Positions 1 through 64,000 of a DNA stretch of 64,000 nt are shown piece by piece (within the stretch, counting starts at the first letter, position 1; each line of letters opens with the position of its first letter). The translations under genes were made by a program, and so were the position numbers. Under the pieces are notes generated by a model. That model saw nothing but the letters and a program-made list of their open reading frames with translations, was not told the DNA's origin and ran no database searches. Source of the DNA: Escherichia coli (GTDB taxonomy: Bacteria > Pseudomonadota > Gammaproteobacteria > Enterobacterales > Enterobacteriaceae). The stretch lies in the NCBI GenBank assembly GCA_902500205.1, contig GCA_902500205.1_4868.1; one strand, 5' to 3'.

Positions 1-849
1 GCCGTTATCACGTACAACGAACAACACTTTGAACCAGACATCTACGATCCAACGCAGGTCAGTTTTAAAAACGGGATACTGGCAACTGTCGCTTTGATTG
101 AAGGGGAAGAAGTAATTGAGGACTCCAACGCCATTAGTGAGCGGTTCGCTGCTAAGGCTGAAGCCGATGTTACCAAACTCAAAGAAGTCACAATGACGTT
201 TACCCAGAACCTGTTGGAGATGGTAAAAGAAGGGGACCACGTAGACGTGGATTCAATTCTATGCACCTTCACCGACAACCTGACCGGCGATATGAGCGGG
301 TTCAGTAAAGAAGCAGCGGAAACGCTGCGTGAGTTAAGCTCCTTTGCACCACGCTCTGGTGTTCGTGGGTTTATCGACAAAATCGAAGTGGTTTACCACG
401 GCGAGGTGGAAGATATGACCCCGTCTTTGGCGGAGATGGTTCGTAAATACGACCGTATACGTCGGAAGACTGCGCTGGCTCTCAAACGTGACGAGCCGAA
501 GGACGGTCGAGTCAACGGTGATTTTCGTGTTGAGGGGGTGCCGTTAGCGTACAATAGCCTGTGTGTCCGATTCTACATCACACACCGGGTAGAGATGGCA
601 GCAGCGGATAAGATGGTTATTGCTAACCAGCTGAAAACGACGGTTCAGGAAGTGATGTATGGAACCAACAAAACGGAAGACGGGCAGGAACTCGACATTA
701 TCTTTGGTCGTGATTCCGTCGACGCACGTATCGTAGGTTCTATCATGCGCATCGGAACCACCAACGCTGTCGGGTATCGTGGTGGGGAGAATATCGGACG
801 CATCTTAGATGGTGAAGACGTCCCAGCCTTGCCGGCTAAAATCAACTAA
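1..849 (+). CDS. hypothetical protein, possibly 5'-partial (frame is open from position 1; first in-window start is TTG at 94)
   Basis: ORF track 94..849; no in-frame stop between 1 and 93. Confidence 0.5.
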   Translation, partial: AVITYNEQHFEPDIYDPTQVSFKNGILATVALIEGEEVIEDSNAISERFAAKAEADVTKLKEVTMTFTQNLLEMVKEGDHVDVDSILCTFTDNLTGDMSGFSKEAAETLRELSSFAPRSGVRGFIDKIEVVYHGEVEDMTPSLAEMVRKYDRIRRKTALALKRDEPKDGRVNGDFRVEGVPLAYNSLCVRFYITHRVEMAAADKMVIANQLKTTVQEVMYGTNKTEDGQELDIIFGRDSVDARIVGSIMRIGTTNAVGYRGGENIGRILDGEDVPALPAKIN

Positions 850-896
850 TGTAGGGCGGGTCGCTCCCGCCCGGTAAATAAACTCCGGAGTTAATA

Positions 897-1190
897 ATGG
901 GAATTTTAGATACGCTCAAGCAGCAGCATGGGATTCCGGTGGGCCGTAATAGCACGAATCCGGAAACGGAAGGTTATTCCCCACAGCAACGCATGAACTT
1001 TGTTGTTCTGGGCAATGCGGTTGAATTGGCCACCGAAATTATTCACGGACTGCTGAAGGGCAGCAATGGCCTGTCTGACCGCATGGGCGATCAGCGTTTG
1101 CTGAAACGAGACATCGCTGATATGGTGGGTGCGCGTATTACTGGTCGCATCCAGGATTCTATCAGCACCAAAAACGGGGGTCAGGCATGA
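897..1190 (+). CDS. hypothetical protein (97 aa)
   Basis: ATG preceded by GGAG; stop overlaps next start (ATGA). Confidence 0.6.
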   Translation: MGILDTLKQQHGIPVGRNSTNPETEGYSPQQRMNFVVLGNAVELATEIIHGLLKGSNGLSDRMGDQRLLKRDIADMVGARITGRIQDSISTKNGGQA

Positions 1191-2662
1191 TCAACTTATA
1201 TTCACTTAATGCTGTCACCAACGCAATGAAACTGGCGAAACAACACCAGGTTCGTTTAGAAGCTGACGTTGACAGTCCTGTTGGTCTACTGACAAAAGCG
1301 ACTACGCAGCAGAGCGTTTTCGATACACAGATAACTGACGAAGAGTTCTTCCAGTCTCTGCCGGATATCACTGCACTGAAAACGCCGCAATCTGGCACGG
1401 GCGAAGCGTCTGTAATCGCGGACACGGCAGCGGGTCCAGAAACGCTGAACGTCGAAGACCACGAACCGACACTGTTCGAACTGAAACGTATGGCTATCCA
1501 ACGTTGTCAGGGTATGCTTGACTTTGCCCGTAACGTTATTCAGCCGTTTGTTCAACTGGTTATCCAAAACAACCAGGGTATTGAAAACCAGGCAGTTAGC
1601 GAAGAGTGGGCACTCGTACCTGCAGGTATGGACCCGGCGCTGAACTCCCCGGTGGTACAGGCGTTAATTGATTCGGTAGAAAACCCGCTGGGTAATGGTA
1701 CTACGCATCCCGCAGTTAAAGCCAACGTCCCTGCCGATATCGAACTGCCGGAAACCGGCAGCAAAGCATACGACGATCTGGTTAAAGAACTGTTGAATGC
1801 GCTGGGTTGGAATATCAACGAAGCCGTTCGCAACATGCTCGAAGGGAACATGCTCTCTCCGGTAAGCGACCAGGCACCACACAACCTGAAACGCAACATT
1901 CTGTTTATGCTGCTTTCTGGCTACTACCTGGAAATGCCGTGGAAAGACTCTGGTCTGAATAGCGGGCAGTGGAAAGCACAGATGCTGCCATTACATTACA
2001 GCTATATCGGCTGGGTTTACGCCTACACCCAGAACATCGTTACCCGCATCAAGACCGGTAACATTGTCTTCGGATACGACAACGTTGAGAAGAAAGTGTA
2101 TATCTGTCAGGAAGTGATGGACGACTATCTGGAAAAAGGTGGTAGCGTTGAAGCGTTACTGGGCGCTATCTACCAGCTGGACGAAGGTGACACCAATGTC
2201 TCCACGCGTGTAGCTTCACTGTTGGAAAAACAGAAAGACTACATCGCTGCCTGGGGCCACCGTTCTGCGATTCAGCGTGCTAAGCTCGACAGCAGTTGGG
2301 TAACACGCAATCGCCAGTCACTGAAACAAGCGTTTAACGTGGCCATCGATGCAACCGATCCTGAACTGTTCTGGCGTGGACAGGACGGTCAGGTAGCAAC
2401 GCCGGAGTTCGTTAAGAAATCAACGGCAAGCTTCATCGATTCGTTCTTCACAACCGACACCACAGACATCACTGAGTTCGTTATCAAAGTCTCCGCGACT
2501 GAGGTCTTCGGTGAATACGAACTGTCCAAGCTGATGCTGGATATTCATCGTGGTATGATTGCTAACCGTCAACCTGACGAGGTGGCAACCGACTGGATGA
2601 TTAACTACGTCCTGGATTGGATTTGTGGCGGTGTGGTTATTTCTGTACCGAGCAAAGTTTAA
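1187..2662 (+). CDS. hypothetical protein (491 aa)
   Basis: Long ORF, translationally coupled to upstream gene. Confidence 0.65.
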   Translation: MINLYSLNAVTNAMKLAKQHQVRLEADVDSPVGLLTKATTQQSVFDTQITDEEFFQSLPDITALKTPQSGTGEASVIADTAAGPETLNVEDHEPTLFELKRMAIQRCQGMLDFARNVIQPFVQLVIQNNQGIENQAVSEEWALVPAGMDPALNSPVVQALIDSVENPLGNGTTHPAVKANVPADIELPETGSKAYDDLVKELLNALGWNINEAVRNMLEGNMLSPVSDQAPHNLKRNILFMLLSGYYLEMPWKDSGLNSGQWKAQMLPLHYSYIGWVYAYTQNIVTRIKTGNIVFGYDNVEKKVYICQEVMDDYLEKGGSVEALLGAIYQLDEGDTNVSTRVASLLEKQKDYIAAWGHRSAIQRAKLDSSWVTRNRQSLKQAFNVAIDATDPELFWRGQDGQVATPEFVKKSTASFIDSFFTTDTTDITEFVIKVSATEVFGEYELSKLMLDIHRGMIANRQPDEVATDWMINYVLDWICGGVVISVPSKV

Positions 2663-2671
2663 TAAAGAGAG

Positions 2672-3400
2672 GTGGTCGTGAGCGCCATTGAAACAGCACG
2701 TCGTGACGCGACGAAAATTCATGCAGATTTAGTGGACCAAGGCACGGCCACCATCACCAAAGGGGGATGTTACATTTACATCCCTGTTGGCTTCGTGGCT
2801 AAAGAGCTGGCGGTAATTTCTTCGCAAGTCGAAATCGTCGGTATTTTCGCTATCTCCACTGACCGCAAAACCTACGGGGTATCGAACGTCACGACGTTCA
2901 TTGAAATTACCCCGTCGGCGTTTGAGGAAATTGACGTTCAGGGTGTGCCGTATTACGAGTTCCGTTTTGACCCCGGCACGGTGGTGTTCCCCAACCGAAT
3001 GCTGCAAGTGCTCTCCTCGCCAGTCTACAACATCGCTTCGTACATCTACGACTTCGGAAACCGGCCTTTCTGGTACACCGCAGTAGATGACGCTGAGCTA
3101 TTGTCTGACACTAAGACGTGGAACGGCTTTACGGTCTTTAACGACCAGATCACCGCTGACTGTTATGCTGCCCACACACAGCGTAAGGTTGGCGACCCGC
3201 GGACGTATTTCCGCTACACCCTGAAAAAAGACAGCGATTTGATGAATCGGGTGCAGTTTATTCCGCTGCGTTCAGGTTCATTGAACAAAACTTCCCGGCT
3301 GGCCAAGATTGCAGATGTGGAACTGAAACAGGGTATCCGTTCTGCACTCCAGGTCGATCCGGTACGTGCAGAGCCACTCGAGGATTTGTATATGAGGTAA
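2672..3400 (+). CDS. hypothetical protein (GTG start at 2672 or 2678)
   Basis: ORF track; GAGG Shine-Dalgarno upstream. Confidence 0.55.
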   Translation: MVVSAIETARRDATKIHADLVDQGTATITKGGCYIYIPVGFVAKELAVISSQVEIVGIFAISTDRKTYGVSNVTTFIEITPSAFEEIDVQGVPYYEFRFDPGTVVFPNRMLQVLSSPVYNIASYIYDFGNRPFWYTAVDDAELLSDTKTWNGFTVFNDQITADCYAAHTQRKVGDPRTYFRYTLKKDSDLMNRVQFIPLRSGSLNKTSRLAKIADVELKQGIRSALQVDPVRAEPLEDLYMR

Positions 3401-3462
3401 CTGAGGTAGGGTTATTGTACGTCCCCAATAACCCGCTTCGGTAATAACAACTGGGGAAACCA

Positions 3463-4266
3463 ATGGAAAACTTGTCACTACGTTATAACTGCGTGGCACT
3501 CGCTGGGGTCAATAAAGGGGCAACGCTAAAGAAAGATGCGGACGGATATTACTACGTCCTGTTAGGTGCACTGAATATTTTCAACTCTGAGAATATTTAC
3601 TACGCCTATAACGAGTCAAAACATGTCTTCGAGCGCTCTAACGTTTTCATGCGTAAAGTTTTGGCGGGGAATCTCTTCGGTGAAGAAGACCATCCGCAAT
3701 ACGAACAAGGCATGAGCGAAGCCCAGTGGATCGAACGTAACGAATGGATCGAAACGCGTAACGTGTGTATGCACATTCGCGAAGTAGAAGTGAAGCCGAC
3801 CGACCAGATGTGTAACGGTCTGCCGGTGATGGAAATTTGGGGTTGGATTAAACCTAACCGTGAACGTGGTCCGCTTCTGGCGGAAGCACTAGAGAACCCA
3901 CATCAGAACGTGTGTTTCTCGCTGCGTGCTATCGTTCGTGAAGGTCGTCTGGGTACGACTATCGTACGCCGCATCGATAAACTGGTCACCTTTGACTGGG
4001 TTATTGAAGATGGCCTGCAAATCTGTAACAAATACTCTGCGATTCAACGCGGTAGTAAAGTAGCACAGGAATCTACTCGCACTTACGTCGACCGCCCTAT
4101 CAGTCGTCAAGTGTTGGAAGACATTCTGTACAATCCGACAACGACCAGCGCTGTTGCCACTGAGTCCCGTCGTGGTGCTCTCCAGCAACTCGCGCAGGAA
4201 TACCTGCAGCTGGCTCCGAAAGTGTCCAATCTGCGGGTAATGGGCATGGGTGTAAGGAGCTGGTAA
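3463..4266 (+). CDS. hypothetical protein (267 aa)
   Basis: ORF track, same-strand gene array. Confidence 0.6.
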   Translation: MENLSLRYNCVALAGVNKGATLKKDADGYYYVLLGALNIFNSENIYYAYNESKHVFERSNVFMRKVLAGNLFGEEDHPQYEQGMSEAQWIERNEWIETRNVCMHIREVEVKPTDQMCNGLPVMEIWGWIKPNRERGPLLAEALENPHQNVCFSLRAIVREGRLGTTIVRRIDKLVTFDWVIEDGLQICNKYSAIQRGSKVAQESTRTYVDRPISRQVLEDILYNPTTTSAVATESRRGALQQLAQEYLQLAPKVSNLRVMGMGVRSW

Positions 4267-4269
4267 AAA

Positions 4270-4899
4270 ATGGCAGAACATATCGACCCGTCATTAGAGC
4301 GGTGGTGTGAACGCCAGATGCCGCACGTCGCCAAAAAGTTGACGTTACGTAAACTGACTGAACAGCCGCTGCATTTAAGCAAGTGTAAGATACCGACGTT
4401 TTCGCCGCGTATCCCACTTTCGTGCGCGCCAGATGAAGACAAGACCGTGCCCAGGATTTGCTGCTCGGTAGATTTAGAGCGAGCGATTAAGGGTGCACGT
4501 CACAACTTCTCTGCAATCGAAATACCCACACGATTGTATCTTTACGGTTTTGATGAACGTGATGTAGCGCAGCCTTCGGTCAACCTGACACAGGAACCGA
4601 ATCGGGCGGGTGAAGTATGGATTGTACCACACCGCATGTCGAACTGGGATATCAAACCGATTTACCTGGGCGAGATGCGGTTGTCAGAACTTCGCAACGG
4701 TGGCCATGTTTTTGTCTATCACTTAAGTTTCGGACAAGATGTGCGCCTGTCTACCAGTCAACTGTTGAAAGCCGGCGAATTTTATCGACTGATTATCAGC
4801 GTCAACTGGGAGCGCGGTGAAGTTAAGGTCTCGGAGGCGGTCGCCACTGCGCGTACTGCTTTTGATAACGCACTGAACGAATACGTCGTTTCACCGTAG
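4270..4899 (+). CDS. hypothetical protein (209 aa)
   Basis: AAGGAG upstream of ATG. Confidence 0.6.
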   Translation: MAEHIDPSLERWCERQMPHVAKKLTLRKLTEQPLHLSKCKIPTFSPRIPLSCAPDEDKTVPRICCSVDLERAIKGARHNFSAIEIPTRLYLYGFDERDVAQPSVNLTQEPNRAGEVWIVPHRMSNWDIKPIYLGEMRLSELRNGGHVFVYHLSFGQDVRLSTSQLLKAGEFYRLIISVNWERGEVKVSEAVATARTAFDNALNEYVVSP

Positions 4900-4954
4900 T
4901 GCCTAGTTCGTGGTCTGCAAATCACAACTAAAAACCACTACAGTAGGGGGACGC

Positions 4955-5254
4955 ATGAAGGTCGTTAACATCGCAATACCTCCGACCCTTCGTTGTTTGA
5001 CGCCGGAAGAACTGAAAGCGTTAGCGATCTACGCTATCCAAGGAAAGGCTGGTAAAGAAGTGCTTGCCGAAATCTTATCGGAACGTTTTGATACAAAACG
5101 CAAGGTTAATAACATCATCTCCGGAATCGCGTCGCTAGATATCATGGCACTCTATTGCGACATTAAAGAGGCTGGAGTGACAATCGACTATCGCCGTACT
5201 TACTTTCTACTCACTGAGCCGTATCGTTCGAATATGGCAATAAAGCAGATGTAA
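4955..5254 (+). CDS. hypothetical small protein (start moved to ATG 4955)
   Basis: ATG at 4955 in frame with track ORF 4910..5254. Confidence 0.45.
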   Translation: MKVVNIAIPPTLRCLTPEELKALAIYAIQGKAGKEVLAEILSERFDTKRKVNNIISGIASLDIMALYCDIKEAGVTIDYRRTYFLLTEPYRSNMAIKQM

Positions 5255-5307
5255 TTTTTTACATGACGTTGGTTTCATGTGTTGGGGAACAAAATAAGGA
5301 CAAGAAG

Positions 5308-5856
5308 ATGTTTTATCTGGATAGCGATGGCGTTTTTGCACGCTGGCGTAAATACGTTTTATCCACGCATTTTCCCGGAATGACGATTAAAGAGTTTAAC
5401 GCACTACCTGAACTCCGTCGCCGTAGTTTGGTTCGTTCGATGTATCAGAACGATCCTGACTTGTTTTACAAACTCGAACCAATTGAGGGTGTAGAGCGAA
5501 TCCTGGAAACGGTAGATAGACTTTGCGACAGTTGGGCAATACTCACCTCTGGATCAGAAGATCACTACGACCACCAATTGGTTGTGGATTCAAAACAACG
5601 GTGGTTCATGAAGCACTTTGGGGTACCAGCTGACAAAGTCATCGTCACCGAAAGTTCAGGGCAGAAGAAAGCTTACGCCTCGCGAGGTAATTTGCTTGTC
5701 GACGATTATGGTCGTAACTGTCGAGAATGGATTTTGCAAGGTGGCGCGGCAATATGGTCGCGAACTGAAGAACCGAACATTGATGGCATTTGCCTCCAGT
5801 GTGAAGCGTTCTACAATGACCCGATTACTCACTCGGGGACACTACTGCAAGTCTAA
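5308..5856 (+). CDS. putative HAD-like nucleotidase (weak call)
   Basis: N-terminal MFYLDSDGVF resembles the DxDG nucleophile motif of HAD 5'(3')-deoxyribonucleotidases; AAGGA before ATG 5308. Confidence 0.3.
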   Translation: MFYLDSDGVFARWRKYVLSTHFPGMTIKEFNALPELRRRSLVRSMYQNDPDLFYKLEPIEGVERILETVDRLCDSWAILTSGSEDHYDHQLVVDSKQRWFMKHFGVPADKVIVTESSGQKKAYASRGNLLVDDYGRNCREWILQGGAAIWSRTEEPNIDGICLQCEAFYNDPITHSGTLLQV

Positions 5857-5930
5857 GCTCCACTAGGCTCATCCTATCTTCGGATACGGGTGAGTCTTTT
5901 TATTTTATTAATTGCATTCAAAAAGAACTG

Positions 5931-5951
5931 AGATATATATTACTTAGGTGA
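5931..5951 (+). promoter_or_regulatory. phage promoter-like motif, class 1 (AGATATATATTACTTAGGTGA; contains TATATTAC)
   Basis: One of 8 copies of a conserved oriented motif, about 50 nt upstream of gene 6003. Confidence 0.5.
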
Positions 5952-6002
5952 GCGTTACACGTTAACGCTTTAATCGACTATTACCCAGAAGGAGTATTTA
6001 CA

Positions 6003-6401
6003 ATGACTAACCAACTACGCCAAGACCCGTTTGTTGCCATGATGCTTTGTGCTAAAGCCGAGAGCAACGAAGCCGATTTAATTCGTCTGTTGACTGATGA
6101 CGAATACCTTATCTCCGAGCGCGATAAACGTTTAAAAGAACTCTACAAGCCAGAAACCGGTGAATCGCTCGGCAATCAAGACGCCTGGAAGTTTCTTATT
6201 CTTGTTGCTGATGAAACGTGGCGAGCAAAAAATCCCATCGTCTGTGATATTACAGACCTACCGTACAAATACGGCGGACTCATCACTAGCGACCAGCACC
6301 TTAAAGCGTTCTTTGTTGGTGAAGCAATGCAAGAACTGCAAGATGTTCTTATTACAGCAACGGACACTTTGAAACGTTTGCGCGCCGAGCAGCTAATCTG
6401 A
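6003..6401 (+). CDS. hypothetical protein (132 aa), promoter-proximal
   Basis: Conserved leader AAGGAGTATTTACAATG. Confidence 0.6.
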   Translation: MTNQLRQDPFVAMMLCAKAESNEADLIRLLTDDEYLISERDKRLKELYKPETGESLGNQDAWKFLILVADETWRAKNPIVCDITDLPYKYGGLITSDQHLKAFFVGEAMQELQDVLITATDTLKRLRAEQLI

Positions 6402-6455
6402 TCTCTCAAAAATCACGAATCGTACAAATCCTTTGACTGTGTAGGAAGGAATAAA

Positions 6456-6845
6456 ATGAAAATCGCAGAGGGGTTAGTAGATGCGTGCAGAGACCCATTC
6501 ACGCTGTGGGTTCTTTGTGGCTTGCGCCGAGACGATCGTTTCGGTGAGTTTGTTCGAAATCCAGATGCTTTACTAAGCTTCGTAGAAAGCGAGGAGAAGC
6601 GTTTAGAGGAGATTAAAGAGGAAAGTAGTACCCTTACACCAGATATGGTGGTTTATAGCCGTATGACGTCACACAGGTGGCGTACGACCCATCGGCTGAA
6701 GGGAACCTCAATGAAGGAATTGATTGAAGGGTTATCAAAGGCGCTTTCGTCTGATAACATTATCTGGCCGGTGTTGTATACCAACGAAGACCATTCTGAT
6801 AACGTGAAGGTTACACTGACACGTTGTTATCACACATTCTCGTAG
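6456..6845 (+). CDS. hypothetical protein (129 aa)
   Basis: AGGAAGG upstream of ATG. Confidence 0.55.
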   Translation: MKIAEGLVDACRDPFTLWVLCGLRRDDRFGEFVRNPDALLSFVESEEKRLEEIKEESSTLTPDMVVYSRMTSHRWRTTHRLKGTSMKELIEGLSKALSSDNIIWPVLYTNEDHSDNVKVTLTRCYHTFS

Positions 6846-6879
6846 TAGTTAATCGACCATTACCGTAAGGAATATTTAC

Positions 6880-7551
6880 ATGCAGGGCACTGAACTCAAC
6901 AAACTTTGGGAAAAACTGGTTCGTCAATTCCGCGACTTCTATCGATATACCGATAGCGCGCATCGCATGGATCACATCAACTCAGTTAAATCAAATGCGA
7001 TTCGTATCGCGTATATGCTTGGGCAAACCGAACACCTGAAGCTGATACTGATTGCGGTGGCAGCTCACGATATCTTCTCTACCAAAGAAGACCGCGCGTC
7101 ACACCACATCAAAGGGTATAGCTGGATACTGGATAACAAGCCAGTGCTCAAACGTAAGTATAAACTTACCGATGATGAATGTTTGACGATTGCCCATGCA
7201 GTCTTAGAACACCGCAGTTCTCACAAAGGGAACTACAACGGGATTGTCTCTGAGATAGTTGCCGCAGCTGACCGCGGTATACCGTCTGTAGATGACGTGA
7301 GCAATTACATGCACCGTTCTTATCTGTTTGCCCGTGAACAGGGTAAAAGTAAAGGCGATGCAAAATTCCATGCCGTTGGTCACGTCCAACAGAAGTTCGG
7401 ACGCAACGGTATTAGTAATGTCCCTAGTTGGTACGGTACGCTCTTCGCAGAGCGCATTCTGGAACGCAGGGATTTCGTGGAGCAGCTAGATATTAGCTAT
7501 TTCACAGATACCATTATCGACGACCTCGAAGCTCGTCTTTCACACGATTAA
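6880..7551 (+). CDS. putative HD-domain phosphohydrolase
   Basis: H..HD..H..H..D pattern (SAHRMDH, AAHDIFS, HHIKG, AAADRG); conserved leader AAGGAATATTTACATG. Confidence 0.4.
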   Translation: MQGTELNKLWEKLVRQFRDFYRYTDSAHRMDHINSVKSNAIRIAYMLGQTEHLKLILIAVAAHDIFSTKEDRASHHIKGYSWILDNKPVLKRKYKLTDDECLTIAHAVLEHRSSHKGNYNGIVSEIVAAADRGIPSVDDVSNYMHRSYLFAREQGKSKGDAKFHAVGHVQQKFGRNGISNVPSWYGTLFAERILERRDFVEQLDISYFTDTIIDDLEARLSHD

Positions 7552-7577
7552 TCACACTGACCTTAAGGAATATTAAG

Positions 7578-8066
7578 ATGGCTGAAGTAACTTCAATGAA
7601 AGCACTGCACAAACTGATCGCTGAACTGGACACGCCGGCAGCAACCCTGTCCGAAGACCTGGCGCTGAATGCTGAGCCGCTGGTTAAGATTTACGAAGAA
7701 ACACTCCCCGTAACGAAAGTTGGGGATGTGGACTATCGCTTCACACTGGAAGACGCGGACGCTCTGCGACAGCACGACGCAAACTTCACTGAACTGTTCG
7801 GTGGCATTGCCGGTGGTCTGATTGCTGACCGTGCGAAAGCGGATAGCGAAATCGGTGCACTGGACTTAACGCTGGATATCGGTAACGCAGCATTCTCTAC
7901 CGTGTTCTCTCGCCCGGTTACTGAAAACCCAACTCAGAAAGAATGGGCAGCGTCCATCTCTTACGGTTACGGTTCTCCAAAGTCTAAAGCGTTGGAAGGC
8001 AAGCTGCGTAAAGAGTTTGCCAAGTCCATGATGGCAACTGATGAAGAAGACGAAGACGACGAATAA
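7578..8066 (+). CDS. hypothetical protein with acidic C-terminal tail (DEEDEDDE)
   Basis: Conserved leader AAGGAATATTAAGATG; optimal codons. Confidence 0.6.
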   Translation: MAEVTSMKALHKLIAELDTPAATLSEDLALNAEPLVKIYEETLPVTKVGDVDYRFTLEDADALRQHDANFTELFGGIAGGLIADRAKADSEIGALDLTLDIGNAAFSTVFSRPVTENPTQKEWAASISYGYGSPKSKALEGKLRKEFAKSMMATDEEDEDDE

Positions 8067-8428
8067 TGATTCCGTCCAGCCCAAAGGAACTCGCTGAGCT
8101 ACTCGGGGCTAAAGTGGAATGTCATCCTAATGTGAATCCTGCTACTGGGTTACGTTGGGATGGCACCATTGCGTCACACGAGGAAATCGGTCTCACCGTC
8201 ACCTTCCCTAAACCTATGCCTGCGCCTATTGCGCTTGCTGTTAATCCTAAATTTTATCGAGAGGAATACACCATGTCACAATCAGAAAACGCGAAACAAG
8301 TTATCGTAGACACCTTGCAGGATTTTGACCCGGAAGAGTTCGGGCCTGATGCCGACGGCGGTGAAGCACGTGCTGCGCACATTGCAGAAATCATTGAAGA
8401 AGCCTTGAAAGAAAAAGGCTTCCTCTAA
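8066..8428 (+). CDS. hypothetical protein (120 aa)
   Basis: Start overlaps upstream stop. Confidence 0.55.
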   Translation: MIPSSPKELAELLGAKVECHPNVNPATGLRWDGTIASHEEIGLTVTFPKPMPAPIALAVNPKFYREEYTMSQSENAKQVIVDTLQDFDPEEFGPDADGGEARAAHIAEIIEEALKEKGFL

Positions 8429-8485
8429 AGAAAACATTAGGGTGGTCTTATGACTGCCCTATTTTTTTTTGATTTTGGAGCTACA

Positions 8486-9028
8486 ATGAAGCAACTTAAT
8501 ACTCTCGGTCAGGATGATATCAAACCGATTCCATCTGATATGAAACGTGAAGACATTATTCGCCACATCAATCAGATCGGTGACGTGTTTACGTTGTCCA
8601 TGAAAGCCATATTGGAAGACGCATTCGAAACCATTGCCGAATATCCGGTTGAGATTATTCCGCACACCATCAACGGCTACCAGCGTTTTCTCGACACTAT
8701 TACCAAAGGTAGTAGTGGTCGTATCATCGCAGGCTTTATCATCCGCTTTAAGTGCTTGTTGCAAGTAGAGCTGGGTGACGAGGTACTCCGTCGGCTGGAA
8801 CACGAACTCATTAGCATGTCTGCCAACGACATTCTCGCGGCCGAATCGGGGCAAGGTTATAAAGACGGGATGTCTCTCTGGAAGATTGCCCATCCTGACC
8901 TAGGTGACGTTCAACCACCGTCTGAGTTCGATGTGCTCGTAACTTATCTGTTACTGCTGCAAATTAAGAACCTATTAATTCGTGCTAATGCGCAGCGTGA
9001 AATTGATGCTAGCCAACCGAAAAAATAA
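8486..9028 (+). CDS. hypothetical protein (start moved to ATG 8486)
   Basis: GGAG upstream of ATG 8486. Confidence 0.5.
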   Translation: MKQLNTLGQDDIKPIPSDMKREDIIRHINQIGDVFTLSMKAILEDAFETIAEYPVEIIPHTINGYQRFLDTITKGSSGRIIAGFIIRFKCLLQVELGDEVLRRLEHELISMSANDILAAESGQGYKDGMSLWKIAHPDLGDVQPPSEFDVLVTYLLLLQIKNLLIRANAQREIDASQPKK

Positions 9029-9075
9029 AACGTACCTCTCTCCATCCGGAGAGAGGTAACGCTTGTTTTTTTTGT
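9020..9075. terminator. bidirectional intrinsic terminator between convergent genes
   Basis: Hairpin CTCTCTCC-ATCC-GGAGAGAG flanked by an A-run upstream and a T-run downstream. Confidence 0.7.
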
Positions 9076-9076
9076 C

Positions 9077-9952
9077 TTAGCGCATCTGGTTGGCCATCTG
9101 CTCGTCGGAGACAGAGTTGTAGCCACCTGGGGTTGCGTTGACGTCCGGGTTGATACCATCGGTCTGCTGAGACGGAGTGAGCCACAGTTTGCGTTCGTAA
9201 GGACGCAGACCGTACAGCTTCATACGGTCCAGCTCTTTCGCAGCGGCCTGCATCGGACCCCAACCTGTCCATTGCTGGGAGGTAAAGGCGATTGACAGTT
9301 CGTTAATCTGCGGACCGGTGTTGGTTTCACGCTCACCGATATCCTGGCCAGCGGTTTCCGGAATCATGTTCGTTAACCACCACGCGTTCTGCGGTTTACG
9401 CTGATACGCATCTGGCTCGATGAACAGCACGGTCATGCTGTACATATCCGGCAGGTGGTCAGGAACGTTCGGGTTGATTGCGGCCAGGCCTGGGTGACCA
9501 GTCTGGGGATCACAAACACCGTAAACCAGCCACGCCCACAGCATGTTCTGGTACACCTTCCCGAGTTTATCCGGGGTGGTGAAGGTAACAGAGGACAGTG
9601 CTTCCGTTACCAGACCAGCTTCATACTGGGTACGGTTGTTACGACCCTGCTGAGTTTCAACAGCCGCATGGCTCAGGGTTTTATCCAGGCCAGTAATCTC
9701 GGAGTGAACCTCGATAAAGGACTTGATAGCCTGACGCCACATCTGCGGGTTCGGCATGTAATCCACCCAACGAGGGAATTCCATGACACGCGCAATGACG
9801 TTACGACGCAGACGAGAGGCGTTAGTAACGAACTTGCCAACCTGTCCAACCGGGCCGTTTTGGCCCGAGGAGAACGCGTTGACCATATCGTACTGGCCGC
9901 CGTCGACGTGCAGACCCTGATCAGGCAAAATGAGACGATCTTTGATTGCCAT
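9077..9952 (-). CDS. virion structural protein, candidate tail tube
   Basis: Immediately downstream of and co-oriented with the candidate sheath gene; optimal codons; no motif-level support. Confidence 0.3.
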   Translation of the reverse strand: MAIKDRLILPDQGLHVDGGQYDMVNAFSSGQNGPVGQVGKFVTNASRLRRNVIARVMEFPRWVDYMPNPQMWRQAIKSFIEVHSEITGLDKTLSHAAVETQQGRNNRTQYEAGLVTEALSSVTFTTPDKLGKVYQNMLWAWLVYGVCDPQTGHPGLAAINPNVPDHLPDMYSMTVLFIEPDAYQRKPQNAWWLTNMIPETAGQDIGERETNTGPQINELSIAFTSQQWTGWGPMQAAAKELDRMKLYGLRPYERKLWLTPSQQTDGINPDVNATPGGYNSVSDEQMANQMR

Positions 9953-9955
9953 CTA

Positions 9956-12001
9956 TTAGCTCTCCCGACGGTAAACTTTGATAGTGGTGTTGAACTGGGT
10001 GAGCAGCACACCGCCTTCAGCGATCAGGTCCAGCGTCACAGAGTAACCATTGGATTTATCGTCTGCAGTGAAGTACGCCTTCGGAGTGACGACAGCAACG
10101 TTATCGAGACGGCCTTCCAGACGTTCGATAATTTTGTTCTCAATCATCTTCGCACGTTCATCATCCGTCATGGCCGCTTCGCCAGACATGTCCGCCCATA
10201 CACGGTCGGAAACACGATAGACGTAGGTCATCATGAAGTTGAACAGGGCGTTGTTCAGTACAGAACGATCTTCGCTGTAGATTGACTGAATCGCCGGAAT
10301 GAACAAGCGATAGTAGTCGTAGGAACGGGCAGTGATCAGCGACACATCCCAGTCAGACGCATACACTTCGTTGCCTTTCCACGGCATACTCAGGTCAGTC
10401 AGATCTTCGATAATCGTCAGTTCGCCACGGCTGAAACGATAAGCCGGTTTTGCACGACCGTCGCCTGCACCCAGGTACTTCGAGAAGAAGTTCGCCAGGG
10501 AGTAGTTCATCGGAACAGGCTTCTTGTAGGAAGAGTTCTTGATGAACGCCGATTGGCCGGTGACCATACCACGTGCAGCCGGAGTGCCGTAATAGGCAGA
10601 TTCCGGTACCGCTGTGATCAATTCGATCAGGGCGATTTTTGCACTTTCTTCTGTCTGCTCATCGTTACGACCTTGGTTGTAAACGTGAGTCGCCAGCGTC
10701 AAGAAGGTGTTACGTGAACGACCGATGAAGTTCACGAGCGCAGCTTTAGTATCGAAGCTAAAGCCAGAGTCCCAGAAACAACCCAGCGAGTATTTCAGCT
10801 CGTTGTCGTAACGGACTTTACCGCCATCCGGGAACAGCAGCATTTCACGGCGAACGAGTTCGTCGTAAACGTCGTTGTTCATGGTACCATCGCTACCACC
10901 TTGCAGGTAGTGGATGTTGGATGCGGAGAACACAACTTTACCGGTTTCAGTAGCCGGGTTTACCTGAAGACCATCGTAAGGCTGGCCCAGTAAATCATAG
11001 CCGCCAAAGATGTCAACCATATACGGGTCAGCAGGCGCATCAGTTGTGATAGCGGCCTGAGCCAAGCCCAGTACAGTTTCCAGGTTCTCGCGATACAGAT
11101 AGAACTGCTCGAAAGGACCATAATCTGGCAGCTCGCCAATGTCAGGCATCGTCTGACGATATGCATCCGCAACAACAACTTCGAAGTCGAGTTGCGTTCT
11201 CATCGGCTGATAGTATGCATCGGGCTTAAAGCTAAAATTGATGCTACTCATGCCAGTGAGAGTTTTCCACACTACCGGAGAAGTCACGCCTGCCAGGGTT
11301 TCGAACCATTGCAGGGTGTAAACACGACCACCGACTTCATTTTGATAGGAGGAGGTCAGAGCCGGGCTGGATTTCTCGCTGAGTGGGATCAGTTTGAAAC
11401 CGAAACCGTTGACGTCAGCACCCGCATACGGGCCTGCGATATCGAACAACGGATACAGCTTCGATTTCGTGCCGCCTTCGCCAGTCATCGTCCCCTCGAT
11501 AACCACACCTGCGCCGATGGCCGGGGTAGTTTCGTCGATTACGACAGAACGGAAGACGATTACCAAACCGTCAACTTGTTCTTTGATCTTGGGCTTGCCC
11601 GAGTTGTCGTACTGAACGATCCCGTTGCTGTCGCGTTCGTAGGACGGAACTTTCGTTTCGAGTACGTCGGCGAATACGCGAACACTTGCGGTTTTCGCAT
11701 CTTCAGGGATCAAGCGCTGATACATACACTCGTTTGCGTTAGCGTTGAACATCGCCTGATAGGGCGTGTTGAACGTCGCGTAGGGGCCTCGCAAGTCAAA
11801 GACATTGCGACCAAGCAGAGACAGTGCATTATCCCCGGTTAACGGGAACGCCTCGTTGTCTACCCCGCGCGCGGCAAAGGTGAAGATCAGCGGCTTATGA
11901 ATTGCGTCACCCGTAGGGGTACGCACAAGCTCGGGGACAGAGTTATCCTGCCAACCTTGCTTGTTATTCAACGGCGCGCCGTTTCGTGGAATAAAAGTCA
12001 T
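9956..12001 (-). CDS. abundant virion structural protein, candidate tail sheath (681 aa)
   Basis: Size typical of contractile-tail sheaths; strongly optimised codons; followed by a tube-sized gene and a strong terminator. Confidence 0.4.
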   Translation of the reverse strand: MTFIPRNGAPLNNKQGWQDNSVPELVRTPTGDAIHKPLIFTFAARGVDNEAFPLTGDNALSLLGRNVFDLRGPYATFNTPYQAMFNANANECMYQRLIPEDAKTASVRVFADVLETKVPSYERDSNGIVQYDNSGKPKIKEQVDGLVIVFRSVVIDETTPAIGAGVVIEGTMTGEGGTKSKLYPLFDIAGPYAGADVNGFGFKLIPLSEKSSPALTSSYQNEVGGRVYTLQWFETLAGVTSPVVWKTLTGMSSINFSFKPDAYYQPMRTQLDFEVVVADAYRQTMPDIGELPDYGPFEQFYLYRENLETVLGLAQAAITTDAPADPYMVDIFGGYDLLGQPYDGLQVNPATETGKVVFSASNIHYLQGGSDGTMNNDVYDELVRREMLLFPDGGKVRYDNELKYSLGCFWDSGFSFDTKAALVNFIGRSRNTFLTLATHVYNQGRNDEQTEESAKIALIELITAVPESAYYGTPAARGMVTGQSAFIKNSSYKKPVPMNYSLANFFSKYLGAGDGRAKPAYRFSRGELTIIEDLTDLSMPWKGNEVYASDWDVSLITARSYDYYRLFIPAIQSIYSEDRSVLNNALFNFMMTYVYRVSDRVWADMSGEAAMTDDERAKMIENKIIERLEGRLDNVAVVTPKAYFTADDKSNGYSVTLDLIAEGGVLLTQFNTTIKVYRRES

Positions 12002-12058
12002 GGAACGTCTCCATATATTCGTCTTAAAGACCTGATGGTCATACTAAGGATCATACTC

Positions 12059-12964
12059 ATGGCACTCGAAAACGCTTACAGCGGTAATCCCTTTAATGCA
12101 CTTGACCTTACTCGCACCAAGGCAGACCTGGAATTAGCCCGTAAACTTAACCAAACTGTCTCGCAGTCCGATGAAGTTCATTACGTTGTTGAGACCGCTG
12201 ATGTAAAACCGTTTCCTTTGCCGATTGTTATCGGCGACGACGTTTATGTATACGCAGCCACGTTTACCACGCTGGATAAGACCAACGAGCTAAAAATACG
12301 AAACCCAGTCGAACACGCATTGCGTCTCGACCAGGCTCGCTGGGAATTGGTGTGGAAACGGAGTAATGGTAAGCTTGCTGCACTGATGGCACAGATGCCC
12401 TACCACCATGAGATTTTCAGCAAATGGGTGTCGGATGCGATTACCCACACGTTTGCACTTGCTCCATATCAAAGTGGGCAAATCAAAGCGTTGGCTGCAT
12501 TGTTCTCTGTGGGACAGTTCTATAATCACGTCGAAGATGATGTGAAAGCTTTACGTTTGCAGCAGATGCTGGAGCAACAATTAGGCTTACCTGCGGAACT
12601 GTTTGAATCAGTGACAGGCCACACAGAATATCTTTTCCCGCGTAATATCGCAGAATTCGTCGAAATGGTGCAGGCTGCAGATATCACTCCGCGGGTGCGT
12701 GACCTGAGCATTCTGTCTCTGCAGCAGATGTTGAATACCAGCTTCTTCGGGGTGAGTTATGAAAAACAACTCGCTACCAGCGCCATCGAATATCCGCCTA
12801 GTCTCTTCGTTATGATTAAGGCTTGTCTGGATAATAACATGTTTAACCGCAGTCGGTTAGGTGGGATTGTGAAGAAGTCAGACACCGCTAAGAAACGCGA
12901 TAAGTTTGAATTCACCTACAACCTTCTGATGAATCAAAACACCAAACCACTGAACATCAAGTAA
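12059..12964 (+). CDS. hypothetical protein (start moved to ATG 12059)
   Basis: AAGGA 8 nt upstream of ATG 12059; track start 11897 would overlap the divergent gene. Confidence 0.5.
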   Translation: MALENAYSGNPFNALDLTRTKADLELARKLNQTVSQSDEVHYVVETADVKPFPLPIVIGDDVYVYAATFTTLDKTNELKIRNPVEHALRLDQARWELVWKRSNGKLAALMAQMPYHHEIFSKWVSDAITHTFALAPYQSGQIKALAALFSVGQFYNHVEDDVKALRLQQMLEQQLGLPAELFESVTGHTEYLFPRNIAEFVEMVQAADITPRVRDLSILSLQQMLNTSFFGVSYEKQLATSAIEYPPSLFVMIKACLDNNMFNRSRLGGIVKKSDTAKKRDKFEFTYNLLMNQNTKPLNIK

Positions 12965-12974
12965 GAGGCCCACT

Positions 12975-15488
12975 ATGGAGAACTGGCTGGTCGCTCACGC
13001 CGTTAAAAATGCGTGGCAGCGTCCGTACCTCGATGGGGTGTTGAACATTGCGCCTTTTCGATTAACTGAAAAGACCGGAGCGATCGGGTTTTTCAAGCAC
13101 GGGCGTAATCCGATTCCTTTACCGGGCGAGGGGTGGTGGCACGCGTTTGTAATTGACAAGCTCCACCTCAACTACGGCAACTTGAGCATCCCTCCTGAGC
13201 GCTGGAAGAAACTTACTACGTGTGTAAATAACTTCCATGCGTGGATGCAGGTGTACAACGAAGATGGGACAATTATCCCGTCGAACTCTGTGTATTTCTG
13301 GCGGACACTCTCTGGTCAGATTTACATGGCGATTCCGCAAACGGAACGCTACAAGTGGTTAGACGACACACCATGTTATCTACGCATTTATGCCGGTAAT
13401 GATGGCGGCGAAAACGCTCCTGTTGTTAAACCGACATTCATCGAACCGTATAATCCGCCGAACCCACAACAGATCCAGATCGTCTTAGACCGTTATAATC
13501 TGTTGAAAGGCCAGAAAATCGGCTATGTCGATTTCTGGGTAAACGGAAAGATGATTGCTAATCCTAAGCCCGCGGATATCAAAGCATGGGATGATGTTGA
13601 AATTCGTGTCGATGGGCGTATTCGTCGTGTGATTGAATACCGTTGTGGGGATTTGCAAACGTTCTACTCAACGCTTGACCAAACACGAAAATACCTGCTG
13701 CACATTCCAAAAGGGGATGGCATTTGGATTTTCAACAACGACTGTGAAATTCAGTTGTTGTGGAAAGGCGAAGGGCGTTACTACCACCGCCACCGTCATC
13801 AGGCCGTGCGTCAATTGACGTGGAACGATATATCGATTCCGTCGATGCGGATTTCGAAATACCGCACCGCTTTCACTAACCCAATGAATGATATCGACGA
13901 ACTAACGATTCGTTTATTGATACGCGACGATTTCCTTGACCTGAAGCCGCTGTATAACTCCACCCACACACATGACCTCTATCGTCTTAGCGACGAGCAG
14001 ATCATCGGTGCGATGGTGGGGGCAAACTCCAACGTACCAGAGTGGACCGCAGCAGCGCTCGAGGAATCGGCAGCGAATCGGTTAGCGGCAGCCAAACTCC
14101 GGAACATCACACGCGATCTCTGCACTGATGCGTACGGCTACAATGCCGCCGCACGTTACAGTGCCGACACTCCACAGCGTCTGGAACTTACATCCGGTGG
14201 CTATCGCGGTACTTTGCCCGACTTACTGGCAACGCTGTCAACTGTATACGAGTACGATGCCGATGGGTTGCTGTTAGAACATCACCGTAATGCAGGCTAC
14301 GATGTTTACATCCCTCGCAATCCAGAAGCACGAATCATCGAGGCTATTGCGGGTGAAGTCTCGGATGCGGTGAAGATTGTTGACAACGCTCCCGACTTTG
14401 AAATTGAGCCGGGTTCAAACGTTGGGTTGTGGATTCGAATGGTCATCGGGGAAGTTCCAACCAACGACTACTACAAAGCCGAGGAAGGAACGGATTATAC
14501 TCGCGACGGAAATAAAATCACCTGGACCGTAGATCGGACACGACGTCACCCGACAGTGATTTACGACGACTTCCATCTGTTCTTCGAAGTGGATGTTAAG
14601 GTGTCGGAAGGTCAGATACGTATTCCGATTGTAGCACGCAACCAAGACGGGCAGCAGCGCACGCTGTGGCTACCGATGGAAACGGTTGAAGTGTGGTTGA
14701 ACAACCACCCACTGGTGCACGGTATCGATTACCACACCCGCTGGCCGGAAATTGTGGTGGTTTGTAAAGCGTGGATGGCGGACGGGGATACAAATAAAGT
14801 CTCAGTGCGTTGTCGTGGCGTGACCGGTGAACTCCGTATTCCTAAACATGGTTTCGTGTCAAACGGACTGCTGTCTAATAACAGCCAGTTTGATTGCCGT
14901 GACGACAAAGTGATTCGTGTCGTGGGCGGCGGTTCACTGCTATTGCGTGACGAAGTCGTGTTCCGTGAAGACAACACTGTAGGTGTTGACATCGTGCAAG
15001 ACGGGTTCCCATACTCGGTCGACGATCCGACTATTCCGTTGCGGACGCTGGTAAGCGGCGATACGTACGACTTGCGCGACACTGCCCGTGATTTGGACAC
15101 ACGCGTCGAGGCTTACCTGTCTAACTGGTTCCCGACACCTCCGCCGGTTAACCCGGTACCGTTGCCGTATCTGTATCACCTCTATTCGCCAACCCTGAAC
15201 AAAATCTTGTGGGACTACTTGCAAGGTATTCTGATTCTGCGGGAAGACGATCCGGAGTATCGTATCTCGACGTCACAGCTGGATGACATCATGGAGCGTT
15301 ATAAAGACCTCCTGCCGTTTGACCCGGCCTATATCGGTTACGATAAAGCGTTTGTGAAACTGCATCCGCATGTGAAGTACGAAACGGTAGAAATCAACGA
15401 ACTTGGCTTTGCTTTCTTAGACCGCGTCAATGAACGTTATCTGAATGGCGAAGTGCAGCTTAATCAGTATCTGATAATCAAGGGTTAA
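12975..15488 (+). CDS. large hypothetical protein (837 aa), possible virion protein
   Basis: Long ORF with GAGG upstream, in the same array as the terminase gene. Confidence 0.6.
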   Translation: MENWLVAHAVKNAWQRPYLDGVLNIAPFRLTEKTGAIGFFKHGRNPIPLPGEGWWHAFVIDKLHLNYGNLSIPPERWKKLTTCVNNFHAWMQVYNEDGTIIPSNSVYFWRTLSGQIYMAIPQTERYKWLDDTPCYLRIYAGNDGGENAPVVKPTFIEPYNPPNPQQIQIVLDRYNLLKGQKIGYVDFWVNGKMIANPKPADIKAWDDVEIRVDGRIRRVIEYRCGDLQTFYSTLDQTRKYLLHIPKGDGIWIFNNDCEIQLLWKGEGRYYHRHRHQAVRQLTWNDISIPSMRISKYRTAFTNPMNDIDELTIRLLIRDDFLDLKPLYNSTHTHDLYRLSDEQIIGAMVGANSNVPEWTAAALEESAANRLAAAKLRNITRDLCTDAYGYNAAARYSADTPQRLELTSGGYRGTLPDLLATLSTVYEYDADGLLLEHHRNAGYDVYIPRNPEARIIEAIAGEVSDAVKIVDNAPDFEIEPGSNVGLWIRMVIGEVPTNDYYKAEEGTDYTRDGNKITWTVDRTRRHPTVIYDDFHLFFEVDVKVSEGQIRIPIVARNQDGQQRTLWLPMETVEVWLNNHPLVHGIDYHTRWPEIVVVCKAWMADGDTNKVSVRCRGVTGELRIPKHGFVSNGLLSNNSQFDCRDDKVIRVVGGGSLLLRDEVVFREDNTVGVDIVQDGFPYSVDDPTIPLRTLVSGDTYDLRDTARDLDTRVEAYLSNWFPTPPPVNPVPLPYLYHLYSPTLNKILWDYLQGILILREDDPEYRISTSQLDDIMERYKDLLPFDPAYIGYDKAFVKLHPHVKYETVEINELGFAFLDRVNERYLNGEVQLNQYLIIKG

Positions 15489-15490
15489 TC

Positions 15491-17134
15491 ATGGCGAAGA
15501 TTGCGTCCAAATTAATCGACAAGGATCGCGGGTTCGAAGTCTGGGACCCGAGTGAATTGTACGAACCAAACAAACCAACAGGTTACGTACCTAACCCACG
15601 CGACCTCATCGTGAACGACATGACCTCCGGTTTTGACCGTGTGGTTAGCGTAAACTATTCGGTACCGTCGTGGGAAACAGAACCGTTCGGTGGCGTTGGT
15701 GTGGCAAACCAAGACGGGCGTCTTAATGGTCACTACCCACTACGCTCTGACAGATATCGCGTCTACGTGGACAGCACCAAACTTCCACCGACGATGGTTA
15801 TCGATGATGCCGTCACTTTCAACGGTCCCGATATCGACGGTGTGCGTATCTTGCGTGGCTCATCTGTAAACGATGATGCGGAAATCCTGTCTGGTTATTA
15901 CAAAGACGGGGTTCTGAAAAAGAACTATCTGCCGGTGCAGACTATCAGTGCGGCTGACGCAGAAACCGTGGTGAAGCAAGCGATTCCTGGGAGCTGCCTG
16001 GCCGAAGTCAGTAACGGCGAAGAGTGTACCTTCCTGGTCTACTCCGACGTCGGTAACGTTGTTCAGATCGCTCACGGTCACATCATCAAGACCAATCTGG
16101 TGATGGCGCAAGAGACTCCGTCTCGCACTGTGCTAGGTATTAAACTGGTTTCTCCGTTCCTGGTAGACGACAACGGTACTACGCTGACGCTGCCGATTAA
16201 CATCCCGCTGGAATCTATTCCGCTGTGGTGTGACATCCAGTACAGCGACGGAACCAAACGCCTACCTATTGATGGCTCGCGTGTGAAGTTTAACGGTCTG
16301 CGCAACTCTGGTGCTCACGACACATTCTACATTGCGTCAAACGCCGGTAATGAGTTACCTTGCCAGTTAAGCTATCAGCTGGCCCGTGGTGAAACCTACG
16401 GTGGTACTGACATTGTTAAAGATACAATTGTCAAAGACTACACCGCTGTAACCGAAACAGTCGATGGTGCTTATTCCATGAAGCTGTTTGTGGTTCCGCG
16501 TTGGTTGGATGCGAACCGTGGTTATCGTCTGTCGTTCCTGCTGTACAACCTGACACGCGGCCAAGTCTACGACGCGACCGCAAACATCCAGTACACCACA
16601 GGGACTACTTTCGACCCACTATTGATGGGTGTGAAACAGCGTCTGAACGTGCAGGTGGATATCAGCAAAGTAAATCCACAATTCCGCGCATTCATCCAGG
16701 CGCAGTCTTTCGCCATCACGTTAGTGAACCCAGGTAACGAGTTGAATACCAACTTCCTTATCGAATACCTGCCAGATGGGCTGGTCTACGGTAATGAAAT
16801 TTGGGCGGAGTTCAAATACTCTAACGTCAACTACTCCACGCTGAACCTTCGTTGTGGTTGTGCCTCTAAAGCCGAGTGGCTTAAAGCGTTGTACGAGCCG
16901 ATTTATCCGCTCTACGATCGTCGTAATGAATCTGAGGCTCCCGAGCCTACACACTTTGAGGTGCATGTCGGTGGTAAGGTTTACACCCACAGCATCGATG
17001 AGTGGTTAAATGAGCAAACGGTAGATTATCGTATCGCTCTGGACGATTCGTTAGTTATTCGCTGGATTCGTCGCACTCCTACGGATACGCTTAACCTCGC
17101 GGCTACGCCAATGCTGGCGCACCACATCGAGTAA
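15491..17134 (+). CDS. hypothetical protein (547 aa), possible virion protein
   Basis: Coupled to the upstream gene. Confidence 0.6.
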   Translation: MAKIASKLIDKDRGFEVWDPSELYEPNKPTGYVPNPRDLIVNDMTSGFDRVVSVNYSVPSWETEPFGGVGVANQDGRLNGHYPLRSDRYRVYVDSTKLPPTMVIDDAVTFNGPDIDGVRILRGSSVNDDAEILSGYYKDGVLKKNYLPVQTISAADAETVVKQAIPGSCLAEVSNGEECTFLVYSDVGNVVQIAHGHIIKTNLVMAQETPSRTVLGIKLVSPFLVDDNGTTLTLPINIPLESIPLWCDIQYSDGTKRLPIDGSRVKFNGLRNSGAHDTFYIASNAGNELPCQLSYQLARGETYGGTDIVKDTIVKDYTAVTETVDGAYSMKLFVVPRWLDANRGYRLSFLLYNLTRGQVYDATANIQYTTGTTFDPLLMGVKQRLNVQVDISKVNPQFRAFIQAQSFAITLVNPGNELNTNFLIEYLPDGLVYGNEIWAEFKYSNVNYSTLNLRCGCASKAEWLKALYEPIYPLYDRRNESEAPEPTHFEVHVGGKVYTHSIDEWLNEQTVDYRIALDDSLVIRWIRRTPTDTLNLAATPMLAHHIE

Positions 17135-17178
17135 CAAACCTTCCTCCACCCCTTCGGGGGTGGAGGTATGGAGATTGT

Positions 17179-19290
17179 ATGATACTGCGAAAAAACGATT
17201 GGCGGCACTATCCGGGGGCGATTGTTGACGATGTCACGCCAAACGTGCACTTCCTTCAATTCGCCACAACACTACAGGGATTAGGTGTCCAGCACTGGTA
17301 CGTACACCTGGCGTTACACAATCCTGAGCTACGTGGTGTTGATCCATTCAGTCCGGATTTAACGCTCGAACAAAAAGCGATGATTGTTACGGAGTGCGCG
17401 GAAAACCCATGGTACTTCTTCCGTGAATGTGTCCGTGTCCCTGCGGATGGTGTAAAAAACGGGATGCCGTTTCGTCTAGACCGCGGTAACTTTTCGATGT
17501 ACTGGATTTTCTTCAACAACATCGACGCCGCTATCGAGTTTCTCCGTCAGCATGGTAAAACTGTCGGGATGTCCGCACTGCTATTATGGCTGATGCGCTT
17601 CCTGGAGAACTCACGTACGATTCTTATCACGAAGGGTCCTGCCCTGCGTGAAGAAACTATCAACAAGATGAAGCAACTGCGTAACGCGTTACCGGATTAC
17701 CTCTGGCCTCATCATCCGGACGATCCTGATAACCGTGAGACATTTGCTTGTCTAGCACAGGGTAACAAACTTATCACCGGCATCGGCCAGAACGATAAGG
17801 AAGCCGCGAACGGGGTAGGCCGTGGACTCACAGCCGGACGCCTGTTCTCGGACGAAGGACCGTTTACCAACAACATCCACCATATCCTCCCTGCTGCACT
17901 AGCATCGGGTACCGCGGCGCGTCGTATTAACGAAGCCGAAGGTGTTCCATACGGCAACGTCTTCGCAACAACGCCTGGGGATTTGGCGACAGAAGAAGGC
18001 GAGTACATGTACAGCCTGATGACGTCGGGGATTTCGTGGGATGAACGGTATATCGACATTCCGACTCGTGCACAACTGATTGACATGATTCGCAAAGGCT
18101 CTACTGCGAAGATTCCACGTATCATGTTCTACGTGAAATACAACCACCGCCAACTCGGTACCACGGACGAAGAACTCGCAGATATGATTGCGAACGCCCC
18201 AGGTACACTAGACCAAATCCGCCGTGACTTCGGTGGTGAATGGACAACCGGTGGTTACAACAAACCGTTCTCAGGCGATGATGCAAGACGTATGAACGCC
18301 TCGCGTATTCGTGCGGCGCAGAAAATTATTTCTGCTTCCAACTACGTAACGGATTGGTATTACACTGAAGAACAGATGCTGGTTAAAATGCAAGACCGCC
18401 ACATCATCGGTTTGGATACTTCCGAAGCCGTTGGACGTGACGCCATTGCCATGTCAATCGTCAACTCTGTCACTGCCGAATATGCCGGCAAGCTCACCGT
18501 GAACGAAACAAACGTCATCGGGTTTGCGATTCACTTAGCAGACTTCATGATCGAATATCCGAACACGGTACTCATTCTGGAACGACGGTCTACCGGCTCC
18601 TCGGTAGCAGATGCCATTATACTGCAGCTGCAATCTAAGGTTCGCGATTTGCATCGTCGTTTGTACGTGAAAGTGACCCAGGATTACTCAAGGAACGATG
18701 AACTTTACAAAGAGTTCCATCGTGGCCCTGTGGGCAGTCCAGAGCGCTTCTGGGACAAATTCCGTAAATACATCGGTTTCTCAACCGACCAGGATAAACG
18801 CCGTAAGTTGTATGGTGAAGTATTTACCACGGCGTTGCGTCTTTCTGCGGACTTACTGCGGTCAGGCGAATTGATCGACCAAATCCTCGGTCTCGTCGAA
18901 CGAAACGGGCGCATAGACCACCGTGCATCCGGTCACGATGACCTGGTAATATCCTGGCTTCTGGCAATGTGGTTACTTCTGTTCGGCAACAACTTAGGCC
19001 ACTACGGTATAAGTAACAGCCGACTGATGATGCGCAACCGCAATATGCTCGGGGGCATGGCAGGTGAATTCGATGAAGAGGCTGCAGTCGAGGAAGAAGA
19101 AAAGCAACAACAACTGATGGGGCAAATTGAAACGATGATTAGACAGAGTCAAGTTGTAGCCGACCCGGTACAACAGCTCATGTACAAGAATCGTATTCAA
19201 GCGCTCGTCTCTCAACTCAACACTGACGTTCGTAACGTCGCATCGATGGAAAGCTTGAAAGAGCTAATCCAACGACAGAGGATGAAGTGA
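17179..19290 (+). CDS. terminase large subunit (ATPase plus nuclease)
   Basis: Walker A LRQHGKT close to T4 gp17 SRQLGKT; C-terminal nuclease-type motif RASGHDDLVISWLLA. Confidence 0.7.
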   Translation: MILRKNDWRHYPGAIVDDVTPNVHFLQFATTLQGLGVQHWYVHLALHNPELRGVDPFSPDLTLEQKAMIVTECAENPWYFFRECVRVPADGVKNGMPFRLDRGNFSMYWIFFNNIDAAIEFLRQHGKTVGMSALLLWLMRFLENSRTILITKGPALREETINKMKQLRNALPDYLWPHHPDDPDNRETFACLAQGNKLITGIGQNDKEAANGVGRGLTAGRLFSDEGPFTNNIHHILPAALASGTAARRINEAEGVPYGNVFATTPGDLATEEGEYMYSLMTSGISWDERYIDIPTRAQLIDMIRKGSTAKIPRIMFYVKYNHRQLGTTDEELADMIANAPGTLDQIRRDFGGEWTTGGYNKPFSGDDARRMNASRIRAAQKIISASNYVTDWYYTEEQMLVKMQDRHIIGLDTSEAVGRDAIAMSIVNSVTAEYAGKLTVNETNVIGFAIHLADFMIEYPNTVLILERRSTGSSVADAIILQLQSKVRDLHRRLYVKVTQDYSRNDELYKEFHRGPVGSPERFWDKFRKYIGFSTDQDKRRKLYGEVFTTALRLSADLLRSGELIDQILGLVERNGRIDHRASGHDDLVISWLLAMWLLLFGNNLGHYGISNSRLMMRNRNMLGGMAGEFDEEAAVEEEEKQQQLMGQIETMIRQSQVVADPVQQLMYKNRIQALVSQLNTDVRNVASMESLKELIQRQRMK

Positions 19291-19529
19291 TGACTCAACT
19301 CTACTATGCAATCGTGATGGTAATGTGGATTTGCCTGTACTTTGGCTTACGCCACACCATCGAAGTAATACGCATCCACGCACAAAGCCACGATGTCTGC
19401 ACACGCACAATGCGGCTCGGACAGATCACCTGTAGCTTTGGCGTATTGCTTATCGGTGGACTATCGACCGCGGGGCTACACGTTGTGTATACCCTACATC
19501 AAGTTGCCGTATCGGGAGCACTCGCCTGA
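19287..19529 (+). CDS. small hydrophobic protein, probably membrane
   Basis: Two hydrophobic stretches; start overlaps the terminase stop. Confidence 0.45.
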   Translation: MMTQLYYAIVMVMWICLYFGLRHTIEVIRIHAQSHDVCTRTMRLGQITCSFGVLLIGGLSTAGLHVVYTLHQVAVSGALA

Positions 19530-19544
19530 ATCAACTTTAACTCG

Positions 19545-19600
19545 AAAAAATACGACGTAGCCACCTCTCCGAAACTGGAGAGGTGGCATTTTATTTTATT
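19545..19600. terminator. bidirectional intrinsic terminator
   Basis: Hairpin CCACCTCTCC-GAAA-CTGGAGAGGTGG with A-run before and T-run after. Confidence 0.7.
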
Positions 19601-20972
19601 TCTGCAAAGAGCGGATCAAGAAGTACAACAACAACGCATTACGCAAAGCGGCCAATGCGGCTTCATGGCGGATATGTGTTTCTCGTGCAGCCAGTTTCTC
19701 AATCCGTTCACGCAACGATAACACGTATGGGTTAGGGGACTTCGAAGCCTGGTACAACGAACGCATACGCAGTAGAACCGTACTCGCATCGTTAAAGTTC
19801 AGACGAGAAGTAACAATTTCGTCGAACGCGTGCGATAGCGTGTCCTCCATGATAGCGTTAATCTCATCACGCTTTTTGCCAAGTGGTAGACTTGCAATAT
19901 ACGCCAGCAAAGTTTTCAGTGCCGCGGGAGATGCTTTGGGTACTAGCTCCAACACCACTTTTGCTAATTGCTCTTTGTAAAGATTGTTGATATCGTAAGA
20001 CGCATCAAACAGATTCTGCTTAGCGATATCCAGTGCACCCACTTTGTCACGGATAATCGACTCGCCATCTAACTCAATTCGGGTTGACTGCGTAATCACA
20101 CGACTGTTATCACGACGCACTTTGTCAAGCACCGCGTAATAGTCCTTCACGGTTTGTTTGGTACGGGTGTTCAGGTCGGTGATAAAACGCAATACCAGGT
20201 CTGGCGTATCAAAACGTTTAACCGCGTCGTAGTTTGGGTACTCCGGAGAACAGAAGTATTCTGAACGCTCCTGCATGTGCAGACCCCAGTTGCCTAAACG
20301 ACGGATATCGAACTTTAACGACAACATCGAGTATGCGGCGTCGGCGGCGGCCATATCGACCGGCTTGGGGAAGAAGTGATAATATATACTGGAGTAGAAT
20401 TTGAATTGCAGAAGCGTTACTAACGATACCGCCGCGGCGTGGATTTCACGATCGGCGAATTTCGGCATCATTCGATGTAGAGTATACACCGTAGAGAGGT
20501 TATACGGATCACCCGCCACTGCCCAGTCGGTGTTAATCGTACCCGATTCTTTAATCATCTCGAACAGATAATCTTCATCCACTTTCAAGACATCTTCAAA
20601 AAAGCGGTTACGGTCAGAATCGTAGAAACGAATGGTGTGGACGCCTAATAGATTAGACCCTAGCCACTCCACATTGCCTTCACGTTTAAGAATGTTATCC
20701 ACGTGAAGTTGAATTTGCTTTGCAAAACGACGATCGATAACGACGTGTTTAAAACATTCGTCAAACACTTTACGTAATCGGTCATTCTTCATGGCTTCTG
20801 CAGCAACTACCAGCCCCATCGGAACGTAGCCGCCAAAACCGTAGTCGTAATACAAGCCCGTAGAATACGTGTCATCGTCGAAGAATGGGTCACGTCCGAA
20901 TGATTCGACGGCAACCTTCACTCCGGTATCACGATAACAACCGGCACTGAAATCATAAACCAATTCAGACAT
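19596..20972 (-). CDS. hypothetical protein (458 aa)
   Basis: Long minus-strand ORF followed by a terminator. Confidence 0.6.
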   Translation of the reverse strand: MSELVYDFSAGCYRDTGVKVAVESFGRDPFFDDDTYSTGLYYDYGFGGYVPMGLVVAAEAMKNDRLRKVFDECFKHVVIDRRFAKQIQLHVDNILKREGNVEWLGSNLLGVHTIRFYDSDRNRFFEDVLKVDEDYLFEMIKESGTINTDWAVAGDPYNLSTVYTLHRMMPKFADREIHAAAVSLVTLLQFKFYSSIYYHFFPKPVDMAAADAAYSMLSLKFDIRRLGNWGLHMQERSEYFCSPEYPNYDAVKRFDTPDLVLRFITDLNTRTKQTVKDYYAVLDKVRRDNSRVITQSTRIELDGESIIRDKVGALDIAKQNLFDASYDINNLYKEQLAKVVLELVPKASPAALKTLLAYIASLPLGKKRDEINAIMEDTLSHAFDEIVTSRLNFNDASTVLLRMRSLYQASKSPNPYVLSLRERIEKLAARETHIRHEAALAALRNALLLYFLIRSLQK

Positions 20973-21044
20973 GGCGCTAAACCTCTAAAAATTTACGGAT
21001 ATATGTTATCATACTGAGAGTATACCTGAAGGAGATTTTACCCA

Positions 21045-22178
21045 ATGATGAACTATGAACGTAAGCACGCGTGGCAAGAAAAGCTACGCACGGGACAGAT
21101 ACATTCTGCCCAACAAGTGAAGATGTGGGTGCTGCCGCACGGCGTCATCTGCGAAATGGTCCAGGTCGGAGGATTACCTATTCTTCGAAATGGTAAATAC
21201 GATTCGATGAACACGGTACTCGCGCGCTTGCTGGCCGATGCAGGCATAATGGGTACCGTGATTTTATATTCAACCGCAACGATTCCCCAGAATCTTTCTC
21301 GCTGGTTAACGCATTGGCTTTCCAATGACCCTGGCGAGGACGATCCGTGGCTACGTTCGATGACAGTGACAACAATGGGTCAACGGCCGACGAAACCCCT
21401 CCCATTCCAGGTCAATGTAATTGAACCAGCTATTCTGGAAGCGGGTGAAGTGTTTGAAGCAATCAAACATCGATCTCGCGATGTTAGCATCAGTCAGTTT
21501 CTTATCGAAGCGAATGATGTGACTTACCGGCTGGAACCTGTACGACGTATGGACGCTCGTATCGTCGACTGCACAGAGTTCGGTTATGTCTTGCGTACAC
21601 AGGGCAACCATACCTTCCTGGCATCGATGCTCTCTCGCCGCGTGCAGGGACAGTTAGCACACTACAAAGTGTCCCCTGCTGACCTCGTCGGTACCGACGT
21701 TAAGGTCGAATACACAATGTTTACCGAAGGGAATCGACTGTGTAATTTTAAGTCTCCGGTAGTCTATCGGAGTAAGGCACTTGATGCCTTAGGCGACCAG
21801 AATGTCCCGACATACGATGGCCCCTATCCGTTTAAATCGCAAGCATCTGCAAACCGTGCGCTCCTTACGGTAACTCGGTGTAAACGCGCAGCGATCACAC
21901 TGACCGACGGGGAAATTTATGGTAAGGACACTGAGTCTGACGCAAAACTCTTTTCGTTCCGGCGTGGTGTGAAACCTGGATTGTATGCCGCGACGTTTGA
22001 AAAGGGGGATGACGTCGAGTTCTGGCAGTTCGACAGCGATTTCGCAGTAGATGCGATTGACCCAGATGCGTTAGTGAGTGTCATCACAGACCAAATCTTT
22101 TACGCGACGGGTATGAACCTGCTGGAAATCTTTTTAATGTACGATGCCAGATTACCTTCACAGTCAGTCAAAACGTAA
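21045..22178 (+). CDS. hypothetical protein (377 aa)
   Basis: GAAGGAG upstream of ATG. Confidence 0.6.
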   Translation: MMNYERKHAWQEKLRTGQIHSAQQVKMWVLPHGVICEMVQVGGLPILRNGKYDSMNTVLARLLADAGIMGTVILYSTATIPQNLSRWLTHWLSNDPGEDDPWLRSMTVTTMGQRPTKPLPFQVNVIEPAILEAGEVFEAIKHRSRDVSISQFLIEANDVTYRLEPVRRMDARIVDCTEFGYVLRTQGNHTFLASMLSRRVQGQLAHYKVSPADLVGTDVKVEYTMFTEGNRLCNFKSPVVYRSKALDALGDQNVPTYDGPYPFKSQASANRALLTVTRCKRAAITLTDGEIYGKDTESDAKLFSFRRGVKPGLYAATFEKGDDVEFWQFDSDFAVDAIDPDALVSVITDQIFYATGMNLLEIFLMYDARLPSQSVKT

Positions 22179-22188
22179 GGAGCCTCCT

Positions 22189-22698
22189 ATGTTTACTGCG
22201 CCAACCATGCGGGTGGAGCAAGGTCTTAACCTGGTGGTACACGACCAGCGGTTAATCGACCTCTGCGACACAAGCATAATTACTGCGATGATGGACCATA
22301 ACCCTTTAGGTGACTACGGAAATACCAGCGAGATTTTGGCTGTTGCTGCCGTCCTCCGTCGTATTTACGGTCAAATAACCATCGTAGATCTCTGTAACTT
22401 CATTGACAACCACAGAGATTTAACTAAAGGGTTGGTCGCACTTACTCAAGATGGGGTGTCAAGTTTTGACAGTTCTCTTGGTAATTTCCTAGACATCGGT
22501 TCCGGGTTCGACTCCGGGCTAATGTTCATCACTCGTGAACGCTACGTCGCCGTCTGGGAATTTCTGCAACGCATGGGTGTGCATGTTCCTGCAAAGATCA
22601 TGCATTACCAAACTTACGACCTGAATATTTTCGGGGAGCCAGGGTTATGGATAAAACCAGTACACCTTGGCCTTGATGGCTACACCATCAAGTGTTAA
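22189..22698 (+). CDS. hypothetical protein (start at ATG 22189)
   Basis: AAGGAG upstream of ATG 22189. Confidence 0.55.
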   Translation: MFTAPTMRVEQGLNLVVHDQRLIDLCDTSIITAMMDHNPLGDYGNTSEILAVAAVLRRIYGQITIVDLCNFIDNHRDLTKGLVALTQDGVSSFDSSLGNFLDIGSGFDSGLMFITRERYVAVWEFLQRMGVHVPAKIMHYQTYDLNIFGEPGLWIKPVHLGLDGYTIKC

Positions 22699-22705
22699 GT
22701 CACTA

Positions 22706-22756
22706 GGCGTACTCTCTTCGGGGAGTACGCCAATCTTATTTTTTTTATTTTTTTGG
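22706..22756 (+). terminator. intrinsic terminator
   Basis: Hairpin GGCGTACTC-TCTTCGG-GGAGTACGCC followed by a long T-run. Confidence 0.7.
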
Positions 22757-23289
22757 TTACTTTTTAACCAACCGGTTAAAGGGGTCTGGGAAGCATCAGA
22801 AAACGATTAGGTGGTATCGACGTAGGGTAGCTCGTTTTTGGCAGTTTATCGTTTTCTAGGGTCTGTTACGTGCGTTTTAGAGGGGGTTATGTATCGAGAC
22901 AGAGAATTTATTTTTGTCGGGGCGAGGAAATTCAGGGAATGGGGATTCAGGATTGTATGTTTTTTAACCAGTTATTAAAAACGCTCTAGAAAGCGCTAGA
23001 ACGAGATTTAACTCAGACCCAGTACACTTGGGTTCCCTATACCGGAAAATCGCGCCAGCGGGCCGCTGAGAGCGCGAGAGAGCCATTCCCGTTTCGGTTC
23101 CGAGGTGACGGTCGCGGCCGGCGACGACGATCACACGTTGGGTAGCACTTCGTGCCATGTCTGGGTGAAAACTGGATCGTTCTGTAACCGACACACACTG
23201 TCGGTTACTTACGAGTTCTTTGGGTTGTTTAATTCACTCTAAAATCCCCCTTAGGGGATAATTTAATCTAATTCTCAAAATTTCTTTTT

Positions 23290-23560
23290 AAAACAATCAC
23301 TTAGATTGTTTTTTAGATTGATCCTGTGGATCGGGTCGAAGACCCTTTCCTTATACGCGTGCGCGTGCGCGCACCCGTATCCTCCAGGATCTTTTAAAAT
23401 ATATAATAATATTAAATATAATAATACCTTTAGGTATTATATTTAATTATTATAATTATTTATATAAATAAATATATTAATATATTAAGATCTTAAAACG
23501 CGTGCGGGCGCGCGCGTGATCCTTATTAAGAGATCGTGATCGGACGGAAGACCGAGATCG
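23290..23560. promoter_or_regulatory. GATC-rich AT island flanked by alternating CG tracts; candidate origin-like or unwinding element
   Basis: 8 GATC sites within 239 bp; a roughly 105-bp almost pure A/T core (23392..23497); flanking tracts ACGCGTGCGCGTGCGCGCAC and ACGCGTGCGGGCGCGCGCGTG; inverted repeat AAAACAATC..GATTGTTTT at 23290..23312. Confidence 0.4.
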
Positions 23561-24467
23561 GGTACCCTGTGTATTTTTTACGTGGTTTCCCTATCGTGTG
23601 TTCAGACCACCACTCGATGTCCAAAAACCCATAGCTTCGGTGGTCGCCTCCCTGGTCGGTAGACTCTGACAAGTCGACCCACACCACCAACCCGTCCGGG
23701 GACGGATTTTTATTCCAACGACAAGCTCCACGAAAATCCCCGCAGAGGGACTCACTGCTGTGTGACTCACCGGCTCCTGGACGCCTACGCCTCGAGCCGG
23801 TAATTTTTTGATTACGTGAGTTTGTTGTTATATGCGAATAGCGATTGACCGCGCCAATGGTCCAATCACTTTTTAAACCCTGCACGCTAGGGCTCCAAGT
23901 CCTGGGATTGATACCCAGGACGCTTTTTCGAAAATACCTGCCGTGGTGTCTTCGACAAAGCGCAATCTAACACTGCGTGATTTATTATGTTCTGGAAAAC
24001 TTTCGCCGTGGAACAGAACCGGTGAGCGTCGGCGGGGATTCCGACAATCACCACCCATTCAGGTACTCGGTAGATAACCGACCTGCCGACGGTGCTACGT
24101 CGGGCGTAGTTCGGTTTGCGAGAGTGTCGAGAAAGTCGACTGCGCACCCATGACAAAATCCGAGTTGACCGTGGCAGCGCCAGAGGACTGGGCAGCGGAG
24201 AGACGTCGTTGAACTTACCTCCGATAGTTATCGCTGATTCCGCTCTGGCGTCGGGCCAAAACTGATTCGAATTCGGCGTTGCGTCGAAAAGGGGTCTGCG
24301 TGTAGAACCGCAGACTTGGGGGATAACTCCAAAGTGGGGTGATCGGATCTTGACGGCTCGGAATAGACGAGAGGGGTGGGTACTCCCGTTGAGAAACGAC
24401 GGTACCTGGCTGATTAAAATTTACAGATTCTGCGTGAGGTATGATAAACCAAACGGAGAATTAAACC

Positions 24468-25043
24468 ATGAACTTGTATCGCGTCGGGTTTTACCGAAAC
24501 GAGATGCCTGAATCGGTTTTGGTTGTCTTAGCCGAAAACGAGGAGCAGGCCAAATCCTTCTGGCCGGTTAGCGCAGAGCGTCCAGCGGTTGCGTGCTGCT
24601 ACGACGGCGCTGTGTCTACCCCGATGGTTACGCCTGGGGTGGTTCTGAAGCAAGGCCGATGGGAAGATTACTCCCATCCCGGTTTGGAGTTTGTTTCCGA
24701 ACCTGCCAGACATTCCTGGGAATTTCCCTCAGGCAACACCGAGACGTATTTCGGATTTCAGGTTAAACAACCTTCGACGCTCAAACTGTACCTGGTGTAC
24801 AGCGACGCCGCTACCGAAGACTACGTCGATTCCGGAATCATCGTCGGGGCAACAACCCCTGCTGCGGCATTCGCACATTGGGACGGTGATAAACCCGGAA
24901 TCGTTTCGGTCTGTGAGCTACCACTTGAAGCCGGTTTGGTTACGAACATCAAGTGTGAGCAAGGCCAGGAGCTGACTTGGATGCGCCAGGATTACCTGAC
25001 GGAAACGACATTCGAATACACACCGAGGAGGGTGACCCAATGA
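24468..25043 (+). CDS. hypothetical protein, translationally coupled to the HslV-like peptidase; N-terminus paralogous to gene 25766
   Basis: ATGA overlap with the next gene; shares MNLY...VV.A..EEQA N-terminal pattern with 25766..26008. Confidence 0.55.
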   Translation: MNLYRVGFYRNEMPESVLVVLAENEEQAKSFWPVSAERPAVACCYDGAVSTPMVTPGVVLKQGRWEDYSHPGLEFVSEPARHSWEFPSGNTETYFGFQVKQPSTLKLYLVYSDAATEDYVDSGIIVGATTPAAAFAHWDGDKPGIVSVCELPLEAGLVTNIKCEQGQELTWMRQDYLTETTFEYTPRRVTQ

Positions 25044-25531
25044 CGACGATAGCGTTCGACGGAAAAGTCTTAGCTGCTGACGGTCAGCTGACCCGCGGGT
25101 CGAATATCTGCAACCTGAACACCCAGAAGTTATTCATCTGCCCTTCTGACGAGGAATGGTGGATTACTGGTGAACGGATTGTGGCGTTCGGAGTAAGCGG
25201 TGACATCACAGGACAGTTGGCCCTGCTGGAAACGGTCCGCTTGAGACCCGGCTACAAGGGATTAACACAAAGCTCGCAGTTACCTACGAAGATGGATTTT
25301 ACTTTCCTGATGCTTTTGGCCTCAGGAAAAGCGATAGTCGGCGGAAAACGTGAAGACGACGTGACGTTGTGGTGGAGTGAAGCCACACCACCTCTGGCAA
25401 CCGGAAGCGGTTACGAGTATGCGTTGGGTGCGATGAAGATGGGCGCGAATGCGGTTCGTGCTGTTGAGATTGCGTCCGAATGCGATATCTACACCGGTGG
25501 TGAGATTAGCACTTACGAATTACGGAGGTGA
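25040..25531 (+). CDS. HslV-like Ntn-hydrolase peptidase (proteasome beta-type fold)
   Basis: Begins MTTIAFDGKVLAADGQ (Thr1 nucleophile exposed after Met removal, as in HslV MTTIVSV..GDGQ); GSGYEYALGAM and CDIYTGGEI match HslV GSGG..A.AA and ICIYTNH regions; GAGGAGG upstream. Confidence 0.75.
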   Translation: MTTIAFDGKVLAADGQLTRGSNICNLNTQKLFICPSDEEWWITGERIVAFGVSGDITGQLALLETVRLRPGYKGLTQSSQLPTKMDFTFLMLLASGKAIVGGKREDDVTLWWSEATPPLATGSGYEYALGAMKMGANAVRAVEIASECDIYTGGEISTYELRR

Positions 25532-25623
25532 ATCATGCGGGAGTCAGAAGCACGCAAGCTTGACCCCATCAATCGCCTGCGATAACGGGGTAGCGCATCC
25601 GTATAAACACGTTCAAGAATTCT

Positions 25624-25699
25624 AGGAAAGTGACGCAATTGGTAGCGTACCGGTCTCCAAAACCGGCTGTTTAGAGTTCGAGTCTCTACTTTCCTGCCA
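25624..25699 (+). tRNA. tRNA-Trp (anticodon CCA), 3' CCA encoded
   Basis: Manual cloverleaf: acceptor AGGAAAG/CTTTCCT, D-stem ACGC/GCGT with GG in loop, anticodon stem CCGGT/ACCGG with loop CTCCAAA, T-arm TAGAG-TTCGAGT-CTCTA. Confidence 0.85.
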
Positions 25700-25765
25700 C
25701 ATTTAGCCAACAAGGCCATGATTCAAAGCAGAATGACACCGAATGTCTAACTGCGGAGAATAATC

Positions 25766-26008
25766 ATGAACTTGTATTTGCTAGAACGAACTGACGATAT
25801 CGGGTATGATGAATTTGATTCCATAATCGTGGCGGCTCCTACGGAGCAAGCCGCGTGTGCAATTCCTCCCGACCGTGGTCATTGGATGGACTGCCGCTGG
25901 TTACCGAAAGAGCGCTGGGATGAAGGGCTTACCCTGACCGTTACCCTTATCGGCACTACGCACTATCCTGCTGGGACCGTCGTTCATGAATCGTTCAATG
26001 CTGGCTAA
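25766..26008 (+). CDS. hypothetical small protein, N-terminal paralog of gene 24468
   Basis: Same leader and MNLY start as 24468; followed by a UUCG-loop hairpin at about 26012..26030. Confidence 0.5.
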   Translation: MNLYLLERTDDIGYDEFDSIIVAAPTEQAACAIPPDRGHWMDCRWLPKERWDEGLTLTVTLIGTTHYPAGTVVHESFNAG

Positions 26009-27047
26009 ACAGTGGGCTTCGGCCCACTAACCCTATTCGAGCCATGATACTTACTCAGATTGTGCGGGTTGATGTCCCGCATGAGCCGGTAGCAGCTCAG
26101 ACCTACGGTAAACCGATAAATCCGTAGCAGCCAGGTACACAAAGCACCAGGTCGCTTGTACAGGATGCTGGGTATCTGACCGGTCATAACCTCATTCGAT
26201 ACGAGACACGTTTATGCATGAAATATTCCAGTACATCAGGATGTTGATTTCAAACGTCCGGTTCTGGGTATTCAATCATGTTTGGTTTACAGGCGATGGG
26301 TTTTCCCGCAAGGGCCCCACTTACAGACTGGCGTCTCCACGACAACCGTCCCTAGGGGACAGGCAAGCACCGGCCCATTAAGCCGCCATGCTACGCCTGT
26401 AAATCCACAATCTGATAACCGAATGGGATTGAGTTCCCAGTGTTAGGGTGACTGTGTGTCACCGTAGGCGCGGTACCTCATACGGCCGGTACGCCACGAA
26501 TGTACGTGATAGCAGGTGGTGCTTGGAGACGCTAAGACCTGACCTTACGGCCAGGCTCAGAAGAAGAAGTTCATCACCCGCATTCAGAAATGAATTTAGG
26601 TTAATTATTGGAAGTGGTGAAATCGTTTACGTGATAACTTAGTAGTATGCAACGAACAATACCAGAGTGACTTTACGAGGTTACTGTGGTATATGTCGGT
26701 GCGCCGGGCAACGTGTTGCCGCAGATAAGCCCGAGGGAGCTGAATGCACTAACACACGCCGGGATGCACCGGCACCTTACAATGGGAGCGCTGTCACCAT
26801 CAGTGATGACAGGAGTGAAGGATTCGTACCTCACTCGACTGGGCGGAAGCCTGGGCGTTCCCCCATCTTCACATCATGGCCGGCTTGCCGGTTCAACGTA
26901 GACGTCTCGTAAGAGATTTCCAGTCAGGCAACTGATAACACACCTAAGCGTCGACCTTGGACGTATGGTGTCTGGTTAAGTCCCCCGAAACGGAAACCAG
27001 TAGGGGTGTGGTACGTTGAGTGTAACTATCATGATGCCATGAACAAT

Positions 27048-27117
27048 GGCTTTGTAGCTCAGGTAGGTAGAGCAGCCTCTTCGAGGAAGGTCGCCGGTTC
27101 GAGACCGGTCAAAGCAA
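27048..27117 (+). pseudogene. tRNA-like element with truncated anticodon arm (degenerate tRNA?)
   Basis: Good acceptor (6 of 7 bp), D-arm GCTC-AGGTAGGTA-GAGC and T-arm GCCGG-TTCGAGA-CCGGT, but the anticodon arm is only CCTC-TTC-GAGG. Confidence 0.3.
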
Positions 27118-27119
27118 GA

Positions 27120-27189
27120 GCAGTGAAGTTAGAGGAATTAACACCCGACTCATAATCGGATATTTCGCGGGTTCGAATCCCTGCCACTT
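27120..27189 (+). pseudogene. tRNA-like element with CAU anticodon loop (degenerate tRNA-Met/Ile-like?)
   Basis: D-arm GTTA-GAGGAAT-TAAC and anticodon arm CCGA-CTCATAA-TCGG are fine, T-loop GGGTTCGAATCCC present, but T-stem and acceptor pair poorly. Confidence 0.3.
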
Positions 27190-27572
27190 GCTCGCCCCAT
27201 TTGTGTTATCCTTATCCCGAAGGCATTCGAAATAAGACGCGTATCCACACACGGGTCAAGGGTAACACGAACCACTTCCGCGGTCACCGTGTCCATTGCC
27301 GCCTACCTGCATGGGCTGTCCTCCGACACGGTGACTTCGGGCCAACTTACAGGCCAGGGCTGTTTGGGTTTTTCTTACGCATCCATCCAGAGCCACCTCG
27401 CGCCCTAGTCTGTATACCCCTTTTCTGTTCCTGGTTTGCCAACTAAATCAATTAAGCCTGGTGCGTTGCCCTGGGAACAGAAAAACTTATTCGGTTACAC
27501 ACCGAACCCACCCACGAGGGATATGTCGTGGACCACCAATAGAAGCAGCAATAGTAGTAAGAAGGAAGCAAC

Positions 27573-28394
27573 ATGTTTACAGTTAAACGTGTAATTGATG
27601 GTGACCGCATTATTACCGAGCATGAAAAGGTTCGTATCGGTGACCGTAAGTCTCGTGTATTCCGCGAGGCATTAAAAATGCTCGAGAACGAGCGCTTCGA
27701 CATCGTTGTCGATGATGAAAAGTTAGCCCTTAATCCGGGGTTAAAACGCGTTGCCCCTGATGTGCCTGATCCGAACACCATGCATTTGTCTGACTACTGC
27801 AGCTGGTCGCACAGATTATATAAAAGTCAGGTTTATGCACACACGTATTTGCGGCAGCTTTTCCCCAACCTTATTATCCCCGATTTGGAAACGGTCGAGG
27901 TGTTTAACTGCAACGCACGCGAGTTTATTAGCTACGTGCTAGATAATAAGGGCAATGCTATCTTGGTACTGGACACAAATTCCAGTATACCTGATGCTGT
28001 GGCTAGCATACGTGGTGAAATCGTCGGTTACGGTACTCCCCCAGAGAAATTAGGCTGGTACAAACCATCTCCTGATAGCGACATGGCGATCATTGTCTAC
28101 ACTCAGGAAGAACTGCAACAAGTCGAATTAGAGCCTGGTCCATCTATCGAGTTCACTGATGTCCAGGAGCAAACGCAGTGGGTTAACGGTGAGTGCGTTG
28201 TTACTGTTTTAAAAGGCGCTCGCCCTGGCGACCGGTCAGTCGATGAACTGATTGGCGCAATGTGCATCGAAGAAGAATCTGGGTACGATCCTGATAACCA
28301 GATCAGTGCCGGTGCGTTGTACGAACTGTTTTATAAAGGCGACGAAGTCTACGTGGTTAACTCTCACGGTAAGACTACCGACGCCCTTCGCTGA
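27573..28394 (+). CDS. hypothetical protein (273 aa)
   Basis: AAGGAAG upstream of ATG; terminator downstream. Confidence 0.6.
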   Translation: MFTVKRVIDGDRIITEHEKVRIGDRKSRVFREALKMLENERFDIVVDDEKLALNPGLKRVAPDVPDPNTMHLSDYCSWSHRLYKSQVYAHTYLRQLFPNLIIPDLETVEVFNCNAREFISYVLDNKGNAILVLDTNSSIPDAVASIRGEIVGYGTPPEKLGWYKPSPDSDMAIIVYTQEELQQVELEPGPSIEFTDVQEQTQWVNGECVVTVLKGARPGDRSVDELIGAMCIEEESGYDPDNQISAGALYELFYKGDEVYVVNSHGKTTDALR

Positions 28395-28484
28395 ATTAGC
28401 TAACGCCCAGTAGCTATGTTCCTGACGATTAGCCCTCGTCTGACCTTGTAAGACCTTGTAGATTTACATGCCAACACCAGGGAA

Positions 28485-28527
28485 GTCCTCACTCTTCGGA
28501 GTGAGGACAACTCTTTTATTTTTTTTG
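28485..28527 (+). terminator. intrinsic terminator
   Basis: Hairpin GTCCTCACTC-TTCG-GAGTGAGGAC plus T-run. Confidence 0.75.
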
Positions 28528-28543
28528 TATTCCAAATATACAC

Positions 28544-28564
28544 AGATAGATATTACCTAAGTGA
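28544..28564 (+). promoter_or_regulatory. phage promoter-like motif, class 1 (AGATAGATATTACCTAAGTGA)
   Basis: Conserved motif copy directly after a terminator and upstream of gene 28618. Confidence 0.5.
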
Positions 28565-28617
28565 GATGAGAAAGCCTCATCTGAATTCTCCCAACTCGAC
28601 TATAAAAGGTATGCATC

Positions 28618-29568
28618 ATGTACAGACCAAGTAATCCTAGCGCTATCGAAGGATTAAACCAGGATGGCTTCAGCCTCGCAGAAGCAACCCGCATTCGACC
28701 TTTCTTACCTCGCAGATTCTTCCCTTTCGGTTCGTTATACAGAACGAACTTTGACGCCTGGGAAGCGATACGTGCTGTAAAAGATGCACTACAGTACAAG
28801 AACTTCGAATTCCGATTTGTGTTCAAATGGGGCAACGGCGAATTGCTCCACTACTTCGGATTCCAACAGAACGAGTTTATTGAGTATACCTCACCTACGT
28901 ACCACACCAGGTTCTTAAGTATCGAATTCGTTCGCCATTTCGGCGATGCACTCTTTACGGAACGTGCGGCAGATGAAAACCATGGACGTAGGCTGGTGTT
29001 AACGAACGGTGGATTACGCATCAAGATGAATCGTTTACGGGAAGCGTATAACCAGCTCATCAATCCTGAACCGGTAATGTTTCCAACAGTCGCAGATTTG
29101 AACGTTACACCACTCCAGCTACCTGTGGATATAGACAAACCGATCCTGGCAATCAGAGCACTGCAGGCAGGTTACGCAAACTGGTATAAAGGGCACAGTC
29201 TCCCGAACACCAGATTGAACATCGAACCGTATGAGTTGTGTTTATTCTTAACTCTACGCAAGCGGTTTGAGCCAGATAACTTAGACTTACGTTATCTGGC
29301 TAAAACAGATAGCGGTAGTTACTACCCAACGACCTGGATGCTAGCGGCTGTACTACCCGGCGGTGAAATTATCGGTAACCCTGTCACCGATGTTCAACAG
29401 TTACCATCACCGTTAGCACCACCGAAGGATTCAATCTATCCATACGCTTCGTGGTACGCGAGTAGTATTGGCGTGAGGTGGTTGATGTTACACGTTCCCG
29501 AAGAGGTCTATAATTTATTCCCGCATGAGCAATGGCTCCGTGCGTATGAAATTCGGTTTGGTTGGTAG
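28618..29568 (+). CDS. hypothetical protein (316 aa)
   Basis: Promoter motif upstream, terminator downstream. Confidence 0.6.
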   Translation: MYRPSNPSAIEGLNQDGFSLAEATRIRPFLPRRFFPFGSLYRTNFDAWEAIRAVKDALQYKNFEFRFVFKWGNGELLHYFGFQQNEFIEYTSPTYHTRFLSIEFVRHFGDALFTERAADENHGRRLVLTNGGLRIKMNRLREAYNQLINPEPVMFPTVADLNVTPLQLPVDIDKPILAIRALQAGYANWYKGHSLPNTRLNIEPYELCLFLTLRKRFEPDNLDLRYLAKTDSGSYYPTTWMLAAVLPGGEIIGNPVTDVQQLPSPLAPPKDSIYPYASWYASSIGVRWLMLHVPEEVYNLFPHEQWLRAYEIRFGW

Positions 29569-29579
29569 TCGATGCTTTT

Positions 29580-29613
29580 GAGGGAACTTCGGTTCCCTCT
29601 TTTTTTCTTTTTT
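29580..29613 (+). terminator. intrinsic terminator
   Basis: Hairpin GAGGGAAC-TTCG-GTTCCCTC plus T-run. Confidence 0.75.
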
Positions 29614-29637
29614 CACGACTGCCTCAGAATCTTATAG
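29610..29637 (+). promoter_or_regulatory. promoter-like motif, class 2 (TTTTCACG..CTTATAG)
   Basis: Near-identical arrangement recurs at 35611..35637, both just after a terminator and 15-25 nt before a start codon. Confidence 0.35.
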
Positions 29638-29649
29638 GAGGAAGTTACC

Positions 29650-30066
29650 ATGATTACGCAGTGCTATTACCAGACGCAAGATTTATTTAAAGCATTGGAA
29701 GAAAATAAGTTACCCACGACTTTAAGACCGCAGTGCAGTTATTCAAGAATGCTTGCAAGTGAGGTCTTTCCGGTGCTAATGCAGTTGCCTCAATTCCAAC
29801 CGTGGCTCGACTCGCTAGATGTGGTAGATGTTGTGGCTATCTACACTGGGTCAGACACACCAACAATAAATACAAGCGAGTGTTTATCCCGTAGCGAATC
29901 GTCGGTGTTAAATGAAATGCCGCAGCTAATGCCTTCTTTATTCGATTCGATGTGCGCTGCAGTTATGCAGAAACGACTACCTTATGAGGAAGTATTCGCC
30001 ATTGTGTTAGACAGCATCCACGCAATGAATTATAAACACTATAAAACCCTCGGAACTTTACACTGA
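29650..30066 (+). CDS. hypothetical protein (138 aa)
   Basis: AGGAGG upstream of ATG. Confidence 0.55.
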   Translation: MITQCYYQTQDLFKALEENKLPTTLRPQCSYSRMLASEVFPVLMQLPQFQPWLDSLDVVDVVAIYTGSDTPTINTSECLSRSESSVLNEMPQLMPSLFDSMCAAVMQKRLPYEEVFAIVLDSIHAMNYKHYKTLGTLH

Positions 30067-30133
30067 CTTTTTTACGGCAGGCACCTATCTTGTAGGGAGT
30101 CTGTGCTGTAATAGATTCCAAAGGAGATGCTCG

Positions 30134-30523
30134 ATGAAAAACAAACTGCGTCCGCTGGACGTGATTATGGCGCATCCGGATACCCTCAAGAAAATTAAAG
30201 TGGTCAACGAACTTGACCGTGGTCTCCTGGATACTATTCAATGGGGTTTTACTTTCCACCCCGATGAAGAGAACAACACGCGTCAATTAGATGTCTGCGA
30301 CGGCGTAGAAATCGATTGGTCTTCTAACGAAGGCTTTGATGATGTCGTCGATTATGTTAAACAAGCCACCGTTCCGCCTGTGTTCCCAGTAGCGGGTTTA
30401 GCGGAACACACAATTTCTCTCCGCCGACTGGTTAACGCTCAACCAGAAATCGTGCGTGAAGGTGAAGCGTGGACGTCAGGCATTACCCACCATCTTAAGG
30501 ATGTGTTGGGTGTTGCCGGTTAA
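30134..30523 (+). CDS. hypothetical protein (129 aa)
   Basis: AAGGAG upstream of ATG. Confidence 0.55.
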   Translation: MKNKLRPLDVIMAHPDTLKKIKVVNELDRGLLDTIQWGFTFHPDEENNTRQLDVCDGVEIDWSSNEGFDDVVDYVKQATVPPVFPVAGLAEHTISLRRLVNAQPEIVREGEAWTSGITHHLKDVLGVAG

Positions 30524-30575
30524 AAAAGAAGAAGTACCTCTACGCGAGTAGAGGTACGGAATCTTTCTTTTTTTT
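30521..30575. terminator. bidirectional intrinsic terminator
   Basis: Hairpin GTACCTCTAC-GCGA-GTAGAGGTAC between A-run and T-run. Confidence 0.7.
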
Positions 30576-30576
30576 G

Positions 30577-31389
30577 TTACGACTTGAAGCGTCCACCGTT
30601 CATGTAGTTCCAACGGTTTCCGATGTTGTCGTTGTGGACCAGACAACGTTGCATTTTCGGCAAGGTGTCTTCGAACATTTGACCCGCGTCCGAGTAACCT
30701 TCAATAACGTTTCTGAAGGCACCGAACTCCATACCATTTTCCAGTTTACCGGAGTCCATGTCGAAGATCATGGTGTTGTAGATATATTGCTTAACAGCCA
30801 TAACTGCCAGCTCACCTACAACCGGATAGAAGGCCGGCTTGATTTCGTTCATCTCCTGGGATAGTTCGTACTTCACCACGAGTTTGGTAGAGTAAACGAA
30901 CATGCCTGGGTCTTTGATACGGATGGTATTCGGACCGAGCACTTCAACTTCTGGTGAGGCGATACGCGGCATCGCGGATTGACTATCAACCACTTGCTGG
31001 GTGGATGCTAATACGCCAGAGGTGGCACCGTCCAGATATGAACCTGCGGGAGGCATGGTGTACGCCTGTCCGGCAACGGGTGTTACAGAGATATGGGCGT
31101 CCAGAATTGGGCGACCACCTGTTTTGATGTCGTCGAGATAATACACGCGACTGAAATAATCTTGCGTGTCGTTATCCCAAGGAACACCTTGCAAATCTAC
31201 TTCTTGATACTGCCCCATTCTGGAGATTTCAGGGACCAGAATTTCACGAATAACGCGTTGTTGAATTTCGTTATCTACAGAGCTTGCAATTCCCAGTAAC
31301 TTGAGGTTTTCTGGAACAAAAGCCGCCTGTAGAATCGGGGCAGGGATATGCTGTCTGATTTTACGCAGACAGTAGTCGATAACATTCAT
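30577..31389 (-). CDS. hypothetical protein (start moved to ATG 31389)
   Basis: AGGAG upstream of the minus-strand ATG at 31389; optimal codons. Confidence 0.6.
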   Translation of the reverse strand: MNVIDYCLRKIRQHIPAPILQAAFVPENLKLLGIASSVDNEIQQRVIREILVPEISRMGQYQEVDLQGVPWDNDTQDYFSRVYYLDDIKTGGRPILDAHISVTPVAGQAYTMPPAGSYLDGATSGVLASTQQVVDSQSAMPRIASPEVEVLGPNTIRIKDPGMFVYSTKLVVKYELSQEMNEIKPAFYPVVGELAVMAVKQYIYNTMIFDMDSGKLENGMEFGAFRNVIEGYSDAGQMFEDTLPKMQRCLVHNDNIGNRWNYMNGGRFKS

Positions 31390-31508
31390 TCTAAGGCTCC
31401 TATGAAGCTCGTAGGACAACTCATACCATCGGGTAATGCTATCCCATTACCTGACATTAAAATACGTTTTACGACCTTTATGTGCGCACCATACTCGAAG
31501 AAATTTTG

Positions 31509-31528
31509 CATAGATATTATCTTCGTGA
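31509..31528 (+). promoter_or_regulatory. phage promoter-like motif, class 1 (CATAGATATTATCTTCGTGA)
   Basis: Conserved motif copy upstream of the 31553..35571 gene array. Confidence 0.5.
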
Positions 31529-31552
31529 ATTATCCTTAAGGAGCATTTCTCG

Positions 31553-31873
31553 ATGACGCGCATGTTCTTTAATTTCTCTCCAGGGACAAATGAACAGATT
31601 GTGCCTGCGGACATGTTACTGTGCGCGATACAAGAAGTTATTTATCCCGGCACGCATGAGTTTCCACGTGAGTGGACACGCATTGCCGAAAGTTATTTTG
31701 GCACGGAAGCGTGGTTTGTTATTTCGGCGTTGGGCCGAAACCATCGCTATCCCTTTCATTACAAAAATGGAGTTGTGCAAACGTGGTCAGAATATACCTC
31801 GAACCAGCTGCGGTTCATTCTAGCTTCTGGGGGCCTGTCGATGCTTCCCAGTACGCTACCGCTCTGCGGATGA
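31553..31873 (+). CDS. hypothetical protein (106 aa), first gene of a tightly coupled array
   Basis: Conserved leader TAAGGAGCATTTCTCGATG. Confidence 0.55.
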   Translation: MTRMFFNFSPGTNEQIVPADMLLCAIQEVIYPGTHEFPREWTRIAESYFGTEAWFVISALGRNHRYPFHYKNGVVQTWSEYTSNQLRFILASGGLSMLPSTLPLCG

Positions 31874-32433
31874 GCCAAAAAGAACGCGAGATGTTAACTG
31901 TACAACTGTTACACACTGCGCTCGAAGATATCTTTTACTCCGTTCCGGAAATGCCTAATGCACGTATGGAACCTTTGCTGGAACCTTATACTGACGCTTT
32001 TAATCTCACGATGATGTTGGTGGCTGACCAGATCATACTCCCACCGAAAACAGTTCCTGTGGAACGTACATATGTTTCCAGTGGCGGTTTGGGTGCCCCG
32101 GTTAATAAGACGAAAGAGACCGTAGCGATTTTACGTTCTACCGAATATCTTATCGGATTGGCATTCGAAGACTGTTACAACAGTTTCCTGGACAGTATCC
32201 ATGCACTTGTGGAGAATGCTGTGAAGGCCACCAACCAGCCGTTTAATCGTTATGCGACGATTAAACTGGAACCACACATAACCCATCGTGGGCAGGTGCA
32301 ATCTCTGGAGTTGCAAATTGGAGAAGACATCAGATTCATCCACTACCGCCAGTGCTTCCCAAACAAACGATATCGTCCGTCTGGTACTGATCGATCACAT
32401 CGCCTCGACGGCATACGTCAGGATATTGAATGA
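31870..32433 (+). CDS. hypothetical protein (start moved to ATG 31870, overlapping the upstream stop)
   Basis: ATGA overlap; the track's earlier start would overlap the upstream gene for 200 nt. Confidence 0.5.
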   Translation: MSQKEREMLTVQLLHTALEDIFYSVPEMPNARMEPLLEPYTDAFNLTMMLVADQIILPPKTVPVERTYVSSGGLGAPVNKTKETVAILRSTEYLIGLAFEDCYNSFLDSIHALVENAVKATNQPFNRYATIKLEPHITHRGQVQSLELQIGEDIRFIHYRQCFPNKRYRPSGTDRSHRLDGIRQDIE

Positions 32434-32755
32434 CCCCAGCGACATCATGTTCAGCATGTATGATGTTAATACGGGGTTGAAGCATATCATTCTCTGTATG
32501 CTCGAATACATGATTCCGACATTTACAGAACACGGTACGTGGGACGTAGAAACAGTCTCACTGATTGTTAGGTGCTATCGTCCCAGAAGTCATTCGCGGG
32601 AAATCCACACCATCGCGTCTCACGTTCATCGTGCTATCTGTGAGGAAATGGGCATTCCTCCGAAAGGGTATCGGTATCATTATAATCAAGCAGACAGAAT
32701 TCTCCGTTTCATTCCACGTAAGGTAACAGATGTCTATGATGACGGTTTATACTGA
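32426..32755 (+). CDS. hypothetical protein (start uncertain: TTG 32426 or ATG 32447)
   Basis: Frame of track ORF 32288..32755 trimmed to avoid the upstream gene. Confidence 0.35.
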   Translation: MNDPSDIMFSMYDVNTGLKHIILCMLEYMIPTFTEHGTWDVETVSLIVRCYRPRSHSREIHTIASHVHRAICEEMGIPPKGYRYHYNQADRILRFIPRKVTDVYDDGLY

Positions 32756-33137
32756 GTTCGTGCGATTGACTTGCCGACTCACCGCACTCGTCAAAGAGAA
32801 TCTCGGCATCGATTACCAGGATGCTGCGGTAGAGCTTGACGACTATATCGAGCAAATTGTTCGGTTGCATGTTCTGCGGAAAAAATATGGCGTTATCGAT
32901 AGCATGATACGCCAGTTCTTTATGGAGTATGTTCACGATAACCCAATCATTACTCCAACCACGTCGGCAAAATACTGGGCTCTTTGTCGATTTGAGTTGT
33001 TGATACGGGACACCGATTGCATCTGGCAAGCAATCGACGAGGACATGACTTATTTACCACAATCCGACTTCCTCCTTTGGCATGTAGGAGATGGTGTCTG
33101 GAAAATGTTAACTACAGGGGTTACTTACAATGATTGA
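32730..33137 (+). CDS. hypothetical protein (135 aa)
   Basis: AAGG upstream of ATG. Confidence 0.5.
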   Translation: MSMMTVYTEFVRLTCRLTALVKENLGIDYQDAAVELDDYIEQIVRLHVLRKKYGVIDSMIRQFFMEYVHDNPIITPTTSAKYWALCRFELLIRDTDCIWQAIDEDMTYLPQSDFLLWHVGDGVWKMLTTGVTYND

Positions 33138-33639
33138 GCGATCTCATTTTTATATCCCCGGCTATCAGTTATTGGCTGGGCCGTTAACGGAGTTTTCGCC
33201 AAACGATGTGCTCCGCGAAGTGAATGACGATTTGAACTCGATAATCAATACCGCCATGAGCTTCGTGGAACGTGGAACCATTGGTAGTGAGTTAAAGTTT
33301 ATGATGAACAATACCTTTGGGTTTGTTTCTCGTACACTGAATGCGCACGGCGTTGTGTTGGAAAATGAGCAAGTAATCACTTACGGCACCGCAATTCAAA
33401 ACATCGGTCGTGCGTATATGACCGCCGTATCGCAGTCTCCTTATTGGTTTACTCACTACGGTCGTTGGGTCGGTGCACAATACACAACGCGCAATCCGGC
33501 GGATGTCGAATTCTTATTAGACTATAACGGTGGTGATAAATTCCCACAGTTTGCCAGCCAGGAAGCGTACGAGCGAATCACCCCACAACTTCTGCCTGTT
33601 ATCGATTTGCTTATCGGTAATCTCGGAGGTCGTGTATGA
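33130..33639 (+). CDS. hypothetical protein (169 aa)
   Basis: Overlapping start/stop with neighbours. Confidence 0.55.
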   Translation: MIERSHFYIPGYQLLAGPLTEFSPNDVLREVNDDLNSIINTAMSFVERGTIGSELKFMMNNTFGFVSRTLNAHGVVLENEQVITYGTAIQNIGRAYMTAVSQSPYWFTHYGRWVGAQYTTRNPADVEFLLDYNGGDKFPQFASQEAYERITPQLLPVIDLLIGNLGGRV

Positions 33640-34124
33640 GCGTTCTGTTTGATGTGGCGGATATTGCGAACCAATATAGCGCGACTCGGTTTTACGAGCA
33701 TGTTCGTGAAGCGGCATTGCGTGTACTGGAAGCCAGTAACCTGGAGATTGATGAAACACAGATACGTGATTTTTATCAACGTTTTGCGTTTGCGTATATC
33801 ATCGGTGTGAAAACTCGTGACCCTTCGACGATGGTTGATTTGTTACAGGAAGACACGCTTGAACCTCTGGGCAATTGGGAGTTGGTGTCCGATGGTCTGT
33901 CCGTTGACCAGTTCGCTAAGGAAACGTCTGTCGATACGACGTTTCTGGCAGCACAAGGTTCGCCCGAACAACATCAAGCCGCCTTCGGCGCTGCGGTAAG
34001 TTTGCTGGCCGAAGAGTTAACAAACTTAACTGGTTTTGCTGGGCTGATAGAGTCGCTGTATCCGGGGCGATATCAAACGTATGTGGGTGATAGTTTTAAC
34101 GATGTGGTGTTAATCTGCGAATGA
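33636..34124 (+). CDS. hypothetical protein (162 aa)
   Basis: GGAGG upstream; ATGA overlap. Confidence 0.55.
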   Translation: MSVLFDVADIANQYSATRFYEHVREAALRVLEASNLEIDETQIRDFYQRFAFAYIIGVKTRDPSTMVDLLQEDTLEPLGNWELVSDGLSVDQFAKETSVDTTFLAAQGSPEQHQAAFGAAVSLLAEELTNLTGFAGLIESLYPGRYQTYVGDSFNDVVLICE

Positions 34125-34552
34125 AACTGTACATGACCATAGGCGAAGTCTTCAAATATGAGTCGTTGTTGGCACGGGCCGAGATTGCTGATACTAGCGA
34201 GATCGAGCCCGCTGTCGCTTATTTGTTTCTGGCCAGTTACGCCGAATTAACGGTACGTTCTATTGTTAATGGGCTAGGTAAGGGTAAGAACTTTCTTACT
34301 TTTATTCCCCCAGACCCTGCGTTGATACTGGAACAGTTGCGCGGGATGTGGGGTACTGAAAAGGTGCTGCCTCTAAACTGCTACAGCATGAGCAGTGGGA
34401 TTAAGGATGATGTTCGGTTCTATGAAATCCTTTCCGTGATAGAACGTGTGTGGGGCATGGCTGGCTTGACTCCAGAAGACGGAGCAAAAAAGACAAAGGT
34501 TTCACTCCTTATGAATGAAATTGGCAACGCACTCATCTGTGTTGAATGTTAA
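34121..34552 (+). CDS. hypothetical protein (143 aa)
   Basis: ATGA overlap with upstream gene. Confidence 0.55.
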   Translation: MKLYMTIGEVFKYESLLARAEIADTSEIEPAVAYLFLASYAELTVRSIVNGLGKGKNFLTFIPPDPALILEQLRGMWGTEKVLPLNCYSMSSGIKDDVRFYEILSVIERVWGMAGLTPEDGAKKTKVSLLMNEIGNALICVEC

Positions 34553-34561
34553 GGAGTACGA

Positions 34562-35161
34562 ATGATCTACAAGGTGATCGCCAACCACTTGATTAATGTG
34601 GACTTGGGGGTCGTGGGGTATCTTCCGGACGGTATGCGGTTTTTGGATTTGGTGGTTGACACCGTAGTCCGCCTACCGCGTATCACCGTGGAGATACCCG
34701 TAAAAGAATTGGACCAGGACGAGATACACGAACTTATACGTGAAACGCTGACTAGCTATACGTACGAGTTTCGTTGCATGTTGCCTCGCACCGACCTTAC
34801 GTTCTTGCACGACTTCTTTACGTTACTGACTGACGAGTACCGTCGGTGGAAGTTTAATGTTGCAATGGAAGCCAGCACTGAGTCACATTTTAACGGGCTG
34901 ACACCATTGTTAGATTTAGCGTTGGTGTACAAAGAGCAAGACAGTTCACACTGGGCCACGCTCAAGCACTACACGTTGGATCTAATGGCGACCGCCGTAA
35001 CGGAGGCAGTTATGGCGCATTATGTTGAGCCGGTGAAGATGTTCTTAGAGGCGCATAATGGCGCTATCCGTACGTTGGTTCTCAAGGTGGACTTCCCGAA
35101 AACACCAGTGACCAATGCTTTGGATATGAGGCTGCTTATTGATGTTCCTGAGGAGGAATAA
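34562..35161 (+). CDS. hypothetical protein (199 aa)
   Basis: AAGGAG upstream of ATG. Confidence 0.55.
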   Translation: MIYKVIANHLINVDLGVVGYLPDGMRFLDLVVDTVVRLPRITVEIPVKELDQDEIHELIRETLTSYTYEFRCMLPRTDLTFLHDFFTLLTDEYRRWKFNVAMEASTESHFNGLTPLLDLALVYKEQDSSHWATLKHYTLDLMATAVTEAVMAHYVEPVKMFLEAHNGAIRTLVLKVDFPKTPVTNALDMRLLIDVPEEE

Positions 35162-35571
35162 TGTTCGATTTACGCACACTGGTCGCTGGGCAAAAAGTTA
35201 ACATTGTTTACGACACCCCTTTGAAAGGGCAAGAGACGCGTGTAATTATTCTGGCAACCGGCGTTGGCTATGAAATGGCCAAAAGCTATATGGATGTGAT
35301 GGCGGAGCAGAAGAATATCTACTCATCCATCGTCTCTCAGCCAGAAGATAACGTGAACAAATACACGTATCTGATTTTCAAAGGTGTTGACGGCAAACCA
35401 AAAGTCGCTGCCGATGCCTGGATTCGTGATGTTCAGATTATCGAAAACACGAAGGTGCGCTTCACCGTCACCCTGGATAACAAACAGGAGATTGACGACC
35501 TTAAACGCGCCCTGGCTGCCAATGGTTTCAATGATGTCGATTTTGAAATCGTTGAGAGCATTGCCGGTTAA
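35161..35571 (+). CDS. hypothetical protein (136 aa), last gene of the array
   Basis: AGGAGG upstream; terminator downstream. Confidence 0.55.
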   Translation: MFDLRTLVAGQKVNIVYDTPLKGQETRVIILATGVGYEMAKSYMDVMAEQKNIYSSIVSQPEDNVNKYTYLIFKGVDGKPKVAADAWIRDVQIIENTKVRFTVTLDNKQEIDDLKRALAANGFNDVDFEIVESIAG

Positions 35572-35577
35572 AGTAAT

Positions 35578-35615
35578 CCCACTCTTCGGAGTGGGTTATT
35601 TTTTTTTCTTTTTTC
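35578..35615 (+). terminator. intrinsic terminator
   Basis: Hairpin CCCACTC-TTCG-GAGTGGG plus long T-run. Confidence 0.75.
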
Positions 35616-35637
35616 ACGTATCCCGCAAGTCTTATAG
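35611..35637 (+). promoter_or_regulatory. promoter-like motif, class 2 (TTTTCACG..CTTATAG)
   Basis: Second copy of the motif seen at 29610..29637. Confidence 0.35.
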
Positions 35638-35662
35638 CTGAGTAAAAACCAAGGGGCCAGAC

Positions 35663-37942
35663 GTGGACTACAATTCACCATTTCGTCTTAGTCAAGACGA
35701 GTATCATCGCGACATTGACGTTATCGATGCGTACTACGAACAACTGGCGCTCTACATTCATACCGTCACCAACGGGAAATATTCTTTGGAGTTCTGTCGA
35801 CAGCAGGTCGAAGAAATGTTCCAACCTGGTGGTGAGTTAGTACACGAATTCCCCGTGTGTAAGATGTGGGTGCGCAATCAAAAGACCGGCGATCGCGAAG
35901 AAAAATACACCACGGTAGATAAACTGTTCCGTACAGTGATTGATAAGCAGATCATTTCTGCACCGTCGTTGACTTTCTATTTGCCGGAACACGTAAAGCG
36001 TTCTAAGCTTGCCGAATTTACCGCAGAGAACGTGCGTAAGCGTGCGGTGGTTAAGAAAGAGATGTATGCGGCCGGTGCTGCAGGCAACGAAGTTTTACGT
36101 ATTAACAAAAAGAACGAACAGAACGCTGTTAAAACGCTGAACAACGGGATGTCTGGTGCATTCTCATCACCGTACACGGTAATCTTTAACCAGTCTTCGC
36201 ACTCTGTATTGACGTCAACCTGCCGTACGGCTACATCGTTCGGTAACGCGGGCAACGAACGTCTACTGGGCGGTAATCGTCACTACGACACGCCGTCCCG
36301 TGTTATCGACCACTTACTGTCTATTGGTACACTGACTAACTTTGCGGAGTTCAAGAAGTGTATGGAACTCTATAACCTCCACTACCCAACAGTGGACGAG
36401 GTTATGGAAGTGGTTATGTACTCTGCAGAGTTTTACTTCCGTAACGACGAAGGGCTGGAGTTCATTCGTCACTACGTCGGTAATTGTAGCCCGCTGGTAC
36501 GTGCAGCGTTTGTCTACATGGGTGACTTCTACCACCTGGCGAAATACAACGATGAATTCATGCGCGGATTTATCGGTGCGCTGATTGCCGAGGAGATGGA
36601 AGACGAGATCACCGATTGGGATGCTGCTGAGCGCTCTATCGACGGTGACATGCAGATCATTATCTCGCAGTTCCGTACTGATATCGTGCCGTTAGGTAAG
36701 TCGTTCTCTGACGTTAAACTCAAAGACGAAAACACGAACAAAGCGGAACCGTGGGATAAGCAGGAAAAATACAAAGAGCTGATTCGCTCAGCTGTGTATC
36801 TGCAGAAAACCATCGGTAAGTACGCGTGCTTGATTCGTAATATCCTGACCACCAAAAACCTGCCAATCAACATTGCCAGGATGCCTGATGTGGTTCGTCG
36901 TGTTGGCGTGGTGTCTGATACCGACTCCACGATGATGACTGCACAGTGGTGGGCGCAGTGGTATACCGGTCAACATTACGGTCGTGAAGCTACGCGCGTA
37001 TCGGATGCGATGATTTATATCGCAACCCAGCACTTACGTCATCTGATGGCGAGTATGTCGGCGAATATCGGTGTGGCGAAAGAGCGTCTGTTTTTGTACG
37101 CAATGAAGAACGAATTTAAGTTCGACTCCTTTGCGTTAACCACGAAAGCAAAACACTATTTCTCCATCATCACTGGCCAGGAAGGGCAGTTGAAGTCTGA
37201 CCCTGAGTTAGAAGTTAAGGGCGTGTCTTTACGTACGTCGAACATTCCTCCGGTGGTCATGAAAGAGTTCAAACGCACGATCAAAGAACTCTGTGAGATC
37301 GTGGCACGTGGTGACAAGATTAAGATTCTGCCTCTGCTGGAAAAGGTTGCTGCAATTGAGCACGTTGTGGTGGACTCTATTCGTGCTGGTAAAGCAGGCT
37401 ACCTGAAAACAACCAACGTCAAAGACCGTAGTGCGTACTCTGAAGATGATGAAAAGAGTTACCACTACCACCGCATGTACAACGCTATCTTTGGACCGAA
37501 GTACGGCTACCTGGACGAACCGCCTTATGACGCCGTGAAGCTTCCGGTAAACCTGGAGAACAAAACAGCCGTTAAAGAGTGGCTGGAAAACATTAAAGAC
37601 CCGATGATTAAGACCACCGCAACACGGTGGTTCGAAGAAAACAACTATCGTACCTATCGTACTCTGATACTGCCAGAGTTCCTGGTGGAAAACTTCGGTA
37701 TTCCGCCGGAGCTGATTGATGCTGCAGACACACGTCGAAGCGCATTCTCCACAGTAGAACCTTACTATCACATTCTGGAATGTCTGGGTGTGTTCATGAT
37801 GGACAAGAATAGAACTCGTCTGCTTTCGGATTACTACGGTGAGTCTGTAGATTCCGTCAAGGAAGAATTAGGTAGTGGTGAGTACGTTAAGAAATCTGAA
37901 CGTGATGGAGAGGAAGAAGATGGGGAAGAAGCGGAGGAGTAA
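35663..37942 (+). CDS. large protein with family-B DNA polymerase-like motifs (putative polymerase catalytic subunit); GTG start
   Basis: KTLNNGMSGAF resembles PolB motif B (K...NS.YG) and VGVVSDTDS resembles motif C (YGDTDS); no exonuclease motifs seen and motif spacing is atypical. Confidence 0.35.
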   Translation: MDYNSPFRLSQDEYHRDIDVIDAYYEQLALYIHTVTNGKYSLEFCRQQVEEMFQPGGELVHEFPVCKMWVRNQKTGDREEKYTTVDKLFRTVIDKQIISAPSLTFYLPEHVKRSKLAEFTAENVRKRAVVKKEMYAAGAAGNEVLRINKKNEQNAVKTLNNGMSGAFSSPYTVIFNQSSHSVLTSTCRTATSFGNAGNERLLGGNRHYDTPSRVIDHLLSIGTLTNFAEFKKCMELYNLHYPTVDEVMEVVMYSAEFYFRNDEGLEFIRHYVGNCSPLVRAAFVYMGDFYHLAKYNDEFMRGFIGALIAEEMEDEITDWDAAERSIDGDMQIIISQFRTDIVPLGKSFSDVKLKDENTNKAEPWDKQEKYKELIRSAVYLQKTIGKYACLIRNILTTKNLPINIARMPDVVRRVGVVSDTDSTMMTAQWWAQWYTGQHYGREATRVSDAMIYIATQHLRHLMASMSANIGVAKERLFLYAMKNEFKFDSFALTTKAKHYFSIITGQEGQLKSDPELEVKGVSLRTSNIPPVVMKEFKRTIKELCEIVARGDKIKILPLLEKVAAIEHVVVDSIRAGKAGYLKTTNVKDRSAYSEDDEKSYHYHRMYNAIFGPKYGYLDEPPYDAVKLPVNLENKTAVKEWLENIKDPMIKTTATRWFEENNYRTYRTLILPEFLVENFGIPPELIDAADTRRSAFSTVEPYYHILECLGVFMMDKNRTRLLSDYYGESVDSVKEELGSGEYVKKSERDGEEEDGEEAEE

Positions 37943-38046
37943 GAATAAGTCACGATCGTGTGTACCACAAACAATAACCGTTACGTGGGTGGACCCAGCA
38001 CCGGTACCGACGGCGCTACTCAATCTTTGGTTATCTTATCTAAAGG

Positions 38047-38328
38047 ATGAACATTGTGTCGAAACGAAACAGTAAAGCAAATAACTGGGGCTGGCGACAG
38101 CTCTATTTGCACAGCCAGCCTAACCTGGTACGGCAGCATGTGTTGTCTTTGCCGACGCAGTTTCAAACAATGGCATCGTGTGAAGGTTCAGTATCGCCAC
38201 GCGATGATCGTTGGAAAACCGTGAAACCGGTTGTGTCTATTGACAAGCAATTTGACAATCCTCTCGACGGTTGGTTTGCAGCAATAGGCGGTTTAAACGT
38301 ACGGGTGGAAGGGTATGTATCGAAATAG
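38047..38328 (+). CDS. hypothetical small protein
   Basis: AAAGGA upstream of ATG. Confidence 0.4.
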   Translation: MNIVSKRNSKANNWGWRQLYLHSQPNLVRQHVLSLPTQFQTMASCEGSVSPRDDRWKTVKPVVSIDKQFDNPLDGWFAAIGGLNVRVEGYVSK

Positions 38329-38512
38329 TGGGAAGTCCACAGAGATGATAACCGCAATCCGTCGCGACCTCGAAGAACGAGGTTGTGTGGATATTGAGTT
38401 GCATCAGGCAGGCGAAACGGTGCATATCACGGCATTGGATGCCAAACGGAAACGTAGCATCACTGTGTGGGGTAAACCGTACGCAAGTGATCTCACGGAG
38501 ACGATAAAATAG
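38315..38512 (+). CDS. hypothetical small protein
   Basis: GGAAGGG upstream of ATG; terminator downstream. Confidence 0.4.
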   Translation: MYRNSGKSTEMITAIRRDLEERGCVDIELHQAGETVHITALDAKRKRSITVWGKPYASDLTETIK

Positions 38513-38520
38513 TAGACAGA

Positions 38521-38568
38521 CAAAAAAAATAAAAAAAAGAACTACACACCGAAGTGTGTAGTTTTTGT
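38521..38568. terminator. bidirectional intrinsic terminator
   Basis: Hairpin ACTACACAC-CGAA-GTGTGTAGT between a long A-run and a T-run. Confidence 0.7.
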
Positions 38569-38615
38569 ATATAGTATGAATACTCGAAAGAGTGTTCGCG
38601 AGGAGAGAGTAAGTC

Positions 38616-39683
38616 TTATTTTTCTTCTAGCTCTGTCATCAACGGGATAATCAAATCGCGTTGGATGAAGTTATAGAAGGATTTGGTCAAACGTGTGAGG
38701 ACTTTAGAGTCCACATAACGCGCCAAATCAACCAACATCGTACGTTTGTGTTTCTCCATATTCCCCTGGTTGTATTGAAGACAAAACAGTGCCCAGTACC
38801 AGTTCACCATGTTCTGGTGCCAGGTGTTCTGCAGTGTTTGACCTGGTTCTCGAAAGACAATCAGTTCCAGTGCAGTGTGGCCTTCTTCATCAGGGTGTTG
38901 GAAGAACAATGGGATGTTGTTTAAGACTTGTCCCGGTAACGGGTTGGCAGCCAGTAGTTTACTACGGATGCCTTTTGCGTGCTTCACAGCTAAAGCTTGA
39001 AGCGGCGGAACAGGAATGACACGTAATGTTTCATCCGGTTCAATCTCTTTCCCGAAGGCTATCGCACGATGTATATTTACAAAGGCGATATCCATGTAGC
39101 TCGGCAACATGCGAGAGATCACATGTCGTTGGAGATACACAGGTGTGGCAATAGGTTCGGTACCGCGACTGTAGTGCTGCTGGCCTTTGACATATTGCCA
39201 AAGCAAAGCAACCAGGTTGATTTCGATCACCGTAACACCTCGGGGCCGTCCGTCACCGAACTTCCAATTGAGGTTGGTATACTCATGGTAGAGGTAACGG
39301 GCGGGGGTGTAGTCGCGGAACGAAAGGTCTGGATTTACTGGGCGGGCTACGAGAGAGATTACCTCATCTTGGCCCTGGATAAACTTGCTATTAAAGATTT
39401 GACCGTACTCACCAACAGACGTCAAGCGTAAGGCGTTACCGATCTGAACAAGCTTGCGACGGCAAGCCCATTCGATGTCTTCGTACTCTGGTTCACCGGC
39501 ATAGCCGATGGCAGACAACACCTGTTGCAACAAATGGCCATTACCAGCACTGCGATTAAGCTGTTCGAAGTAGTTGCGTATACGCTGGCTGTTGTTTTTT
39601 ACGTGAGCCGCTAATGTTATAGCGGAGGGGTCCGTGCTGTGACCCTTTATGGCCACTTGGTTTAACTCGGCTTGGCTGAACAT
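38616..39683 (-). CDS. hypothetical protein (start moved to ATG 39683)
   Basis: AAGGAG upstream of the minus-strand ATG. Confidence 0.6.
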   Translation of the reverse strand: MFSQAELNQVAIKGHSTDPSAITLAAHVKNNSQRIRNYFEQLNRSAGNGHLLQQVLSAIGYAGEPEYEDIEWACRRKLVQIGNALRLTSVGEYGQIFNSKFIQGQDEVISLVARPVNPDLSFRDYTPARYLYHEYTNLNWKFGDGRPRGVTVIEINLVALLWQYVKGQQHYSRGTEPIATPVYLQRHVISRMLPSYMDIAFVNIHRAIAFGKEIEPDETLRVIPVPPLQALAVKHAKGIRSKLLAANPLPGQVLNNIPLFFQHPDEEGHTALELIVFREPGQTLQNTWHQNMVNWYWALFCLQYNQGNMEKHKRTMLVDLARYVDSKVLTRLTKSFYNFIQRDLIIPLMTELEEK

Positions 39684-39735
39684 GGCAGACTCCTTAGATT
39701 CCACATAGGAAGTCAGTCACAGTCAAAAATATCTC

Positions 39736-39756
39736 AGATTGATATTATCTATGTGA
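39736..39756 (+). promoter_or_regulatory. phage promoter-like motif, class 1 (AGATTGATATTATCTATGTGA)
   Basis: First of two tandem motif copies upstream of gene 39890. Confidence 0.5.
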
Positions 39757-39831
39757 CAGTTCCTGAGAAATGTCTGGACTATGTGCCTTGTAAGTAAGCG
39801 ACGGCGTACTTGCATTCCATGGAATTACAGG

Positions 39832-39849
39832 CAGATATTATCTCTGCGA
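39832..39849 (+). promoter_or_regulatory. phage promoter-like motif, class 1 (CAGATATTATCTCTGCGA)
   Basis: Second tandem copy, about 40 nt upstream of ATG 39890. Confidence 0.45.
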
Positions 39850-39889
39850 ACCGAACTATGATTGCAATCACTATTAAGGAATATTTAAA

Positions 39890-41743
39890 ATGGTAAAAAT
39901 CGTTGACTCTAACAACAACGCTCAGCAGAACAACACTCAGACTCAAGACACCGCACCACTGGGCGGTCTGGGCAACGAGACTGTAAAAGTGCAAACTGCT
40001 GTGCCGGGTACTTCTACTGTCAGCCAATTCGATAACGCATTTGGCATCCGCAACATCAGCACCTATGCAATGCACTTCGTCAACCTCCTGGACGAGCTGA
40101 AGAAAAGCAACGAATACCTCAACGCGTTCCGCTGGGGCACCATCGCCGGCGTGGGTAACGAAATGGGTTCCGCGGCGTATGTCGCAGGCCAGTGGCAGGG
40201 CCACTGGCTGTATGGTATCATCTTCTTTGAACGCGGTCAGTCTCTGCGTCTGAAAGAAACTACCAACAACGGCCAGGAAGACTACTACACCATCACTGAA
40301 CTGTTCAACAAAGACGTGCTGGCAGTAGTACAGAAAAACATCATGGAAGCGCATGGTCTGACCAATGCGAACTTCATGATCATCAACTCCGTACCAGACC
40401 TGGGTAAAGTTCTGGATGCTGAGTGGGCACGTACTCTGATGGGTCAGATGATGATGGGCATCTTCGGTCGTATCGCAGGCTACCTGGGTACGCTGAACCT
40501 GCGTAAGCATGACCGTTATCAGGCTGCAGTAATGCCGCTGGAAGATGGTGCGGTTGTGGATGCTAACGGCCACGCACAGCGTGCTGATTTCGCAATCACC
40601 GTTGAACACAGCCCAAGCAACGTAACCGACGCCACTCCGACTCTGCTGGACACCAATCAGGTACAGGTGTATCCGCGTGTATCCGGTACTGGTTTCGTCA
40701 ATATGCGTTTCACCGGTCAGAAGCCTGTCGTTAACGGCGTCTACGACCTGAAACAGCTGCAGGCTGAAATCGTAGTAAGTCTGATCGATTCTCAAACTGA
40801 AGGTGCAATGGCACCGTATGAACGTCAACTGCTGCTGCTGGCTGCATTTGCAGAAATCGCGGCAATCGGTGGCTGGCGTGACCTGTTTGTGAAACGTCTG
40901 AACAAACAAGATCGCAAGTTCTCCCGTGTGGCAGAATACCTGTCCTGGGGCGCTGACGCTCGTCCTGACGTATCCAAAATCGACGGTAGCCGTGAAGCTA
41001 TCGAAGGTTGCCTGGATATGTTCGCACCGCGTGAAGCAGCACTGGTAGTTAGCCATCGTGCCGGTAACGGCCTGGGTGGTCTGTCTACTTTGCTGTCTGA
41101 AATTGCGGTCGGTTACGACAACTCTCTGAAACAGCTGCTCGCTATTCTGAATTCCATGTCCCCGCGTGATCAGAACGGCGAAGTTGTTGCAGCGACCAGC
41201 TTCACTGCAGTATTTGCTTCTGCACTGAAAGCACAGCTGGGCGATGCCTTCAATGGTACCATCCATTGCAGCCACATCGTGAAAGCAGCCGTACCGACTG
41301 TTTCCGGTGTTTACACCGGTACTGCACAGAAACGTAGCTTCCAGGATATGGACCTGATTTCCGTTGTTACCAAACTGGGTGATAACGCGAACGACGTCTA
41401 TAGCTACCTGAACGCACAGTCCTACAGCCACCGTGAACTGAACGAGCGTCAACAGCGTATCTACATGCTGAAACTGGCCGCTTCTCTGTTCGCATCCAAA
41501 GCACCGCAAGCTACCGGTGAATCTCTGGATATGGCTATCAACCCGATCTTCGGTAAATGCCTGCTGGACTTCGTCCGTAACAACTGCACCTGGTCTATGA
41601 CTGGTGTAAATGCCTACAACACGATGGCGACCTCTCTGTTCTTCAACAACGGTGGGGAAGACTTCACGCTGTCTGGCAACGGCCTGTCTGCAAGCGGTTC
41701 CGATTTCGGTCTGGGCGTGACTCTGAGCAACTTCAAACTGTAA
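39890..41743 (+). CDS. abundant protein; candidate phage-nucleus shell protein (chimallin) or major capsid protein (617 aa)
   Basis: Strongest codon optimisation in the window; two tandem promoter motifs and conserved leader AAGGAATATTTAAAATG upstream; strong terminator downstream; size fits chimallins (about 600-630 aa). Confidence 0.45.
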   Translation: MVKIVDSNNNAQQNNTQTQDTAPLGGLGNETVKVQTAVPGTSTVSQFDNAFGIRNISTYAMHFVNLLDELKKSNEYLNAFRWGTIAGVGNEMGSAAYVAGQWQGHWLYGIIFFERGQSLRLKETTNNGQEDYYTITELFNKDVLAVVQKNIMEAHGLTNANFMIINSVPDLGKVLDAEWARTLMGQMMMGIFGRIAGYLGTLNLRKHDRYQAAVMPLEDGAVVDANGHAQRADFAITVEHSPSNVTDATPTLLDTNQVQVYPRVSGTGFVNMRFTGQKPVVNGVYDLKQLQAEIVVSLIDSQTEGAMAPYERQLLLLAAFAEIAAIGGWRDLFVKRLNKQDRKFSRVAEYLSWGADARPDVSKIDGSREAIEGCLDMFAPREAALVVSHRAGNGLGGLSTLLSEIAVGYDNSLKQLLAILNSMSPRDQNGEVVAATSFTAVFASALKAQLGDAFNGTIHCSHIVKAAVPTVSGVYTGTAQKRSFQDMDLISVVTKLGDNANDVYSYLNAQSYSHRELNERQQRIYMLKLAASLFASKAPQATGESLDMAINPIFGKCLLDFVRNNCTWSMTGVNAYNTMATSLFFNNGGEDFTLSGNGLSASGSDFGLGVTLSNFKL

Positions 41744-41770
41744 TCGAATCGGTTACTGAGTAGTTAGGAA

Positions 41771-41810
41771 ACGGACGGGGGCTAACGCCTCCGTCCTTCC
41801 CTCTTTTTTT
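41771..41810 (+). terminator. intrinsic terminator
   Basis: GC-rich hairpin GGACGGGGG-CTAA-CGCCTCCGTCC plus T-run. Confidence 0.7.
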
Positions 41811-41825
41811 GTTGAGGTTGACAGT

Positions 41826-43777
41826 GTGAGAAAGGTACCAAAATTCTACGGAATATCCGGCCGGTTGGTTAGTCAGGATAACTATTTGTCCGATTTGCAA
41901 ATAGAAGCTGCTGCCAAAGGTATTAAACCACCCACTATTATTAACGATGTCGCCGTTAACGGGGATGCGATCGAGGTTGCTGAACTTATCGATCGCATGG
42001 TACAGAACAGAATCGTTGACGAAGAACTGAACTCTGCACCGATTTGTAGTTTGGATTGTCCGGCACCGATCGCGCATCGTTACAATCTCGGTTGTAAGTG
42101 TCCGACGTGTGGCTATGTTGTAACTGAACATCGAATTGAATCCGATGTCTGGTTACGTGCACCCGATGAAATGGGTAACTTCGTCAACCCACGATTCTGG
42201 GCAATGTTCAATGCTTTCTTTAATAGCAAGTTGAAGAAGTTTGAACGTAACAAGGTCACTATCGAACGCGGTAATGACTTGATGATGTGGATGATTGACC
42301 CGTATTACCGTATAGAAGAACCAGACGGTAAACGCGCACATGCTGTGAAACGTGTATTGGAAGAACATGGTTTCGTTCGTGGCTTGCGCAATCTGGTTGA
42401 TAACCACGTTAGTATCTTTAACATCCTTACCACGCCAGAAGCCTGGAAGGAAATCTTCGCACCTAATCGGCATAACGCCGCTGAAGGTGAACGCTTACGT
42501 TTACAATGGAAGGAGCTATTCGAAACGCAACGCCATGCATTCTTCCCAAGACACTTACCGCTAATCTCCTCTAAGCTTATCGTTACTGAGGAAGGTCGTC
42601 GTGGTGTCATGGTAGACCCAGTGTTCACGGGTGCTATCGATGCGGTGAAAAATATCGCGTTACTTTATACGCGGCGTAAAGCGATCGAACCACGTTTTCT
42701 GATTAGTCGCGCTTTGAAAGCCAACCGTCAGTTAACGTACTTCCACATGGACTTCCGTCGTGAGTCTATGGAAGGTAAACCGGGTGACTATCGTGCGAAA
42801 TTGGGTTCTACCCATATCCCATTCGGTGGTCGTGCAACCATCTCACCTATCTCAGAACCACACGATGCCTGGAAGTTAAAAGCACCATGGCGTTGGATGG
42901 TTGGGTTGATGTCGACCCACATCGAGAACAAACTGCTACGACGGGGTTATTCGTCACGGCAATGTGAACGTATCGTTGCAAAAGCGGCAATGCAGTATGA
43001 CCCGCTTGTAGATGAAATCTTTAAAGAACTGATTCGTGAATCCCCAGGCGGTCTTGGGATCATGGTCATACCGCTACGTAACCCAACGCTGGTACAGTTG
43101 TCTATTCAAACGCTGTACATCGATGAAGTTGTTACCGATGTTAACCAGTGTTCGCTGCGTATCTCTGACCGTGTGATCAAGATGGCTAACGGTTCGAAAA
43201 GAGCCCCATCGGACGGGAAACCTCTGATGCGTATTCTCCTGAAATGCTGGGAAACCCTAAAGCGTATCTACCAGAAATGGGGACGAAAGTCTGAAACAAC
43301 AGATACGATGGCCTACGCTAAACAATACTGCTAACGGTTGTGATAATGGGTAATCAGCAGCGAAGCCTCGTGAGAGGAACGTTCAACGACTATCGCTGAA
43401 ATGCGAGTAGGGGTCCCAGTGGACTTCGAAGTGGGAGAACACCTAAGGCGATAGCTATGGTGAAGATATAGTCTGTGCCTTATCGAGAGATAAGGAGGGT
43501 GTCTTAGCACACCTGCTGTATACGGAAACGGTATACGGTGGACAAACAGGATTTCGATGGCGACCAGTTCCAGGTACGTTTGCCAGTCGATGAAACTGAG
43601 ATGAAGTTGGCGCTCCAATTCCGTCCAGATAACGGCTTTATGTCTTCTACTGATGTGGACCGCGTAGAACACGGCATGGTTTTACATAACGAGCTAATCA
43701 GTATGCAGAACCAGTTCCTTATTGAAGCAGATGAGGATGATGAAGAAGGCATTCCGTTGGAAGCGGTGATGGGCTAA
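41826..43777 (+). CDS. RNA polymerase beta-prime subunit, N-terminal fragment, interrupted by a group I intron (exon 1 from 41826 to about 43166, exon 2 from about 43532 to 43777)
   Basis: Zn-finger-like CSLDC..CKCPTC; NPTLVQLSIQ matches beta-prime APTLHRLGIQ; exon 2 carries DFDGDQFQVRLP (catalytic NADFDGDQ); GTG start with GAGG upstream. Confidence 0.7.
43167..43531 (+). ncRNA. group I self-splicing intron (boundaries approximate)
   Basis: Canonical core elements: Q-like AATCAGCAGC (43351), R GTTCAACGACTA (43381..43392), S AAGATATAGTC (43463..43473, identical to the Tetrahymena S element), P9 hairpin CCTTATC..GATAAGG; 5' exon can end in T and intron in G with frame restored. Confidence 0.7.
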
Positions 43778-43790
43778 TAGGAGTATTGTA

Positions 43791-44372
43791 ATGTGGCTAC
43801 AAGGTAGCACGGTGTGGACGAAACAGACCGAAGGTAGCGGGGCACTCAGCGTATTCAAAGAATCGTTTTCGCTGTCTAGCCTGGCACCCGATCTCGTTGA
43901 CCGTGTAAAAGAACATTGTCAGGACTTAATCTCACTGGAGCGTTTCCGTGAAACATTCAGTACCGCACGTAAATTACGTTATAGCGATGCGGTAGAGATG
44001 GTAAGACAGATCGAAGAGTTGGGTGAATTCCAGTTCGCCAATGCTGCTTTACAGCCATTCCTCGTTGCCATGCCGGAATATCGTAAGTTGTATAATGACG
44101 GTATGGCGACTGGCTATGAGAACGGCTTTTCGCGGTTGGATGTGTTCAAAGGCAATGCGTATATGCGTACCGATGACCACTTCCGCGAAGCAACATCGGG
44201 CATTTCGACGAAGTACGATGAAGATAAGATTTGGCAATGGGCTACCAATGAAGATCGTGCAGTACGACTGAGTCGAATCGATAAAGTGGATATTCAACTT
44301 AACTGGGCACGCATGTCAGCTTTCGACTGGGAAGATGGTGATCCCTGTTCGGAACTTGGCGCGACGTGTTAA
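43791..44372 (+). CDS. hypothetical protein (193 aa)
   Basis: AGGAG upstream of ATG; terminator downstream. Confidence 0.55.
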   Translation: MWLQGSTVWTKQTEGSGALSVFKESFSLSSLAPDLVDRVKEHCQDLISLERFRETFSTARKLRYSDAVEMVRQIEELGEFQFANAALQPFLVAMPEYRKLYNDGMATGYENGFSRLDVFKGNAYMRTDDHFREATSGISTKYDEDKIWQWATNEDRAVRLSRIDKVDIQLNWARMSAFDWEDGDPCSELGATC

Positions 44373-44380
44373 AAAAAGAT

Positions 44381-44407
44381 GGGGCTTCGGCCCCTCTTTT
44401 TTTCTTC
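44381..44407 (+). terminator. intrinsic terminator
   Basis: Hairpin GGGGC-TTCG-GCCCC plus T-run. Confidence 0.7.
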
Positions 44408-44455
44408 ACTGGGGGCTGTATGCAGCATCCTACCTTGAATTTGACAGGAGCTAAC

Positions 44456-44842
44456 ATGATTGCGGTAGGAACCTTATCCACACGTGGCTGGGCACGTACA
44501 CCCCAGGAAAAGGCGCGTGAGTTGATGAACCATTACACCGAGTCTGGCTATAGCCAATCGGTGGTTTATCGTGGGAACATTAAATCACTTGCGTATACGC
44601 AAGCTGTGTTTGCACAAGATCCCGACGGGATGGTTGCCCAGATTAAAATGGATTTGGAGAACCTCTACGGGAACGTATTTCCTGCTGGCGTTGAAGTTGA
44701 AACCAGCTGGGAGTTTTTAAAAGATTCAGATGTGCGTTACCGCATCTTCATTAGTGTCCGTGTGCAAGAAGTTGTAGACGGTGAATGGTACGATGTTGAG
44801 CGGTACGTGGATACCGAGTCGAGTGCGATTGAGGATATGTAA
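44456..44842 (+). CDS. hypothetical protein (start moved to ATG 44456)
   Basis: AGGAG upstream of ATG 44456. Confidence 0.5.
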   Translation: MIAVGTLSTRGWARTPQEKARELMNHYTESGYSQSVVYRGNIKSLAYTQAVFAQDPDGMVAQIKMDLENLYGNVFPAGVEVETSWEFLKDSDVRYRIFISVRVQEVVDGEWYDVERYVDTESSAIEDM

Positions 44843-45516
44843 TGAGCCAGGAACCTACATTTAACGGTGTACCGTTAAGTCAGATGAATGAGCAGATGCG
44901 CTTTGAGTATAACAAACTCAAAGAGATTGAAAAGGATTTGGCGGAAAGCCAGAACGTCTGTAGCGTCTTCACCGAAGCACAGTTCCGACGTCAGGGCTTA
45001 CCACTGTTGTCCGGGATGCTTGATGGTACTTTTAACGAAGAGACCTGGACGGCTTACGTAGGAAGTCCATTTGTACCCCTACAGATTGTGGACGATGCTG
45101 ATAATAGCAAACTGCTATTTACCATCCCCGCTCTGCTGAACACCGGCCGCTCGTTAATCACCGTTGACGGCGAACCTTCCCTCTCTGATGAGACTGAGTA
45201 CATCCGTCGTCAGGTTGATGTGATTGCAACCGTCGGTGAAACCCAGATGTACAAGATGATCGATTACACCCTAACCGGGATCGAAAATATGTCTCTGGCT
45301 GAAAATTCAGTTCGTGCGAAGTACATTATTGACTTGCTGAACTGGATTTTCCGACGCTACGGTGTGGGTGGTCAATTGCCATATCCGGAAGGGTTGGTTG
45401 AATACGTCGATAAAATTACTGGCGGTAAAAACACGGCGACAGCTGCAGAGACTTCGGTGCAAGCCCCAGCTCAAACGCAGCCAATCGTAGGGATCGGTGA
45501 TGGAGAAGATTACTAA
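44842..45516 (+). CDS. hypothetical protein (224 aa)
   Basis: ATGA overlap with the upstream gene. Confidence 0.55.
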   Translation: MSQEPTFNGVPLSQMNEQMRFEYNKLKEIEKDLAESQNVCSVFTEAQFRRQGLPLLSGMLDGTFNEETWTAYVGSPFVPLQIVDDADNSKLLFTIPALLNTGRSLITVDGEPSLSDETEYIRRQVDVIATVGETQMYKMIDYTLTGIENMSLAENSVRAKYIIDLLNWIFRRYGVGGQLPYPEGLVEYVDKITGGKNTATAAETSVQAPAQTQPIVGIGDGEDY

Positions 45517-46648
45517 ACCTCCCAAGAAACCAGAAGGCGTTAAGCGCCTTTTGAACACTAATGATATCCATTTGTTGCATAAACGTGTGCCCACATGGCA
45601 CATCGTGGATGTGATACGTGAGATACTCATTAGCTGCGAAAATACGCTTGACGCCTTTTATATAGCAGGGGATTTATTTGATGATTCCCGACATCTTCGC
45701 CAGGAAGATTCTCAAGAAGCTGTGGGCTTCTTGACGTGGTTGCTCCAGTGGTCTAAGGCCACTAATACCGCCGTTCGCATCGTTGAGGGAACACCGTCCC
45801 ATGACCACGGCCAGTCCAAAATAGTTGAGTCGCTGAACATCAGTATAGGCGCAGACTGTTTGTATTTGGCAGGGATCGGGATATTTTACGATCCGGCTCT
45901 CGATGCGATGGTAGGTTGGGTGCAGGACGAATATAAAGCTGCTGGCGTCGATGAAATTAATGCTGCTGCCACTGAGGCAGAAATGGCAGAACTGATGGCG
46001 ACACGAGGCCTGGAGAAGTTAGACTTTATCTTCATGCACGGCTGCTTCCAGTTTCAACTCCCTGTCGAGTCCCCTCGTTCTTTCCACGAGGAGTTCTGGT
46101 TGCCGAGAGTCAAGCACCTGATATTTATCGGGCATGACCATCGACCCAAGGAATTAGACAAGATAAGAGTTGTAGGTAGTCCTGAGCGACTATCTCAAGG
46201 TGAAGAGGAGGACAAAGGCGTAGCTCTTGTCGATTTCACCGATACGGTTGCCAGGGATTATTTCCTGGTTAACCCACGCGCGTGCCCGCAGAAAAAGATT
46301 CGGGCACAGGAAGACTTTGATGCGCAGTTAGCAGCTTGTCTTTCTGCATTAGAATACATCGACAATCATCCTTCGTCCGCTATTGGACGATTTGAAGTCG
46401 AGTATTACGCAGGTTCACCGATGGCCGAATATGTTAGTCGGTGGAAAAAAGAATACACGTTCCACATTTCTGGAGAACGTGTGCGCTCCTCTGAAGAAGA
46501 GGAGTTGTTAGTGAAGAGTTTTTCGAACGAAGCCCCAGTGTACGAAAAACCTACTCCTGAGAACTTCGAACGGTTGGTTCTCGAAGAGCTAACATCAGTG
46601 AAGTACGACCCTGATGTTGTTACTGCAATCATTAGGAAAATAGAATGA
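45500..46648 (+). CDS. SbcD/Mre11-like calcineurin-type phosphoesterase (recombination/repair nuclease)
   Basis: Ordered metallophosphatase motifs: NDIHL (D.H), GDLFDD (GD..D), GTPSHD (GNHD-like), FMHGC, GHDHRP. Confidence 0.65.
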   Translation: MEKITKPPKKPEGVKRLLNTNDIHLLHKRVPTWHIVDVIREILISCENTLDAFYIAGDLFDDSRHLRQEDSQEAVGFLTWLLQWSKATNTAVRIVEGTPSHDHGQSKIVESLNISIGADCLYLAGIGIFYDPALDAMVGWVQDEYKAAGVDEINAAATEAEMAELMATRGLEKLDFIFMHGCFQFQLPVESPRSFHEEFWLPRVKHLIFIGHDHRPKELDKIRVVGSPERLSQGEEEDKGVALVDFTDTVARDYFLVNPRACPQKKIRAQEDFDAQLAACLSALEYIDNHPSSAIGRFEVEYYAGSPMAEYVSRWKKEYTFHISGERVRSSEEEELLVKSFSNEAPVYEKPTPENFERLVLEELTSVKYDPDVVTAIIRKIE

Positions 46649-47481
46649 ATCCAATCAGTGTTGATCGCACTTTCGGGTTCTATTCAGTGTCAATCGCCAG
46701 TTCGCTGGCGTTTGAAGGTCTGCTGCATACCGGCGAATACGCCGACTGGAAAGGCGAATTGCCTATCCATTCCTATCAGGAAATATACCTGAATCTCCGG
46801 ACATTGTTCCGTAACGCCTTCTATGCGTTTGAAGAGAATAGAGAACGGTTAACACCCGACGTGATGCTAACATCGATTGAAGAAGATATTAATAATCTTA
46901 CGGCTACCGCGAGAGCGGTAGCCCCTTCGGTGTTATGCGTTCCGTACCTTTGTAGCTATCGTAGCGCTAACAAAGTGTTTCCCGAAGCCTCGTTCAAAAA
47001 CATCGCAGGCGGGCAGGATAAGATGACGCCAAACCAGCTGCACTATAATGCACTGGAACACGACACCTTAAAAATGTACGGTGAGAAACACGAAAATGAC
47101 TTCCGTCAATTCGATGTTTTCCCAGAGGGTAGCCGCGACACACTGTTACTGACCCACATGCCAGCTGATCTCCTGGCACGTAAAGATTTCCCTAAACTGG
47201 GTTTGTTGGAATCACACACCGGTAAAGTGAAAACGCAACTGGAGTGGTACACCAAACTTAACGGGAAACCCCAACATATTCCGTTTAACAAAGCGTTCCT
47301 GACGTTGTTTGGCGACGGGATAATGTTTTCACCCCTCGATCGCAAAACGCGTGGGGTGGTGTTAAAAACCGCAGAGAAGTACAGCTGGAAACAGGATACC
47401 ACAATGGACCGTATTTATAACTGTCTAAAACTGGTGAATGAGCCATTTGTAATTGAACTGCTCCGCAGGCTTATGAAGTAA
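46645..47481 (+). CDS. hypothetical protein (278 aa)
   Basis: ATGA overlap with the nuclease gene. Confidence 0.55.
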   Translation: MNPISVDRTFGFYSVSIASSLAFEGLLHTGEYADWKGELPIHSYQEIYLNLRTLFRNAFYAFEENRERLTPDVMLTSIEEDINNLTATARAVAPSVLCVPYLCSYRSANKVFPEASFKNIAGGQDKMTPNQLHYNALEHDTLKMYGEKHENDFRQFDVFPEGSRDTLLLTHMPADLLARKDFPKLGLLESHTGKVKTQLEWYTKLNGKPQHIPFNKAFLTLFGDGIMFSPLDRKTRGVVLKTAEKYSWKQDTTMDRIYNCLKLVNEPFVIELLRRLMK

Positions 47482-47546
47482 GTTAAAATTTACGTTAGTG
47501 GGACATCATGTGTGAACCACTAGACTGCTTTTCCGAAAAGGATGAA

Positions 47547-48206
47547 ATGATGATTAACCAAGAAATTTTCAAAGACAAATGGCTTTACCCGCAGACCGAA
47601 CCGGATCAGCAAAACCGTACGCGTAAACTCAACATCGAACCGAATGATTTCAACGGCGATGTTGAAACTTTGAAGTTTAGCTACTCCTTTGGTAAGGGCG
47701 AAGGTCTCTATTTCTCTGCGCCGATTACGGTTTGCCGTACCATTATCGAAGCTCTGCAGGATTGTCTGCGTAAGAGCGAAAAGAGTATGCTGAAGTTTAC
47801 TAACGAAAACGGCAACAAACCGCCCGTTAGTCTGATTGTTGGCCGTGAAGACAACCTGGTACCGTTCATCGCTATTGCCGGTGAAATCCAGGGCGTTGGT
47901 GCCCGCCAGAAGAAGTTCTACTTCTCCTACCCGAAAGGTTTCCGTATTTTCCGCGACGGCCAGCAGGTTTCTGATTTAGAACTTGCCGAGCGCTGCGCAC
48001 GTGCGTTTATCACTAACTTCGAGAAGTTCTTACAGAACCTGGAAGAGAAATATAAGCCGCGTGAATTCCAGCAAGGTGGTGGTAGCTTCGGTCGTGGCGG
48101 ATACGGCGGTGGCCAGGGTGGTGGTCAGCGTAGCGGCGGCGGTTATCAACAGCAGCAACAATCTGCACCTCCAGCAACCACTGATTCTTACGACGAATTC
48201 CTCTAA
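47547..48206 (+). CDS. possible single-stranded DNA-binding protein (Gly/Gln-rich tail ending DSYDEFL)
   Basis: C-terminal GGGSFGRGGYGGGQGGGQRSGGGYQQQQQ tract followed by an acidic/aromatic tip, as in SSB-type proteins; AAAGGA upstream; beside the nuclease gene. Confidence 0.3.
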   Translation: MMINQEIFKDKWLYPQTEPDQQNRTRKLNIEPNDFNGDVETLKFSYSFGKGEGLYFSAPITVCRTIIEALQDCLRKSEKSMLKFTNENGNKPPVSLIVGREDNLVPFIAIAGEIQGVGARQKKFYFSYPKGFRIFRDGQQVSDLELAERCARAFITNFEKFLQNLEEKYKPREFQQGGGSFGRGGYGGGQGGGQRSGGGYQQQQQSAPPATTDSYDEFL

Positions 48207-48292
48207 GAAACAAAATAAAAAATACGCCCAAGGGAAACCTTGGGCTATTAACGCTTATGCGTGGTCCTGCAACACACACTGTAAGAAGATTT

Positions 48293-48313
48293 AGATAGAT
48301 ATTATCTCAGTGC
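48293..48313 (+). promoter_or_regulatory. phage promoter-like motif, class 1 (TAGATAGATATTATCTCAGTG)
   Basis: Conserved motif copy about 30 nt upstream of ATG 48342. Confidence 0.5.
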
Positions 48314-48341
48314 AATCGACTATTCGCGGAGTTCAACTATA

Positions 48342-49976
48342 ATGAAAATTATGAAGATTAAAGACCGGATGACAATCGAGCATCGTGGTCAAGAGGTCAC
48401 ATTTATTGGCTTACGTTATCGGAAGGATAACAACGCACCCGACTACATCACTGTTAAAGGTAAACAGATTGCACGCGACAACATTCTCTTCATGGAATTA
48501 CAACGCGTGTGGGATTATTTAACGCCAGACGAACAAGATGAACTGTTCATGGCGTATCTGATGCTGGACGAGCTGGCAAACGAATCGACGGAAACGCAGC
48601 GTAAGCACATGCCGAAGATTGTGCAGACGATTGCGAAGTTCCACAAGGCCGAAGTGTATCGTAAGCTGTATCCCATCGATAAGCTGTGGATTCCGCAGAA
48701 CATGGAAGATACGCACGATGAAATGAACAGTAATTATCCGGAAGCGATGACGTACATTCGTCCGGACTATTACGAGTTGTTGATACTGGTCCTGATGATT
48801 AAACCGTATATTCCGGTGTTCCTCACCATGGGGACGTTCCCGATAGGTAAGAACTTGCCAATCGAAACACATCGGAAAATGGTGTACAATCTGACATACT
48901 GTCTGGAGATGCTTCAAGACACAGAAGTCATGTCTTTACCTGCTATTCCGAAACTGCGTGGGTTCCTACAGACAGTGATGGAAAAGGTAGAAAAAGAACT
49001 GGCAAACAAAGGTACGAACAGCACCAGTTTGTCGGTACTGGCTACGGTGCGGGGCTATGGCACGGATATGATGGAAGATTATATCCTGGCGTATGCTATT
49101 ATTAAATTGTTGGCTGTCCGTGAAGTCGGTGGTGAATTACCGATTGAAATCATGGTTAACAACAATATCGTCACCGGCATGTATTTTCTGGTTAAACAAG
49201 AGATTGAAACAGGTTTTGCAAACAAAATCTCTAACCAGCCGGTGCTGTTAAAAGCGCATCCGGAAAGTGTGGTATTCAATGGCGAAAAGGGTAAGATAAA
49301 CGCCATGGATTTGGTGCAGGCACGTTCTCCTGCACAGATGAAAGAATACGTCCGTACCGAGTACGTATTTAAAGAATACCGCTCTTTCTTGAAAACAATG
49401 CGTCTGGATAATGCCGCTCCAGCAGATGTTAAGTTATTGATTGATTCGCAACTGGCAACACATGACGGTCCTGTCTATACGTTGCACGAATGGTTAGTCG
49501 CATTAGCACTCCATCGTAGCGTGCATTATAAGACGTATACTGAATGTGGACCAGAAGCGTTTCGCTACGGTATGGCGTTGGCACAGGCAACTTATCTCAA
49601 TTATGGAATGTATGACGTTGCGCAACTGTTAAGTTGCAATATGGTGCGTTCTGAGATGTCTGCCGGTTATGCAGCCGACCCAATTCGATCTGAACTCAAA
49701 GCAGATTTAGATAGATATTATCTTCAGGAGTATCGCAACCCGCGTAATCTCGAACCGCAATCTACACCACGGGAATCACTGACCTTGTTACACAAGGATC
49801 ACATCAACCCGTATCTGTTCCATCTCAGGGCTACACCAGAAGCAGCTGCGCTGCTGAAGTGTGAGACGGATCAGCCAAACTATATACCTCACTTGTCACT
49901 GCACAATAGCCTGGCGGAGTTTATGGTGTTGAATGCACGTCGCAAGTTAGAAGAAGTTGAATGGTTTAATTCTTAA
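48342..49976 (+). CDS. hypothetical protein (544 aa)
   Basis: Promoter motif upstream; long ORF. Confidence 0.6.
   Translation: MKIMKIKDRMTIEHRGQEVTFIGLRYRKDNNAPDYITVKGKQIARDNILFMELQRVWDYLTPDEQDELFMAYLMLDELANESTETQRKHMPKIVQTIAKFHKAEVYRKLYPIDKLWIPQNMEDTHDEMNSNYPEAMTYIRPDYYELLILVLMIKPYIPVFLTMGTFPIGKNLPIETHRKMVYNLTYCLEMLQDTEVMSLPAIPKLRGFLQTVMEKVEKELANKGTNSTSLSVLATVRGYGTDMMEDYILAYAIIKLLAVREVGGELPIEIMVNNNIVTGMYFLVKQEIETGFANKISNQPVLLKAHPESVVFNGEKGKINAMDLVQARSPAQMKEYVRTEYVFKEYRSFLKTMRLDNAAPADVKLLIDSQLATHDGPVYTLHEWLVALALHRSVHYKTYTECGPEAFRYGMALAQATYLNYGMYDVAQLLSCNMVRSEMSAGYAADPIRSELKADLDRYYLQEYRNPRNLEPQSTPRESLTLLHKDHINPYLFHLRATPEAAALLKCETDQPNYIPHLSLHNSLAEFMVLNARRKLEEVEWFNS
49709..49729 (+). promoter_or_regulatory. 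phage promoter-like motif, class 1, intragenic (TAGATAGATATTATCTTCAGG)
   Basis: Full-length motif copy inside the 3' end of CDS 48342..49976, about 260 nt upstream of gene 49989. Confidence 0.4.
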
Positions 49977-49988
49977 GGAGTATTTAAA

Positions 49989-51689
49989 ATGCAGCTTGTA
50001 AATCTACTGATGTATCCGGTCTACGATGTTCCAGAGCAAGTTCGTCGCCGCATCGGCTTTAACGCATCGACGGGTGCACTGGATGACTTAGCAGCAGCGG
50101 TTGAACTGGGCGGGGAAAAAGCTGTGGGAACACAGCAGTATCAAGAAGCATTATCTGCCATCGTGGGCTTCGATGGCACCCAGAATGGTTTTGAGCGTCC
50201 ATTCATCAACGTGTCCGATGATGACAATCGTCCTGTACAGTTCCAATGGGAATCACGTGATACCGGTATCTTTAACTTCGTGGCGGTGTTTATTGCTAAA
50301 CCTCTGAATGCAACACGCACTCAGGAAACGCAATACATCGTCTCCGGTTATACCAGTCAGGCAGAAACCAGCCTGGGTAGCTTGCTGCCGGACGATATGG
50401 TGTTGTACATTAACGACATCTACGGCTTACAGGCAACGTATACACACGATGCCCTGGGCGGCAAAACATTGAACCCAGACTCATTCCGTCTACTGGATAA
50501 CTACGTTTTATCGAAAGCGTTGTCTGTTGAAGGTCAAACAGAAAGTACGGTAGATATCATTTCGATCGCGAAAGCGGCGGACATGGTAAAACGTATTGAA
50601 ATGAATAGCGGTGAGAAGTTCGTCCCAACGAGCGACTCTGTGCTATCCGCAACCAGTAGCTCTGCACCACAGTTGATGGTATCCCAACTCCAGCGTCCAG
50701 AAAACTACGTATCTGCCATCAGTAATGCGTATCTGGCAAGCTCTGGGGTAGATACCGAACTCGGTAGCGTGGAAAGCTTCTTTGCAGGTAATAACTCCAT
50801 CGGCGTTGAATCTGAATTGAAGCAACGTGGTGTTATCCGTAACTACAGCAACCACGAACTGATTGCTGCGATGCGTCAAGCACTCCAGAACGGGATGTCT
50901 GATGTATCTGGCGGCTGGAAAGCAACCAGTAAGGCGACGTTCCGTTTGGCTGATTTGCGTAATGCGATTGTCAACCCAATGCGGTTGGATGAATGTATCC
51001 GTGAATCGCTGGCGCTGGCAAGTCGCCGTGGGTTGGGTGCAGGGCTGGTTAACCAAACCGACCACTGGATTGGACGTAATGGCTTCTCCACGCAGGGTAG
51101 TCTAGTTGCGTATGATCTGGCTATGTCTATCGGGCCGATTATGTCACGTAACCTGATTGGTGAAGTGAGCTTTGTCTTTGATAACCGCAACACAGATATC
51201 ATGATAGAGCCTACGCTGGAAGTTATTCCTAACTCAGTCAGCAGCATCACGCACCATCAGTTACCTGCTGCTTTAGGTCGTCGTTTCTTGCAGAACATGA
51301 AAGAAGCGATGGTTCAGGTTACTAAACATAACCATATTCGCTGCCACATGCTGGTCACCGCATTGTTGGGGACCGTTACTCGTATTGAAATCCGTGTCGA
51401 CGACGAACCGCTGGAATATTACACCTACGCGTCGTTTATGCAATTCCGTCTCCATACCGGCAACACCACCGATCTCAAATACGTTGGTGAGCTGGCACAG
51501 AACACCGCAACGCTGTTGAAAGCCGTGGAAGAAGGTTATACAGAATTCGAGAAAGGCCAAGGCCGGGGTCGAATGCTATCTAACATTCCAACTAACACAG
51601 GTGGCTTAGATCCTCTTGGAGGTCTTGACCTGGGTGGTGGCTTAGGCGGTATAGGCGGAAACGGACTCGGCAACGGTCTCATTGATTAA
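49989..51689 (+). CDS. hypothetical protein with Gly-rich low-complexity C-terminal tail (566 aa)
   Basis: Conserved leader TAAGGAGTATTTAAAATG; C-terminus GGLDPLGGLDLGGGLGGIGGNGLGNGL. Confidence 0.6.
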   Translation: MQLVNLLMYPVYDVPEQVRRRIGFNASTGALDDLAAAVELGGEKAVGTQQYQEALSAIVGFDGTQNGFERPFINVSDDDNRPVQFQWESRDTGIFNFVAVFIAKPLNATRTQETQYIVSGYTSQAETSLGSLLPDDMVLYINDIYGLQATYTHDALGGKTLNPDSFRLLDNYVLSKALSVEGQTESTVDIISIAKAADMVKRIEMNSGEKFVPTSDSVLSATSSSAPQLMVSQLQRPENYVSAISNAYLASSGVDTELGSVESFFAGNNSIGVESELKQRGVIRNYSNHELIAAMRQALQNGMSDVSGGWKATSKATFRLADLRNAIVNPMRLDECIRESLALASRRGLGAGLVNQTDHWIGRNGFSTQGSLVAYDLAMSIGPIMSRNLIGEVSFVFDNRNTDIMIEPTLEVIPNSVSSITHHQLPAALGRRFLQNMKEAMVQVTKHNHIRCHMLVTALLGTVTRIEIRVDDEPLEYYTYASFMQFRLHTGNTTDLKYVGELAQNTATLLKAVEEGYTEFEKGQGRGRMLSNIPTNTGGLDPLGGLDLGGGLGGIGGNGLGNGLID

Positions 51690-51701
51690 GGATTATTAAC
51701 C

Positions 51702-53069
51702 ATGAAATTGATTGAATTCTACCGTTCGTTTCTGACCTCGCTCGGATACGGATTCGAAGGTGACATGTTGACCATCGATGATGGTCATCCGGCAATGTTC
51801 ACCTACAACAAAGTGAAGCGCCGCTTGGTGCTTCCAACTGCAGCGATGATTAAGCGTGGGTTGGAAGATGACGAAGGTAGTGAATGTCATGCGTTCCACC
51901 CACTGTGTGAATCGGTACTGGCTGGCGAATCTGGAACGATTCGTTTCCTGAAGAAAGCCATCAGCGCGAACCTCTTCCTGAAAAGCTTCGAGTTAATCGA
52001 TGCGATTTTGGAAACAGCAGCCGAAGGAAAAAATATCCGTCTGGCATCGTACAAGAAGTTTTTAAGCGATGTGGTTTGTGCTGACCTGAAAGATCCAACG
52101 ATGGATAAGAAACTGGTTCAGAGCTGGCACGCAGTGAAGAACTACGTTTACGGGTTGCTGGAAGAAGATAAAAAGACAAAGATCACCAGTATCTTCATCT
52201 CCAGCGATATGACCATTGAAGGTATCAAATATATCCGCGTGGCGAACTACAAACACATGTTTGAAGAAGAGTCACTGGATGGTACGGCAACATTCTTCGG
52301 TGCCAAGCTCCAGCGTAAGCAGGATAAGGTCATTATCTTTAACCTGCTAACTGCAGTGTTTGGTTGGTATCCTTCGGTTACGGGTTCTAACGATCCGCGT
52401 CCGTACTTCGGTTCTTTGGCACGCGGTTGGGCACAATACGTGACCAACTACAATCAAGTGGTTCGTGGTCTGCGTGACCACACTCCACTGCGTCCGTTAG
52501 AAGAAGAATGGATTGGCCAACTGGATAACATGAGCGTTTATGATAACGTTATCCAAACTCTGCCGTATAATACCGGCCCACGTAACGATCAGGCAACAGA
52601 CACCACCGCAACGGATTTCCGTATCGGGCGTACACCTGCCGGTACAAAGCCGGTCGTTGCTTTAGCTTCTCAACAAGCTCCGCAGGAAAATCTTGATCTC
52701 AACGATCCGGTAAACTATTTCCGTGCGAAGAAAGCGCAACAGGCGTCTTCAGCTAATAGCTTCAATGCGTTAGCACCGAAGATTCAGGAAGCGCTGCGTG
52801 AGAACAACGGCCATTTACCGAAAGGGACAATTAAAGAACTGTCTCTCGGTGAAGCGCTGCGTGGTAATGCGGTGACGAAAGAAAGTGGTCTGGGTTCTGG
52901 TTTGCTGGGAAGTAGTAATAATCTCTTGGGGGGTAGCACGCAGTTGGGCGGCGGTAGCACCAACCTCTTAGGAGGGAGTAGTGACGTGTTAGGTGGTCTG
53001 GGTGGTTTAGGTGGCGGAAGTAGCAGCATTTTAGGCAACCTACCATTCTCATCAGCTAATTTACGTTAA
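51702..53069 (+). CDS. hypothetical protein with Gly/Ser/Leu-rich low-complexity C-terminal tail (455 aa)
   Basis: C-terminal repeats of LLGG/LGG over the last 80 residues or so; terminator downstream. Confidence 0.6.
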   Translation: MKLIEFYRSFLTSLGYGFEGDMLTIDDGHPAMFTYNKVKRRLVLPTAAMIKRGLEDDEGSECHAFHPLCESVLAGESGTIRFLKKAISANLFLKSFELIDAILETAAEGKNIRLASYKKFLSDVVCADLKDPTMDKKLVQSWHAVKNYVYGLLEEDKKTKITSIFISSDMTIEGIKYIRVANYKHMFEEESLDGTATFFGAKLQRKQDKVIIFNLLTAVFGWYPSVTGSNDPRPYFGSLARGWAQYVTNYNQVVRGLRDHTPLRPLEEEWIGQLDNMSVYDNVIQTLPYNTGPRNDQATDTTATDFRIGRTPAGTKPVVALASQQAPQENLDLNDPVNYFRAKKAQQASSANSFNALAPKIQEALRENNGHLPKGTIKELSLGEALRGNAVTKESGLGSGLLGSSNNLLGGSTQLGGGSTNLLGGSSDVLGGLGGLGGGSSSILGNLPFSSANLR

Positions 53070-53079
53070 GCGTTAGAAA

Positions 53080-53107
53080 GAAGGGACTGGGCGTCCCTTC
53101 TTTTTTT
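53080..53107. terminator. intrinsic terminator (probably bidirectional)
   Basis: Hairpin GAAGGGAC-TGGG-CGTCCCTTC plus T-run. Confidence 0.7.
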
Positions 53108-53430
53108 CAAGATTCTACGATAGTCGATAAGATGTTACTTACCACACCGACACTAGGAACCAATAAGGTTCTTATCTCTGGCGTGAAATCAAACGGAGTA
53201 GAAATTCCGTTCATTAACATCATCGGATAAATAATACTATTATCGTACTGTTTGAGACGACAGTACGCGTAGAAACTGTGTACCTCTGGGTAGGCATATT
53301 TTGGGTCAACAACTTCTTCTGTAGTATCTGGGTGTTTGCGAAGGAAGTCTGTATAGTCATGCAACACCTTATACTTGGTCGAATCAGGCGAAGGTATTAT
53401 TTCGGATAAGGTAGCAAATTTATCTAGCAT
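53107..53430 (-). CDS. hypothetical protein (107 aa)
   Basis: AGGAGA upstream of the minus-strand ATG 53430. Confidence 0.55.
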   Translation of the reverse strand: MLDKFATLSEIIPSPDSTKYKVLHDYTDFLRKHPDTTEEVVDPKYAYPEVHSFYAYCRLKQYDNSIIYPMMLMNGISTPFDFTPEIRTLLVPSVGVVSNILSTIVES

Positions 53431-53450
53431 CGTCTCTCCTTAAAATAAAA

Positions 53451-53474
53451 CAGATAGATATTATCTTACCGAGG
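53451..53474 (+). promoter_or_regulatory. phage promoter-like motif, class 1 (CAGATAGATATTATCTTACCGAGG)
   Basis: Conserved motif copy about 25 nt upstream of the RNAP beta gene start. Confidence 0.5.
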
Positions 53475-53496
53475 TAACCAAAAGGAGCATTTACGA

Positions 53497-55734
53497 ATGA
53501 AAACACCAGTCGAACTCATGTCAAGCGTTGCTGACCGTGAGGTGAATATCACTGGCGTATCTGGGGCACGTGCCTCAATGGTGGGTGGACATATGAAGTC
53601 GGCGGTACCACTGGACAATCCAGATCCGACTATCCATTTTACCGGCGCTGATGTGAACTACCACGATTATTGTTTTAACGATATCGTGGAAGATAGTGGT
53701 ACTGTGTGCAGTTACACAACCAAAGAAGGTGTTACTCGTGCAGCTGTTTTTGCACGCTATGGTCGTGAAGGGGATCACGATCCGCTCCAGCATGTTATCT
53801 TCTTCACGCGCGCAGATTTAACCAACCAGCGCAAAGTGATGATTGATGTAATCGATATTAAGTATTACACCAACCACGATAACATTTTCTCGTCTAAGAA
53901 AGAGGCTACTGGGAAACTTCAGGCGTTGCTGCGCGGACAGACGCAGCACCTGGAAAAAGATGAAATGCTTACCGTACTGCCGGCACAGAAAGACGGTGAG
54001 TTTGTCGATGGGGTCAATCTGCACACTGTGACAATGTCGCACCCAGACATTATCGAGGACTCGTACACCATCTCCGAAACTGCAGCGAAGGCGATGCACG
54101 CTTATGGTTTGCGTGCAATCGACTTTACCTTGCGCGACGACGAGTACCTGCTTGATACGTATGGGACAACGGGTATTGATGGCGTTCGTCGGCCACAGTA
54201 CCTGCCCAATAAAGGACAGGCAATTCGCGATGATGGGTTGGTTATAGCCGCGCGTCGTTTCGATAAGCTGTGGGCGGCTATTGACTCGCACGTGGGCGAA
54301 ACACAACATATCTCTCCGCACTTCGACCGTTGTGAGTATGTTGACGCTGACCCTGAGCATTACAAAGCGCGTCAGGCCGGCGACTTTGAAAAGATGGAAC
54401 GTACTGGTTCTCGTGTCGTTGATATTCAGGTATGGCGGGACGAAACCAAATGCGATCGTGGTGTTAACAATATCGCATGTACCGAAGAGAACAAACGCGA
54501 GTTAGATCACTACGCGAACGCTTTGAAACGTTTTTACAATGATATCGTGCGGTTCTATTTTGCGATGTCCAAAGACAAGAACATTGTCTGGTCACCGAAA
54601 GCGTTTGAGATCCTTGACAAGGCGTTCTGTTCTGAGACGTATGAAGTCTATAACGACTTCCGTGAAGAGATTGGTCGTGAATACGATGAAGCCATGCGCA
54701 AAGGCGAGTATAACCGTTCTGCTGATAAGAACGTGTTAAACAAACTGGCGCAGCCGGTTCAGCGTGGTCTCTGGGACCCAATTGGTAGTTACACGATACG
54801 CATCGTGGTACGTTATCCAATCCCAGTTACCGTCTCATCGAAAATCACCGACCGTTCAGGTACAAAAGGTATCGTGGGTGCAGTGCGGCCTGATGAAGAA
54901 ATGCCGATTAACGAGTTCGGAGAACGTGTGCATGTCATTCGTTCCATGAACGCCGTAATTCGTCGTTCGACTTATGCTGCGCTGTTCCACATGTATTGGT
55001 CTGCTGCATCCGAGCAGTTGAAGATGCGGTTGAAACCTTTACTTGCCGCCAACCAGGTTGACGAAGCCTGGGAAATCCTGATGGACTATATCGATCGCTA
55101 TAACCCACGCTGGACATTCTATCTCAATGCCAGTCACCCGGATACTGGGTCACGTCTGGAACTCTTTAAAGAGATTTACGACTTCACGATTCGTATCTGG
55201 CTTCCCCACGAATTGAATGCTACCCAGGTAGAAATCTGCCGTGCTCTAGGCGAGTATGCACCACGCAAGTCTAAGCTACTGATTACTAACTATCAGGGTG
55301 AGAAAGAGTGGACGAAGAACCAGTTCTACGTCGGCATGGTAGAGACTCTGCGCCTGGATAAAACCGGTCGTGAGTTCTCCAGTATCTCGTCGATGTACAC
55401 GAACTATTTGGGTTGTATTGATGCATCCAACCAAGGACGTGGTTCATATCCGATTAACCTGAAAGGGTTGAAGTGGGGTGGTCCTTCCGAGCAGCGTCTT
55501 ACCGACGGCTTTGGTCCGGGCAACTTCCCCGAAACTCATGACCGCGCTAATAACCCTGCGGTACACCGTGCGATCGTAACGGGGCTGTATAACTCGCCAA
55601 CACCAACCAATCCGGGGGTGCTGGTCGATCGTAAGAAACTGCCAATGGGTGATTCGCAGATTGACAGGATGATACGTAACATCCATCGCTGTGAAGGTTT
55701 TGAATTAGTGCGTCCAATTCGGGAGGATAAATAA
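53497..55734 (+). CDS. RNA polymerase beta subunit, C-terminal portion (split-gene form)
   Basis: DRSGTKGIVGAVRPDEEMPINEFGERVHVIRSMN matches bacterial beta GRHGNKGVISKI.PIEDMPYDENG..PSRMN; EDSYTISE and LDKTGREFSSIS match further beta blocks. Confidence 0.75.
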   Translation: MKTPVELMSSVADREVNITGVSGARASMVGGHMKSAVPLDNPDPTIHFTGADVNYHDYCFNDIVEDSGTVCSYTTKEGVTRAAVFARYGREGDHDPLQHVIFFTRADLTNQRKVMIDVIDIKYYTNHDNIFSSKKEATGKLQALLRGQTQHLEKDEMLTVLPAQKDGEFVDGVNLHTVTMSHPDIIEDSYTISETAAKAMHAYGLRAIDFTLRDDEYLLDTYGTTGIDGVRRPQYLPNKGQAIRDDGLVIAARRFDKLWAAIDSHVGETQHISPHFDRCEYVDADPEHYKARQAGDFEKMERTGSRVVDIQVWRDETKCDRGVNNIACTEENKRELDHYANALKRFYNDIVRFYFAMSKDKNIVWSPKAFEILDKAFCSETYEVYNDFREEIGREYDEAMRKGEYNRSADKNVLNKLAQPVQRGLWDPIGSYTIRIVVRYPIPVTVSSKITDRSGTKGIVGAVRPDEEMPINEFGERVHVIRSMNAVIRRSTYAALFHMYWSAASEQLKMRLKPLLAANQVDEAWEILMDYIDRYNPRWTFYLNASHPDTGSRLELFKEIYDFTIRIWLPHELNATQVEICRALGEYAPRKSKLLITNYQGEKEWTKNQFYVGMVETLRLDKTGREFSSISSMYTNYLGCIDASNQGRGSYPINLKGLKWGGPSEQRLTDGFGPGNFPETHDRANNPAVHRAIVTGLYNSPTPTNPGVLVDRKKLPMGDSQIDRMIRNIHRCEGFELVRPIREDK

Positions 55735-57839
55735 TGGCGGGTCGTTCTGTACACGTACGTGATTTGCGTATGCTTAACTCTGATCAGGTGTGGAAACTAC
55801 GCGGGCGTTATTACGTGACGTTTGACGATGGTAAGTCGTTGGAAATGTCTAGTCGCCACATCAAACTCAGCTGGCCGTATTGGGGTGTGTCGCGTCTGTA
55901 TCCGCAGGTGCCCACTCCATCGACCATGGCGTATCGTCCAGGTCAGGTAGCAACAGATGACCTGCATCTGGACTTTATGTCGGAAGCAGCGGTACTGGCC
56001 CGTAAAGCAGGTGTCGACCTTGCTGAAACGCGTTATATCTTGAGTCAACATGTCTACGCCGATGCGTTCAACATGACAGTGAAGAACTTGCTGTCCTATT
56101 GTACGACAATCGACTTTGATACGATGATGGAGATCTACGACCACCCGAACTTCGAACTCATCCGTCAGTGGGAAGTGCAATACCCTACTGGCTACGATGA
56201 AGATGGTCGGGATATGGTTGAAGAAGCGTACAAGCTTATCGAGAAAATCTTCAAAGACCCTGCGCTACGGTATAACCCGGTCGTGATGTCGGTACTGGAC
56301 GGTACTGTGAAGATGAACCAGGTACTGCAAGCCTTCGTGCGTGGTAAAACGTCAGAAATTGACTCACGTGTATACACCAATCAGGTGTGGGAAGGCTTCT
56401 TTACCGGAATGCACTCGGTTATTTCGCGTTTGAAAGAATCCGGTGCAACTTCACGTTCCCACTTGTACAACACTGACAAGATTGCCGAAGCAGAATACGC
56501 CTCACGTAAACTGCAGTTGGCAGCAAACGTACTGATGTATTTCACGTACGACGACTGCGGTACAACTCACGCACACCGCTACACGTTTAAGGATACGCAG
56601 CTGGATGAGCGTGCCTATAAAGCGATGGTGGGGATGCGTTATCGTTTAGAAGGCGATAATGGTCCGTGGTTGAGATTTGAGAAAGGTGGATACGCAGACC
56701 TGGTTGGCAAACCGCTGGTCTTCCGTAGTGCCATGACCTGTAAAGAGATGGCGAATCAGTCCATCTGTGCGACCTGTATGGGGGATTTGATTTATAACCT
56801 CTCTGAAGGTACGTCACCAGGTCACCTGGCGTCCACGTCCATCTCGGAAAAGGGTACACAGGGAATTCTCTCTACCAAGCACCTTGACTTCTTGCGTTAT
56901 CTGCTCAACCTGGTACTCACCCCACGTATGCGTGAGTATATGACCGAATACAAACATAACTCTCTGAAAGGGTTGTGCTTGCTACCAAAACCACAGCGTG
57001 GTAATTGGTCAGAATACGAGTTGGTTGTTACCGACAAAGTTTATTCGGAGCTGAGCCAGATTGCGTACCATGAAGATCTCGATGCAATTGATGAAACGGC
57101 ATTACCAGAAATCACCGACTTAACTTTCCAACGTCGTTTAGAAGATGGGCAGATAATCGCTGCGGATTCTATCGATGTGCGAATGGGTGTTTGTGGGAAC
57201 TTCTCTAAACCGTTCCTGCACTACTTCTTGAAACAACGAGCGAACATTCGTATCGAGAAGAAGACGGTAGAAATCCCCTTAAAAGGATGGAACCCGAAAC
57301 ACCCGGTCCTGGTCTACACCAACCGTTCTGAATCGATGGCAGAATTCGTAGCCGGCTTAGAAACCAAGCTCCGTTCGATTGCAGCTGATAAGAACGAAGA
57401 CATTGTGGAAATCATCAACACAGCCTCGACTGTGAAGCTGAACAAGAAACAAGGTCGTGTGAAACCGGTGACGTTGGTTGAAATGGGTGGTGCTACAGAG
57501 AAACAGTGTACTTATGCGTTGATGGACACGTTTAAGTATATCCAGCGTAAGCTGAGTGGTATACCGATGACGCACATTGCGATTATGTTGGCGATATCTC
57601 GCGTAGAGTCACCAACCAATCCGTTCCCGGCGGTAGGATTTGACAGTGAAGATTCTACTAATGCTACAGGGAAACGGTTTGTCGATCACAACACGCTCAT
57701 TAGTTTGCGCTCGGCAATTCCGATGTTGTTGTTTGAAGGACAGCAGGGGAACATCGATCGCGTTGGTTTTTATACCGAGTACAAAATCCCGGCATCGTTG
57801 TACGATGACCTAGGAGCCGCTGTGGTAATTGAGTTGTAA
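55734..57839 (+). CDS. RNA polymerase beta-prime subunit, C-terminal portion (split-gene form)
   Basis: ICATCMGDLIYNLSEGTSPGHLASTSISEKGTQGILSTKHL matches beta-prime CAHCYGRDL...SIGEPGTQLTMRTFH; ATGG overlap with the beta gene. Confidence 0.7.
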   Translation: MAGRSVHVRDLRMLNSDQVWKLRGRYYVTFDDGKSLEMSSRHIKLSWPYWGVSRLYPQVPTPSTMAYRPGQVATDDLHLDFMSEAAVLARKAGVDLAETRYILSQHVYADAFNMTVKNLLSYCTTIDFDTMMEIYDHPNFELIRQWEVQYPTGYDEDGRDMVEEAYKLIEKIFKDPALRYNPVVMSVLDGTVKMNQVLQAFVRGKTSEIDSRVYTNQVWEGFFTGMHSVISRLKESGATSRSHLYNTDKIAEAEYASRKLQLAANVLMYFTYDDCGTTHAHRYTFKDTQLDERAYKAMVGMRYRLEGDNGPWLRFEKGGYADLVGKPLVFRSAMTCKEMANQSICATCMGDLIYNLSEGTSPGHLASTSISEKGTQGILSTKHLDFLRYLLNLVLTPRMREYMTEYKHNSLKGLCLLPKPQRGNWSEYELVVTDKVYSELSQIAYHEDLDAIDETALPEITDLTFQRRLEDGQIIAADSIDVRMGVCGNFSKPFLHYFLKQRANIRIEKKTVEIPLKGWNPKHPVLVYTNRSESMAEFVAGLETKLRSIAADKNEDIVEIINTASTVKLNKKQGRVKPVTLVEMGGATEKQCTYALMDTFKYIQRKLSGIPMTHIAIMLAISRVESPTNPFPAVGFDSEDSTNATGKRFVDHNTLISLRSAIPMLLFEGQQGNIDRVGFYTEYKIPASLYDDLGAAVVIEL

Positions 57840-57842
57840 ACC

Positions 57843-57869
57843 GAGGGGCCTTGCGCCCCTCTTTTTTTG
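57843..57869 (+). terminator. intrinsic terminator
   Basis: Hairpin GAGGGGC-CTTGC-GCCCCTC plus T-run. Confidence 0.7.
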
Positions 57870-57885
57870 TGCGAAGAGGGGTAGC

Positions 57886-60630
57886 ATGGTAGAAATTCAA
57901 ATGACTTACACGAGTATGGGGGTACGGGTTGAAGTCCCTATCCGCCAGGCTGAAAGGGCCATACTCGCGTGGGCCGAAGAGAATATGCACGCCCCAAAGA
58001 TGGGCAAGCAACATGGACGAATAACTACGGAACGCGGTGACGCGTACTACGCCCACATTCCGTCTTTAAGGACGTTCATTTTCCATAAAGTGTTCGCTGA
58101 GAAGATTAAACATATCCTCCAACGAGCAGCAATTGAATATGCTTTTCAGTACAAGCTGACAGAGCACCATCCTGAGCGAGGAACACCTTACTGCTGTACA
58201 TTTGATAACTACGGCTTCTCGATGGTAGAAAGCGATCCGGAGTCGCGTTTCTACTATCAGAACGAGGTTGTGGATGCAGCGTCCGATCCAAACCGACCAC
58301 AGACAATCTTTGCCATTCAGACAGGAAGAGGAAAATGCTGTGCTCATGGTACACGTGTGCGTGTACCGGGTGGTTGGAAGAACATTGAGGATATACAGCT
58401 AGGTGATTACGTTACGGGGCGTGACGGAAAACCAGCAATGGTCTCTGGAGTGTTCCCACAGGGTGTGGTTGACCTGTATCAGGTGACGTTTTGGGATGGT
58501 AGGAGTGTTGATGTATGCGGTGAGCATTTGTGGCAAAGCTACTACGTTAATACCACCGAGAACCGTCGCTGGGGTGTACGCGATACTCTAGAGATGAAAC
58601 GTTTAATCTCGATGCCTAATCCGCGTGTGTATATTCCGTTGCCTGAACCGGAGGAGACTCCAGAAAAGGATTTCCCGGTTAGTCCATATCTGTTGGGTGT
58701 GTTATTGGGCGACGGTAGTTTAACCGGTGGCTCCGTTGTTTATCACAAACACGATGTGGAAATAATGGAGAAGGTATTATCGGAACTGCCAGAAGGTTAT
58801 ACAATCCACGTTTCCAAGTATCGTGATGGTCTTACAAAGACTATCAATAGCCCAGGTCACGACCATTGTATTCGTGACGGACTGAAAGAACTGGGAATCT
58901 GGGGTTGTGCTGCTTGGGAGAAATATATACCGGCGGAGTATTTTGAAGGGTCTATTGAACAGCGTTGGGAACTCTTACGTGGTTTGATGGATACCGACGG
59001 GACGGTAAATAAGGATGGGGGGCAACCCTCATTCTGTTCTACCAGCAAGGCGCTGGCGTTGGGCGTCCAGGAATTAGTTCGTTCTCTGGGCGGAATAGCC
59101 ACTATCTCCGAGAAAAAGCCGAAGTATACTTATCTCGGTGAAAAGAAAGATGGCCGTTTAGCTTACATTGTATTTATTCGCCACAAAACACCATCGAAAC
59201 TGTTCCATCTTCCAAGGAAGAAAGAACTGTGTCGTGATAACGGTCAATACAACGATATACTGAAACTTCGTGTTAAGTCTATCGAACCTATTGGGCGTGA
59301 CCTTGGCACGTGTATTCGTGTCGAGAACGCCGATGCGTTGTTTGTGGTGGACAAATGGATTGTTACGCACAACACCAAGACTTGCATGAAAACAATGGTG
59401 AAACGTGGTACCAGAACTGCGTTAATCCATAGACCTTCATACGTCCCTAAATGGTTGTTTGATGTGTGCGACGACGAGACCGGTTTACGCATTACGCGTG
59501 ACGACGTCTTAGTCTGTACCGGCGTACAAGCCATCTACGACGCTCTGGAGATGGGTAAGTCGGGAGAGCTGGATAGACGGGGCATTAAGGTAATAATCCT
59601 CCCCACAGTCTCTCTACAGCGTTTCCTGAAGGAATACATTAACACCGCTGCGACTAACCCTGTGGATCTGGATACGTTTTATGATGTTCTGGGCGTGGGT
59701 CTGGTAGCGATGGATGAGGTGCACGAGCATTTTCACCTCGTTTACATGGCAGGTATAATGTTGAACCCGCCAGCATCGATAGAAATGTCTGCAACTCTTA
59801 AACCGGGTAGCAGCAAAGCGTTTATCGCGGAGCGGTATTTAGAACGGTTCCCAATGGAGTACCGAATCAGTATTCCAATCATTCCGGTGGTTGATGTGAA
59901 AGCGTTGTACTATCGACTGGATGATAAGAAGTTTGCGTGGTGGGCATCGAAGATGACGCCGTATAACCACAAACTCTTCGAAGGGAAGCTGATTAAAGAG
60001 AACTTGCATTTAGAATACGCGAACATGATCTGGGATGTGGTTGAGAAATCGTTCCTTAAACGGTATCAACCCGGCCAGAAGTGTTTGCTGCTATTTGCCA
60101 CGGTTGCAATGTGTGAGTTCTTTACCGAGTATGTGAAAGATAAGTTGTCGCGTGACCCTGTATTCCATCCACTCATGGTGGCGAAATATAATGCAGGCGA
60201 TTCGTATGACGACTTTATCCAAGCAGACTTCTCTATCTCCACACCGGGGAAAGCGGGGACTGCGGTCGATAAACCTGGGTTGGTACACATGTACATTTCA
60301 ACCCCGGTAGAAGACCAGCAACTGAACGAACAGATGGCCGGTCGTCCACGTAAGATTCTCCACAACGAATGGGGTGAAATAGACCCAACGGTGTGGTTAT
60401 TCCATGCGTATAACGTACCGAAGCATTGCAATTACCTGAATGCCCGCCAGAAATCACTCAAGGATGTCGTATTGTCGTTCCGTATCGCGACATCCCCCTA
60501 CGTTGTAAGGAAATCACATGCTCACTCCGCCGCGTCCAGCAGAGCCACTGCCACCCTACATCGGAATGACTTTAGCAAGTTTTCTCGAAAACGTTCTAAA
60601 GGCGTATCCCGGCGTAGAAGACGTCGCTAA
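57886..60630 (+). CDS. DExH-box helicase/ATPase precursor containing an intein in the P-loop
   Basis: Extein junction gives Walker A GRGK|T; Walker B/DExH AMDEVHEH downstream; ATG 57886 lies after the terminator (the track's earlier start does not). Confidence 0.65.
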   Translation: MVEIQMTYTSMGVRVEVPIRQAERAILAWAEENMHAPKMGKQHGRITTERGDAYYAHIPSLRTFIFHKVFAEKIKHILQRAAIEYAFQYKLTEHHPERGTPYCCTFDNYGFSMVESDPESRFYYQNEVVDAASDPNRPQTIFAIQTGRGKCCAHGTRVRVPGGWKNIEDIQLGDYVTGRDGKPAMVSGVFPQGVVDLYQVTFWDGRSVDVCGEHLWQSYYVNTTENRRWGVRDTLEMKRLISMPNPRVYIPLPEPEETPEKDFPVSPYLLGVLLGDGSLTGGSVVYHKHDVEIMEKVLSELPEGYTIHVSKYRDGLTKTINSPGHDHCIRDGLKELGIWGCAAWEKYIPAEYFEGSIEQRWELLRGLMDTDGTVNKDGGQPSFCSTSKALALGVQELVRSLGGIATISEKKPKYTYLGEKKDGRLAYIVFIRHKTPSKLFHLPRKKELCRDNGQYNDILKLRVKSIEPIGRDLGTCIRVENADALFVVDKWIVTHNTKTCMKTMVKRGTRTALIHRPSYVPKWLFDVCDDETGLRITRDDVLVCTGVQAIYDALEMGKSGELDRRGIKVIILPTVSLQRFLKEYINTAATNPVDLDTFYDVLGVGLVAMDEVHEHFHLVYMAGIMLNPPASIEMSATLKPGSSKAFIAERYLERFPMEYRISIPIIPVVDVKALYYRLDDKKFAWWASKMTPYNHKLFEGKLIKENLHLEYANMIWDVVEKSFLKRYQPGQKCLLLFATVAMCEFFTEYVKDKLSRDPVFHPLMVAKYNAGDSYDDFIQADFSISTPGKAGTAVDKPGLVHMYISTPVEDQQLNEQMAGRPRKILHNEWGEIDPTVWLFHAYNVPKHCNYLNARQKSLKDVVLSFRIATSPYVVRKSHAHSAASSRATATLHRNDFSKFSRKRSKGVSRRRRRR
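58336..59373 (+). mobile_element. intein (346 aa) with LAGLIDADG homing-endonuclease domain
   Basis: Starts with Cys directly after GRGK, ends VTHN followed by Thr; Hint blocks (GDYV..DG, GEHLW); LAGLIDADG motifs LLGVLLGDGSL and LLRGLMDTDGTV. Confidence 0.75.
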
Positions 60631-60901
60631 GAAACTCTGCACCGACGCCACTATCAACCAGGCGTTTCACTACTACATGGTCACTGAACATTACAGCGGC
60701 CTGTTCCTTAACCAACGCGGGTTGACGTATTACGTCACCCGCACGTCAAGTATCCGTAACACTTCGTCGTACGAGTTATATACGTACGTGTTGTGGAATG
60801 AGAACCCGGCCGGTAGTGTCGATCAGAATCCAAAGATGGCTTATCGTCTTTACTCTGAAAAATGGCACGATTGGGTGACTGTTCCACACGATGCAAGTTA
60901 A
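60518..60901 (+). CDS. hypothetical protein (127 aa); start overlaps the helicase 3' end in another frame
   Basis: AAGGA 6 nt upstream of ATG 60518. Confidence 0.45.
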   Translation: MLTPPRPAEPLPPYIGMTLASFLENVLKAYPGVEDVAKKLCTDATINQAFHYYMVTEHYSGLFLNQRGLTYYVTRTSSIRNTSSYELYTYVLWNENPAGSVDQNPKMAYRLYSEKWHDWVTVPHDAS

Positions 60902-60910
60902 TCACGTTTT

Positions 60911-60933
60911 GGGTGTATATTGTGTATACACCC
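60911..60933. repeat. perfect inverted repeat GGGTGTATA-TTGTG-TATACACCC (operator-like)
   Basis: 9-bp arms with 5-bp spacer, 30 nt upstream of gene 60962. Confidence 0.5.
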
Positions 60934-60961
60934 AACCCCTAATTTCAAAAGGATTATTACG

Positions 60962-61582
60962 ATGAGTCGTCGCAAAAAGAAACCCGCTTATAACCCACGT
61001 AAAGACGCCCGCGATTTCGTCAAGGCGATGATGCAGTCTGTGTTGAAAAAACAAGCTGTGTTTATCGAAAGTACCGAATTCCTGTCAGGCAGAATTGATC
61101 GGGAGCGTGAAGTAACTGAAGCCATTACGCACGAAGAGCTGAAAGCTTTCACATTGAAAGCGCTGGATGAAGCACAGGCGGCTTTCCTTGGCATGTGCCA
61201 ACAGGGCAAAGAGCTGTTCGGTAAACTGATTGTTGAGGCAGACGCTAAGGCGGTGCCGGTGTTTGACATGCTGAACGATAACAGCAAAACGTGGAAAGAA
61301 ATCAAAGACCAGTTCCACGTCGACCACACCGAACTGTCCCTGATTGACCAGCGGGCAAACATGCTTGCGATGGATATTCAGGGCACCAGTATCGAAATCT
61401 TCTCCACGTATAACGCGAAAGTGAAGTTCGTGAAGCAGGCGCTGAATAACGGTCATACCGTGGAACAAGCCGAAGTTCTGTTGGCCGAAGCTTTGGCTAA
61501 TAATTCGAAAGAACTCCCTAAAAACGCCATCGTCGATCACAACGACGTTGTAGTAGAAACCGAGGAAGCGGCTAATGTCTGA
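60962..61582 (+). CDS. hypothetical protein with basic N-terminus (MSRRKKKP)
   Basis: AAAGGA upstream of ATG 60962. Confidence 0.55.
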   Translation: MSRRKKKPAYNPRKDARDFVKAMMQSVLKKQAVFIESTEFLSGRIDREREVTEAITHEELKAFTLKALDEAQAAFLGMCQQGKELFGKLIVEADAKAVPVFDMLNDNSKTWKEIKDQFHVDHTELSLIDQRANMLAMDIQGTSIEIFSTYNAKVKFVKQALNNGHTVEQAEVLLAEALANNSKELPKNAIVDHNDVVVETEEAANV

Positions 61583-63545
61583 GATCCAAGATCAGCGTCC
61601 GGGTAATGCCCGTCGCCCTAATCCCGACCAGCCAGCCCCTGTGGCGGCTGCTACCCAACAAGAGATGATTCTTCCGACCGTGCCTGATGACGCGACCTCG
61701 GATGCAATCATCATGGCTATTAAACAAGCCAATCCCGATTTTTCTTTTGCCCGTGCAGAAGAAGTTTATCACCAACACTATCATCGTCCTGAGCCTAAGC
61801 TTGAGCGTCCGACGTTTGTAGAAGAGGCGTTGCCTGAACCTGCTGCGCCTGTACCACCGGCACCTCAGACTTTTGCTGAACAGGTGCAGGAGCACCTACA
61901 TCGTGCCCCGGAACCGGTAGTAGAGAAAGCGCCTGCGGTAGAACCTGCTCCGCAGCCAAAAGCTCCGGAAGCGGTTGCACCGGCCCAGCCGGCTGTAAAA
62001 GAAATGGAAGATGCAGCACCGAAGGTTCCGGAACAACAACAGGTGCGTGAGATTAACTTCGGTAATACCCATTTAGCTGAAACTGCCGAAATGGGTGAAG
62101 ACGAAGCTGATCGTATTCTGACACAGTCGAAGATGTTGATTGGTCTGAAACAAGACCCTAACATCATTGCAGACTCCCTGCAAAAGTTCCTCGGTAATAT
62201 TAAACGTTCACCGAAAGACGGCCGGCTGCTATTCGAAAGCCCTGAACAGCAACAGGTATACGATGACATCTATCGCGCTTTGAACATGACCCCGCCACGT
62301 CTACAGGACGGCGTACCGGCATTCGCGGGTGCACTGGACCGTGGCGACACCGCTTGGGAACAGCGTGTGATGTTGCCGGACGGTAAGGCATCTGGTGCTA
62401 TTGCACCGCGTGACAATATGCACACCGGTGCCCTGGCTGCTTTGCGTCGTGTACGTAAGTCGGGTATTCCGAACATGGTTTGGTTGCCGGCCACAGGTAT
62501 CTACGTGGGCTTCCGCGCACCGCATGAACGTGACCTTTGTGACTTCGACATGCGCCTCACACTGGAAACTGCGACCATCGGTATGCAGACCTACGGTTTG
62601 ATGCTGTCGTCGTCTTCTGGTGTGTACATGCGTCACATGGTTGAATTCGCACTTCAGTTTGTTACTGAAGCAACCATCGACTGCGCGGGTAACGATCTGC
62701 GTACTGTGCTGTTGGATACCATTGATCTGGCTGACTACTGGCTGGTTATTCTGGGTCCGTTGCAGGCGAAGTGGCCGTCTGGTATTCCATGGACGCTGAT
62801 GTGCGGTGAGGACGGTTGTACTCAGCAGGAAGATGTGAAGCTGAATATCGCGCGTTGTATCCGTTTCGGTTCCGGTCTGTTTAGCGACCTGCAGAAACAA
62901 CTGTGGGCACGTCAACGCGGTACTGAGCGTCCAGTGATTTCTATTGCAGAACAGCGCGAATATATCGCGGCGCATCAGGTTGACCCATCTTCGGTATTTG
63001 AATACCACGACGTGCGTGTTGAATTTGGCCGTTCTACCCTGGGTAGCTTCTTTGACTCCACCGAGAAGTGGATTGAAGACGTTAACGCGTCAACTACGGC
63101 AGCGCTGTCTGAATTTGCTACCGAGCGTGAACGTGAATCCCATATGCGTTTAACTGCAGAAGCCCGTCGCTTAACGCGCTACGCTCACATGGTGAAATCT
63201 ATCACCGTTAATGAGCAACGTGAAGTAAACGGTGAAATGCAGGTTATCCCACAAACTGAAACCGACACAGCGAAAATCGTTGAGATGCTGGAAGAGCTGT
63301 CTTCCGACCGTATCTACGTTGGTCAGTTTGAAAACGCGATTGCTGAATACAACGAACGTACACGTTTAGCGGTATTCGGTTACATGGGTAAACGCTGCCC
63401 GGCGTGTGGTAAAACACACGGCGAGAAAGACGGTCTGTATCGTGGTATTGTTACCATCTCACCGGACAGGGTTTTTTTCGTGCTCTCTCGAGTGGTGTCC
63501 GAGATTCAGAAATTCTTGCTGGATCAATACGCCGATATTGGCTAG
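61575..63545 (+). CDS. hypothetical protein with Pro/Ala-rich low-complexity N-terminal region (656 aa)
   Basis: GAGGAAG upstream of ATG; residues 90-150 or so are PA-rich repeats. Confidence 0.6.
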   Translation: MSEIQDQRPGNARRPNPDQPAPVAAATQQEMILPTVPDDATSDAIIMAIKQANPDFSFARAEEVYHQHYHRPEPKLERPTFVEEALPEPAAPVPPAPQTFAEQVQEHLHRAPEPVVEKAPAVEPAPQPKAPEAVAPAQPAVKEMEDAAPKVPEQQQVREINFGNTHLAETAEMGEDEADRILTQSKMLIGLKQDPNIIADSLQKFLGNIKRSPKDGRLLFESPEQQQVYDDIYRALNMTPPRLQDGVPAFAGALDRGDTAWEQRVMLPDGKASGAIAPRDNMHTGALAALRRVRKSGIPNMVWLPATGIYVGFRAPHERDLCDFDMRLTLETATIGMQTYGLMLSSSSGVYMRHMVEFALQFVTEATIDCAGNDLRTVLLDTIDLADYWLVILGPLQAKWPSGIPWTLMCGEDGCTQQEDVKLNIARCIRFGSGLFSDLQKQLWARQRGTERPVISIAEQREYIAAHQVDPSSVFEYHDVRVEFGRSTLGSFFDSTEKWIEDVNASTTAALSEFATERERESHMRLTAEARRLTRYAHMVKSITVNEQREVNGEMQVIPQTETDTAKIVEMLEELSSDRIYVGQFENAIAEYNERTRLAVFGYMGKRCPACGKTHGEKDGLYRGIVTISPDRVFFVLSRVVSEIQKFLLDQYADIG

Positions 63546-63589
63546 ACCAGGAAGACGTTCCGTCCGAGCAAATCATTACAACGCTCAAG

Positions 63590-63961
63590 ATGGATACCAC
63601 CTCTCTCTTCAAGCAGCGTAGCACACGTCCTATTACGTATCAGGAAGCCCATAACGAGCTTCTGGAAGCGTATGACCGTACACTGGCTCTTAATACCGGC
63701 GACCATCAGGTAGGGTTGTCGGATTTTGAAAACCCGGTATACGGTAGTCTTTACGATATCTGGTACGCCACTTACTTACGTGAAGAGGTCGGTGAAAACT
63801 ACCGGATGTCGATAGACGAGTTCCTCGACCGCCCCCGCTGGCAGATACTGCTGATGCTCGACAATATCCGTCGTCGCAAAGCGATTATCGCCAAAGCCGG
63901 CGAGCAGGTGGCAGGTGAACGTGCGTTAAAGGAGCTGGAGAAAGATCTGACGGGACATTAA
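63590..63961 (+). CDS. hypothetical protein (123 aa)
   Basis: ORF followed by a terminator. Confidence 0.5.
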   Translation: MDTTSLFKQRSTRPITYQEAHNELLEAYDRTLALNTGDHQVGLSDFENPVYGSLYDIWYATYLREEVGENYRMSIDEFLDRPRWQILLMLDNIRRRKAIIAKAGEQVAGERALKELEKDLTGH

Positions 63962-63969
63962 TAGAAATT

Positions 63970-64000
63970 CGGGGCTTCGGCCCCGTTTTCTTTTTTTTTT
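63970..64000 (+). terminator. intrinsic terminator
   Basis: Hairpin CGGGGC-TTCG-GCCCCG plus T-run at the window end. Confidence 0.7.

Follow-up and report, generated by a model that had tools for sequence, protein, structure and literature searches.

Dam-site-cluster origins and pac sites are both known kinds of cis-acting element. Escherichia coli oriC and phage P1 oriR are rich in Dam sites (GATC) and contain an A/T-rich unwinding element. P1 pac consists of two groups of Dam sites about a centre of approximately 100 bp, lies within the terminase gene and is found in a phage with its own Dam-type methylase. T4 oriF and oriG, the T7 primary origin and herpesvirus oriS, oriL and oriLyt each have an A/T-rich, partly palindromic unwinding region between transcription units. 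These origins adjoin phage-specific promoters, and promoters and non-coding units also flank the lytic origins of T4, T7 and herpesviruses; HSV oriL is hard to sequence or assemble. A unique origin is not obligatory, as T4 sets the precedent that large phages can replicate mainly by recombination without one. In the literature examined, no replication origin or pac site has been defined for SPN3US-type or other nucleus-forming jumbo phages.

The window (the whole stretch of DNA analysed, 64 kb) belongs to an SPN3US-like jumbo phage (Seoulvirus, about 240 kb). It contains a non-coding element of approximately 330 bp (about 23277-23600), single copy in the genome, in which three independent genome-wide extremes (GATC cluster, duplex instability and alternating purine-pyrimidine run) fall together within 270 bp. 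Judged on its sequence, the element may be the phage's replication origin, marked by Dam methylation and with an unwinding core; we put this forward tentatively, as a plausible assignment that falls somewhat short of probable. The combination of features is new, and is undescribed for nucleus-forming jumbo phages in the literature examined. Features of the element and its downstream neighbours are as follows (window coordinates; strand is given where one applies).

23277-23303 (+ strand): left motif AAAATTTCTTTTTAAAACAATCACTTA, A/T-rich and conserved; consensus AAAAATTCTTTTTAAAACA-N3-ACTTA, aligned in 12 of 12 phages
23290-23312: inverted repeat AAAACAATC-ACTTA-GATTGTTTT, read from the sequence
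23320-23332: left distal pair of GATC sites (23320 and 23329); the presence of GATC is kept between phages, the positions are not
23352-23380: left CG tract TATACGCGTGCGCGTGCGCGCAC, a palindrome (ATACGCGTGCGCG/CGCGCACCCGTAT) with a 23-nt alternating purine-pyrimidine run at 23352-23374
23380-23395: invariant block TCCTCCAGGATCTTTT at the left edge of the core; TCCT-nC-AGGA palindrome plus GATC 23388
23392-23497: A/T core, a candidate DNA-unwinding element; 106 bp, 94% A+T, the least stable 100-bp duplex of the genome
23421-23440: core palindrome 1, ATAATACCT-tt-AGGTATTAT, carrying four of the six G/C bases of the core
23485-23496: palindrome TTAAGATCTTAA at the right edge of the core, with GATC 23489 (includes AGATCT)
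23498-23517: right CG tract ACGCGTGCGGGCGCGCGCGT, which repeats the left tract directly and is self-complementary; in relatives, between 6 and about 25 nt long
23516-23535: conserved right block GTGATCCTTATTAAGAGATC, with GATC at 23518 and 23532
23538-23559: right distal GATC sites (23538 and 23556) and a non-conserved GATCGGACGGAAGACC repeat copy, replaced in SPN3US
23577-23600 (+ strand): class-C-like promoter motif TTTACG-N14-TGTG (TGTG for TATG), abutting the right edge of the element and facing away from the core; conserved in relatives
23600-23935 (+ strand): three short units, each ending in a hairpin and T-run; conserved in SPAsTU and pEa_29
24330-24425 (+ strand): structured-RNA-like block ATCTTGRCGGCTCGGAAWAGACGAGAGGGGTGGGT...hairpin...CTGGCTGA, immediately followed by another promoter-like motif and an ORF

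Like oriC and P1 oriR, the element is rich in Dam sites and has an A/T-rich putative unwinding element, and a Dam enzyme is available to the phage. It carries 8 GATC in 240 bp, compared with 11 in 232 bp in E. coli oriC. GATCT-type motifs border its core (GATCTTTT at 23388 and GATCTCTT on the minus strand at 23535), both directed inward, and GATCTNTT is found facing inward at both edges of the core, a likeness that is a lead only, with weak statistics. In local alignment with MG1655 oriC, the right block (GTGATC-CTTATTAAGAGATCG) shows a weak, 20-nt similarity to the 13-mer M region (GTGATCTCTTATT-AG-GATCG). The oriC resemblance was matched by 1 to 6 of 300 shuffles, which did not preserve GATC. 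In contrast to oriC, the core is far longer and purer in A/T, and the CG palindromes flanking it have no oriC counterpart. No DnaA boxes (TTATNCACA, strict or relaxed) and no IHF consensus were found in 23200-23700, nor were there iteron arrays (at least three direct initiator-binding repeats) by the A/T region, where the repeats are just two-copy direct repeats (D1 and D3) and palindromes. With neither DnaA boxes nor iterons, the element lies outside the oriC and P1 oriR families. A host-type (DnaA-dependent) origin was rejected: DnaA and IHF sites are lacking, and the likeness to oriC is weak.

With the origins of T4, T7 and herpesviruses named above, the element shares an A/T-rich, partly palindromic candidate unwinding region placed between transcription units and beside phage promoter-like motifs, and like HSV oriL it resists sequencing or assembly. 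It differs from them in that the sole promoter class recognised beside it faces away from the core, and its GATC cluster is not a feature of theirs. No sites comparable to UL9 initiator boxes were identified in the element.

Genomic setting and sequence extremes

Megablast with 22700-24470 retrieved 35 phage records at 92 to 99% identity, almost all of them SPN3US-like Salmonella jumbo phages. A blastn search of 5,426 E. coli genomes gave a phage-like 'plasmid' as its sole match and no homology to host oriC. Homology to the E. coli chromosome or to a true plasmid was rejected, as only two phage genomes deposited as plasmids match.

The element lies in an ORF-free spacer of 1.77 kb (22699-24467), with a 169-aa ORF on one side and a 191-aa ORF on the other. 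The first-pass annotation had described a 1.7-kb stretch with no convincing ORF; this is correct for the spacer, but the stretch is not empty, since promoter-like motifs, terminator-like hairpins and conserved blocks resembling structured RNA occur in it. Upstream of the element, the large terminase gene is 4 kb away, and an HslV-like gene and tRNA-Trp are downstream of the spacer. PHROGs matches of the flanking ORFs (377, 169 and 191 aa) are solely to families of unknown function, and sequence searches of Pfam and PDB with these ORFs gave no match, so that no recognisable initiator gene adjoins the element. The 191-aa ORF (24468-25043), for which Pfam and PHROG searches gave no match, is present in the window and in SPLA5c and missing from SPN3US, where the HslV-like gene directly adjoins the spacer. 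Elsewhere in the window, a second, weak tRNA-like gene (36 bits) is found at 27048-27117, 1.4 kb past tRNA-Trp, and a group I intron (Rfam, 69 bits) at 43174-43495, in the region of an RNA polymerase beta-like gene.

The first-pass annotation had drawn attention to eight GATC sites in about 240 bp, and all eight are there (23320, 23329, 23388, 23489, 23518, 23532, 23538 and 23556), three to the left and five to the right of a 101-bp gap. The whole SPN3US genome was assembled for genome-wide comparison. The next-best 270-bp stretch held three GATC in the 64-kb window and four in the entire 240-kb SPN3US genome, against eight in the element; similar density by chance elsewhere, which would have made the cluster unremarkable, does not occur. 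GATC is the most depleted 4-base palindrome of SPN3US, with 489 sites observed and 1207 expected (ratio 0.40). Other depleted 4-mers in this genome are CTAG (observed/expected 0.59) and AATT (0.70).

Likewise, the almost pure A/T core of roughly 105 bp with internal palindromes proved real. At 23394-23498, 99 of 105 bases are A/T, the next-best stretches in the 64-kb window having 77 (adjacent) and 74, and the palindromes inside are perfect. In SPN3US the core has 95 A/T in 100 bp, while the next-best stretch of the genome has 74. No other 100-bp duplex in the 240 kb is as unstable (dG -87.9; mean -140.1 +/- 6.1; z 8.5, with 4.6 for the runner-up). The left CG tract provides the third extreme, with 23 nt of uninterrupted purine-pyrimidine alternation; the next longest such run in SPN3US has 16 nt.

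Alternating CG tracts do bracket the core, at 23352-23374 and 23498-23517, but the description of their orientation needs correcting. The tracts are direct repeats of each other (D1; 25 nt, 80% identical, 143 bp apart) and, as each is self-complementary, an inverted orientation has no specific support. The 23-nt alternating run and the perfect palindromes are of the kind that marks Z-DNA- and cruciform-prone DNA, and on sequence the CG tracts and palindromes, in their A/T context, have the potential to adopt either structure.

Ahead of the core, the inverted repeat formed by AAAACAATC and GATTGTTTT is present at 23290-23312, as originally reported. It overlaps the left motif (23277-23303), which occurs once in 240 kb, fits neither promoter class A nor class C (described below) and may be a promoter-like or protein site. 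The GATCGG(N)CGGAAGACC repeats, suggested earlier as protein targets, exist as two direct copies (23329-23344 and 23538-23553; 81% identical), but they are not conserved. The right copy is already replaced in SPN3US and thus the repeats are probably no functional unit. Other blocks, not singled out at that stage, are invariant.

Conservation and turnover among related phages

The same architecture is found in the same syntenic spacer in five lineages: Seoulvirus (including the divergent SPAsTU and pEa_29), Erskinevirus, Machinavirus, Wellingtonvirus and a fifth lineage of phages of 222 to 228 kb. Relatives in the named genera were found by sensitive blastn and by a search anchored on the upstream protein. 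The fifth lineage was found by a pattern scan and blastn, and is represented by six contigs from metagenomes or MAGs and by two database entries labelled bacterial plasmids; use of the right block as a search pattern gave 10 further contigs. The plan is shared. Its left part comprises, in order, the A/T-rich left motif, a variable hairpin, one to three GATC, CTTTCATTATACGCG, a CG palindrome and TCCTnCAGGATCTTTT. The right part continues with the A/T core, AAAACGCG, a second CG palindrome, GATCCTTATTAnGAGATC, more GATC and a TTTAC(A/G)-N14-T(A/G)TG motif.

Two of the fifth-lineage records are of interest in their own right. A 222-kb circular 'plasmid' of Enterobacter ludwigii (NZ_CP134650.1, 84193-90317) is an SPN3US-group phage genome, which carries the element and whose anchor protein is 56.6% identical. 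Another such phage is presumably the 222-kb 'plasmid' recorded for E. coli strain 98232 (NZ_CP173450.1), which blastn matched to the element. The deposition of phage genomes as plasmids suggests a carrier state, pseudolysogeny or contamination of isolate assemblies. The fifth lineage is also common in metagenomes (L036-L042).

Across the five lineages the spacer around the element has diverged past alignability, and in the 12-sequence alignment its mean identity is 55%. The 16-nt block TCCTnCAGGATCTTTT is identical, save at the n position, in all 12 aligned phages of four genera, and the fifth lineage has the variant TTCCTTTAGGATC. The right block with its first GATC (in a CGCG-N-GATCCTTAT context) is present in 12 of the 14 sequences tabulated, and GAGATC at +14 in 10 of them. 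The spacer also contains conserved non-coding segments upstream of the element (22960-23160), common to Machinavirus and SPAsTU (for example, CCCAGTACACTTGGG and GATCACACGTTGGGTAGC).

The core is shortest in Wellingtonvirus (64 to 65 bp), spans 95 to 106 bp in the three remaining named genera and is longest, at about 190 bp, in the fifth lineage. Among the seven members of the last that were read, GATC numbers 9 to 11, except for 5 in contig L037, which ends inside the core. Two perfect core palindromes occur in 10 of 12 phages, and in 9 of 12 a second palindrome follows approximately 40 bp beyond core palindrome 1. They have stems of 5 to 10 bp and centres of 2 to 3 nt, lie approximately 40 and 80 nt into the core and hold nearly all of its G/C. 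Since the palindromes are out of register in the MAFFT alignment, column-wise covariation was dropped and they were tested by a per-genome search with shuffles: in the 10 phages that have them, they were matched by 0 to 28 of 1000 shuffles (1 of 1000 for the window). Their sequences differ between phages, the relatives having ATATCTTTAGATAT or TATCCCGTAGGGATA at the position of core palindrome 1. In SPAsTU, pEa_29, pEa_4 and Caitlin the first and second palindromes also differ from each other, which favours a structural role over a single regulator site.

The CG palindromes turn over in the same way. Every relative has a palindrome at the position of the left tract, and across relatives the sequence changes while the palindromic and alternating character stays. 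Single-strand folding gave z-scores of -5.2 and -3.0. Hairpins of unrelated sequence occupy the spot equivalent to 23290-23312 in Asesino, Huxley, SPAsTU, pEa_4, Caitlin and pEa_11, with none clear in Kwan. GATC sites outside the conserved blocks vary in position and context between phages, 5 to 10 being kept. Turnover of position with maintenance of number argues for selection for site density. Together, the three turnovers (CG palindromes, core palindromes and GATC sites) point to selection acting on the DNA itself.

There are two exceptions to the plan. In the pEa_4/Caitlin lineage the core and its palindromes are kept with only two to three GATC, so that the GATC cluster is dispensable there. 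Wellingtonvirus has a core of about 65 bp without G/C palindromes. In Derbicusvirus the syntenic spacer holds a different element, TTTTTTTACAAC..GGGGGATCAAGGGGGG followed by approximately 110 bp of 78% A/T, ATGGAT/ATGAAT repeats and a terminator (CR5 locus 1990-2230).

Hairpins of changed sequence, lying along one strand, could also indicate a transcribed structured RNA, into which the left motif could read as a promoter. We regard this as very improbable. All of the structures are true palindromes and so are present equally on both strands, selection for GATC density and alternating tracts makes sense for DNA and not for RNA, and there is no terminator bounding such an RNA. Nor did Rfam 15 yield a match at gathering score or relaxed E-values, the best being chance matches to microRNA precursors (E 0.36 or worse); a known RNA family was rejected, with nothing credible in Rfam. 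Uniqueness in the genome and conservation in five lineages strongly argue that the element is a cis-acting DNA site.

Promoter-like motifs, packaging and record ends

Three strand-biased classes of promoter-like motif (A, B and C) were derived from the SPN3US genome. Class A (GATAGATATTATCT and an upstream A/T element) fits published jumbo-phage early promoters and probably represents the consensus of early (virion RNA polymerase) promoters in these phages. Eight SPN3US class-A counterparts checked against annotated genes are about 35 to 100 nt upstream of the start codon. In the window, class-A sites (consensus aAAnnATnTnaGATAGATATTATCT) are found at 5914, 20980, 28527, 31491, 39719, 39812, 48276, 49692 and 53435, all on the + strand, and there are none in the 1.77-kb spacer. 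Class B (AATCGACTATTA) is located just upstream of several ribosome-binding sites. For class C (TTTAC[AG]-N14-TATG), SPN3US has 14 sites on the + strand and one on the - strand, compared with 0.55 expected per strand, and the companion pattern TTTAC[AG]-N14-T[AG]TG[TA]T is found five times on the + strand and never on the - strand (0.15 expected). The + strand class-C sites are mostly just upstream of genes, and their TATG recalls the phiKZ late-promoter motif.

The class-C-like motif at the right edge of the element (23577-23600) probably drives the downstream non-coding units. The three short units that follow, which end in G/C hairpins with T-runs at 23692-23715, 23767-23812 and 23899-23930, are candidate small RNAs. 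A further class-C motif is present at 24421-24444. Before it, the block at 24330-24425 consists of ATCTTGRCGGCTCGG-AAWAGA-CGAGAGGGGTGGGT, a hairpin with a stem that changes between genera and then CTGGCTGA, and is found in all lineages. It has no match in Rfam and is a candidate for a new structured RNA or leader; several relatives have small ORFs annotated over the equivalent block. Promoter-like motifs, terminator-like hairpins and conserved blocks around it thus place the element between non-coding transcription units.

Given this setting, the element might be a transcription-control region of a non-coding RNA locus, with the A/T island and GATC sites forming a Dam-modulated upstream or insulator element for the class-C promoter and separating two non-coding transcription units. 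The class-C-like motif at its right edge, the conserved promoter-like motif at its left and the terminator-like hairpins and conserved RNA-like blocks that fill the remainder of the spacer are all consistent with such a region. However, at least 14 other class-C sites and all class-A sites lack an island of this kind, and the extreme features and covarying DNA palindromes go beyond the needs of a promoter; we consider transcription control unlikely. A generic phage promoter was rejected, as the core fits none of the three SPN3US motif classes.

The GATC clusters are bipartite (three left and five right, about 100 bp apart) and the phage genome includes a Dam-type methylase gene, two features reminiscent of P1 pac and P1 Dmt. 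In a P1-type pac site, terminase would recognise the two Dam-methylated clusters and make its first cut in the A/T core, with methylation timing packaging. The large terminase gene 4 kb upstream and the many independent assemblies that end inside the core are in keeping with this, but we consider it doubtful, though the main rival to an origin, for several reasons. While P1 pac is within the terminase gene, the element is neither in nor beside such a gene but in a non-coding spacer. The 87 GATC sites of 14 phages show no extended hexamer consensus like TGATCA/G in P1. A core of 100 to 190 bp with up to 96% A+T is unusual for pac. In addition, phiKZ-type terminases are classed as headful and are viewed as packaging without a defined signal; PhageTerm analysis of two other giant phages gave no obvious termini.

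Records that start or end in or beside the element are those of SPN3US, SPFM2, SPFM16, SPFM17, SEGD1, EC001, Lh1B, JN03, Proteus phage 7 and three metagenome contigs. Ends fall at core palindrome 1 (SPFM2, Proteus phage 7, SPFM16 and metagenome contig L037), at 23482/23483 (SPFM17, SEGD1, EC001, Lh1B and JN03) and at the right edge (L043 and L039). The ends appear to be technical. Bases are missing at the junction in SPN3US (57 bp), Proteus phage 7 (35 bp) and SPFM17 (225 bp), SEGD1 lacks the core and has an inverted fold-back copy at its end (a chimera), and 17 bp overlap at the palindrome in SPFM2. This fits coverage loss and palindrome-induced assembly failure, and record starts were rejected as decisive proof of physical ends.

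Since the SPN3US record and several more begin or finish at this point, some visibly damaged, the element itself could be an artefact of joined genome ends or mis-assembly. The chance of this is practically negligible. The full element is internal and colinear in at least 13 independent records, as well as in circular records and metagenome contigs of different lineages, with its features conserved, and these many internal copies exclude an artefact.

A separate database fault affects the SPFM records. The opening few kb of the SPFM1 ENA record consist of 60-nt lines whose order is reversed, not reverse-complemented, giving approximately 27 colinear-reversed BLAST pieces, which is database corruption. 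The records concerned are LR535901, LR535903-08, LR535911-13 and LR535917; the other ten, with 17 to 27 BLAST pieces, are presumed to be corrupted likewise.

A candidate Dam-marked replication origin

Among the SPN3US genes is one for a Dam-family adenine methylase (Pfam PF02086; TIGR00571, 241 bits; E 1e-54 to E. coli Dam), which each of the four named genera retains. According to the literature, host proteins are probably kept away from the DNA of nucleus-forming phages. With its own Dam the phage has its own means of GATC methylation, which is relevant if the phage nucleus excludes host proteins.

The origin-like architecture proposed in the first-pass annotation stands as far as the candidate unwinding core, the Dam-site cluster and the G/C-rich flanks are concerned, and an origin is the best fit to them. 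It is weakened by the lack of DnaA boxes, iterons and IHF sites, and a pac site and transcription control are viable alternatives. Cumulative GC skew tracks gene strand and does not turn at the element, which is weak evidence for phages.

For a replication origin, we infer unwinding, protein binding, methylation control and initiation at the element, in the following manner. Unwinding would take place in the 106-bp A/T core. Melting would be confined by the G/C-rich alternating palindromes that flank the core, which may form Z-DNA or cruciforms under negative supercoiling. Once the core had opened, its short G/C-containing palindromes could be extruded as hairpins. The edge blocks TCCTnCAGGATCTTTT and GATCCTTATTAnGAGATC would be recognition sites of a putative phage protein. 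The flanking GATC clusters would be methylated by the phage Dam-family enzyme or that of the host, and their full or hemi-methylated state might mark recent firing, as it does at oriC and P1 oriR. The neighbouring promoter-like motifs may activate or prime initiation.

A bolder proposal is that the element is a master cis-site of nucleus-forming jumbo phages: a supercoil-sensing origin gated by the phage Dam, possibly also the start of packaging, with edges that imitate the GATCT repeats of oriC. This we hold to be decidedly unlikely.

The element explains the breaks, gaps and chimeras at this point in many public genomes of the group. A role as an origin or pac site would give the conserved phage dam gene a function in a genome otherwise purged of GATC. 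A single, sharply bounded, conserved candidate of approximately 330 bp makes it directly testable how nucleus-forming phages begin replication within their protein shell.

Follow-up and report, generated by a model that had tools for sequence, protein, structure and literature searches.

A proteasome-type N-terminal-threonine peptidase, probably of the PPH type, encoded by a Seoulvirus jumbo phage

Organisation of the locus

The 64-kb stretch of DNA analysed in this study (hereafter, the window) belongs to a Seoulvirus, an SPN3US-like jumbo phage of Salmonella and E. coli with a genome of ~240 kb. Bases 24300-26200 of the window share 97.7% identity with Escherichia phage vB_EcoM_EC001 and 96% with the SPFM phages. 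The original prediction placed four features in this segment, namely a gene for a 191-aa protein, a gene for a 163-aa protein with an MTT start, a tRNA-Trp and a gene for an 80-aa protein starting with MNLY, and each of them was recovered at its predicted position. All the elements described below lie on the + strand. The open reading frame of the 191-aa accessory gene (24468..25043) is preceded by a GGAG Shine-Dalgarno sequence (24455..24458) located inside the leader aaacGGAGaattaaacc. It is followed by the 163-aa gene (25040..25531), the orthologue of SPN3US gp1, which starts with MTTIAFDGKVLAADGQ and whose GAGGAGG Shine-Dalgarno sequence (25025..25031) is embedded in the 3' end of the 191-aa gene. 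Further downstream, the tRNA-Trp, with a CCA anticodon (25624..25699), was detected by ARAGORN and matched Rfam RF00005 at 63.6 bits. The last open reading frame encodes the 80-aa protein (25766..26008) and has its GGAG Shine-Dalgarno sequence (25755..25758) within cGGAGaataatc.

A G+C-rich stem-loop (AGTGGGC-TTCG-GCCCACT, 26011..26028), read directly from the sequence, begins 3 nt past the stop codon of the 80-aa gene. This stem-loop is without a T-run and was not called by the terminator scan, which misses it because the T-tract is absent; it may correspond to a transcript end or to a processing site. All three protein-coding genes are subjected to purifying selection, as shown by their Ka/Ks values of 0.26 (191-aa gene), 0.036 (peptidase gene) and 0.10 (80-aa gene) calculated against SPFM11. 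The value of 0.26 indicates that the 191-aa gene is coding. None of the three proteins was matched by PADLOC.

Fold, catalytic residues and family of the 163-aa protein

The 163-aa protein had been predicted to be a proteasome-type peptidase aligning along its length with bacterial HslV. The likeness to HslV holds only at the level of motifs, profiles and structure, and the alignment along the length only for the motifs. In pairwise comparison, BLASTP against E. coli HslV gave nothing (E = 40), and the single-sequence search of Pfam yielded a score of 12.9 bits for PF00227 (Proteasome), below the cut-off of 22.4. The single-sequence search of the PDB returned sub-threshold matches only, and the scores obtained with the HslV models TIGR03692 (16.3 bits, cut-off 157.75) and NF003964 (16.1 bits, cut-off 137) were far under both cut-offs. 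The protein is matched at E 1.5e-37 by PHROG 1040, the "peptidase HslV family", and a family profile built from 52 sequences matched the 20S β5 subunit at 3e-13 and HslV at 1.5e-11. The AlphaFold2 model of the monomer was predicted with a pLDDT of 93.5. It comprises the helices H1 (residues 56-66), H3 (125-133) and H4 (138-148) and, among its strands, residues 40-42 and 45-54. Helix H2 is absent from the model, residues 67-86 forming a loop, so that a single helix is found where HslV and the β subunits carry H1 plus H2; in HslV, two helix pairs, H1/H2 and H3/H4, flank the β-sandwich. Beyond the last core strand the model has no further element, the C-terminal S12/H5 being absent.

Alignment to 20S β5 identified the complete set of catalytic positions (numbered from Met1): Thr2 corresponds to Thr1, Asp14 to Asp17, Lys30 to Lys33 and Gly54 to Gly47, while in the Gly122-Ser123-Gly124 motif Ser123 corresponds to Ser129, Asp149 to Asp166 and Thr152 to Ser169. 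These positions are conserved throughout a set of 191 homologues. Lys30 and Gly54 are invariant (191/191 each), the nucleophile Thr2 is present in 190/191 sequences and Asp14 in 189/191, Thr or Ser occupies position 152 in 190/191, Ser or Thr occupies position 123 in 186/191, and Asp149 is found in 175/191. The MTT start is shared by 180 of the 190 other homologues, and the first position of the profile coincides with residue 1 of the 163-aa protein, showing that there is no propeptide. An Ntn-hydrolase fold was thus detected and the N-terminal threonine is conserved, so that neither of the two outcomes named in the original prediction as refuting it was obtained. The assignment of the enzyme class, a proteasome-type threonine peptidase, is well supported.

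One structural element sets the protein apart from most of its relatives. Both the alignment and the model revealed a β-hairpin insertion of ~10 residues, at about residues 34-47 (25139..25180), between the strand bearing the Lys33 equivalent and S4, where it adjoins the active site. The segment from Lys30 to Gly51 spans 20 residues in the 163-aa protein; it spans 9-10 residues in 153/191 homologues and at least 17 in 16/191. The insertion thus characterises a minority subgroup, mostly composed of the closest relatives. In connectase, the specificity element occupies this S3/S4 site.

Within the proteasome superfamily, we consider that the 163-aa protein is likely a PPH-type peptidase, the type named "peptidase HslV family" in PHROGs and GenBank. 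The assignment is indirect: it was made through PHROG 1040 and the published description of the family, the protein being set against the features listed by Fuchs et al. 2021. In that study, PPH (published representative, WP_042125023.1) is described as a protein of ~140 residues without propeptide and without H2, present in Caudovirales of Proteobacteria and in prophages, and the missing H2 is reported for PPH and RPC only. The 163-aa protein shares with PPH the compact single-domain proteasome fold with no extra domain, the Met-Thr start and the absence of propeptide, the Thr1/Asp17/Lys33 triad with Gly47, the absence of H2 and of the C-terminal H5, and the coding by a tailed phage of Proteobacteria. 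It differs by its length, 163 aa compared to the usual 140-148 aa, because of the ~10-residue S3/S4 hairpin and of a longer loop replacing H2. In contrast, it is not an orthologue of bacterial HslV (ClpQ), given the scores reported above and the missing H2; moreover, HslV, which forms a dodecameric double ring and is activated by HslU and ATP, is paired with HslU, whereas no HslU is encoded next to the 163-aa gene or elsewhere in the genome, as represented by that of SPN3US. It is also distinct from the Betaproteobacteria proteasome homologue (BPH), a cellular protein of 185 aa that keeps H1, H2 and a long acidic pore loop, whereas the 163-aa protein is viral and without H2.

The original prediction regarded such a peptidase as unusual in a phage, a view that does not stand, as the family is common and already annotated. 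SPN3US gp1 differs from the 163-aa protein at 5/163 residues and already bears the product name "peptidase HslV family", as do its counterparts in the SPFM phages; the proteins of SPN3US and the SPFM phages are 97-99% identical to the 163-aa protein. The family is carried by 289 phage records, including phages of Salmonella, Erwinia, Klebsiella, Pseudomonas, Escherichia, Aeromonas, Vibrio and Rhizobium, and includes jumbo phages as well as the ~42-kb genomes of Jerseyvirus, Kagunavirus and Jedunavirus. A total of 911 family representatives (50% identity, E <= 1e-30) was collected from 1.84 billion proteins; the median length of the homologues is 148 aa, and the contexts of metagenomic PPH genes are phage-like as well. 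Public annotation and the literature already cover the gene, the name of its family and the lack of HslU, and the family is a known one. A search of SPN3US and of the rest of the window revealed no second PPH paralogue.

The flanking genes and the start codon of the peptidase gene

The 80-aa protein belongs to phrog_5444, which it matches at E 5.9e-36 over residues 1-80, i.e., over the full length of the profile. In the phrog_5444 alignment the MNLYL start is nearly invariant and the SFNAG C-terminus is invariant, and the 80-aa protein has both. Its predicted fold is a four-stranded α/β structure (pLDDT 87.7), for which no relative was found in the PDB. Viral relatives are many and uncharacterised, and several are often encoded by one jumbo phage; neither SPN3US nor the rest of the window yielded a second MNLY paralogue. 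The order PPH, tRNA-Trp, 80-aa gene is kept in SPN3US, Machina and pEa_SNUABM_29.

The two genes that flank the peptidase gene and the tRNA were originally described as paralogous and as having near-identical leaders. Both open with ATGAACTTGTAT (encoding MNLY) after a CGGAGAAT Shine-Dalgarno sequence. The likeness of the DNA is restricted to a 16-nt repeat (D5), identical at 15/16 positions, which constitutes the shared leader. Repeats this long arise by chance in the 5-kb stretch around the locus, and D5 is unremarkable in itself; it is meaningful because it is found at both start codons and is accompanied by a match at the protein level. The putative paralogy is confined to the first ~33 residues: in the 191-aa protein only residues 1-33 show a match with the 80-aa family (probability 80% and E 1.4e-5 in hhalign; hmmsearch E 5e-4), the SFNAG motif is missing and the 191-aa protein as such has no match in PHROGs. 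Residues 105-138 may hold a second MNLY copy, but the signal is weak (E 0.029 in BLASTP, 0.06 in hhalign). Comparison of the 191-aa protein with itself gave nothing significant (E 0.4-0.9), and the idea that it contains an internal duplication was rejected.

The 191-aa gene has a narrow distribution. It is present in 27 phage records only, all of them Seoulvirus, and close relatives were the only ones retrieved among 5.8 billion proteins. It is absent from the ORF list of SPN3US, in which the same leader, GGAGAATTAAA(T/C)C, runs directly into the start codon of the PPH gene; relative to SPN3US, the 191-aa gene therefore corresponds to an indel of 572 bp with ATGA microhomology at its borders. 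Judged from these sequence comparisons, the 191-aa gene is a lineage-specific insertion exactly at the start codon of the peptidase gene, with its first ~33 residues probably deriving from the MNLY family.

At this junction, the stop codon of the 191-aa gene and the start codon of the 163-aa gene overlap in the tetranucleotide ATGA (25040-25043). The overlap and the GAGGAGG Shine-Dalgarno sequence suggest that translation of the peptidase gene is coupled to that of the 191-aa gene. ATGA or GTGA overlaps with unrelated upstream genes were observed in 7/9 other PPH contexts, a recurrence that is partly explained by the invariant Met-Thr start, since ATGAC contains TGA. The existence of a conserved partner gene of PPH was also considered and rejected, as the upstream genes in 8 contexts are mutually unrelated, except for the Jerseyvirus/Kagunavirus pair.

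The unfoldase question and the role of the peptidase

The absence of an HslU partner, noted in the original prediction, was confirmed on the whole genome of SPN3US, taken as representative of the lineage. The annotation of the complete SPN3US genome lists no Clp- or HslU-type product, and tblastn with the Machinavirus HslU-like ORF121 against SPN3US and the 64-kb window returned nothing beyond a 10-residue remnant. In the closely related Machinavirus and related Erwinia/Salmonella jumbo phages, by contrast, an HslU/HslV-like pair is encoded. In pSal-SNUABM-04, ORF121 is annotated as DnaA; its N-terminus is HslU-like, with an AAA_2 domain split by a large insertion. It sits 2.4 kb from ORF116, a second divergent HslV-like gene whose product resembles the 163-aa protein in having an MTT start and a proteasome fold (E 1.3e-9 with the A2 profile). 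This pair differs from the peptidase of the window in that it occupies a separate locus ~105 kb off and comes with its own HslU-like AAA+ protein, and the counterpart of the window gene in pSal-SNUABM-04-type phages is ORF1, not ORF116. ORF121 was retrieved by tblastn at full length in Machina-like phages and in pEa_SNUABM_29, and as a 68-residue remnant in the Seoulvirus SPLA1a. Judging from these remnants of 10-68 aa, SPN3US-type phages have lost the HslU/HslV-like pair and kept PPH under strong selection, which argues that PPH is independent of a phage unfoldase.

The host possesses HslU, and the phage peptidase could form HslV-like rings docking on it, either as a chimeric ATP-dependent protease or by titrating HslU, and in this way redirect host proteolysis. 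Several observations make such a hijack unlikely. By analogy with the β subunits, the missing H2 would belong to the apical H1/H2 face on which the regulator sits. The residue aligned to HslV Lys28, which we take to be the salt-bridge partner of the HslU C-terminus, is Asn25 in the window peptidase and varies across the family. In addition, the scores against the HslV equivalogs are far under the cut-offs (16 bits, compared to 137-158), and where a relative has a phage HslU, its partner is the divergent HslV-like ORF116 and not PPH. In this phage clade, PPH could form a module with MNLY-domain proteins, the 191-aa protein, inserted exactly at the start codon of the peptidase gene and presumably coupled to it in translation, or the 80-aa protein with its SFNAG end serving as substrate-recruiting adaptor, regulator or substrate. 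The module would be an ATPase-independent mini-proteasome or a connectase-like enzyme directed against host defence or takeover factors, with the S3/S4 hairpin next to the active site supplying specificity. We regard this proposal as improbable, and a functional link between the peptidase and the MNLY proteins is not supported: distant 80-aa homologues adjoin DNA polymerase A and have no PPH gene in the surrounding 6 kb, PPH occurs without MNLY proteins, and SPN3US does without the 191-aa gene. As the linkage between the 80-aa gene and PPH is broken outside the jumbo-phage clade, it points to shared ancestry and not to an obligate partnership.

The original prediction also proposed that the peptidase acts in virion maturation. 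As a phage-encoded protease, it could process virion or prohead proteins, and in BUCT_49532 the PPH gene lies between tail genes. However, PMC10052503 identifies gp245 as the essential prohead protease of SPN3US and assigns head maturation to it, which makes a maturation role of the peptidase unlikely, and the paper on the virion and essential genes of SPN3US does not mention gp1 in its main text. The peptidase gene is located in a region of tRNA and small genes, not in a morphogenesis module, and in the other phages examined the PPH genes have small accessory or early genes as neighbours, or immediately precede the lysis genes. We thus give very little credence to this proposal. An active but non-degradative enzyme, i.e., a sequence-specific processing enzyme, a connectase-like transpeptidase/ligase or an amidohydrolase whose substrate is not a protein, has a slim chance of being the correct description. 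Many viral homologues of host enzymes serve as decoys, and the protein might likewise be an inactive pseudo-enzyme acting as a decoy, a scaffold or an inhibitor of host proteases. Nothing specific favours this possibility, and it is very improbable, as strong purifying selection has maintained all the catalytic positions across some 190 diverse homologues, a pattern that, with the Ka/Ks of 0.036, is unexpected for a protein without catalysis.

The best-supported reading, which we consider likely jointly with the PPH assignment, is that the 163-aa protein is a stand-alone threonine peptidase, matured by methionine aminopeptidase, that acts as an accessory factor in the infected cell. In this mechanism, the host methionine aminopeptidase would strip Met1 and expose the threonine nucleophile, and the peptidase would probably assemble into a homo-oligomeric ring. 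It would act in the infected cell as a non-structural and, like BPH, ATPase-independent enzyme, and would take no part in capsid maturation. It would act on proteins or peptides of the host or of the phage and serve, as an accessory factor, in host takeover or counter-defence; the peptidase may have the host-targeting function raised in the original prediction.

Our literature search found no biochemical or genetic work on any PPH, no usable later work on PPH, no usable transcriptome or early-gene data for SPN3US and nothing usable on the contact between the HslU tail and HslV Lys28. If worked out, the function of PPH would define the role of the one branch of the proteasome family that is truly viral, and would show whether a proteasome-fold peptidase works without an unfoldase. 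The gene of the window itself adds little to what is on record. SPN3US has an established amber-mutant genetic system, which makes gp1 a tractable entry point.

A nuclear localisation has been reported for gp116 of the Erwinia phage RAY. We rejected this observation as evidence for PPH, since gp116 is described as 'HslU superfamily' and an HslU-like ATPase is annotated at about 86-89 kb in the phages of RAY's group; RAY gp116 is probably this HslU-like ATPase or its partner, and not PPH.

Start-codon overlaps and divergence of the peptidase module

The start codon of PPH, the family of proteasome/HslV-type phage peptidases, very often lies in an ATGA or GTGA overlap with an unrelated upstream gene, as seen in the window (PPH at 25040-25531), in Erwinia phage pEa_SNUABM_29 (L004) and in the phage or metagenomic loci L005, L006, L022, L023 and L024. 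The Shine-Dalgarno sequence of these overlapping starts sits within the upstream gene, the TGA stop of which is provided by the invariant Met-Thr start of PPH itself (ATGAC).

Comparison of 25040-26008 of the window with 3001-3932 of pEa_SNUABM_29 revealed a mosaic within a conserved module: the 80-aa proteins (25766-26008 in the window) share 91% identity, the neighbouring PPH proteins only 38%. Either the peptidase allele was exchanged, or its divergence has far outpaced that of the neighbouring genes.

The 191-aa gene upstream of PPH (24468-25043) was compared between the window and the closely related phage SPFM11. Its Ks is 0.22, about threefold the 0.06-0.07 of its neighbours, and the amino-acid changes cluster at residues 78-104, a variable patch at ∼24699-24779. 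This pattern suggests that the patch was acquired by recombination or is undergoing diversifying change locally. In the GenBank records of SPFM5, 6, 8, 10, 14, 15 and 20, the locus was matched only as 24-25 short pieces, and the ORFs are frameshifted and fragmentary; poor assembly quality, not biological divergence, seems to be the reason.

As judged from its structural model, the predicted fold of the 80-aa protein is repeated in many uncharacterised jumbo-phage proteins (Foldseek against BFVD); Aeromonas phage D3, Phabio, Noxifer and 201phi2-1 each encode several paralogues. Proteins of Marseillevirus and Pithovirus gave weak matches in the same search.

A phage HslU homologue in relatives

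In pSal-SNUABM-04 (MT710307; coordinates given for the ORF121/ORF116 region, 18181-18708 and 21145-22878), ORF121 is labelled 'putative DnaA'. Despite this label, ORF121 is, by its sequence, an HslU homologue: the N-terminus reads MENLTPVEIV...GQELAKK...LLGPTGCGKT, and the Pfam AAA_2 match is broken by an I-domain-like insertion of ∼300 aa. A second, divergent HslV-like gene, ORF116, lies 2.4 kb from ORF121. The genome paper on this phage states that HslU is absent. Machina-like Erwinia phages, pEa_SNUABM_29 and STsAS also carry ORF121 at full length, whereas all that is left of it in SPN3US-type phages is 10-68 aa of the N-terminus.

ORF-poor DNA on either side of the module

Downstream of the 80-aa gene, ∼1.5 kb with few ORFs (26010-27570) carries decayed tRNA-like genes, especially at 27047-27191. 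The Rfam tRNA model scored 36.4 bits at 27048-27117, above the gathering cut-off, and 23.8 bits at 27120-27192. ARAGORN at default settings made no call for the former, annotated 'tRNA-OTHER' in SPN3US; relaxed settings gave Glu(ttc)-like and Met/Ile2(cat)-like genes, respectively, with mismatched stems. Since the tRNA arrays at this position are intact in Machina and pEa_SNUABM_29, the region looks like an eroding tRNA cluster.

Upstream, ∼105 bp at 23388-23493 (within 23345-23520) consist of A and T only and contain palindromic pieces. An alternating-CG element, present twice in direct orientation as TCCTTATACGCGTGCGCGTGCGCGC and TCTTAAAACGCGTGCGGGCGCGCGC, flanks this tract on both sides, and terminator-like hairpins are in excess nearby (14 observed versus 5.7 expected). 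The tract with its CG elements could represent an origin or a DNA-unwinding element, or else a site with a role in packaging. It lies inside an ORF-free gap of 1.6 kb, the start point of SPN3US-type GenBank records (SPN3US nt 1 corresponds to window ∼23284).

Follow-up and report, generated by a model that had tools for sequence, protein, structure and literature searches.

A probable trimmed island of tRNA, tRNA-shaped RNAs and a structured module shared by SPN3US-related jumbo phages

The GOLLD and ROOL RNAs are among the best-known "orphan" RNAs, and their structures have been solved. Both lie near phage tRNA islands (PMC12286853). In phage T4, the tRNA cluster is a single precursor containing tRNAs, the species I and II RNAs, and segB (PMC2330249). 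Here, we describe a locus within a window of 64,000 nt (the whole stretch of DNA analysed), which represents an SPN3US-like jumbo phage (Seoulvirus) and is 96-98% identical to SPN3US-like phages. Positions 25540-27572 are probably a trimmed tRNA and small-RNA island that occupies the same position in every SPN3US-related jumbo phage examined, a set covering the genera Seoul-, Machina-, Erskine- and Wellingtonvirus. All of its features read rightward (+ strand): one canonical tRNA (Trp), two conserved small ORFs, three tRNA-shaped RNAs (E, A and B), two covarying trailer hairpins, and a structured module of ~520 nt. Every module of the island except segment F is conserved across genera with compensatory base-pair changes. 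Judged by context, the closest analogues of these RNAs appear to be the GOLLD/ROOL RNAs and the T4 species I/II RNAs. New here are the E cloverleaf, the covarying trailer hairpins, and the large module, which is unannotated and absent from RNA databases; we found no description in the literature of island RNAs in SPN3US-like phages.

The homologous locus in relatives carries arrays of 3-12 canonical tRNAs. The Tyr, Glu, Asp, Ile, Gln and Asn tRNAs present at this place in SPAsTU are all missing from the window, and tRNA-Asn, retained directly after B in MET_P1_082_240, was lost as a clean 80-nt deletion according to the alignment. HNH homing-endonuclease genes lie inside the arrays of two relatives, phage 1252 and pEa_SNUABM_29. 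The tRNA-Trp(CCA) at 25624-25699 (+) is canonical, has an encoded CCA end, and is annotated in all relatives; it had been recognized in the sequence-only reading, and was confirmed by Rfam RF00005 (63.6 bits) and by ARAGORN, which calls only this tRNA, and neither A nor B, in the window and likewise only tRNA-Trp in every Seoulvirus locus. The same reading saw no credible ORF in the stretch that follows, a claim contradicted by two small genes: a conserved 80-codon ORF at 25766-26008 (+; phrog_5444, E 5.9e-36), with annotated homologues in SPN3US (gp264), Machina, Asesino and others, and a 55-codon ORF at 26214-26381, discussed below. A GUGGGC-UUCG-GCCCAC hairpin at 26012-26027 sits just after the 80-codon ORF. 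What had been taken for spacer consists of conserved RNA modules and these two small genes.

In all four genera, the large module (26061-26581) immediately precedes the tRNA array; it comprises a pseudoknotted 5´ domain, the 55-codon ORF, and a 3´ domain, with the RNA domains flanking and partly overlapping the ORF. Across 18 distinct sequences, a shallow set from one phage clade in which inherited changes are therefore counted many times, the modelled pairs form in 87.7% of cells compared to 31-43% with slid partners, no shuffle out of 500 reaches the observed value, and double changes occur in 42 of 90 pairs. The earlier description of the stretch as structured thus stands on covariation across genera; single-sequence folding lends it little support, with unremarkable + strand z-scores of -1.45 and -0.93 for the two RNA domains. 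It is because of this covariation, not because of good-looking hairpins, that we take the structure as real. Between genera, DNA-level alignment extends over the RNA modules, over tRNA-Trp and over a portion of the 80-codon ORF, but fails for the larger genes downstream. Two motif patterns for the module gave zero matches in 185,579 bacterial and archaeal genomes, and motif scans of viral and metagenome sequences found it only in the same jumbo-phage clade. No second copies exist in the window, where nhmmer gives each module once, and no Rfam family matches the large module. An Rfam scan (gathering score for the whole window, E up to 10 for 25400-27700) returned only tRNA matches and noise, the latter in 25400-27700 being the L17 leader (22 bits), YrlA (15.6), CRISPR-DR41 (18) and IRES_Bip (10).

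The conserved hairpins could instead act as DNA or on the opposite strand, for example as an origin of replication or a packaging signal, or as part of a minus-strand transcript. Folded alone, the 3´ domain does better as the minus strand (z -3.84), the preference of RNAalifold for the + strand is modest, and in a strand-neutral structure of the 3´ domain G.U and A.C pairs are balanced, at 30 and 31. Many database records of these phages also begin within a few kb of the locus, but record starts are arbitrary by convention (the HslV gene is gp1), and GC skew has no turning point at the locus. In the well-supported helices, G.U pairs far exceed A.C pairs (60 compared to 2 in the 5´ domain; 39 compared to 2 in the 3´ domain, counted over helices a, b, X and d), which identifies the + strand as the folded strand. 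The GNRA tetraloops (GCAA, GUGA, GGAA) are correct only on the + strand, and the neighbouring tRNAs and ORFs are all on that strand. We consider a DNA or minus-strand role very improbable, and treat the module as an RNA.

The 5´ RNA domain, delimited at 26061-26196 (+) by alignment, RNAalifold and pair counting, begins with hairpin H1 (26061-26083), whose 7-nt loop is conserved. Next comes helix H2 (26085-90 with 26179-84), which encloses H3 (26103-27) and H4 (26133-77), the latter with an invariant internal loop, ACAAAGCA. H3, H4a and H4b are 99-100% paired, with double changes in 12 of their 16 pairs. Four nucleotides of the H1 loop (26071-74) form a 4-bp pseudoknot with 26193-96, a pairing found in 94% of cells compared to 25-56% with slid controls. 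Directly after the 3´ strand of the pseudoknot, and 6-20 nt before the AUG, lies a Shine-Dalgarno-like sequence (AGGUGA, CGGUGA or CGAUGAG). A hairpin sequestering this sequence was considered as an alternative to the pseudoknot and rejected as too weak and inconsistent (-0.7 to -5.4 kcal/mol).

The conserved ORF that follows (26214-26381, +) encodes 55 aa here and 55-69 aa in relatives, starts with AUG, and is open with an identical TAA stop in all 19 homologues examined (18 distinct). Its codon-position differences (73/41/100 and 37/16/41) are coding-like, it matches phrog_26199 (E 1.5e-4), and it is annotated as gp9 in Machina. The protein has an N-terminal amphipathic stretch, then the motif W..(L/F)..(H/T)(Y/V)W(L/F)(T/S)G.G, and a C-terminus that varies between QAPAH, PAPDC and QAPER. 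The 3´ half of the ORF overlaps the 3´ RNA domain, and over the last ~30 codons of the ORF the window and SPAsTU do not differ by a single nucleotide (100% identity). Chimalliviruses keep transcription, which takes place inside the phage nucleus, apart from translation, and we take the SPN3US-related jumbo phages to be nucleus-forming. Attenuation by coupled translation of this Trp-containing ORF was set aside because nucleus-forming phages are generally known to separate the two processes.

The 3´ RNA domain was placed at 26286-26581 (+) by RNAalifold and pair counting. Its helices inside the ORF, a long-range pairing of 26286-95 with 26394-403 and small hairpins, are weakly supported (only 61-76% paired). 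A hairpin at 26366-92, which holds the stop codon of the small ORF in its loop, is well supported and covarying, and hairpins a (26424-39) and b (26447-63, loop UGUGU) are also well supported. Hairpin c (~26466-26500), which also counts among the well-supported parts, is variable. Closing helix X (26512-24 with 26567-81) surrounds a purine-rich internal loop and hairpin d (26532-60); it is 99.4% paired and covarying, with one pair appearing as UA in eight sequences, GC in seven, AU in two and CG in one, and pairing in helix d reaches 96%. Two blocks, GGTGCTTGGAG and GAAGAAGTCCATC, show no change in 17 of 18 sequences, and in Wellington and Kwan the most conserved 3´ block is replaced. As a separate observation, CGGUACCUCAUACGGCCGG in hairpin c resembles the L17 ribosomal-protein leader; a blastn search of hairpin c against E. 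coli genomes gave nothing, a result that is uninformative at that database size.

Given a coding-like, conserved ORF preceded by a Shine-Dalgarno-like sequence directly after the pseudoknot and ending in the loop of a covarying hairpin, the RNA domains could be merely regulatory UTRs, with a riboswitch-like or protein-binding leader on the 5´ side and a stabiliser or terminator of the small gene on the 3´ side. The aligned sequences argue against this, in that the RNA blocks are more conserved than the enclosed peptide and no part of the module varies more than the N-terminal half of the ORF. The hairpin that would sequester the Shine-Dalgarno-like sequence is, as noted, weak and inconsistent, and known riboswitch models gave no match in 25400-27700 (Rfam, E up to 10). 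Separate compartments exclude coupling of the attenuation type, not translational control. In several lineages, a promoter-like TATATATG motif separates the AUG from the 5´ domain, such that the 5´ domain would fall outside the mRNA (PMC5312081). We therefore regard a purely regulatory role of the two domains as fairly unlikely.

Parts of the module also bring known RNAs to mind. Helix X, with its bulge and purine runs (GGUGCUU ... GAAGAAG-UC-CAUCACC), has what we take to be a resemblance to helix P4 of RNase P; GGAGAC ... AAGAAGUCC likewise seems to us similar to group I R/S elements; and the placement of an ORF between structured domains, its stop codon lying within a hairpin, presumably recalls tmRNA. 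That the module is a diverged form of one of these RNAs is nevertheless scarcely credible. The RNase P, group I and tmRNA models have no match in 25400-27700 at E up to 10, even though the same library finds a group I intron (RF00028) at 43174-43495 with 69.4 bits, and ARAGORN finds no tmRNA. Helix X encloses a single hairpin (d), which misfits the topology of P4 or P7, and the module has no flanking exon halves or split gene. The ORF starts with AUG and runs for 55-69 codons, as opposed to the tmRNA tag frame, which has no start codon. All three candidates were rejected on model scans and topology.

On these sequence comparisons, we think it quite possible, at slightly less than an even chance, that the module is an RNA acting in its own right. 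A role as cis-regulatory 5´ and 3´ UTRs of a small gene is a more tentative possibility, and a processing or termination scaffold for the array seems quite unlikely. In a narrower version, which as a whole we hold to be somewhat unlikely, the module would be an undescribed class of large structured RNA specific to SPN3US-related phages that is dual-function with its peptide and acts on the adjacent tRNA island or binds a ribosomal or tRNA-binding protein, with E and A as dedicated partners. The acting parts of such a novel RNA would be the pseudoknotted 5´ domain and the invariant purine-rich 3´ core, and their action on the island could consist, for example, in maturing, protecting, sorting or exporting the tRNA precursors that arise in the phage nucleus.

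Downstream of the module, a leader at 26659-26774 (+; fold z-score -3.06) precedes the set of tRNA-like genes, and in relatives is followed immediately by tRNA-Tyr. It contains a hairpin (26659-92), the motif GGTATATG at 26688-95, and a long hairpin (26694-26774). We suggest GGTATATG is a candidate TATG-type promoter. TATATGTCGG is conserved in Seoulviruses and the Caitlin group, and in Wellington TATATATG occurs 2 nt upstream of tRNA-Gly. In phiKZ, the late promoter of the nvRNAP is TATG, with the G as the transcription start (PMC5312081), and the phiKZ tRNAs depend on the nvRNAP (PMC12571901). The TATATG motif has nine plus-strand sites, which show no clear tie to gene starts, and counts of sigma-70 promoters and intrinsic terminators are not above those for shuffled sequence.

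Element E (26784-26862, +) is a 79-nt cloverleaf-shaped RNA followed by CCA at 26863-65. RNAalifold on five sequences gives it 29 pairs, five with double changes, arranged in an acceptor-like stem of 8 bp and three arms, of which one ends in a GGAA tetraloop; it lacks the D- and T-loop sequences of tRNA. E is 95% identical to its counterpart in SPAsTU and 90.6% to that in Asesino, where it lies unannotated between tRNA-Ile and tRNA-His. Segment F (26866-27047, +; fold z-score -2.26) is a lineage-specific spacer found by blastn against all loci only in window-type Seoulviruses. E and F are jointly deleted (26786-27042, 257 nt) in SPN3US, SEGD1, Lh1B and others, and their absence from SPN3US means they are dispensable for growth.

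Element A (27048-27117, +), which shares with E a preceding ACAATGG, combines an acceptor stem of 6 bp with D and T arms of canonical form. It scores 36.4 bits with the Rfam tRNA model, above the gathering score of 29 (E 5.5e-4 for the whole window, 2e-5 for the region). The sequence-only reading had described A and B as tRNA-like elements with CAU anticodon loops. This holds for the tRNA-like character of both, since A passes the Rfam threshold and B has a match below it, and for the CAU loop of B; in A, the anticodon stem CCUC/GAGG is closed by UUCG (27080-27083), which leaves no anticodon and a 4-nt loop in place of a 7-nt one with U33 and a purine at 37. Across phages the loop is UUCG, UUUG, AUCG, GUAA, 6-7 nt long, or a 30-50 nt insert, and U33 is not conserved. 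Between the window and SPAsTU, the acceptor, D and T arms of A show no differences; the loop alone varies, with a 38-nt insert in SPAsTU. Leaving out this insert, A and B are ~91-97% identical between the two phages, compared to 74-79% for the flanks. On its sequence, A is best regarded as a conserved RNA that has the shape of a tRNA but lacks a decoding loop. Annotation pipelines label this one orthologous site inconsistently, as an overlapping tRNA-OTHER feature in NC_027402, as tRNA-Asp in Proteus phage 7, and elsewhere as tRNA-Pro or tRNA-Ile(aat) with an "intron", such that phage tRNA inventories are inflated or distorted. The A-B tandem lies just upstream of tRNA-Asn in at least three of four related genera (Seoul-, Machina- and Erskineviruses).

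Element B (27118-27193, +) is most likely a non-canonical tRNA(CAU), an option that had been raised and that fits its CAU loop, its sub-threshold Rfam match, and the compensatory changes revealed by orthologue alignment. It scores 23.8 bits (E 0.058), below the 29-bit threshold, while its orthologues score 31-34 bits in other Seoulviruses and 44-48 in Machinaviruses; ARAGORN calls the orthologue tRNA-Met(cat) in Caitlin and pSal04, and in no Seoulvirus. The 7-nt anticodon loop, CUCAUAA, has its anticodon at 27151-27153, with U33 and a purine at 37. B had been thought to start at 27120; comparison with relatives shifts its 5´ end to 27118, where GAGC (27118-21) pairs with GCUC (27190-93) and covaries with GAAC/GUUC elsewhere. 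Among 96-98% identical Seoulviruses, one set has GCGGG/CCCGU as its T stem while another has GACGG/CCGUC, and the acceptor is GUG/CAC or GCG/CG(U). These compensatory changes in the tandem point to selection, not drift. Beyond the general tRNA model, the sole Rfam match of B in the region is antisense to RF04354 (Plastid-ycf2), which is informative because the reverse-complemented consensus of that family reads as a tRNA with anticodon CAU, presumably plastid trnI(CAU). Like the lysidine-modified tRNA-Ile2, also found in other phages, B has the loop CUCAUAA, and its relatives have a UGGUUAA-like D loop; unlike tRNA-Ile2, it combines an acceptor stem of 8 bp, in which one U is bulged, with a sub-threshold Rfam score, and in this phage the T stem contains one additional U on its 3´ side. 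B thus resembles the Ile2 type, and on sequence its identity could be either Ile2 or Met. B may already be non-functional in this phage.

The trailer (27200-27341, +) consists of two long hairpins, T1 (27200-27272) and T2 (27278-27341), and in relatives directly follows tRNA-Asn. RNAalifold on seven sequences from three genera gives 40 pairs, 19 with double changes. The hairpin GTCACCGTGTC..GACACGGTGAC, which had been noted from sequence, is real and part of the 16-bp T2 stem, but is located downstream of A and B and not between tRNA-Trp and them.

Much of this could be read as pure decay, in which A and B are tRNA pseudogenes, the remainder is junk spacer from an eroding array, and the hairpins are incidental. 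The Seoulvirus array has indeed shrunk, with Asn and the tRNAs from Tyr to Gln lost relative to SPAsTU; the score of B falls from Machinaviruses to the 24-34 bits of Seoulviruses and is lowest in the window; E and F are deleted in SPN3US; and single-sequence z-scores are weak. However, the modules are 70-95% identical across genera whose larger flanking genes no longer align, double changes affect 42 of 90 pairs in the large module and 19 of 40 in the trailer, B stems change in a compensatory way even among near-identical phages, and the arms of A are unchanged between the window and SPAsTU where only the loop differs. Decay, as the sequence-only reading had also suspected, accounts for the array and not for A and B, which are conserved with compensatory changes, and as an explanation of the whole stretch it is improbable.

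If the stretch is instead a conserved island, the following model can be proposed. A phage non-virion RNA polymerase would start at TATG-type motifs (26690 here) and yield a multi-gene precursor, from which host RNase P and 3´-end enzymes could excise each unit that offers a helix like that of an acceptor stem and T arm, E and A both lying behind an ACAAU|GG leader. B could still decode AUG or, once lysidine-modified, AUA, perhaps impaired in this phage by one extra T-stem base. A and E would be stable tRNA mimics unable to decode, since A has no anticodon loop, and might be partners in processing or else engage tRNA-binding factors as ligands or decoys, as may be the case for the T4 species I/II RNAs. 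The large module would most likely be one dual-function transcript, its RNA domains having a job of their own. Given the separation of transcription from translation by the nucleus, the island RNAs bear on how such phages process and export tRNA precursors. The hosts of the module are culturable Salmonella, E. coli and Erwinia phages, and natural deletion variants are at hand in SPN3US, which lacks E and F, and in Wellington, which has a replaced 3´ core.

Among known systems, mascRNA and the tRNA-like module of the bacterial Y RNA YrlA are similar to A in keeping the acceptor, D and T arms recognized by processing enzymes and in having no usable anticodon loop. They differ in that Rfam matches to these RNAs in the region or in relatives are weak and sub-threshold, and no associated Ro60-like gene or MALAT1-like host transcript occurs here. 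The T4 cluster mixes tRNAs with tRNA-sized stable RNAs, species I/II (RNAC, RNAD), has a homing-endonuclease gene (segB) inside, and varies in content between related phages (PMC2330249, PMC9697503). The endonucleases at the locus described here are HNH rather than GIY-YIG, and co-transcription and RNase P processing are inferred; E and A would fit the species I/II pattern by context.

The large module departs from GOLLD/ROOL in several ways: it has no Rfam model match (E up to 10 for 25400-27700, gathering score for the window), and neither its sequence nor its helices are related to theirs; it is shorter, with a length of about 520 nt; its linker holds a conserved, apparently translated ORF of 55-69 codons that overlaps the 3´ domain; and it is confined to one clade of Enterobacterales jumbo phages. 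Like them, it appears to be a large, multi-helix, pseudoknotted and covariation-supported phage RNA adjoining tRNA islands, and like GOLLD it consists of two structured regions with a less conserved linker between them (PMC12286853). If the module is a dual-function RNA, it would join GOLLD and ROOL as a third kind of large phage RNA associated with tRNA islands, and a third unrelated family would offer a tractable system for learning what such RNAs do for these islands.

The stretch lies within a locus (25400-27700) with 96-98% identity to SPN3US-like members of the genus Seoulvirus, jumbo phages of Salmonella, E. coli and Proteus, and is bounded by an HslV-like peptidase gene ending at 25531 and a 273-codon gene starting at 27573. 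The tRNA-Trp(CCA) at 25624-25699, already recognized in the sequence-only reading, is the sole tRNA called by ARAGORN in the whole 64 kb and scores 63.6 bits with Rfam. The same reading had described two further elements as tRNA-like yet non-canonical, in agreement with their Rfam tRNA scores: 36.4 bits for element A (27048-27117), against a curated threshold of 29 bits, and 23.8 bits, below threshold, for element B (27118-27193). Its statement that the region holds no credible ORF had to be abandoned, as two are present: one of 80 codons at 25766-26008, matching phrog_5444 (E 6e-36), and one of 55 codons at 26214-26381. Just upstream, segments of 827 bases (22699-23525) and 582 bases (23886-24467) contain no ORF of 100 codons or more and give no Rfam match at or above a family's gathering score. 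Elsewhere in the window, an Rfam group I intron matches at full model length at 43174-43495 on the + strand (69.4 bits, E 1.6e-15), where it presumably interrupts a phage gene.

Comparison of relatives' loci, by sensitive DNA search and annotated records, showed that related phages carry a tRNA array at the corresponding position. The array comprises Tyr, Glu, Asp, Ile, Gln and Asn in SPAsTU, and Tyr, Ile2(CAU) and Asn in pEa_SNUABM_29; Asesino has ten tRNAs in the main array with Trp and Cys upstream, and the sets differ again in Stratton, Machina, Caitlin, ChrisDB, Wellington and others. A close relative, MET_P1_082_240, retains tRNA-Asn immediately 3´ of element B, and compared with it, precisely 80 bases of tRNA-Asn are missing from the window, SPN3US and Proteus phage 7. 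A further 257 bases (26786-27042), covering a third element, E, and the spacer that follows it, are missing in SPN3US, SEGD1, Lh1B, EC001, SPLA3, JN03 and SaP7. At this junction, the two alignment blocks between the window and SPN3US share a 7-base overlap, which suggests a deletion between short repeats. HNH homing-endonuclease genes are found within the arrays of phage 1252 (positions 2857-3396 of its locus) and pEa_SNUABM_29 (2367-2903), the former directly after B, at the place occupied by tRNA-Asn in other phages. These genes recall segB of the T4 tRNA cluster, which cuts tRNA T-arm sequences and drives cluster replacement (PMC2330249). Given the varying tRNA sets, the losses of tRNA-Asn and of E with its spacer, and the inserted HNH genes, the array is in flux and has shrunk strongly in the window's lineage. 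The suggestion that A and B are decaying tRNAs holds for the array as a whole, but not for the two elements, which are conserved across genera rather than drifting.

In Seoul-, Machina- and Erskineviruses, the A-B tandem comes just before tRNA-Asn. The acceptor stem of A covaries across phages (GGCUUUG/CAAAGC, GGUUUC/GAAAC, GGCUCCG/CGGAGC), and its T arm is retained (GGUUCRARUCC). The "anticodon" arm is variable. In the Rfam alignment, the loop of the window's copy is cut to four bases (CCUC-UUCG-GAGG); the loop is UUCG, UUUG or AUCG in Seoulviruses, GUAA in Stratton, and elsewhere 6-7 nt without U33. The SPAsTU orthologue (3247-3354 of its locus) carries a 38-nt insert in this arm, and inserts of approximately 25-50 nt are present in Machina (4918-5014), Asesino (3807-3927) and Stratton. 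Annotators have given this one orthologous element at least four isotype labels, among them tRNA-OTHER, tRNA-Asp, tRNA-Pro(cgg) and, in several Erwinia phages, tRNA-Ile(aat) with an "intron". Because the parts recognized by processing enzymes are kept while the anticodon loop is unconserved, A is, judging from these alignments, not a decoder.

The loop of element B has the regular seven bases (CUCAUAA), and its anticodon is CAU. In Machinaviruses, B is called tRNA-Met(cat) by ARAGORN and has a tRNA score of 44-48 bits, compared with 24-34 bits in Seoulviruses. When the B region was scanned, Rfam returned the general tRNA model and otherwise only the antisense of RF04354, whose printed consensus, reverse-complemented, is a tRNA with anticodon CAU that we take to be plastid trnI(CAU). 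This match, and the resemblance of its consensus to the plastid tRNA, favour reading B as an Ile2-type tRNA. The acceptor stem, which begins at 27118 and has 8 bp with a bulge, covaries (GAGC..GCUC with GAAC..GUUC). Even among near-identical Seoulviruses, the T stem alternates between GCGGG/CCCGU and GACGG/CCGUC, and the acceptor between GUG/CAC and GCG/CG(U); such paired changes are what we would read as the signature of selection for pairing. The window's own copy may be impaired, since its T stem carries one additional U on the 3´ side, as does that of phage 1252.

The identity of element E (26784-26862) is 95% with SPAsTU and 90.6% with Asesino; the latter phage has it, without annotation, between two tRNAs. 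The predicted fold of E is a cloverleaf with an 8-bp acceptor-like stem and three arms, one with a GGAA tetraloop, followed by CCA, and double changes occur at five pairs. The motif ACAATGG precedes both E and A. Downstream of B, the trailer forms two long hairpins (27200-27272 and 27278-27341) that are conserved 3´ of the last tRNA in three genera, with double changes in 19 of 40 pairs. The second is the GTCACCGTGTC hairpin, which the sequence-only reading had placed between tRNA-Trp and the two elements and which is actually downstream of both. The emphasis of that reading on long perfect hairpins was right in that this stem is real, but the abundance of such hairpins is not by itself evidence of structure, because single-sequence folding energies are unimpressive (z -0.9 to -3.1). 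Farther on, between the 273-codon gene and a 316-codon gene, 28456-28604 is 77% identical to Asesino (4368-4516 of its locus), while the flanking genes give no DNA-level alignment to that phage, and this segment may be another conserved non-coding element.

The most conserved intergenus DNA of the neighborhood is 26364-26585 (70-80% identity, about 23 Erwinia phages). Full intergenic-region alignments show that it is part of a module of approximately 520 nt, found in four genera and always placed after the last upstream gene and before the tRNA array. The 5´ domain (26061-26196, + strand) consists of a hairpin, whose GGG/CCC base is invariant and whose loop has seven bases, and a helix around two stems that covary; the internal loop of one of these stems, ACAAAGCA, is invariant. 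The hairpin loop pairs with 26193-96 in a 4-bp pseudoknot that varies by phage (GAUG/CAUU, GGUA/UACU, GAUA/UAUC). The small ORF of 55 codons (26214-26381), which has a weak PHROG match, is open with the same TAA end in all 19 homologues examined, and its differences (73/41/100 at codon positions 1/2/3) show the bias typical of coding sequence. The 3´ domain, extending to 26581, contains a covarying hairpin whose loop presents the stop codon. Two conserved hairpins come next, then a variable hairpin module (c), and then a closing helix, X, within which lie an internal loop rich in purines and a further hairpin that covaries. In Wellington and Kwan (1880-1975 of the Wellington locus), the closing helix GGAGGGGAUG/CAUCCCCUCC is kept, while the otherwise invariant 3´ core GGUGCUUGGAG...GAAGAAGUCCAUC is replaced.

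Among 18 distinct sequences, the module's pairing holds in 87.7% of cells, compared with 31-43% for slid partners; both partners have changed in 42 of 90 pairs, and the observed covariation was reached by none of 500 shuffles. For the well-supported helices, the counts of G.U against A.C are 60 to 2 in the 5´ domain and 39 to 2 in helices a, b, X and d of the 3´ domain, and on this basis the fold most probably belongs to the + strand. The RNAalifold preference for this strand is modest, the single-sequence z-score of the 3´ domain is better on the minus strand, and helices inside the small ORF are 61-76% paired with as many A.C as G.U cells.

Hairpin c (26466-26500; GCGCGGUACCUCAUACGGCCGGUACGC) agrees at 18 of 19 positions with the loop in Rfam's model of the L17 ribosomal-protein leader, at 22 bits, below threshold. 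This L17-leader-like form is also found in Asesino, pSal-SNUABM-04, UViG_3300011862, UViG_3300031420 and UViG_3300011741. It is near-identical across phages of three genera, while phages more closely related to each have another, unrelated hairpin there, a patchy distribution that suggests exchange of the module between phages.

With module order, strand, conservation, pairing and the loss of canonical tRNAs in the lineage established, we infer the most probable way in which the locus works. The phage non-virion RNA polymerase would initiate at TATG-type motifs, such as TATATG at 26690 in the window and TATATATG, 2 nt upstream of tRNA-Gly in Wellington. For phiKZ, late promoters are TATG with transcription starting at the G (PMC5312081), and tRNAs depend on the non-virion RNA polymerase (PMC12571901). 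Host RNase P and 3´-end enzymes would then excise every acceptor/T-arm-like unit, in the manner of the T4 cluster (PMC2330249); B would work as a tRNA(CAU), and A and E as stable tRNA mimics without decoding. The large module would be a dual-function transcript whose RNA domains have a role of their own, since they are better conserved than the peptide, above all its N-terminal half. The chief competing view, which treats both domains as no more than regulatory UTRs of the small gene, would fit the Shine-Dalgarno-like sequence directly after the pseudoknot strand, but the alternative hairpin is weak and several lineages have a promoter-like motif between the 5´ domain and the AUG; we consider it less likely than the dual-function transcript.

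Both tRNA-like elements are real; annotators had noticed them in part, without an explanation. This analysis adds a set of unannotated RNA modules supported by covariation, with functional readings proposed from sequence. No Rfam family matched the large module at E values up to 10 (including GOLLD, ROOL, RNase P, group I and II introns, tmRNA, 6S and all riboswitch models), two motif scans found no match in 185,579 bacterial and archaeal genomes, matches in viral and metagenome scans were confined to the same phage clade, and we found no description of it in the literature. We regard the module as a candidate for a new family of large phage RNA. By context, the T4 species I and II RNAs are the counterparts that E and A resemble (PMC9697503, PMC2330249). 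GOLLD and ROOL are large structured phage RNAs of unknown function beside tRNA islands (PMC12286853); the module is like them in this context, but differs in failing the model tests of both families.

Follow-up and report, generated by a model that had tools for sequence, protein, structure and literature searches.

A candidate middle-class promoter element in the SPN3US lineage of nucleus-forming jumbo phages

Two bipartite elements behind terminators in an SPN3US-like phage

The window (the whole analysed stretch of 64,000 nucleotides) belongs to an SPN3US-like jumbo phage (Seoulvirus, phiKZ-like; giant Salmonella phage) and shows 96 to 98% identity to SPN3US-like jumbo phages. Two sets of RNA polymerase subunit genes are present in SPN3US-like phages (beta/beta'-like genes annotated), and the window encodes a ChmA (chimallin) homologue (39890-41743) that is 65% identical to Asesino gp039. 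The window comes from a jumbo phage of the nucleus-forming type, with multisubunit RNA polymerases of both the virion and the non-virion kind. Two near-identical elements were identified, each composed of TTTTTTCACG, a gap of 11 to 12 nt, and TCTTATAG, spanning 29608-29637 (site 1) and 35609-35637 (site 2). Each copy is preceded by a hairpin and T-run terminator and followed by a start codon, as listed below.

28618-29568, gene (316 aa) ended by the site 1 terminator
29580..29606, + strand, site 1 intrinsic terminator (terminator scan): 8-bp GC-rich hairpin GAGGGAACTTCGGTTCCCTC at 29580-29599 and T7 at 29600-29606
29608..29617, + strand, site 1 upstream box TTTTTTCACG, a WWWTTTACG variant with core TCACG at 29613-29617
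29630..29637, + strand, site 1 downstream box TCTTATAG, with TATAG at 29633-29637, 15 nt past TCACG; 12-nt gap between the boxes
29650-30066, site 1 gene (138 aa), ATG at 29650, Shine-Dalgarno sequence GGAGG at 29637-29641
31553-35571, operon ended by the site 2 terminator
35578..35607, + strand, site 2 intrinsic terminator (terminator scan): 7-bp hairpin at 35578-35595 and a long T-run to 35607
35609..35618, + strand, site 2 upstream box TTTTTTCACG, core TCACG at 35614-35618, invariant in 8 phages
35630..35637, + strand, site 2 downstream box TCTTATAG, with TATAG at 35633-35637, exactly 14 nt past TCACG; 11-nt gap between the boxes
35663-37942, DNA polymerase gene downstream of site 2, GTG at 35663

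A preliminary description had reported such a pair behind terminator T-runs, and both copies were confirmed at their positions, with both hairpins recovered in the terminator scan. The stretch that it gave as shared was too short, the identity between the two copies extending over TTTTTTTCTTTTTTCACG. Its gap of about 12 nt holds for site 1 but is 11 nt at site 2, and its distance of 15 to 25 nt to a start codon holds for site 2 (25 nt) but not for site 1 (12 nt from TATAG). In shuffled sequence, the composite pattern of the pair is expected 0.01 times per window. The site 1 downstream box overlaps the Shine-Dalgarno sequence GGAGG of the 138-aa gene; at site 2, the corresponding distance is 13 nt. 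The putative transcription start of site 1 is at or adjoining the 3' end of the downstream box, and that of site 2 is 25 to 27 nt ahead of the DNA polymerase GTG. The promoter scan gave no sigma-70-like match at the two sites, and no early-type motif was found there.

The pair within a larger, genome-wide class

The pair could not be upheld as a class of its own: a genome-wide search for the strict motif gave only 2 copies in the 240-kb SPN3US genome, and a larger class was found. The two sites are variants (TCACG for TTACG; TATAG for TRTG) within a bipartite class of about 25 to 30 members. The class element, WWWTTTAC(G/A)-N14-T(A/G)TG, has 22 to 23 copies in SPN3US intergenic DNA, where 0.4 were expected; dinucleotide shuffles of this DNA gave 0.38 ± 0.63 copies (maximum, 3) versus 22 observed. 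Exactly 14 nt after TTAC[GA], T[AG]TG is found at 23 of the 105 intergenic TTAC[GA] sequences of SPN3US, whereas the other spacings between 0 and 30 give 0 to 3, and counts of the exact motif by spacing in the same DNA were 23 for N14 versus 0 to 2 for N12, N13, N15, and N16. The same N14 peak was seen in the first 150 kb of Erwinia phage Asesino (13 copies versus 6 or fewer at other spacings). The TRTAG variant was observed 4 times in SPN3US intergenic DNA versus 0.34 expected from dinucleotide shuffles, and window-level counts were 9 versus 2.0 expected and 3 versus 0.03 expected. The class logo reads W W W T T T A C G T ... T R T G, with nothing conserved past TRTG.

Neither box of the two sites fits the consensus fully: C replaces a T of TTACG, and TATAG stands where the class has TRTG. 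Site 1 also has one additional base, and allowing 1 mismatch in the 9 core positions gave no statistical excess by itself. It is therefore not a score that places the two sites in the class but their conservation and their orthology with canonical copies.

A same-strand start codon follows within 100 nt at 16 of the 23 class sites and lies 24 to 40 nt away at 13 of those. A terminator was absent, by a strict hairpin test, from 19 of the 23 canonical sites. Annotated genes downstream of the class include those for DNA polymerase, thymidylate kinase, and DprA-like, SMC-like, and exoribonuclease proteins; where annotated, these genes belong to replication and nucleotide metabolism and not to the virion, and most of the others encode hypothetical proteins. 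The element recurs genome-wide ahead of non-early, largely non-structural genes, as do phiKZ-type middle promoters.

Further members were identified in the window:

5259..5281, + strand, canonical member TTACA-N14-TGTG, 26 nt ahead of an ATG
23578..23600, + strand, canonical member in a gene-poor stretch
23812..23834, + strand, canonical member in a gene-poor stretch
24421..24443, + strand, canonical member 24 nt ahead of an HslV-like peptidase gene (ATG at 24468)
26627-26649 and 26673-26695, + strand, two canonical members upstream of a weak tRNA-like gene (27048-27117)
30068..30095, + strand, third neighbouring member, TTTTTTACG-N14-TGTAG, directly past the stop codon of 29650-30066, without a terminator
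30134-30523, 129-aa gene, 38 nt past the third member
39595..39622, + strand, TTTTTTACG-N14-TATAG, the fourth TATAG-type member, lying within the 5' end of the gene 38616-39683 (minus strand)
47490..47512, + strand, canonical member AAAATTTACG-N14-TGTG, with a gene starting about 38 nt further on and the motif kept at the orthologous Asesino site

The third member is followed by a conserved 5'-UTR hairpin, GGAGTCT..AGATTCC. The fourth member points to the ChmA homologue, with 268 nt to the next gene, and early-type motifs (39735-39756 and 39831-39843) stand between the two; in Asesino, the boxes of this member are kept and its spacer is changed. A "weaker relative" proposed earlier at 44381..44407 was rejected as a class member: the region 44381..44422 (+ strand) consists of a terminator T-run and TTCAC, with a misspaced TATG (44419-44422) only 8 to 9 nt later, and the orthologous Asesino spacer lacks this part.

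Conservation across three genera

The sites were compared among 7 relatives from Seoulvirus, Erskinevirus, and Machinavirus, which are 66 to 77% identical overall. Upstream of the DNA polymerase gene, TTTTTTCACG and T(C/G)TTATAG are invariant in all 7, while the 11-nt gap between them is constant in length and unrelated in sequence. The "CC.CA" that had been noted in the gap is thus coincidental, since the orthologous gaps are unrelated. At site 1, TATAGGAGG is invariant in 8 phages of the 3 genera, and the orthologues in Asesino and phiEaH2 read as the canonical TTTTTACG-N14-TATAGGAGG. Because these two phages carry TTTTTACG at this position, TCACG and TTACG are interchangeable. Among orthologous SPN3US/Asesino site pairs, both boxes are kept in 9 of 9, and most spacer positions match in only 2 to 4 of 9. 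The DNA around the conserved boxes is intergenic and saturated with changes across the three genera, and no conserved RNA structure or covariation was detected. Since the spacer varies freely at a fixed length across genera, a protein that reads DNA is suggested.

Comparison with known phage promoters

The preliminary description had called the element promoter-like and distinct from the AT-rich, early-type motif, and our results support this and fit a second class of phage promoters. The two sites are probably non-early promoters of the "middle" class, the SPN3US-lineage counterpart of the phiKZ middle promoters, a reading that builds directly on the observed sequences, statistics, orientation, conservation pattern, and geometric match to phiKZ promoters. 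The temporal class itself is suggested by analogy and by the types of downstream genes.

The phiKZ middle motif is given as AAanTTACc at about -24 or as TACT at about -22 after an A-rich run (Ceyssens 2014 as quoted in PMC4666361; Wicke 2021, PMC8244752). In phiKZ (PMC4666361; PMC8244752) and 201phi2-1 (PMC11512511), middle promoters have an A/T-rich run leading to TTAC/TACN at about -26 to -18, the position predicted for the class here, and like this class they stand ahead of replication and other non-virion genes. The TTAC/TACN box after an A/T-rich run is present in the class described here, TTTTTTCACG of the two sites differing from it by one substitution. A 14-nt distance to a YRTG box at the start point, the geometry of this class, is seen in the phiKZ promoter P78M, AAAATTACC-N14-TATG, and ahead of PHIKZ033, where P33M is expected and the sequence is AAAAGTACT-N14-CATG; TTACG-N14-TRTG here corresponds in box-to-initiator distance to TTACC-N14-TATG of P78M, in which the G of TATG is the reported +1. 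phiKZ and our phage are members of one family of nucleus-forming phages that have two multisubunit RNA polymerases, and a dual middle and early arrangement ahead of chimallin has been reported for phiKZ PHIKZ054 as well, the middle-type motif being upstream of the early-type motifs in our phage. There are also differences: (i) the fifth base of the upstream box is C/T in phiKZ and G/A here; (ii) TATG occurs in only some phiKZ middle promoters, whereas T(A/G)TG is nearly obligatory here, which makes the class detectable from sequence alone; and (iii) the two sites carry the TCACG and TATAG variants.

The downstream box also resembles the initiator of the phiKZ late promoter, T-3 A-2 T-1 G+1, which is read by the five-subunit nvRNAP and of which all four bases are needed in vitro (PMC4666361). 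However, phiKZ late promoters are without a conserved upstream box, and with such a box present, TATAG at the two sites, and TGTG accepted in the class, the elements do not fit the late promoter pattern. If the late initiator rule of phiKZ holds, either the enzyme would need to accept TATAG or the start would shift by one base. TATG-only candidates are also found ahead of structural genes in SPN3US.

Like the element studied here, the early vRNAP promoters of phiKZ-like phages are phage specific, are often located past terminators, and face genes, but their hallmark is an AT-rich block near -10 that is highly conserved and at least about 10 nt long. The early motif in this genome, GATAGATATTATCT or CAGATATATATTAC, has no sequence in common with the element, and the two sites do not fit the early vRNAP promoter pattern.

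In T4, MotA-dependent middle promoters use the host RNA polymerase with sigma-70, AsiA, and MotA and combine a box at -30 with an ordinary -10 element. They are similar in function only, being bipartite, with an upstream box for an extra factor that replaces the usual element and sets middle timing; host RNA polymerase is used there, and no homology is implied.

Alternative explanations

It is unlikely that the element serves instead as the operator of a phage regulator that binds DNA or RNA (for a repressor, or for translational control where it overlaps the ribosome-binding site), although the site 1 TATAG box abuts the Shine-Dalgarno sequence within the invariant TATAGGAGG and dimeric regulators typically have bipartite sites. 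The boxes are asymmetric, being neither direct nor inverted repeats; the box lies 13 nt from the Shine-Dalgarno sequence at site 2 and 268 nt from the next gene at 39599-39622, and the geometry is that of a mapped phiKZ promoter. Class members also head transcription units, often past terminators, at places that call for a promoter and contain no other candidate motif.

Slightly less likely still is an RNA processing site, which the preliminary description had also considered: an endoribonuclease of the host or the phage would recognise the boxes in read-through RNA, and "middle" 5' ends would be cleavage products. Such processing has been raised in the literature for phiKZ middle transcripts, and the box is U rich, as are many RNase E sites. 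The strong intrinsic terminators directly ahead of both sites would, however, starve it of substrate, and no conserved RNA structure or covariation was seen. A pair of short boxes held exactly 14 nt apart by a spacer of free sequence is typical of a DNA-reading protein. In phiKZ, moreover, both TEX-based dRNA-seq and ONT-cappable-seq enrich the 5' ends of the middle class as primary ends.

That the pair has no function of its own and reflects an extended terminator U-tract with chance similarity, or local duplication of one intergenic spacer, is very improbable. The only two strict copies genome-wide are 6 kb apart, both past terminators, and the T-run makes up half of the shared bases; against this stand the chance expectation of 0.01, boxes that stay invariant over three genera in the midst of intergenic DNA saturated with changes, and the related members lacking a terminator (30068-30095 and the 19 of 23 canonical sites in the strict hairpin test). 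A host sigma-70 promoter, with TTTACG/TTCACG as -35 and TATAG as a poor -10, is the least credible reading: TTCACG matches TTGACA and TATAGG matches TATAAT at 4 of 6 positions each, but the hexamer spacer is 13 to 15 nt versus a range of 16 to 18 nt, the -10 hexamer lacks its critical final T, nothing is conserved downstream of TRTG, the scan found no sigma-70-like site there, and transcription of phiKZ-like phages is independent of host RNA polymerase.

Proposed function and implications

For the two sites as middle promoters, we infer the start point, timing, and enzyme as follows. The element is bipartite, with an A/T-rich run leading to TT(T/C)AC(G/A), at a predicted position of about -26 to -18, and with a box resembling an initiator, T(A/G)T(G or AG), exactly 14 nt past the upstream box (15 nt at site 1). 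As double-stranded DNA, it would be bound by a phage-encoded multisubunit RNA polymerase, probably the non-virion enzyme, with the upstream box read by a helper factor assisting the polymerase. In phiKZ, middle promoters are not used by purified nvRNAP in vitro, where the middle box reduced transcription by this enzyme threefold (PMC4666361). RNA would start at the last G/A of the downstream box or beside it, so that the 138-aa, 129-aa, and DNA polymerase genes would have short leaders, predicted at about 12 to 27 nt. A promoter right behind an intrinsic terminator would insulate its unit from upstream (early) transcription and so would give these genes their own timing.

More tentatively, enterobacterial nucleus-forming jumbo phages may share a strict two-box middle promoter, with TTAC(G/A) at about -22 and a late-type T(A/G)TG exactly 14 nt on. 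If so, the initiator would be read by the non-virion RNA polymerase as at late promoters, and a further phage factor would read the -22 box and set middle timing. The TATAG subtype, clustered ahead of the DNA polymerase and chimallin genes and with TATAG kept across genera, could be a separately timed subclass.

This kind of promoter is already known from phiKZ; the lineage is new. A 2020 review considered the middle and late promoters of these phages not predictable from sequence. The class in SPN3US, Asesino, and Machinavirus is sharply defined (TTACR-N14-TRTG) and can therefore be listed from sequence alone. No transcript 5' ends of SPN3US-like phages were found in the literature searched, and the class gives a concrete prediction for 5'-end mapping. 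Its elements are defined DNA probes with which to fish for the specificity factor, and for annotation, they mark transcription unit starts where most genes are "hypothetical." The class thus provides a ready regulon of about 25 to 30 units, which takes in the genes for DNA polymerase and nucleotide metabolism and gives chimallin a second promoter.

Bipartite elements in the phage sequence

Over the region, the window shares 97.9% identity with vB_EcoM_EC001 and 96.2% with SPN3US. It derives from an SPN3US-like Salmonella/Escherichia jumbo phage of the genus Seoulvirus, a phiKZ-like, nucleus-forming lineage with multisubunit RNA polymerase genes in two sets. The preliminary description had singled out a pair of near-identical elements, and both copies are real:

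Site 1: hairpin at 29580-29599, T7, TTTTTTCACG at 29608-29617, 12 nt, TCTTATAG at 29630-29637, ATG at 29650
Site 2: hairpin at 35578-35595, long T-run, TTTTTTCACG at 35609-35618, 11 nt, TCTTATAG at 35630-35637

Downstream of site 2, the DNA polymerase gene begins with GTG at 35663. Both hairpins scored terminator-like in a terminator scan, and the expectation for the composite pattern is 0.01 occurrences per window. Reduced to their boxes, site 1 reads TCACG-N15-TATAG and site 2 reads TCACG-N14-TATAG. A strict motif search of the complete SPN3US genome (searched as loci L002 to L006) returned these two copies only, so that the pair does not form a class by itself.

A genome-wide class with fixed geometry

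A looser pattern was seen across all 107 SPN3US upstream regions: a T/A-rich run ending in TTACG is followed at a fixed distance by TATG or TGTG. T[AG]TG lies exactly 14 nt after 23 of the 105 intergenic TTAC[GA] boxes of SPN3US, compared with 0 to 3 cases at any other spacing from 0 to 30; for the exact motif, N14 gave 23 intergenic matches and N12, N13, N15, and N16 gave 1, 0, 1, and 2, respectively. Against 500 dinucleotide-preserving shuffles of the SPN3US intergenic DNA, 22 matches were observed versus 0.38 ± 0.63 (maximum, 3). Two thirds of all motif copies are intergenic, although intergenic DNA makes up 6.4% of the SPN3US genome. The class logo reads W W W T T T A C G T at -26 to -17 and then T R T G, numbered with the G of TRTG as +1 (R, A or G; W, A or T; Y, C or T). 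A same-strand start codon follows within 100 nt at 16 of the 23 sites, and at 13 of these the distance is 24 to 40 nt. By a strict hairpin test, 4 of the 23 canonical sites have a terminator upstream, and three of the four TATAG-type sites also follow one; since only some sites follow a terminator, the motif is not a part of terminators.

In the window, TTACR-N14-TRTG was observed 9 times versus 2.0 expected, and TTTTYACG-N14-TRTAG 3 times versus 0.03 expected. Two neighbors of the flagged sites are also related to the class:

30072-30095: TTACG-N14-TGTAG
39599-39622: TTACG-N14-TATAG, inside the divergent minus-strand gene at 38616-39683, in its coding 5' end

A proposed weaker relative at 44381-44407 did not hold up as a member: in the stretch 44381-44422, TATG follows TTCAC by 8 to 9 nt and the TATG part is missing in Erwinia phage Asesino, and this stretch is a terminator tail. 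At 60902-60924, TCACG-N14-TGTG lies 37 nt 5' of a gene start, and its class membership is uncertain owing to its overlap with a perfect hairpin (GGGTGTATA..TATACACCC).

The leader GGGAGTCTGTGCTGTAATAGATTCC at 30096-30120, directly 3' of the TGTAG box, can fold into a 7-bp hairpin (GGAGTCT/AGATTCC). This hairpin is kept in three genera, and GGAATCT in Huxley gives an A-T pair where the others have G-T; judged from these sequences, it fits a stabilizing stem-loop at the predicted transcript 5' end.

Five middle-type motifs that match perfectly fall in the gene-poor stretch at ~23300-27500; their ends are at 23600, 23834, 24443, 26649, and 26695, and some of them have no protein gene downstream. 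Two tRNA-related features lie in the same stretch:

25624-25699: tRNA-Trp
27048-27117: weak tRNA-like match

By analogy with a middle promoter of phage 201phi2-1, some of these motifs may drive tRNA or other noncoding RNAs.

Conservation of the boxes

Relaxing the nine core positions by one mismatch gave no excess at spacing 14 in SPN3US, and both boxes of the flagged sites depart from the consensus; thus, a score alone cannot place them. Scored with a PWM derived from the canonical sites, site 2 reached a modest 9.8 bits and site 1 was negative because of its extra base. We compared three intergenic spacers in seven relatives from Seoulvirus, Erskinevirus, and Machinavirus (66 to 77% overall identity). 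The spacer in front of the DNA polymerase gene keeps both TTTTTTCACG and T(C/G)TTATAG invariant in every one of the seven relatives, and the gap between them is constant in length (11 nt) and unrelated in sequence (TATCCCGCAAG, TTTGCGGGAAG, TATCTGACCAG, GGAGAGACAAG, TCAGTGGGTAA, and others). The CC.CA noted earlier within the spacer is accordingly not kept in the orthologous spacers. The orthologs of site 1 carry the canonical TTTTTACG-N14-TATAGGAGG in Asesino and phiEaH2 and TTTTTTTACT-N15-TATAGGAGG in Machinavirus, so that TCACG and TTACG are interchangeable forms of one element. On these sequence comparisons, orthology does place the flagged sites in the class.

The first 150 kb of Asesino has its own N14 peak (13 matches versus at most 6 at other spacings), with matches at positions orthologous to SPN3US sites. 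Among nine orthologous SPN3US/Asesino pairs, both boxes match in all nine, compared with only two to four for most spacer positions; a tenth pair keeps CTACG-N14-TGTG. The element at 39599-39622 likewise has both boxes kept and its spacer changed in Asesino.

Comparison with phiKZ and probable assignment as promoters

phiKZ has three promoter classes, the middle one being AAanTTACc centered at about -24, in some cases with a correctly placed TATG (PMC4666361). By dRNA-seq, the middle motif was described as an A-rich run followed by TACT, the latter ~22 nt 5' of the TSS (PMC8244752). By cappable-seq, phiKZ had 33 primary TSSs of the middle type (PMC10914365) and 201phi2-1 had 13, including one that drives a tRNA (PMC11512511). 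Read directly from the phiKZ sequence, P78M is AAAATTACC-AAATGTGTTAAATA-TATG, i.e., TTACC-N14-TATG, and AAAAGTACT-N14-CATG lies 5' of PHIKZ033, where P33M is expected. Both have exactly the geometry of the class in the SPN3US lineage. The first 50 kb and then the first 90 kb of phiKZ showed no clear N14 peak for TTAC-type boxes and TATG, which fits the reported presence of TATG in only some phiKZ middle promoters. TTCACT-N16-TATAC, which precedes the DNA polymerase gene of phiKZ, was dropped as a counterpart because its spacing is wrong.

The class statistics, the orientation, the conservation pattern, and the geometric identity with phiKZ promoter sequences are direct observations, and we consider it probable that the flagged sites are phiKZ-type middle-class promoters, read on the DNA by a phage RNA polymerase. 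The end of the TATAG box, or a position adjoining it, would be the transcription start. Middle timing is suggested by the phiKZ analogy and by the kinds of genes downstream of class sites, which include those for DNA polymerase, thymidylate kinase, DprA-like, SMC-like, and exoribonuclease proteins.

An RNA processing site is a weaker explanation. Processing has been mentioned as an alternative origin for middle transcripts (PMC10612078), but the elements show no RNA structure (RNAalifold, -0.15 kcal/mol, no covariation), terminators lie directly 5' of the boxes, and in phiKZ the 5' ends of the middle class show enrichment as primary ends. An operator bound by a regulator is also weaker, as the boxes lack symmetry, lie at varying distances from the ribosome-binding site, and have the geometry of mapped promoters. 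Chance or duplication is contradicted by the cross-genus conservation. We rejected a sigma-70 promoter, since the spacing is wrong and the promoter scan found no sigma-70-like site at site 1 or 2.

For a middle-class promoter, the enzyme would be the nonvirion RNA polymerase (nvRNAP) with a further factor. Purified phiKZ nvRNAP transcribes late (TATG) promoters and not middle promoters (PMC4666361). The common N14 geometry could, rather tentatively, reflect nvRNAP reading the initiator and a separate factor reading the -22 box.

Other motifs and the chimallin region

The early-type motifs of the genome, GATAGATATTATCT and CAGATATATATTAC, differ in sequence from the middle-type element. Both are AT rich and strongly overrepresented in SPN3US (L002 to L006), with ~7 to 10 copies by k-mer count and 6 copies, respectively; downstream of CAGATATATATTAC lie a small hairpin and AATCGACTATTA. 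The two motifs probably correspond to the early, virion polymerase promoters termed "class 1."

(A/C)(C/G)TATG with no TTAC box 5' of it precedes structural genes, e.g., in the SPN3US divergent gaps 154958/158739, 227140/229243, and 236780/238229 and at 39684-39720 (minus strand) in the window, and ACTATG occurs in intergenic DNA 8 times in the sense and once in the antisense orientation. Such TATG-only motifs are candidates for phiKZ-like late promoters.

BLASTP, Pfam, and PDB sequence searches did not confirm the homolog of chimallin (ChmA) at 39890-41743 by way of phiKZ gp54; its identity was confirmed via Asesino gp039 (65% identical), which has been localized experimentally. The region upstream contains one middle-type motif (39599-39622) and then two early-type motifs:

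39735-39756: early-type motif CAGATTGATATTATCTATGTGA, 5' of the ChmA homolog
39831-39843: early-type motif GCAGATATTATCT, 5' of the ChmA homolog

The phiKZ chimallin gene, PHIKZ054, has one early and one middle promoter (PMC8244752), an arrangement mirrored before the ChmA homolog here.

The RNA polymerase beta'-like gene that starts at 41826 is syntenic with the Asesino gp040 gene (nvRNAP beta'1), its counterpart, and is interrupted by a group I intron (43174-43495; Rfam RF00028, 69.4 bits). Relative to SPN3US, which lacks it, the window carries a 362-nt insertion (43187-43548) immediately 5' of the codons for the catalytic DFDGD motif.

The phiKZ-type middle promoter has been known since 2014, as cited in later papers, and the searchable literature contained no description of such promoters in the SPN3US, Erskinevirus, and Machinavirus lineages. 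Contrary to a review stating that such promoters are not predictable from sequence, the class is predictable here, because the distance between the initiator box and the upstream box is fixed.
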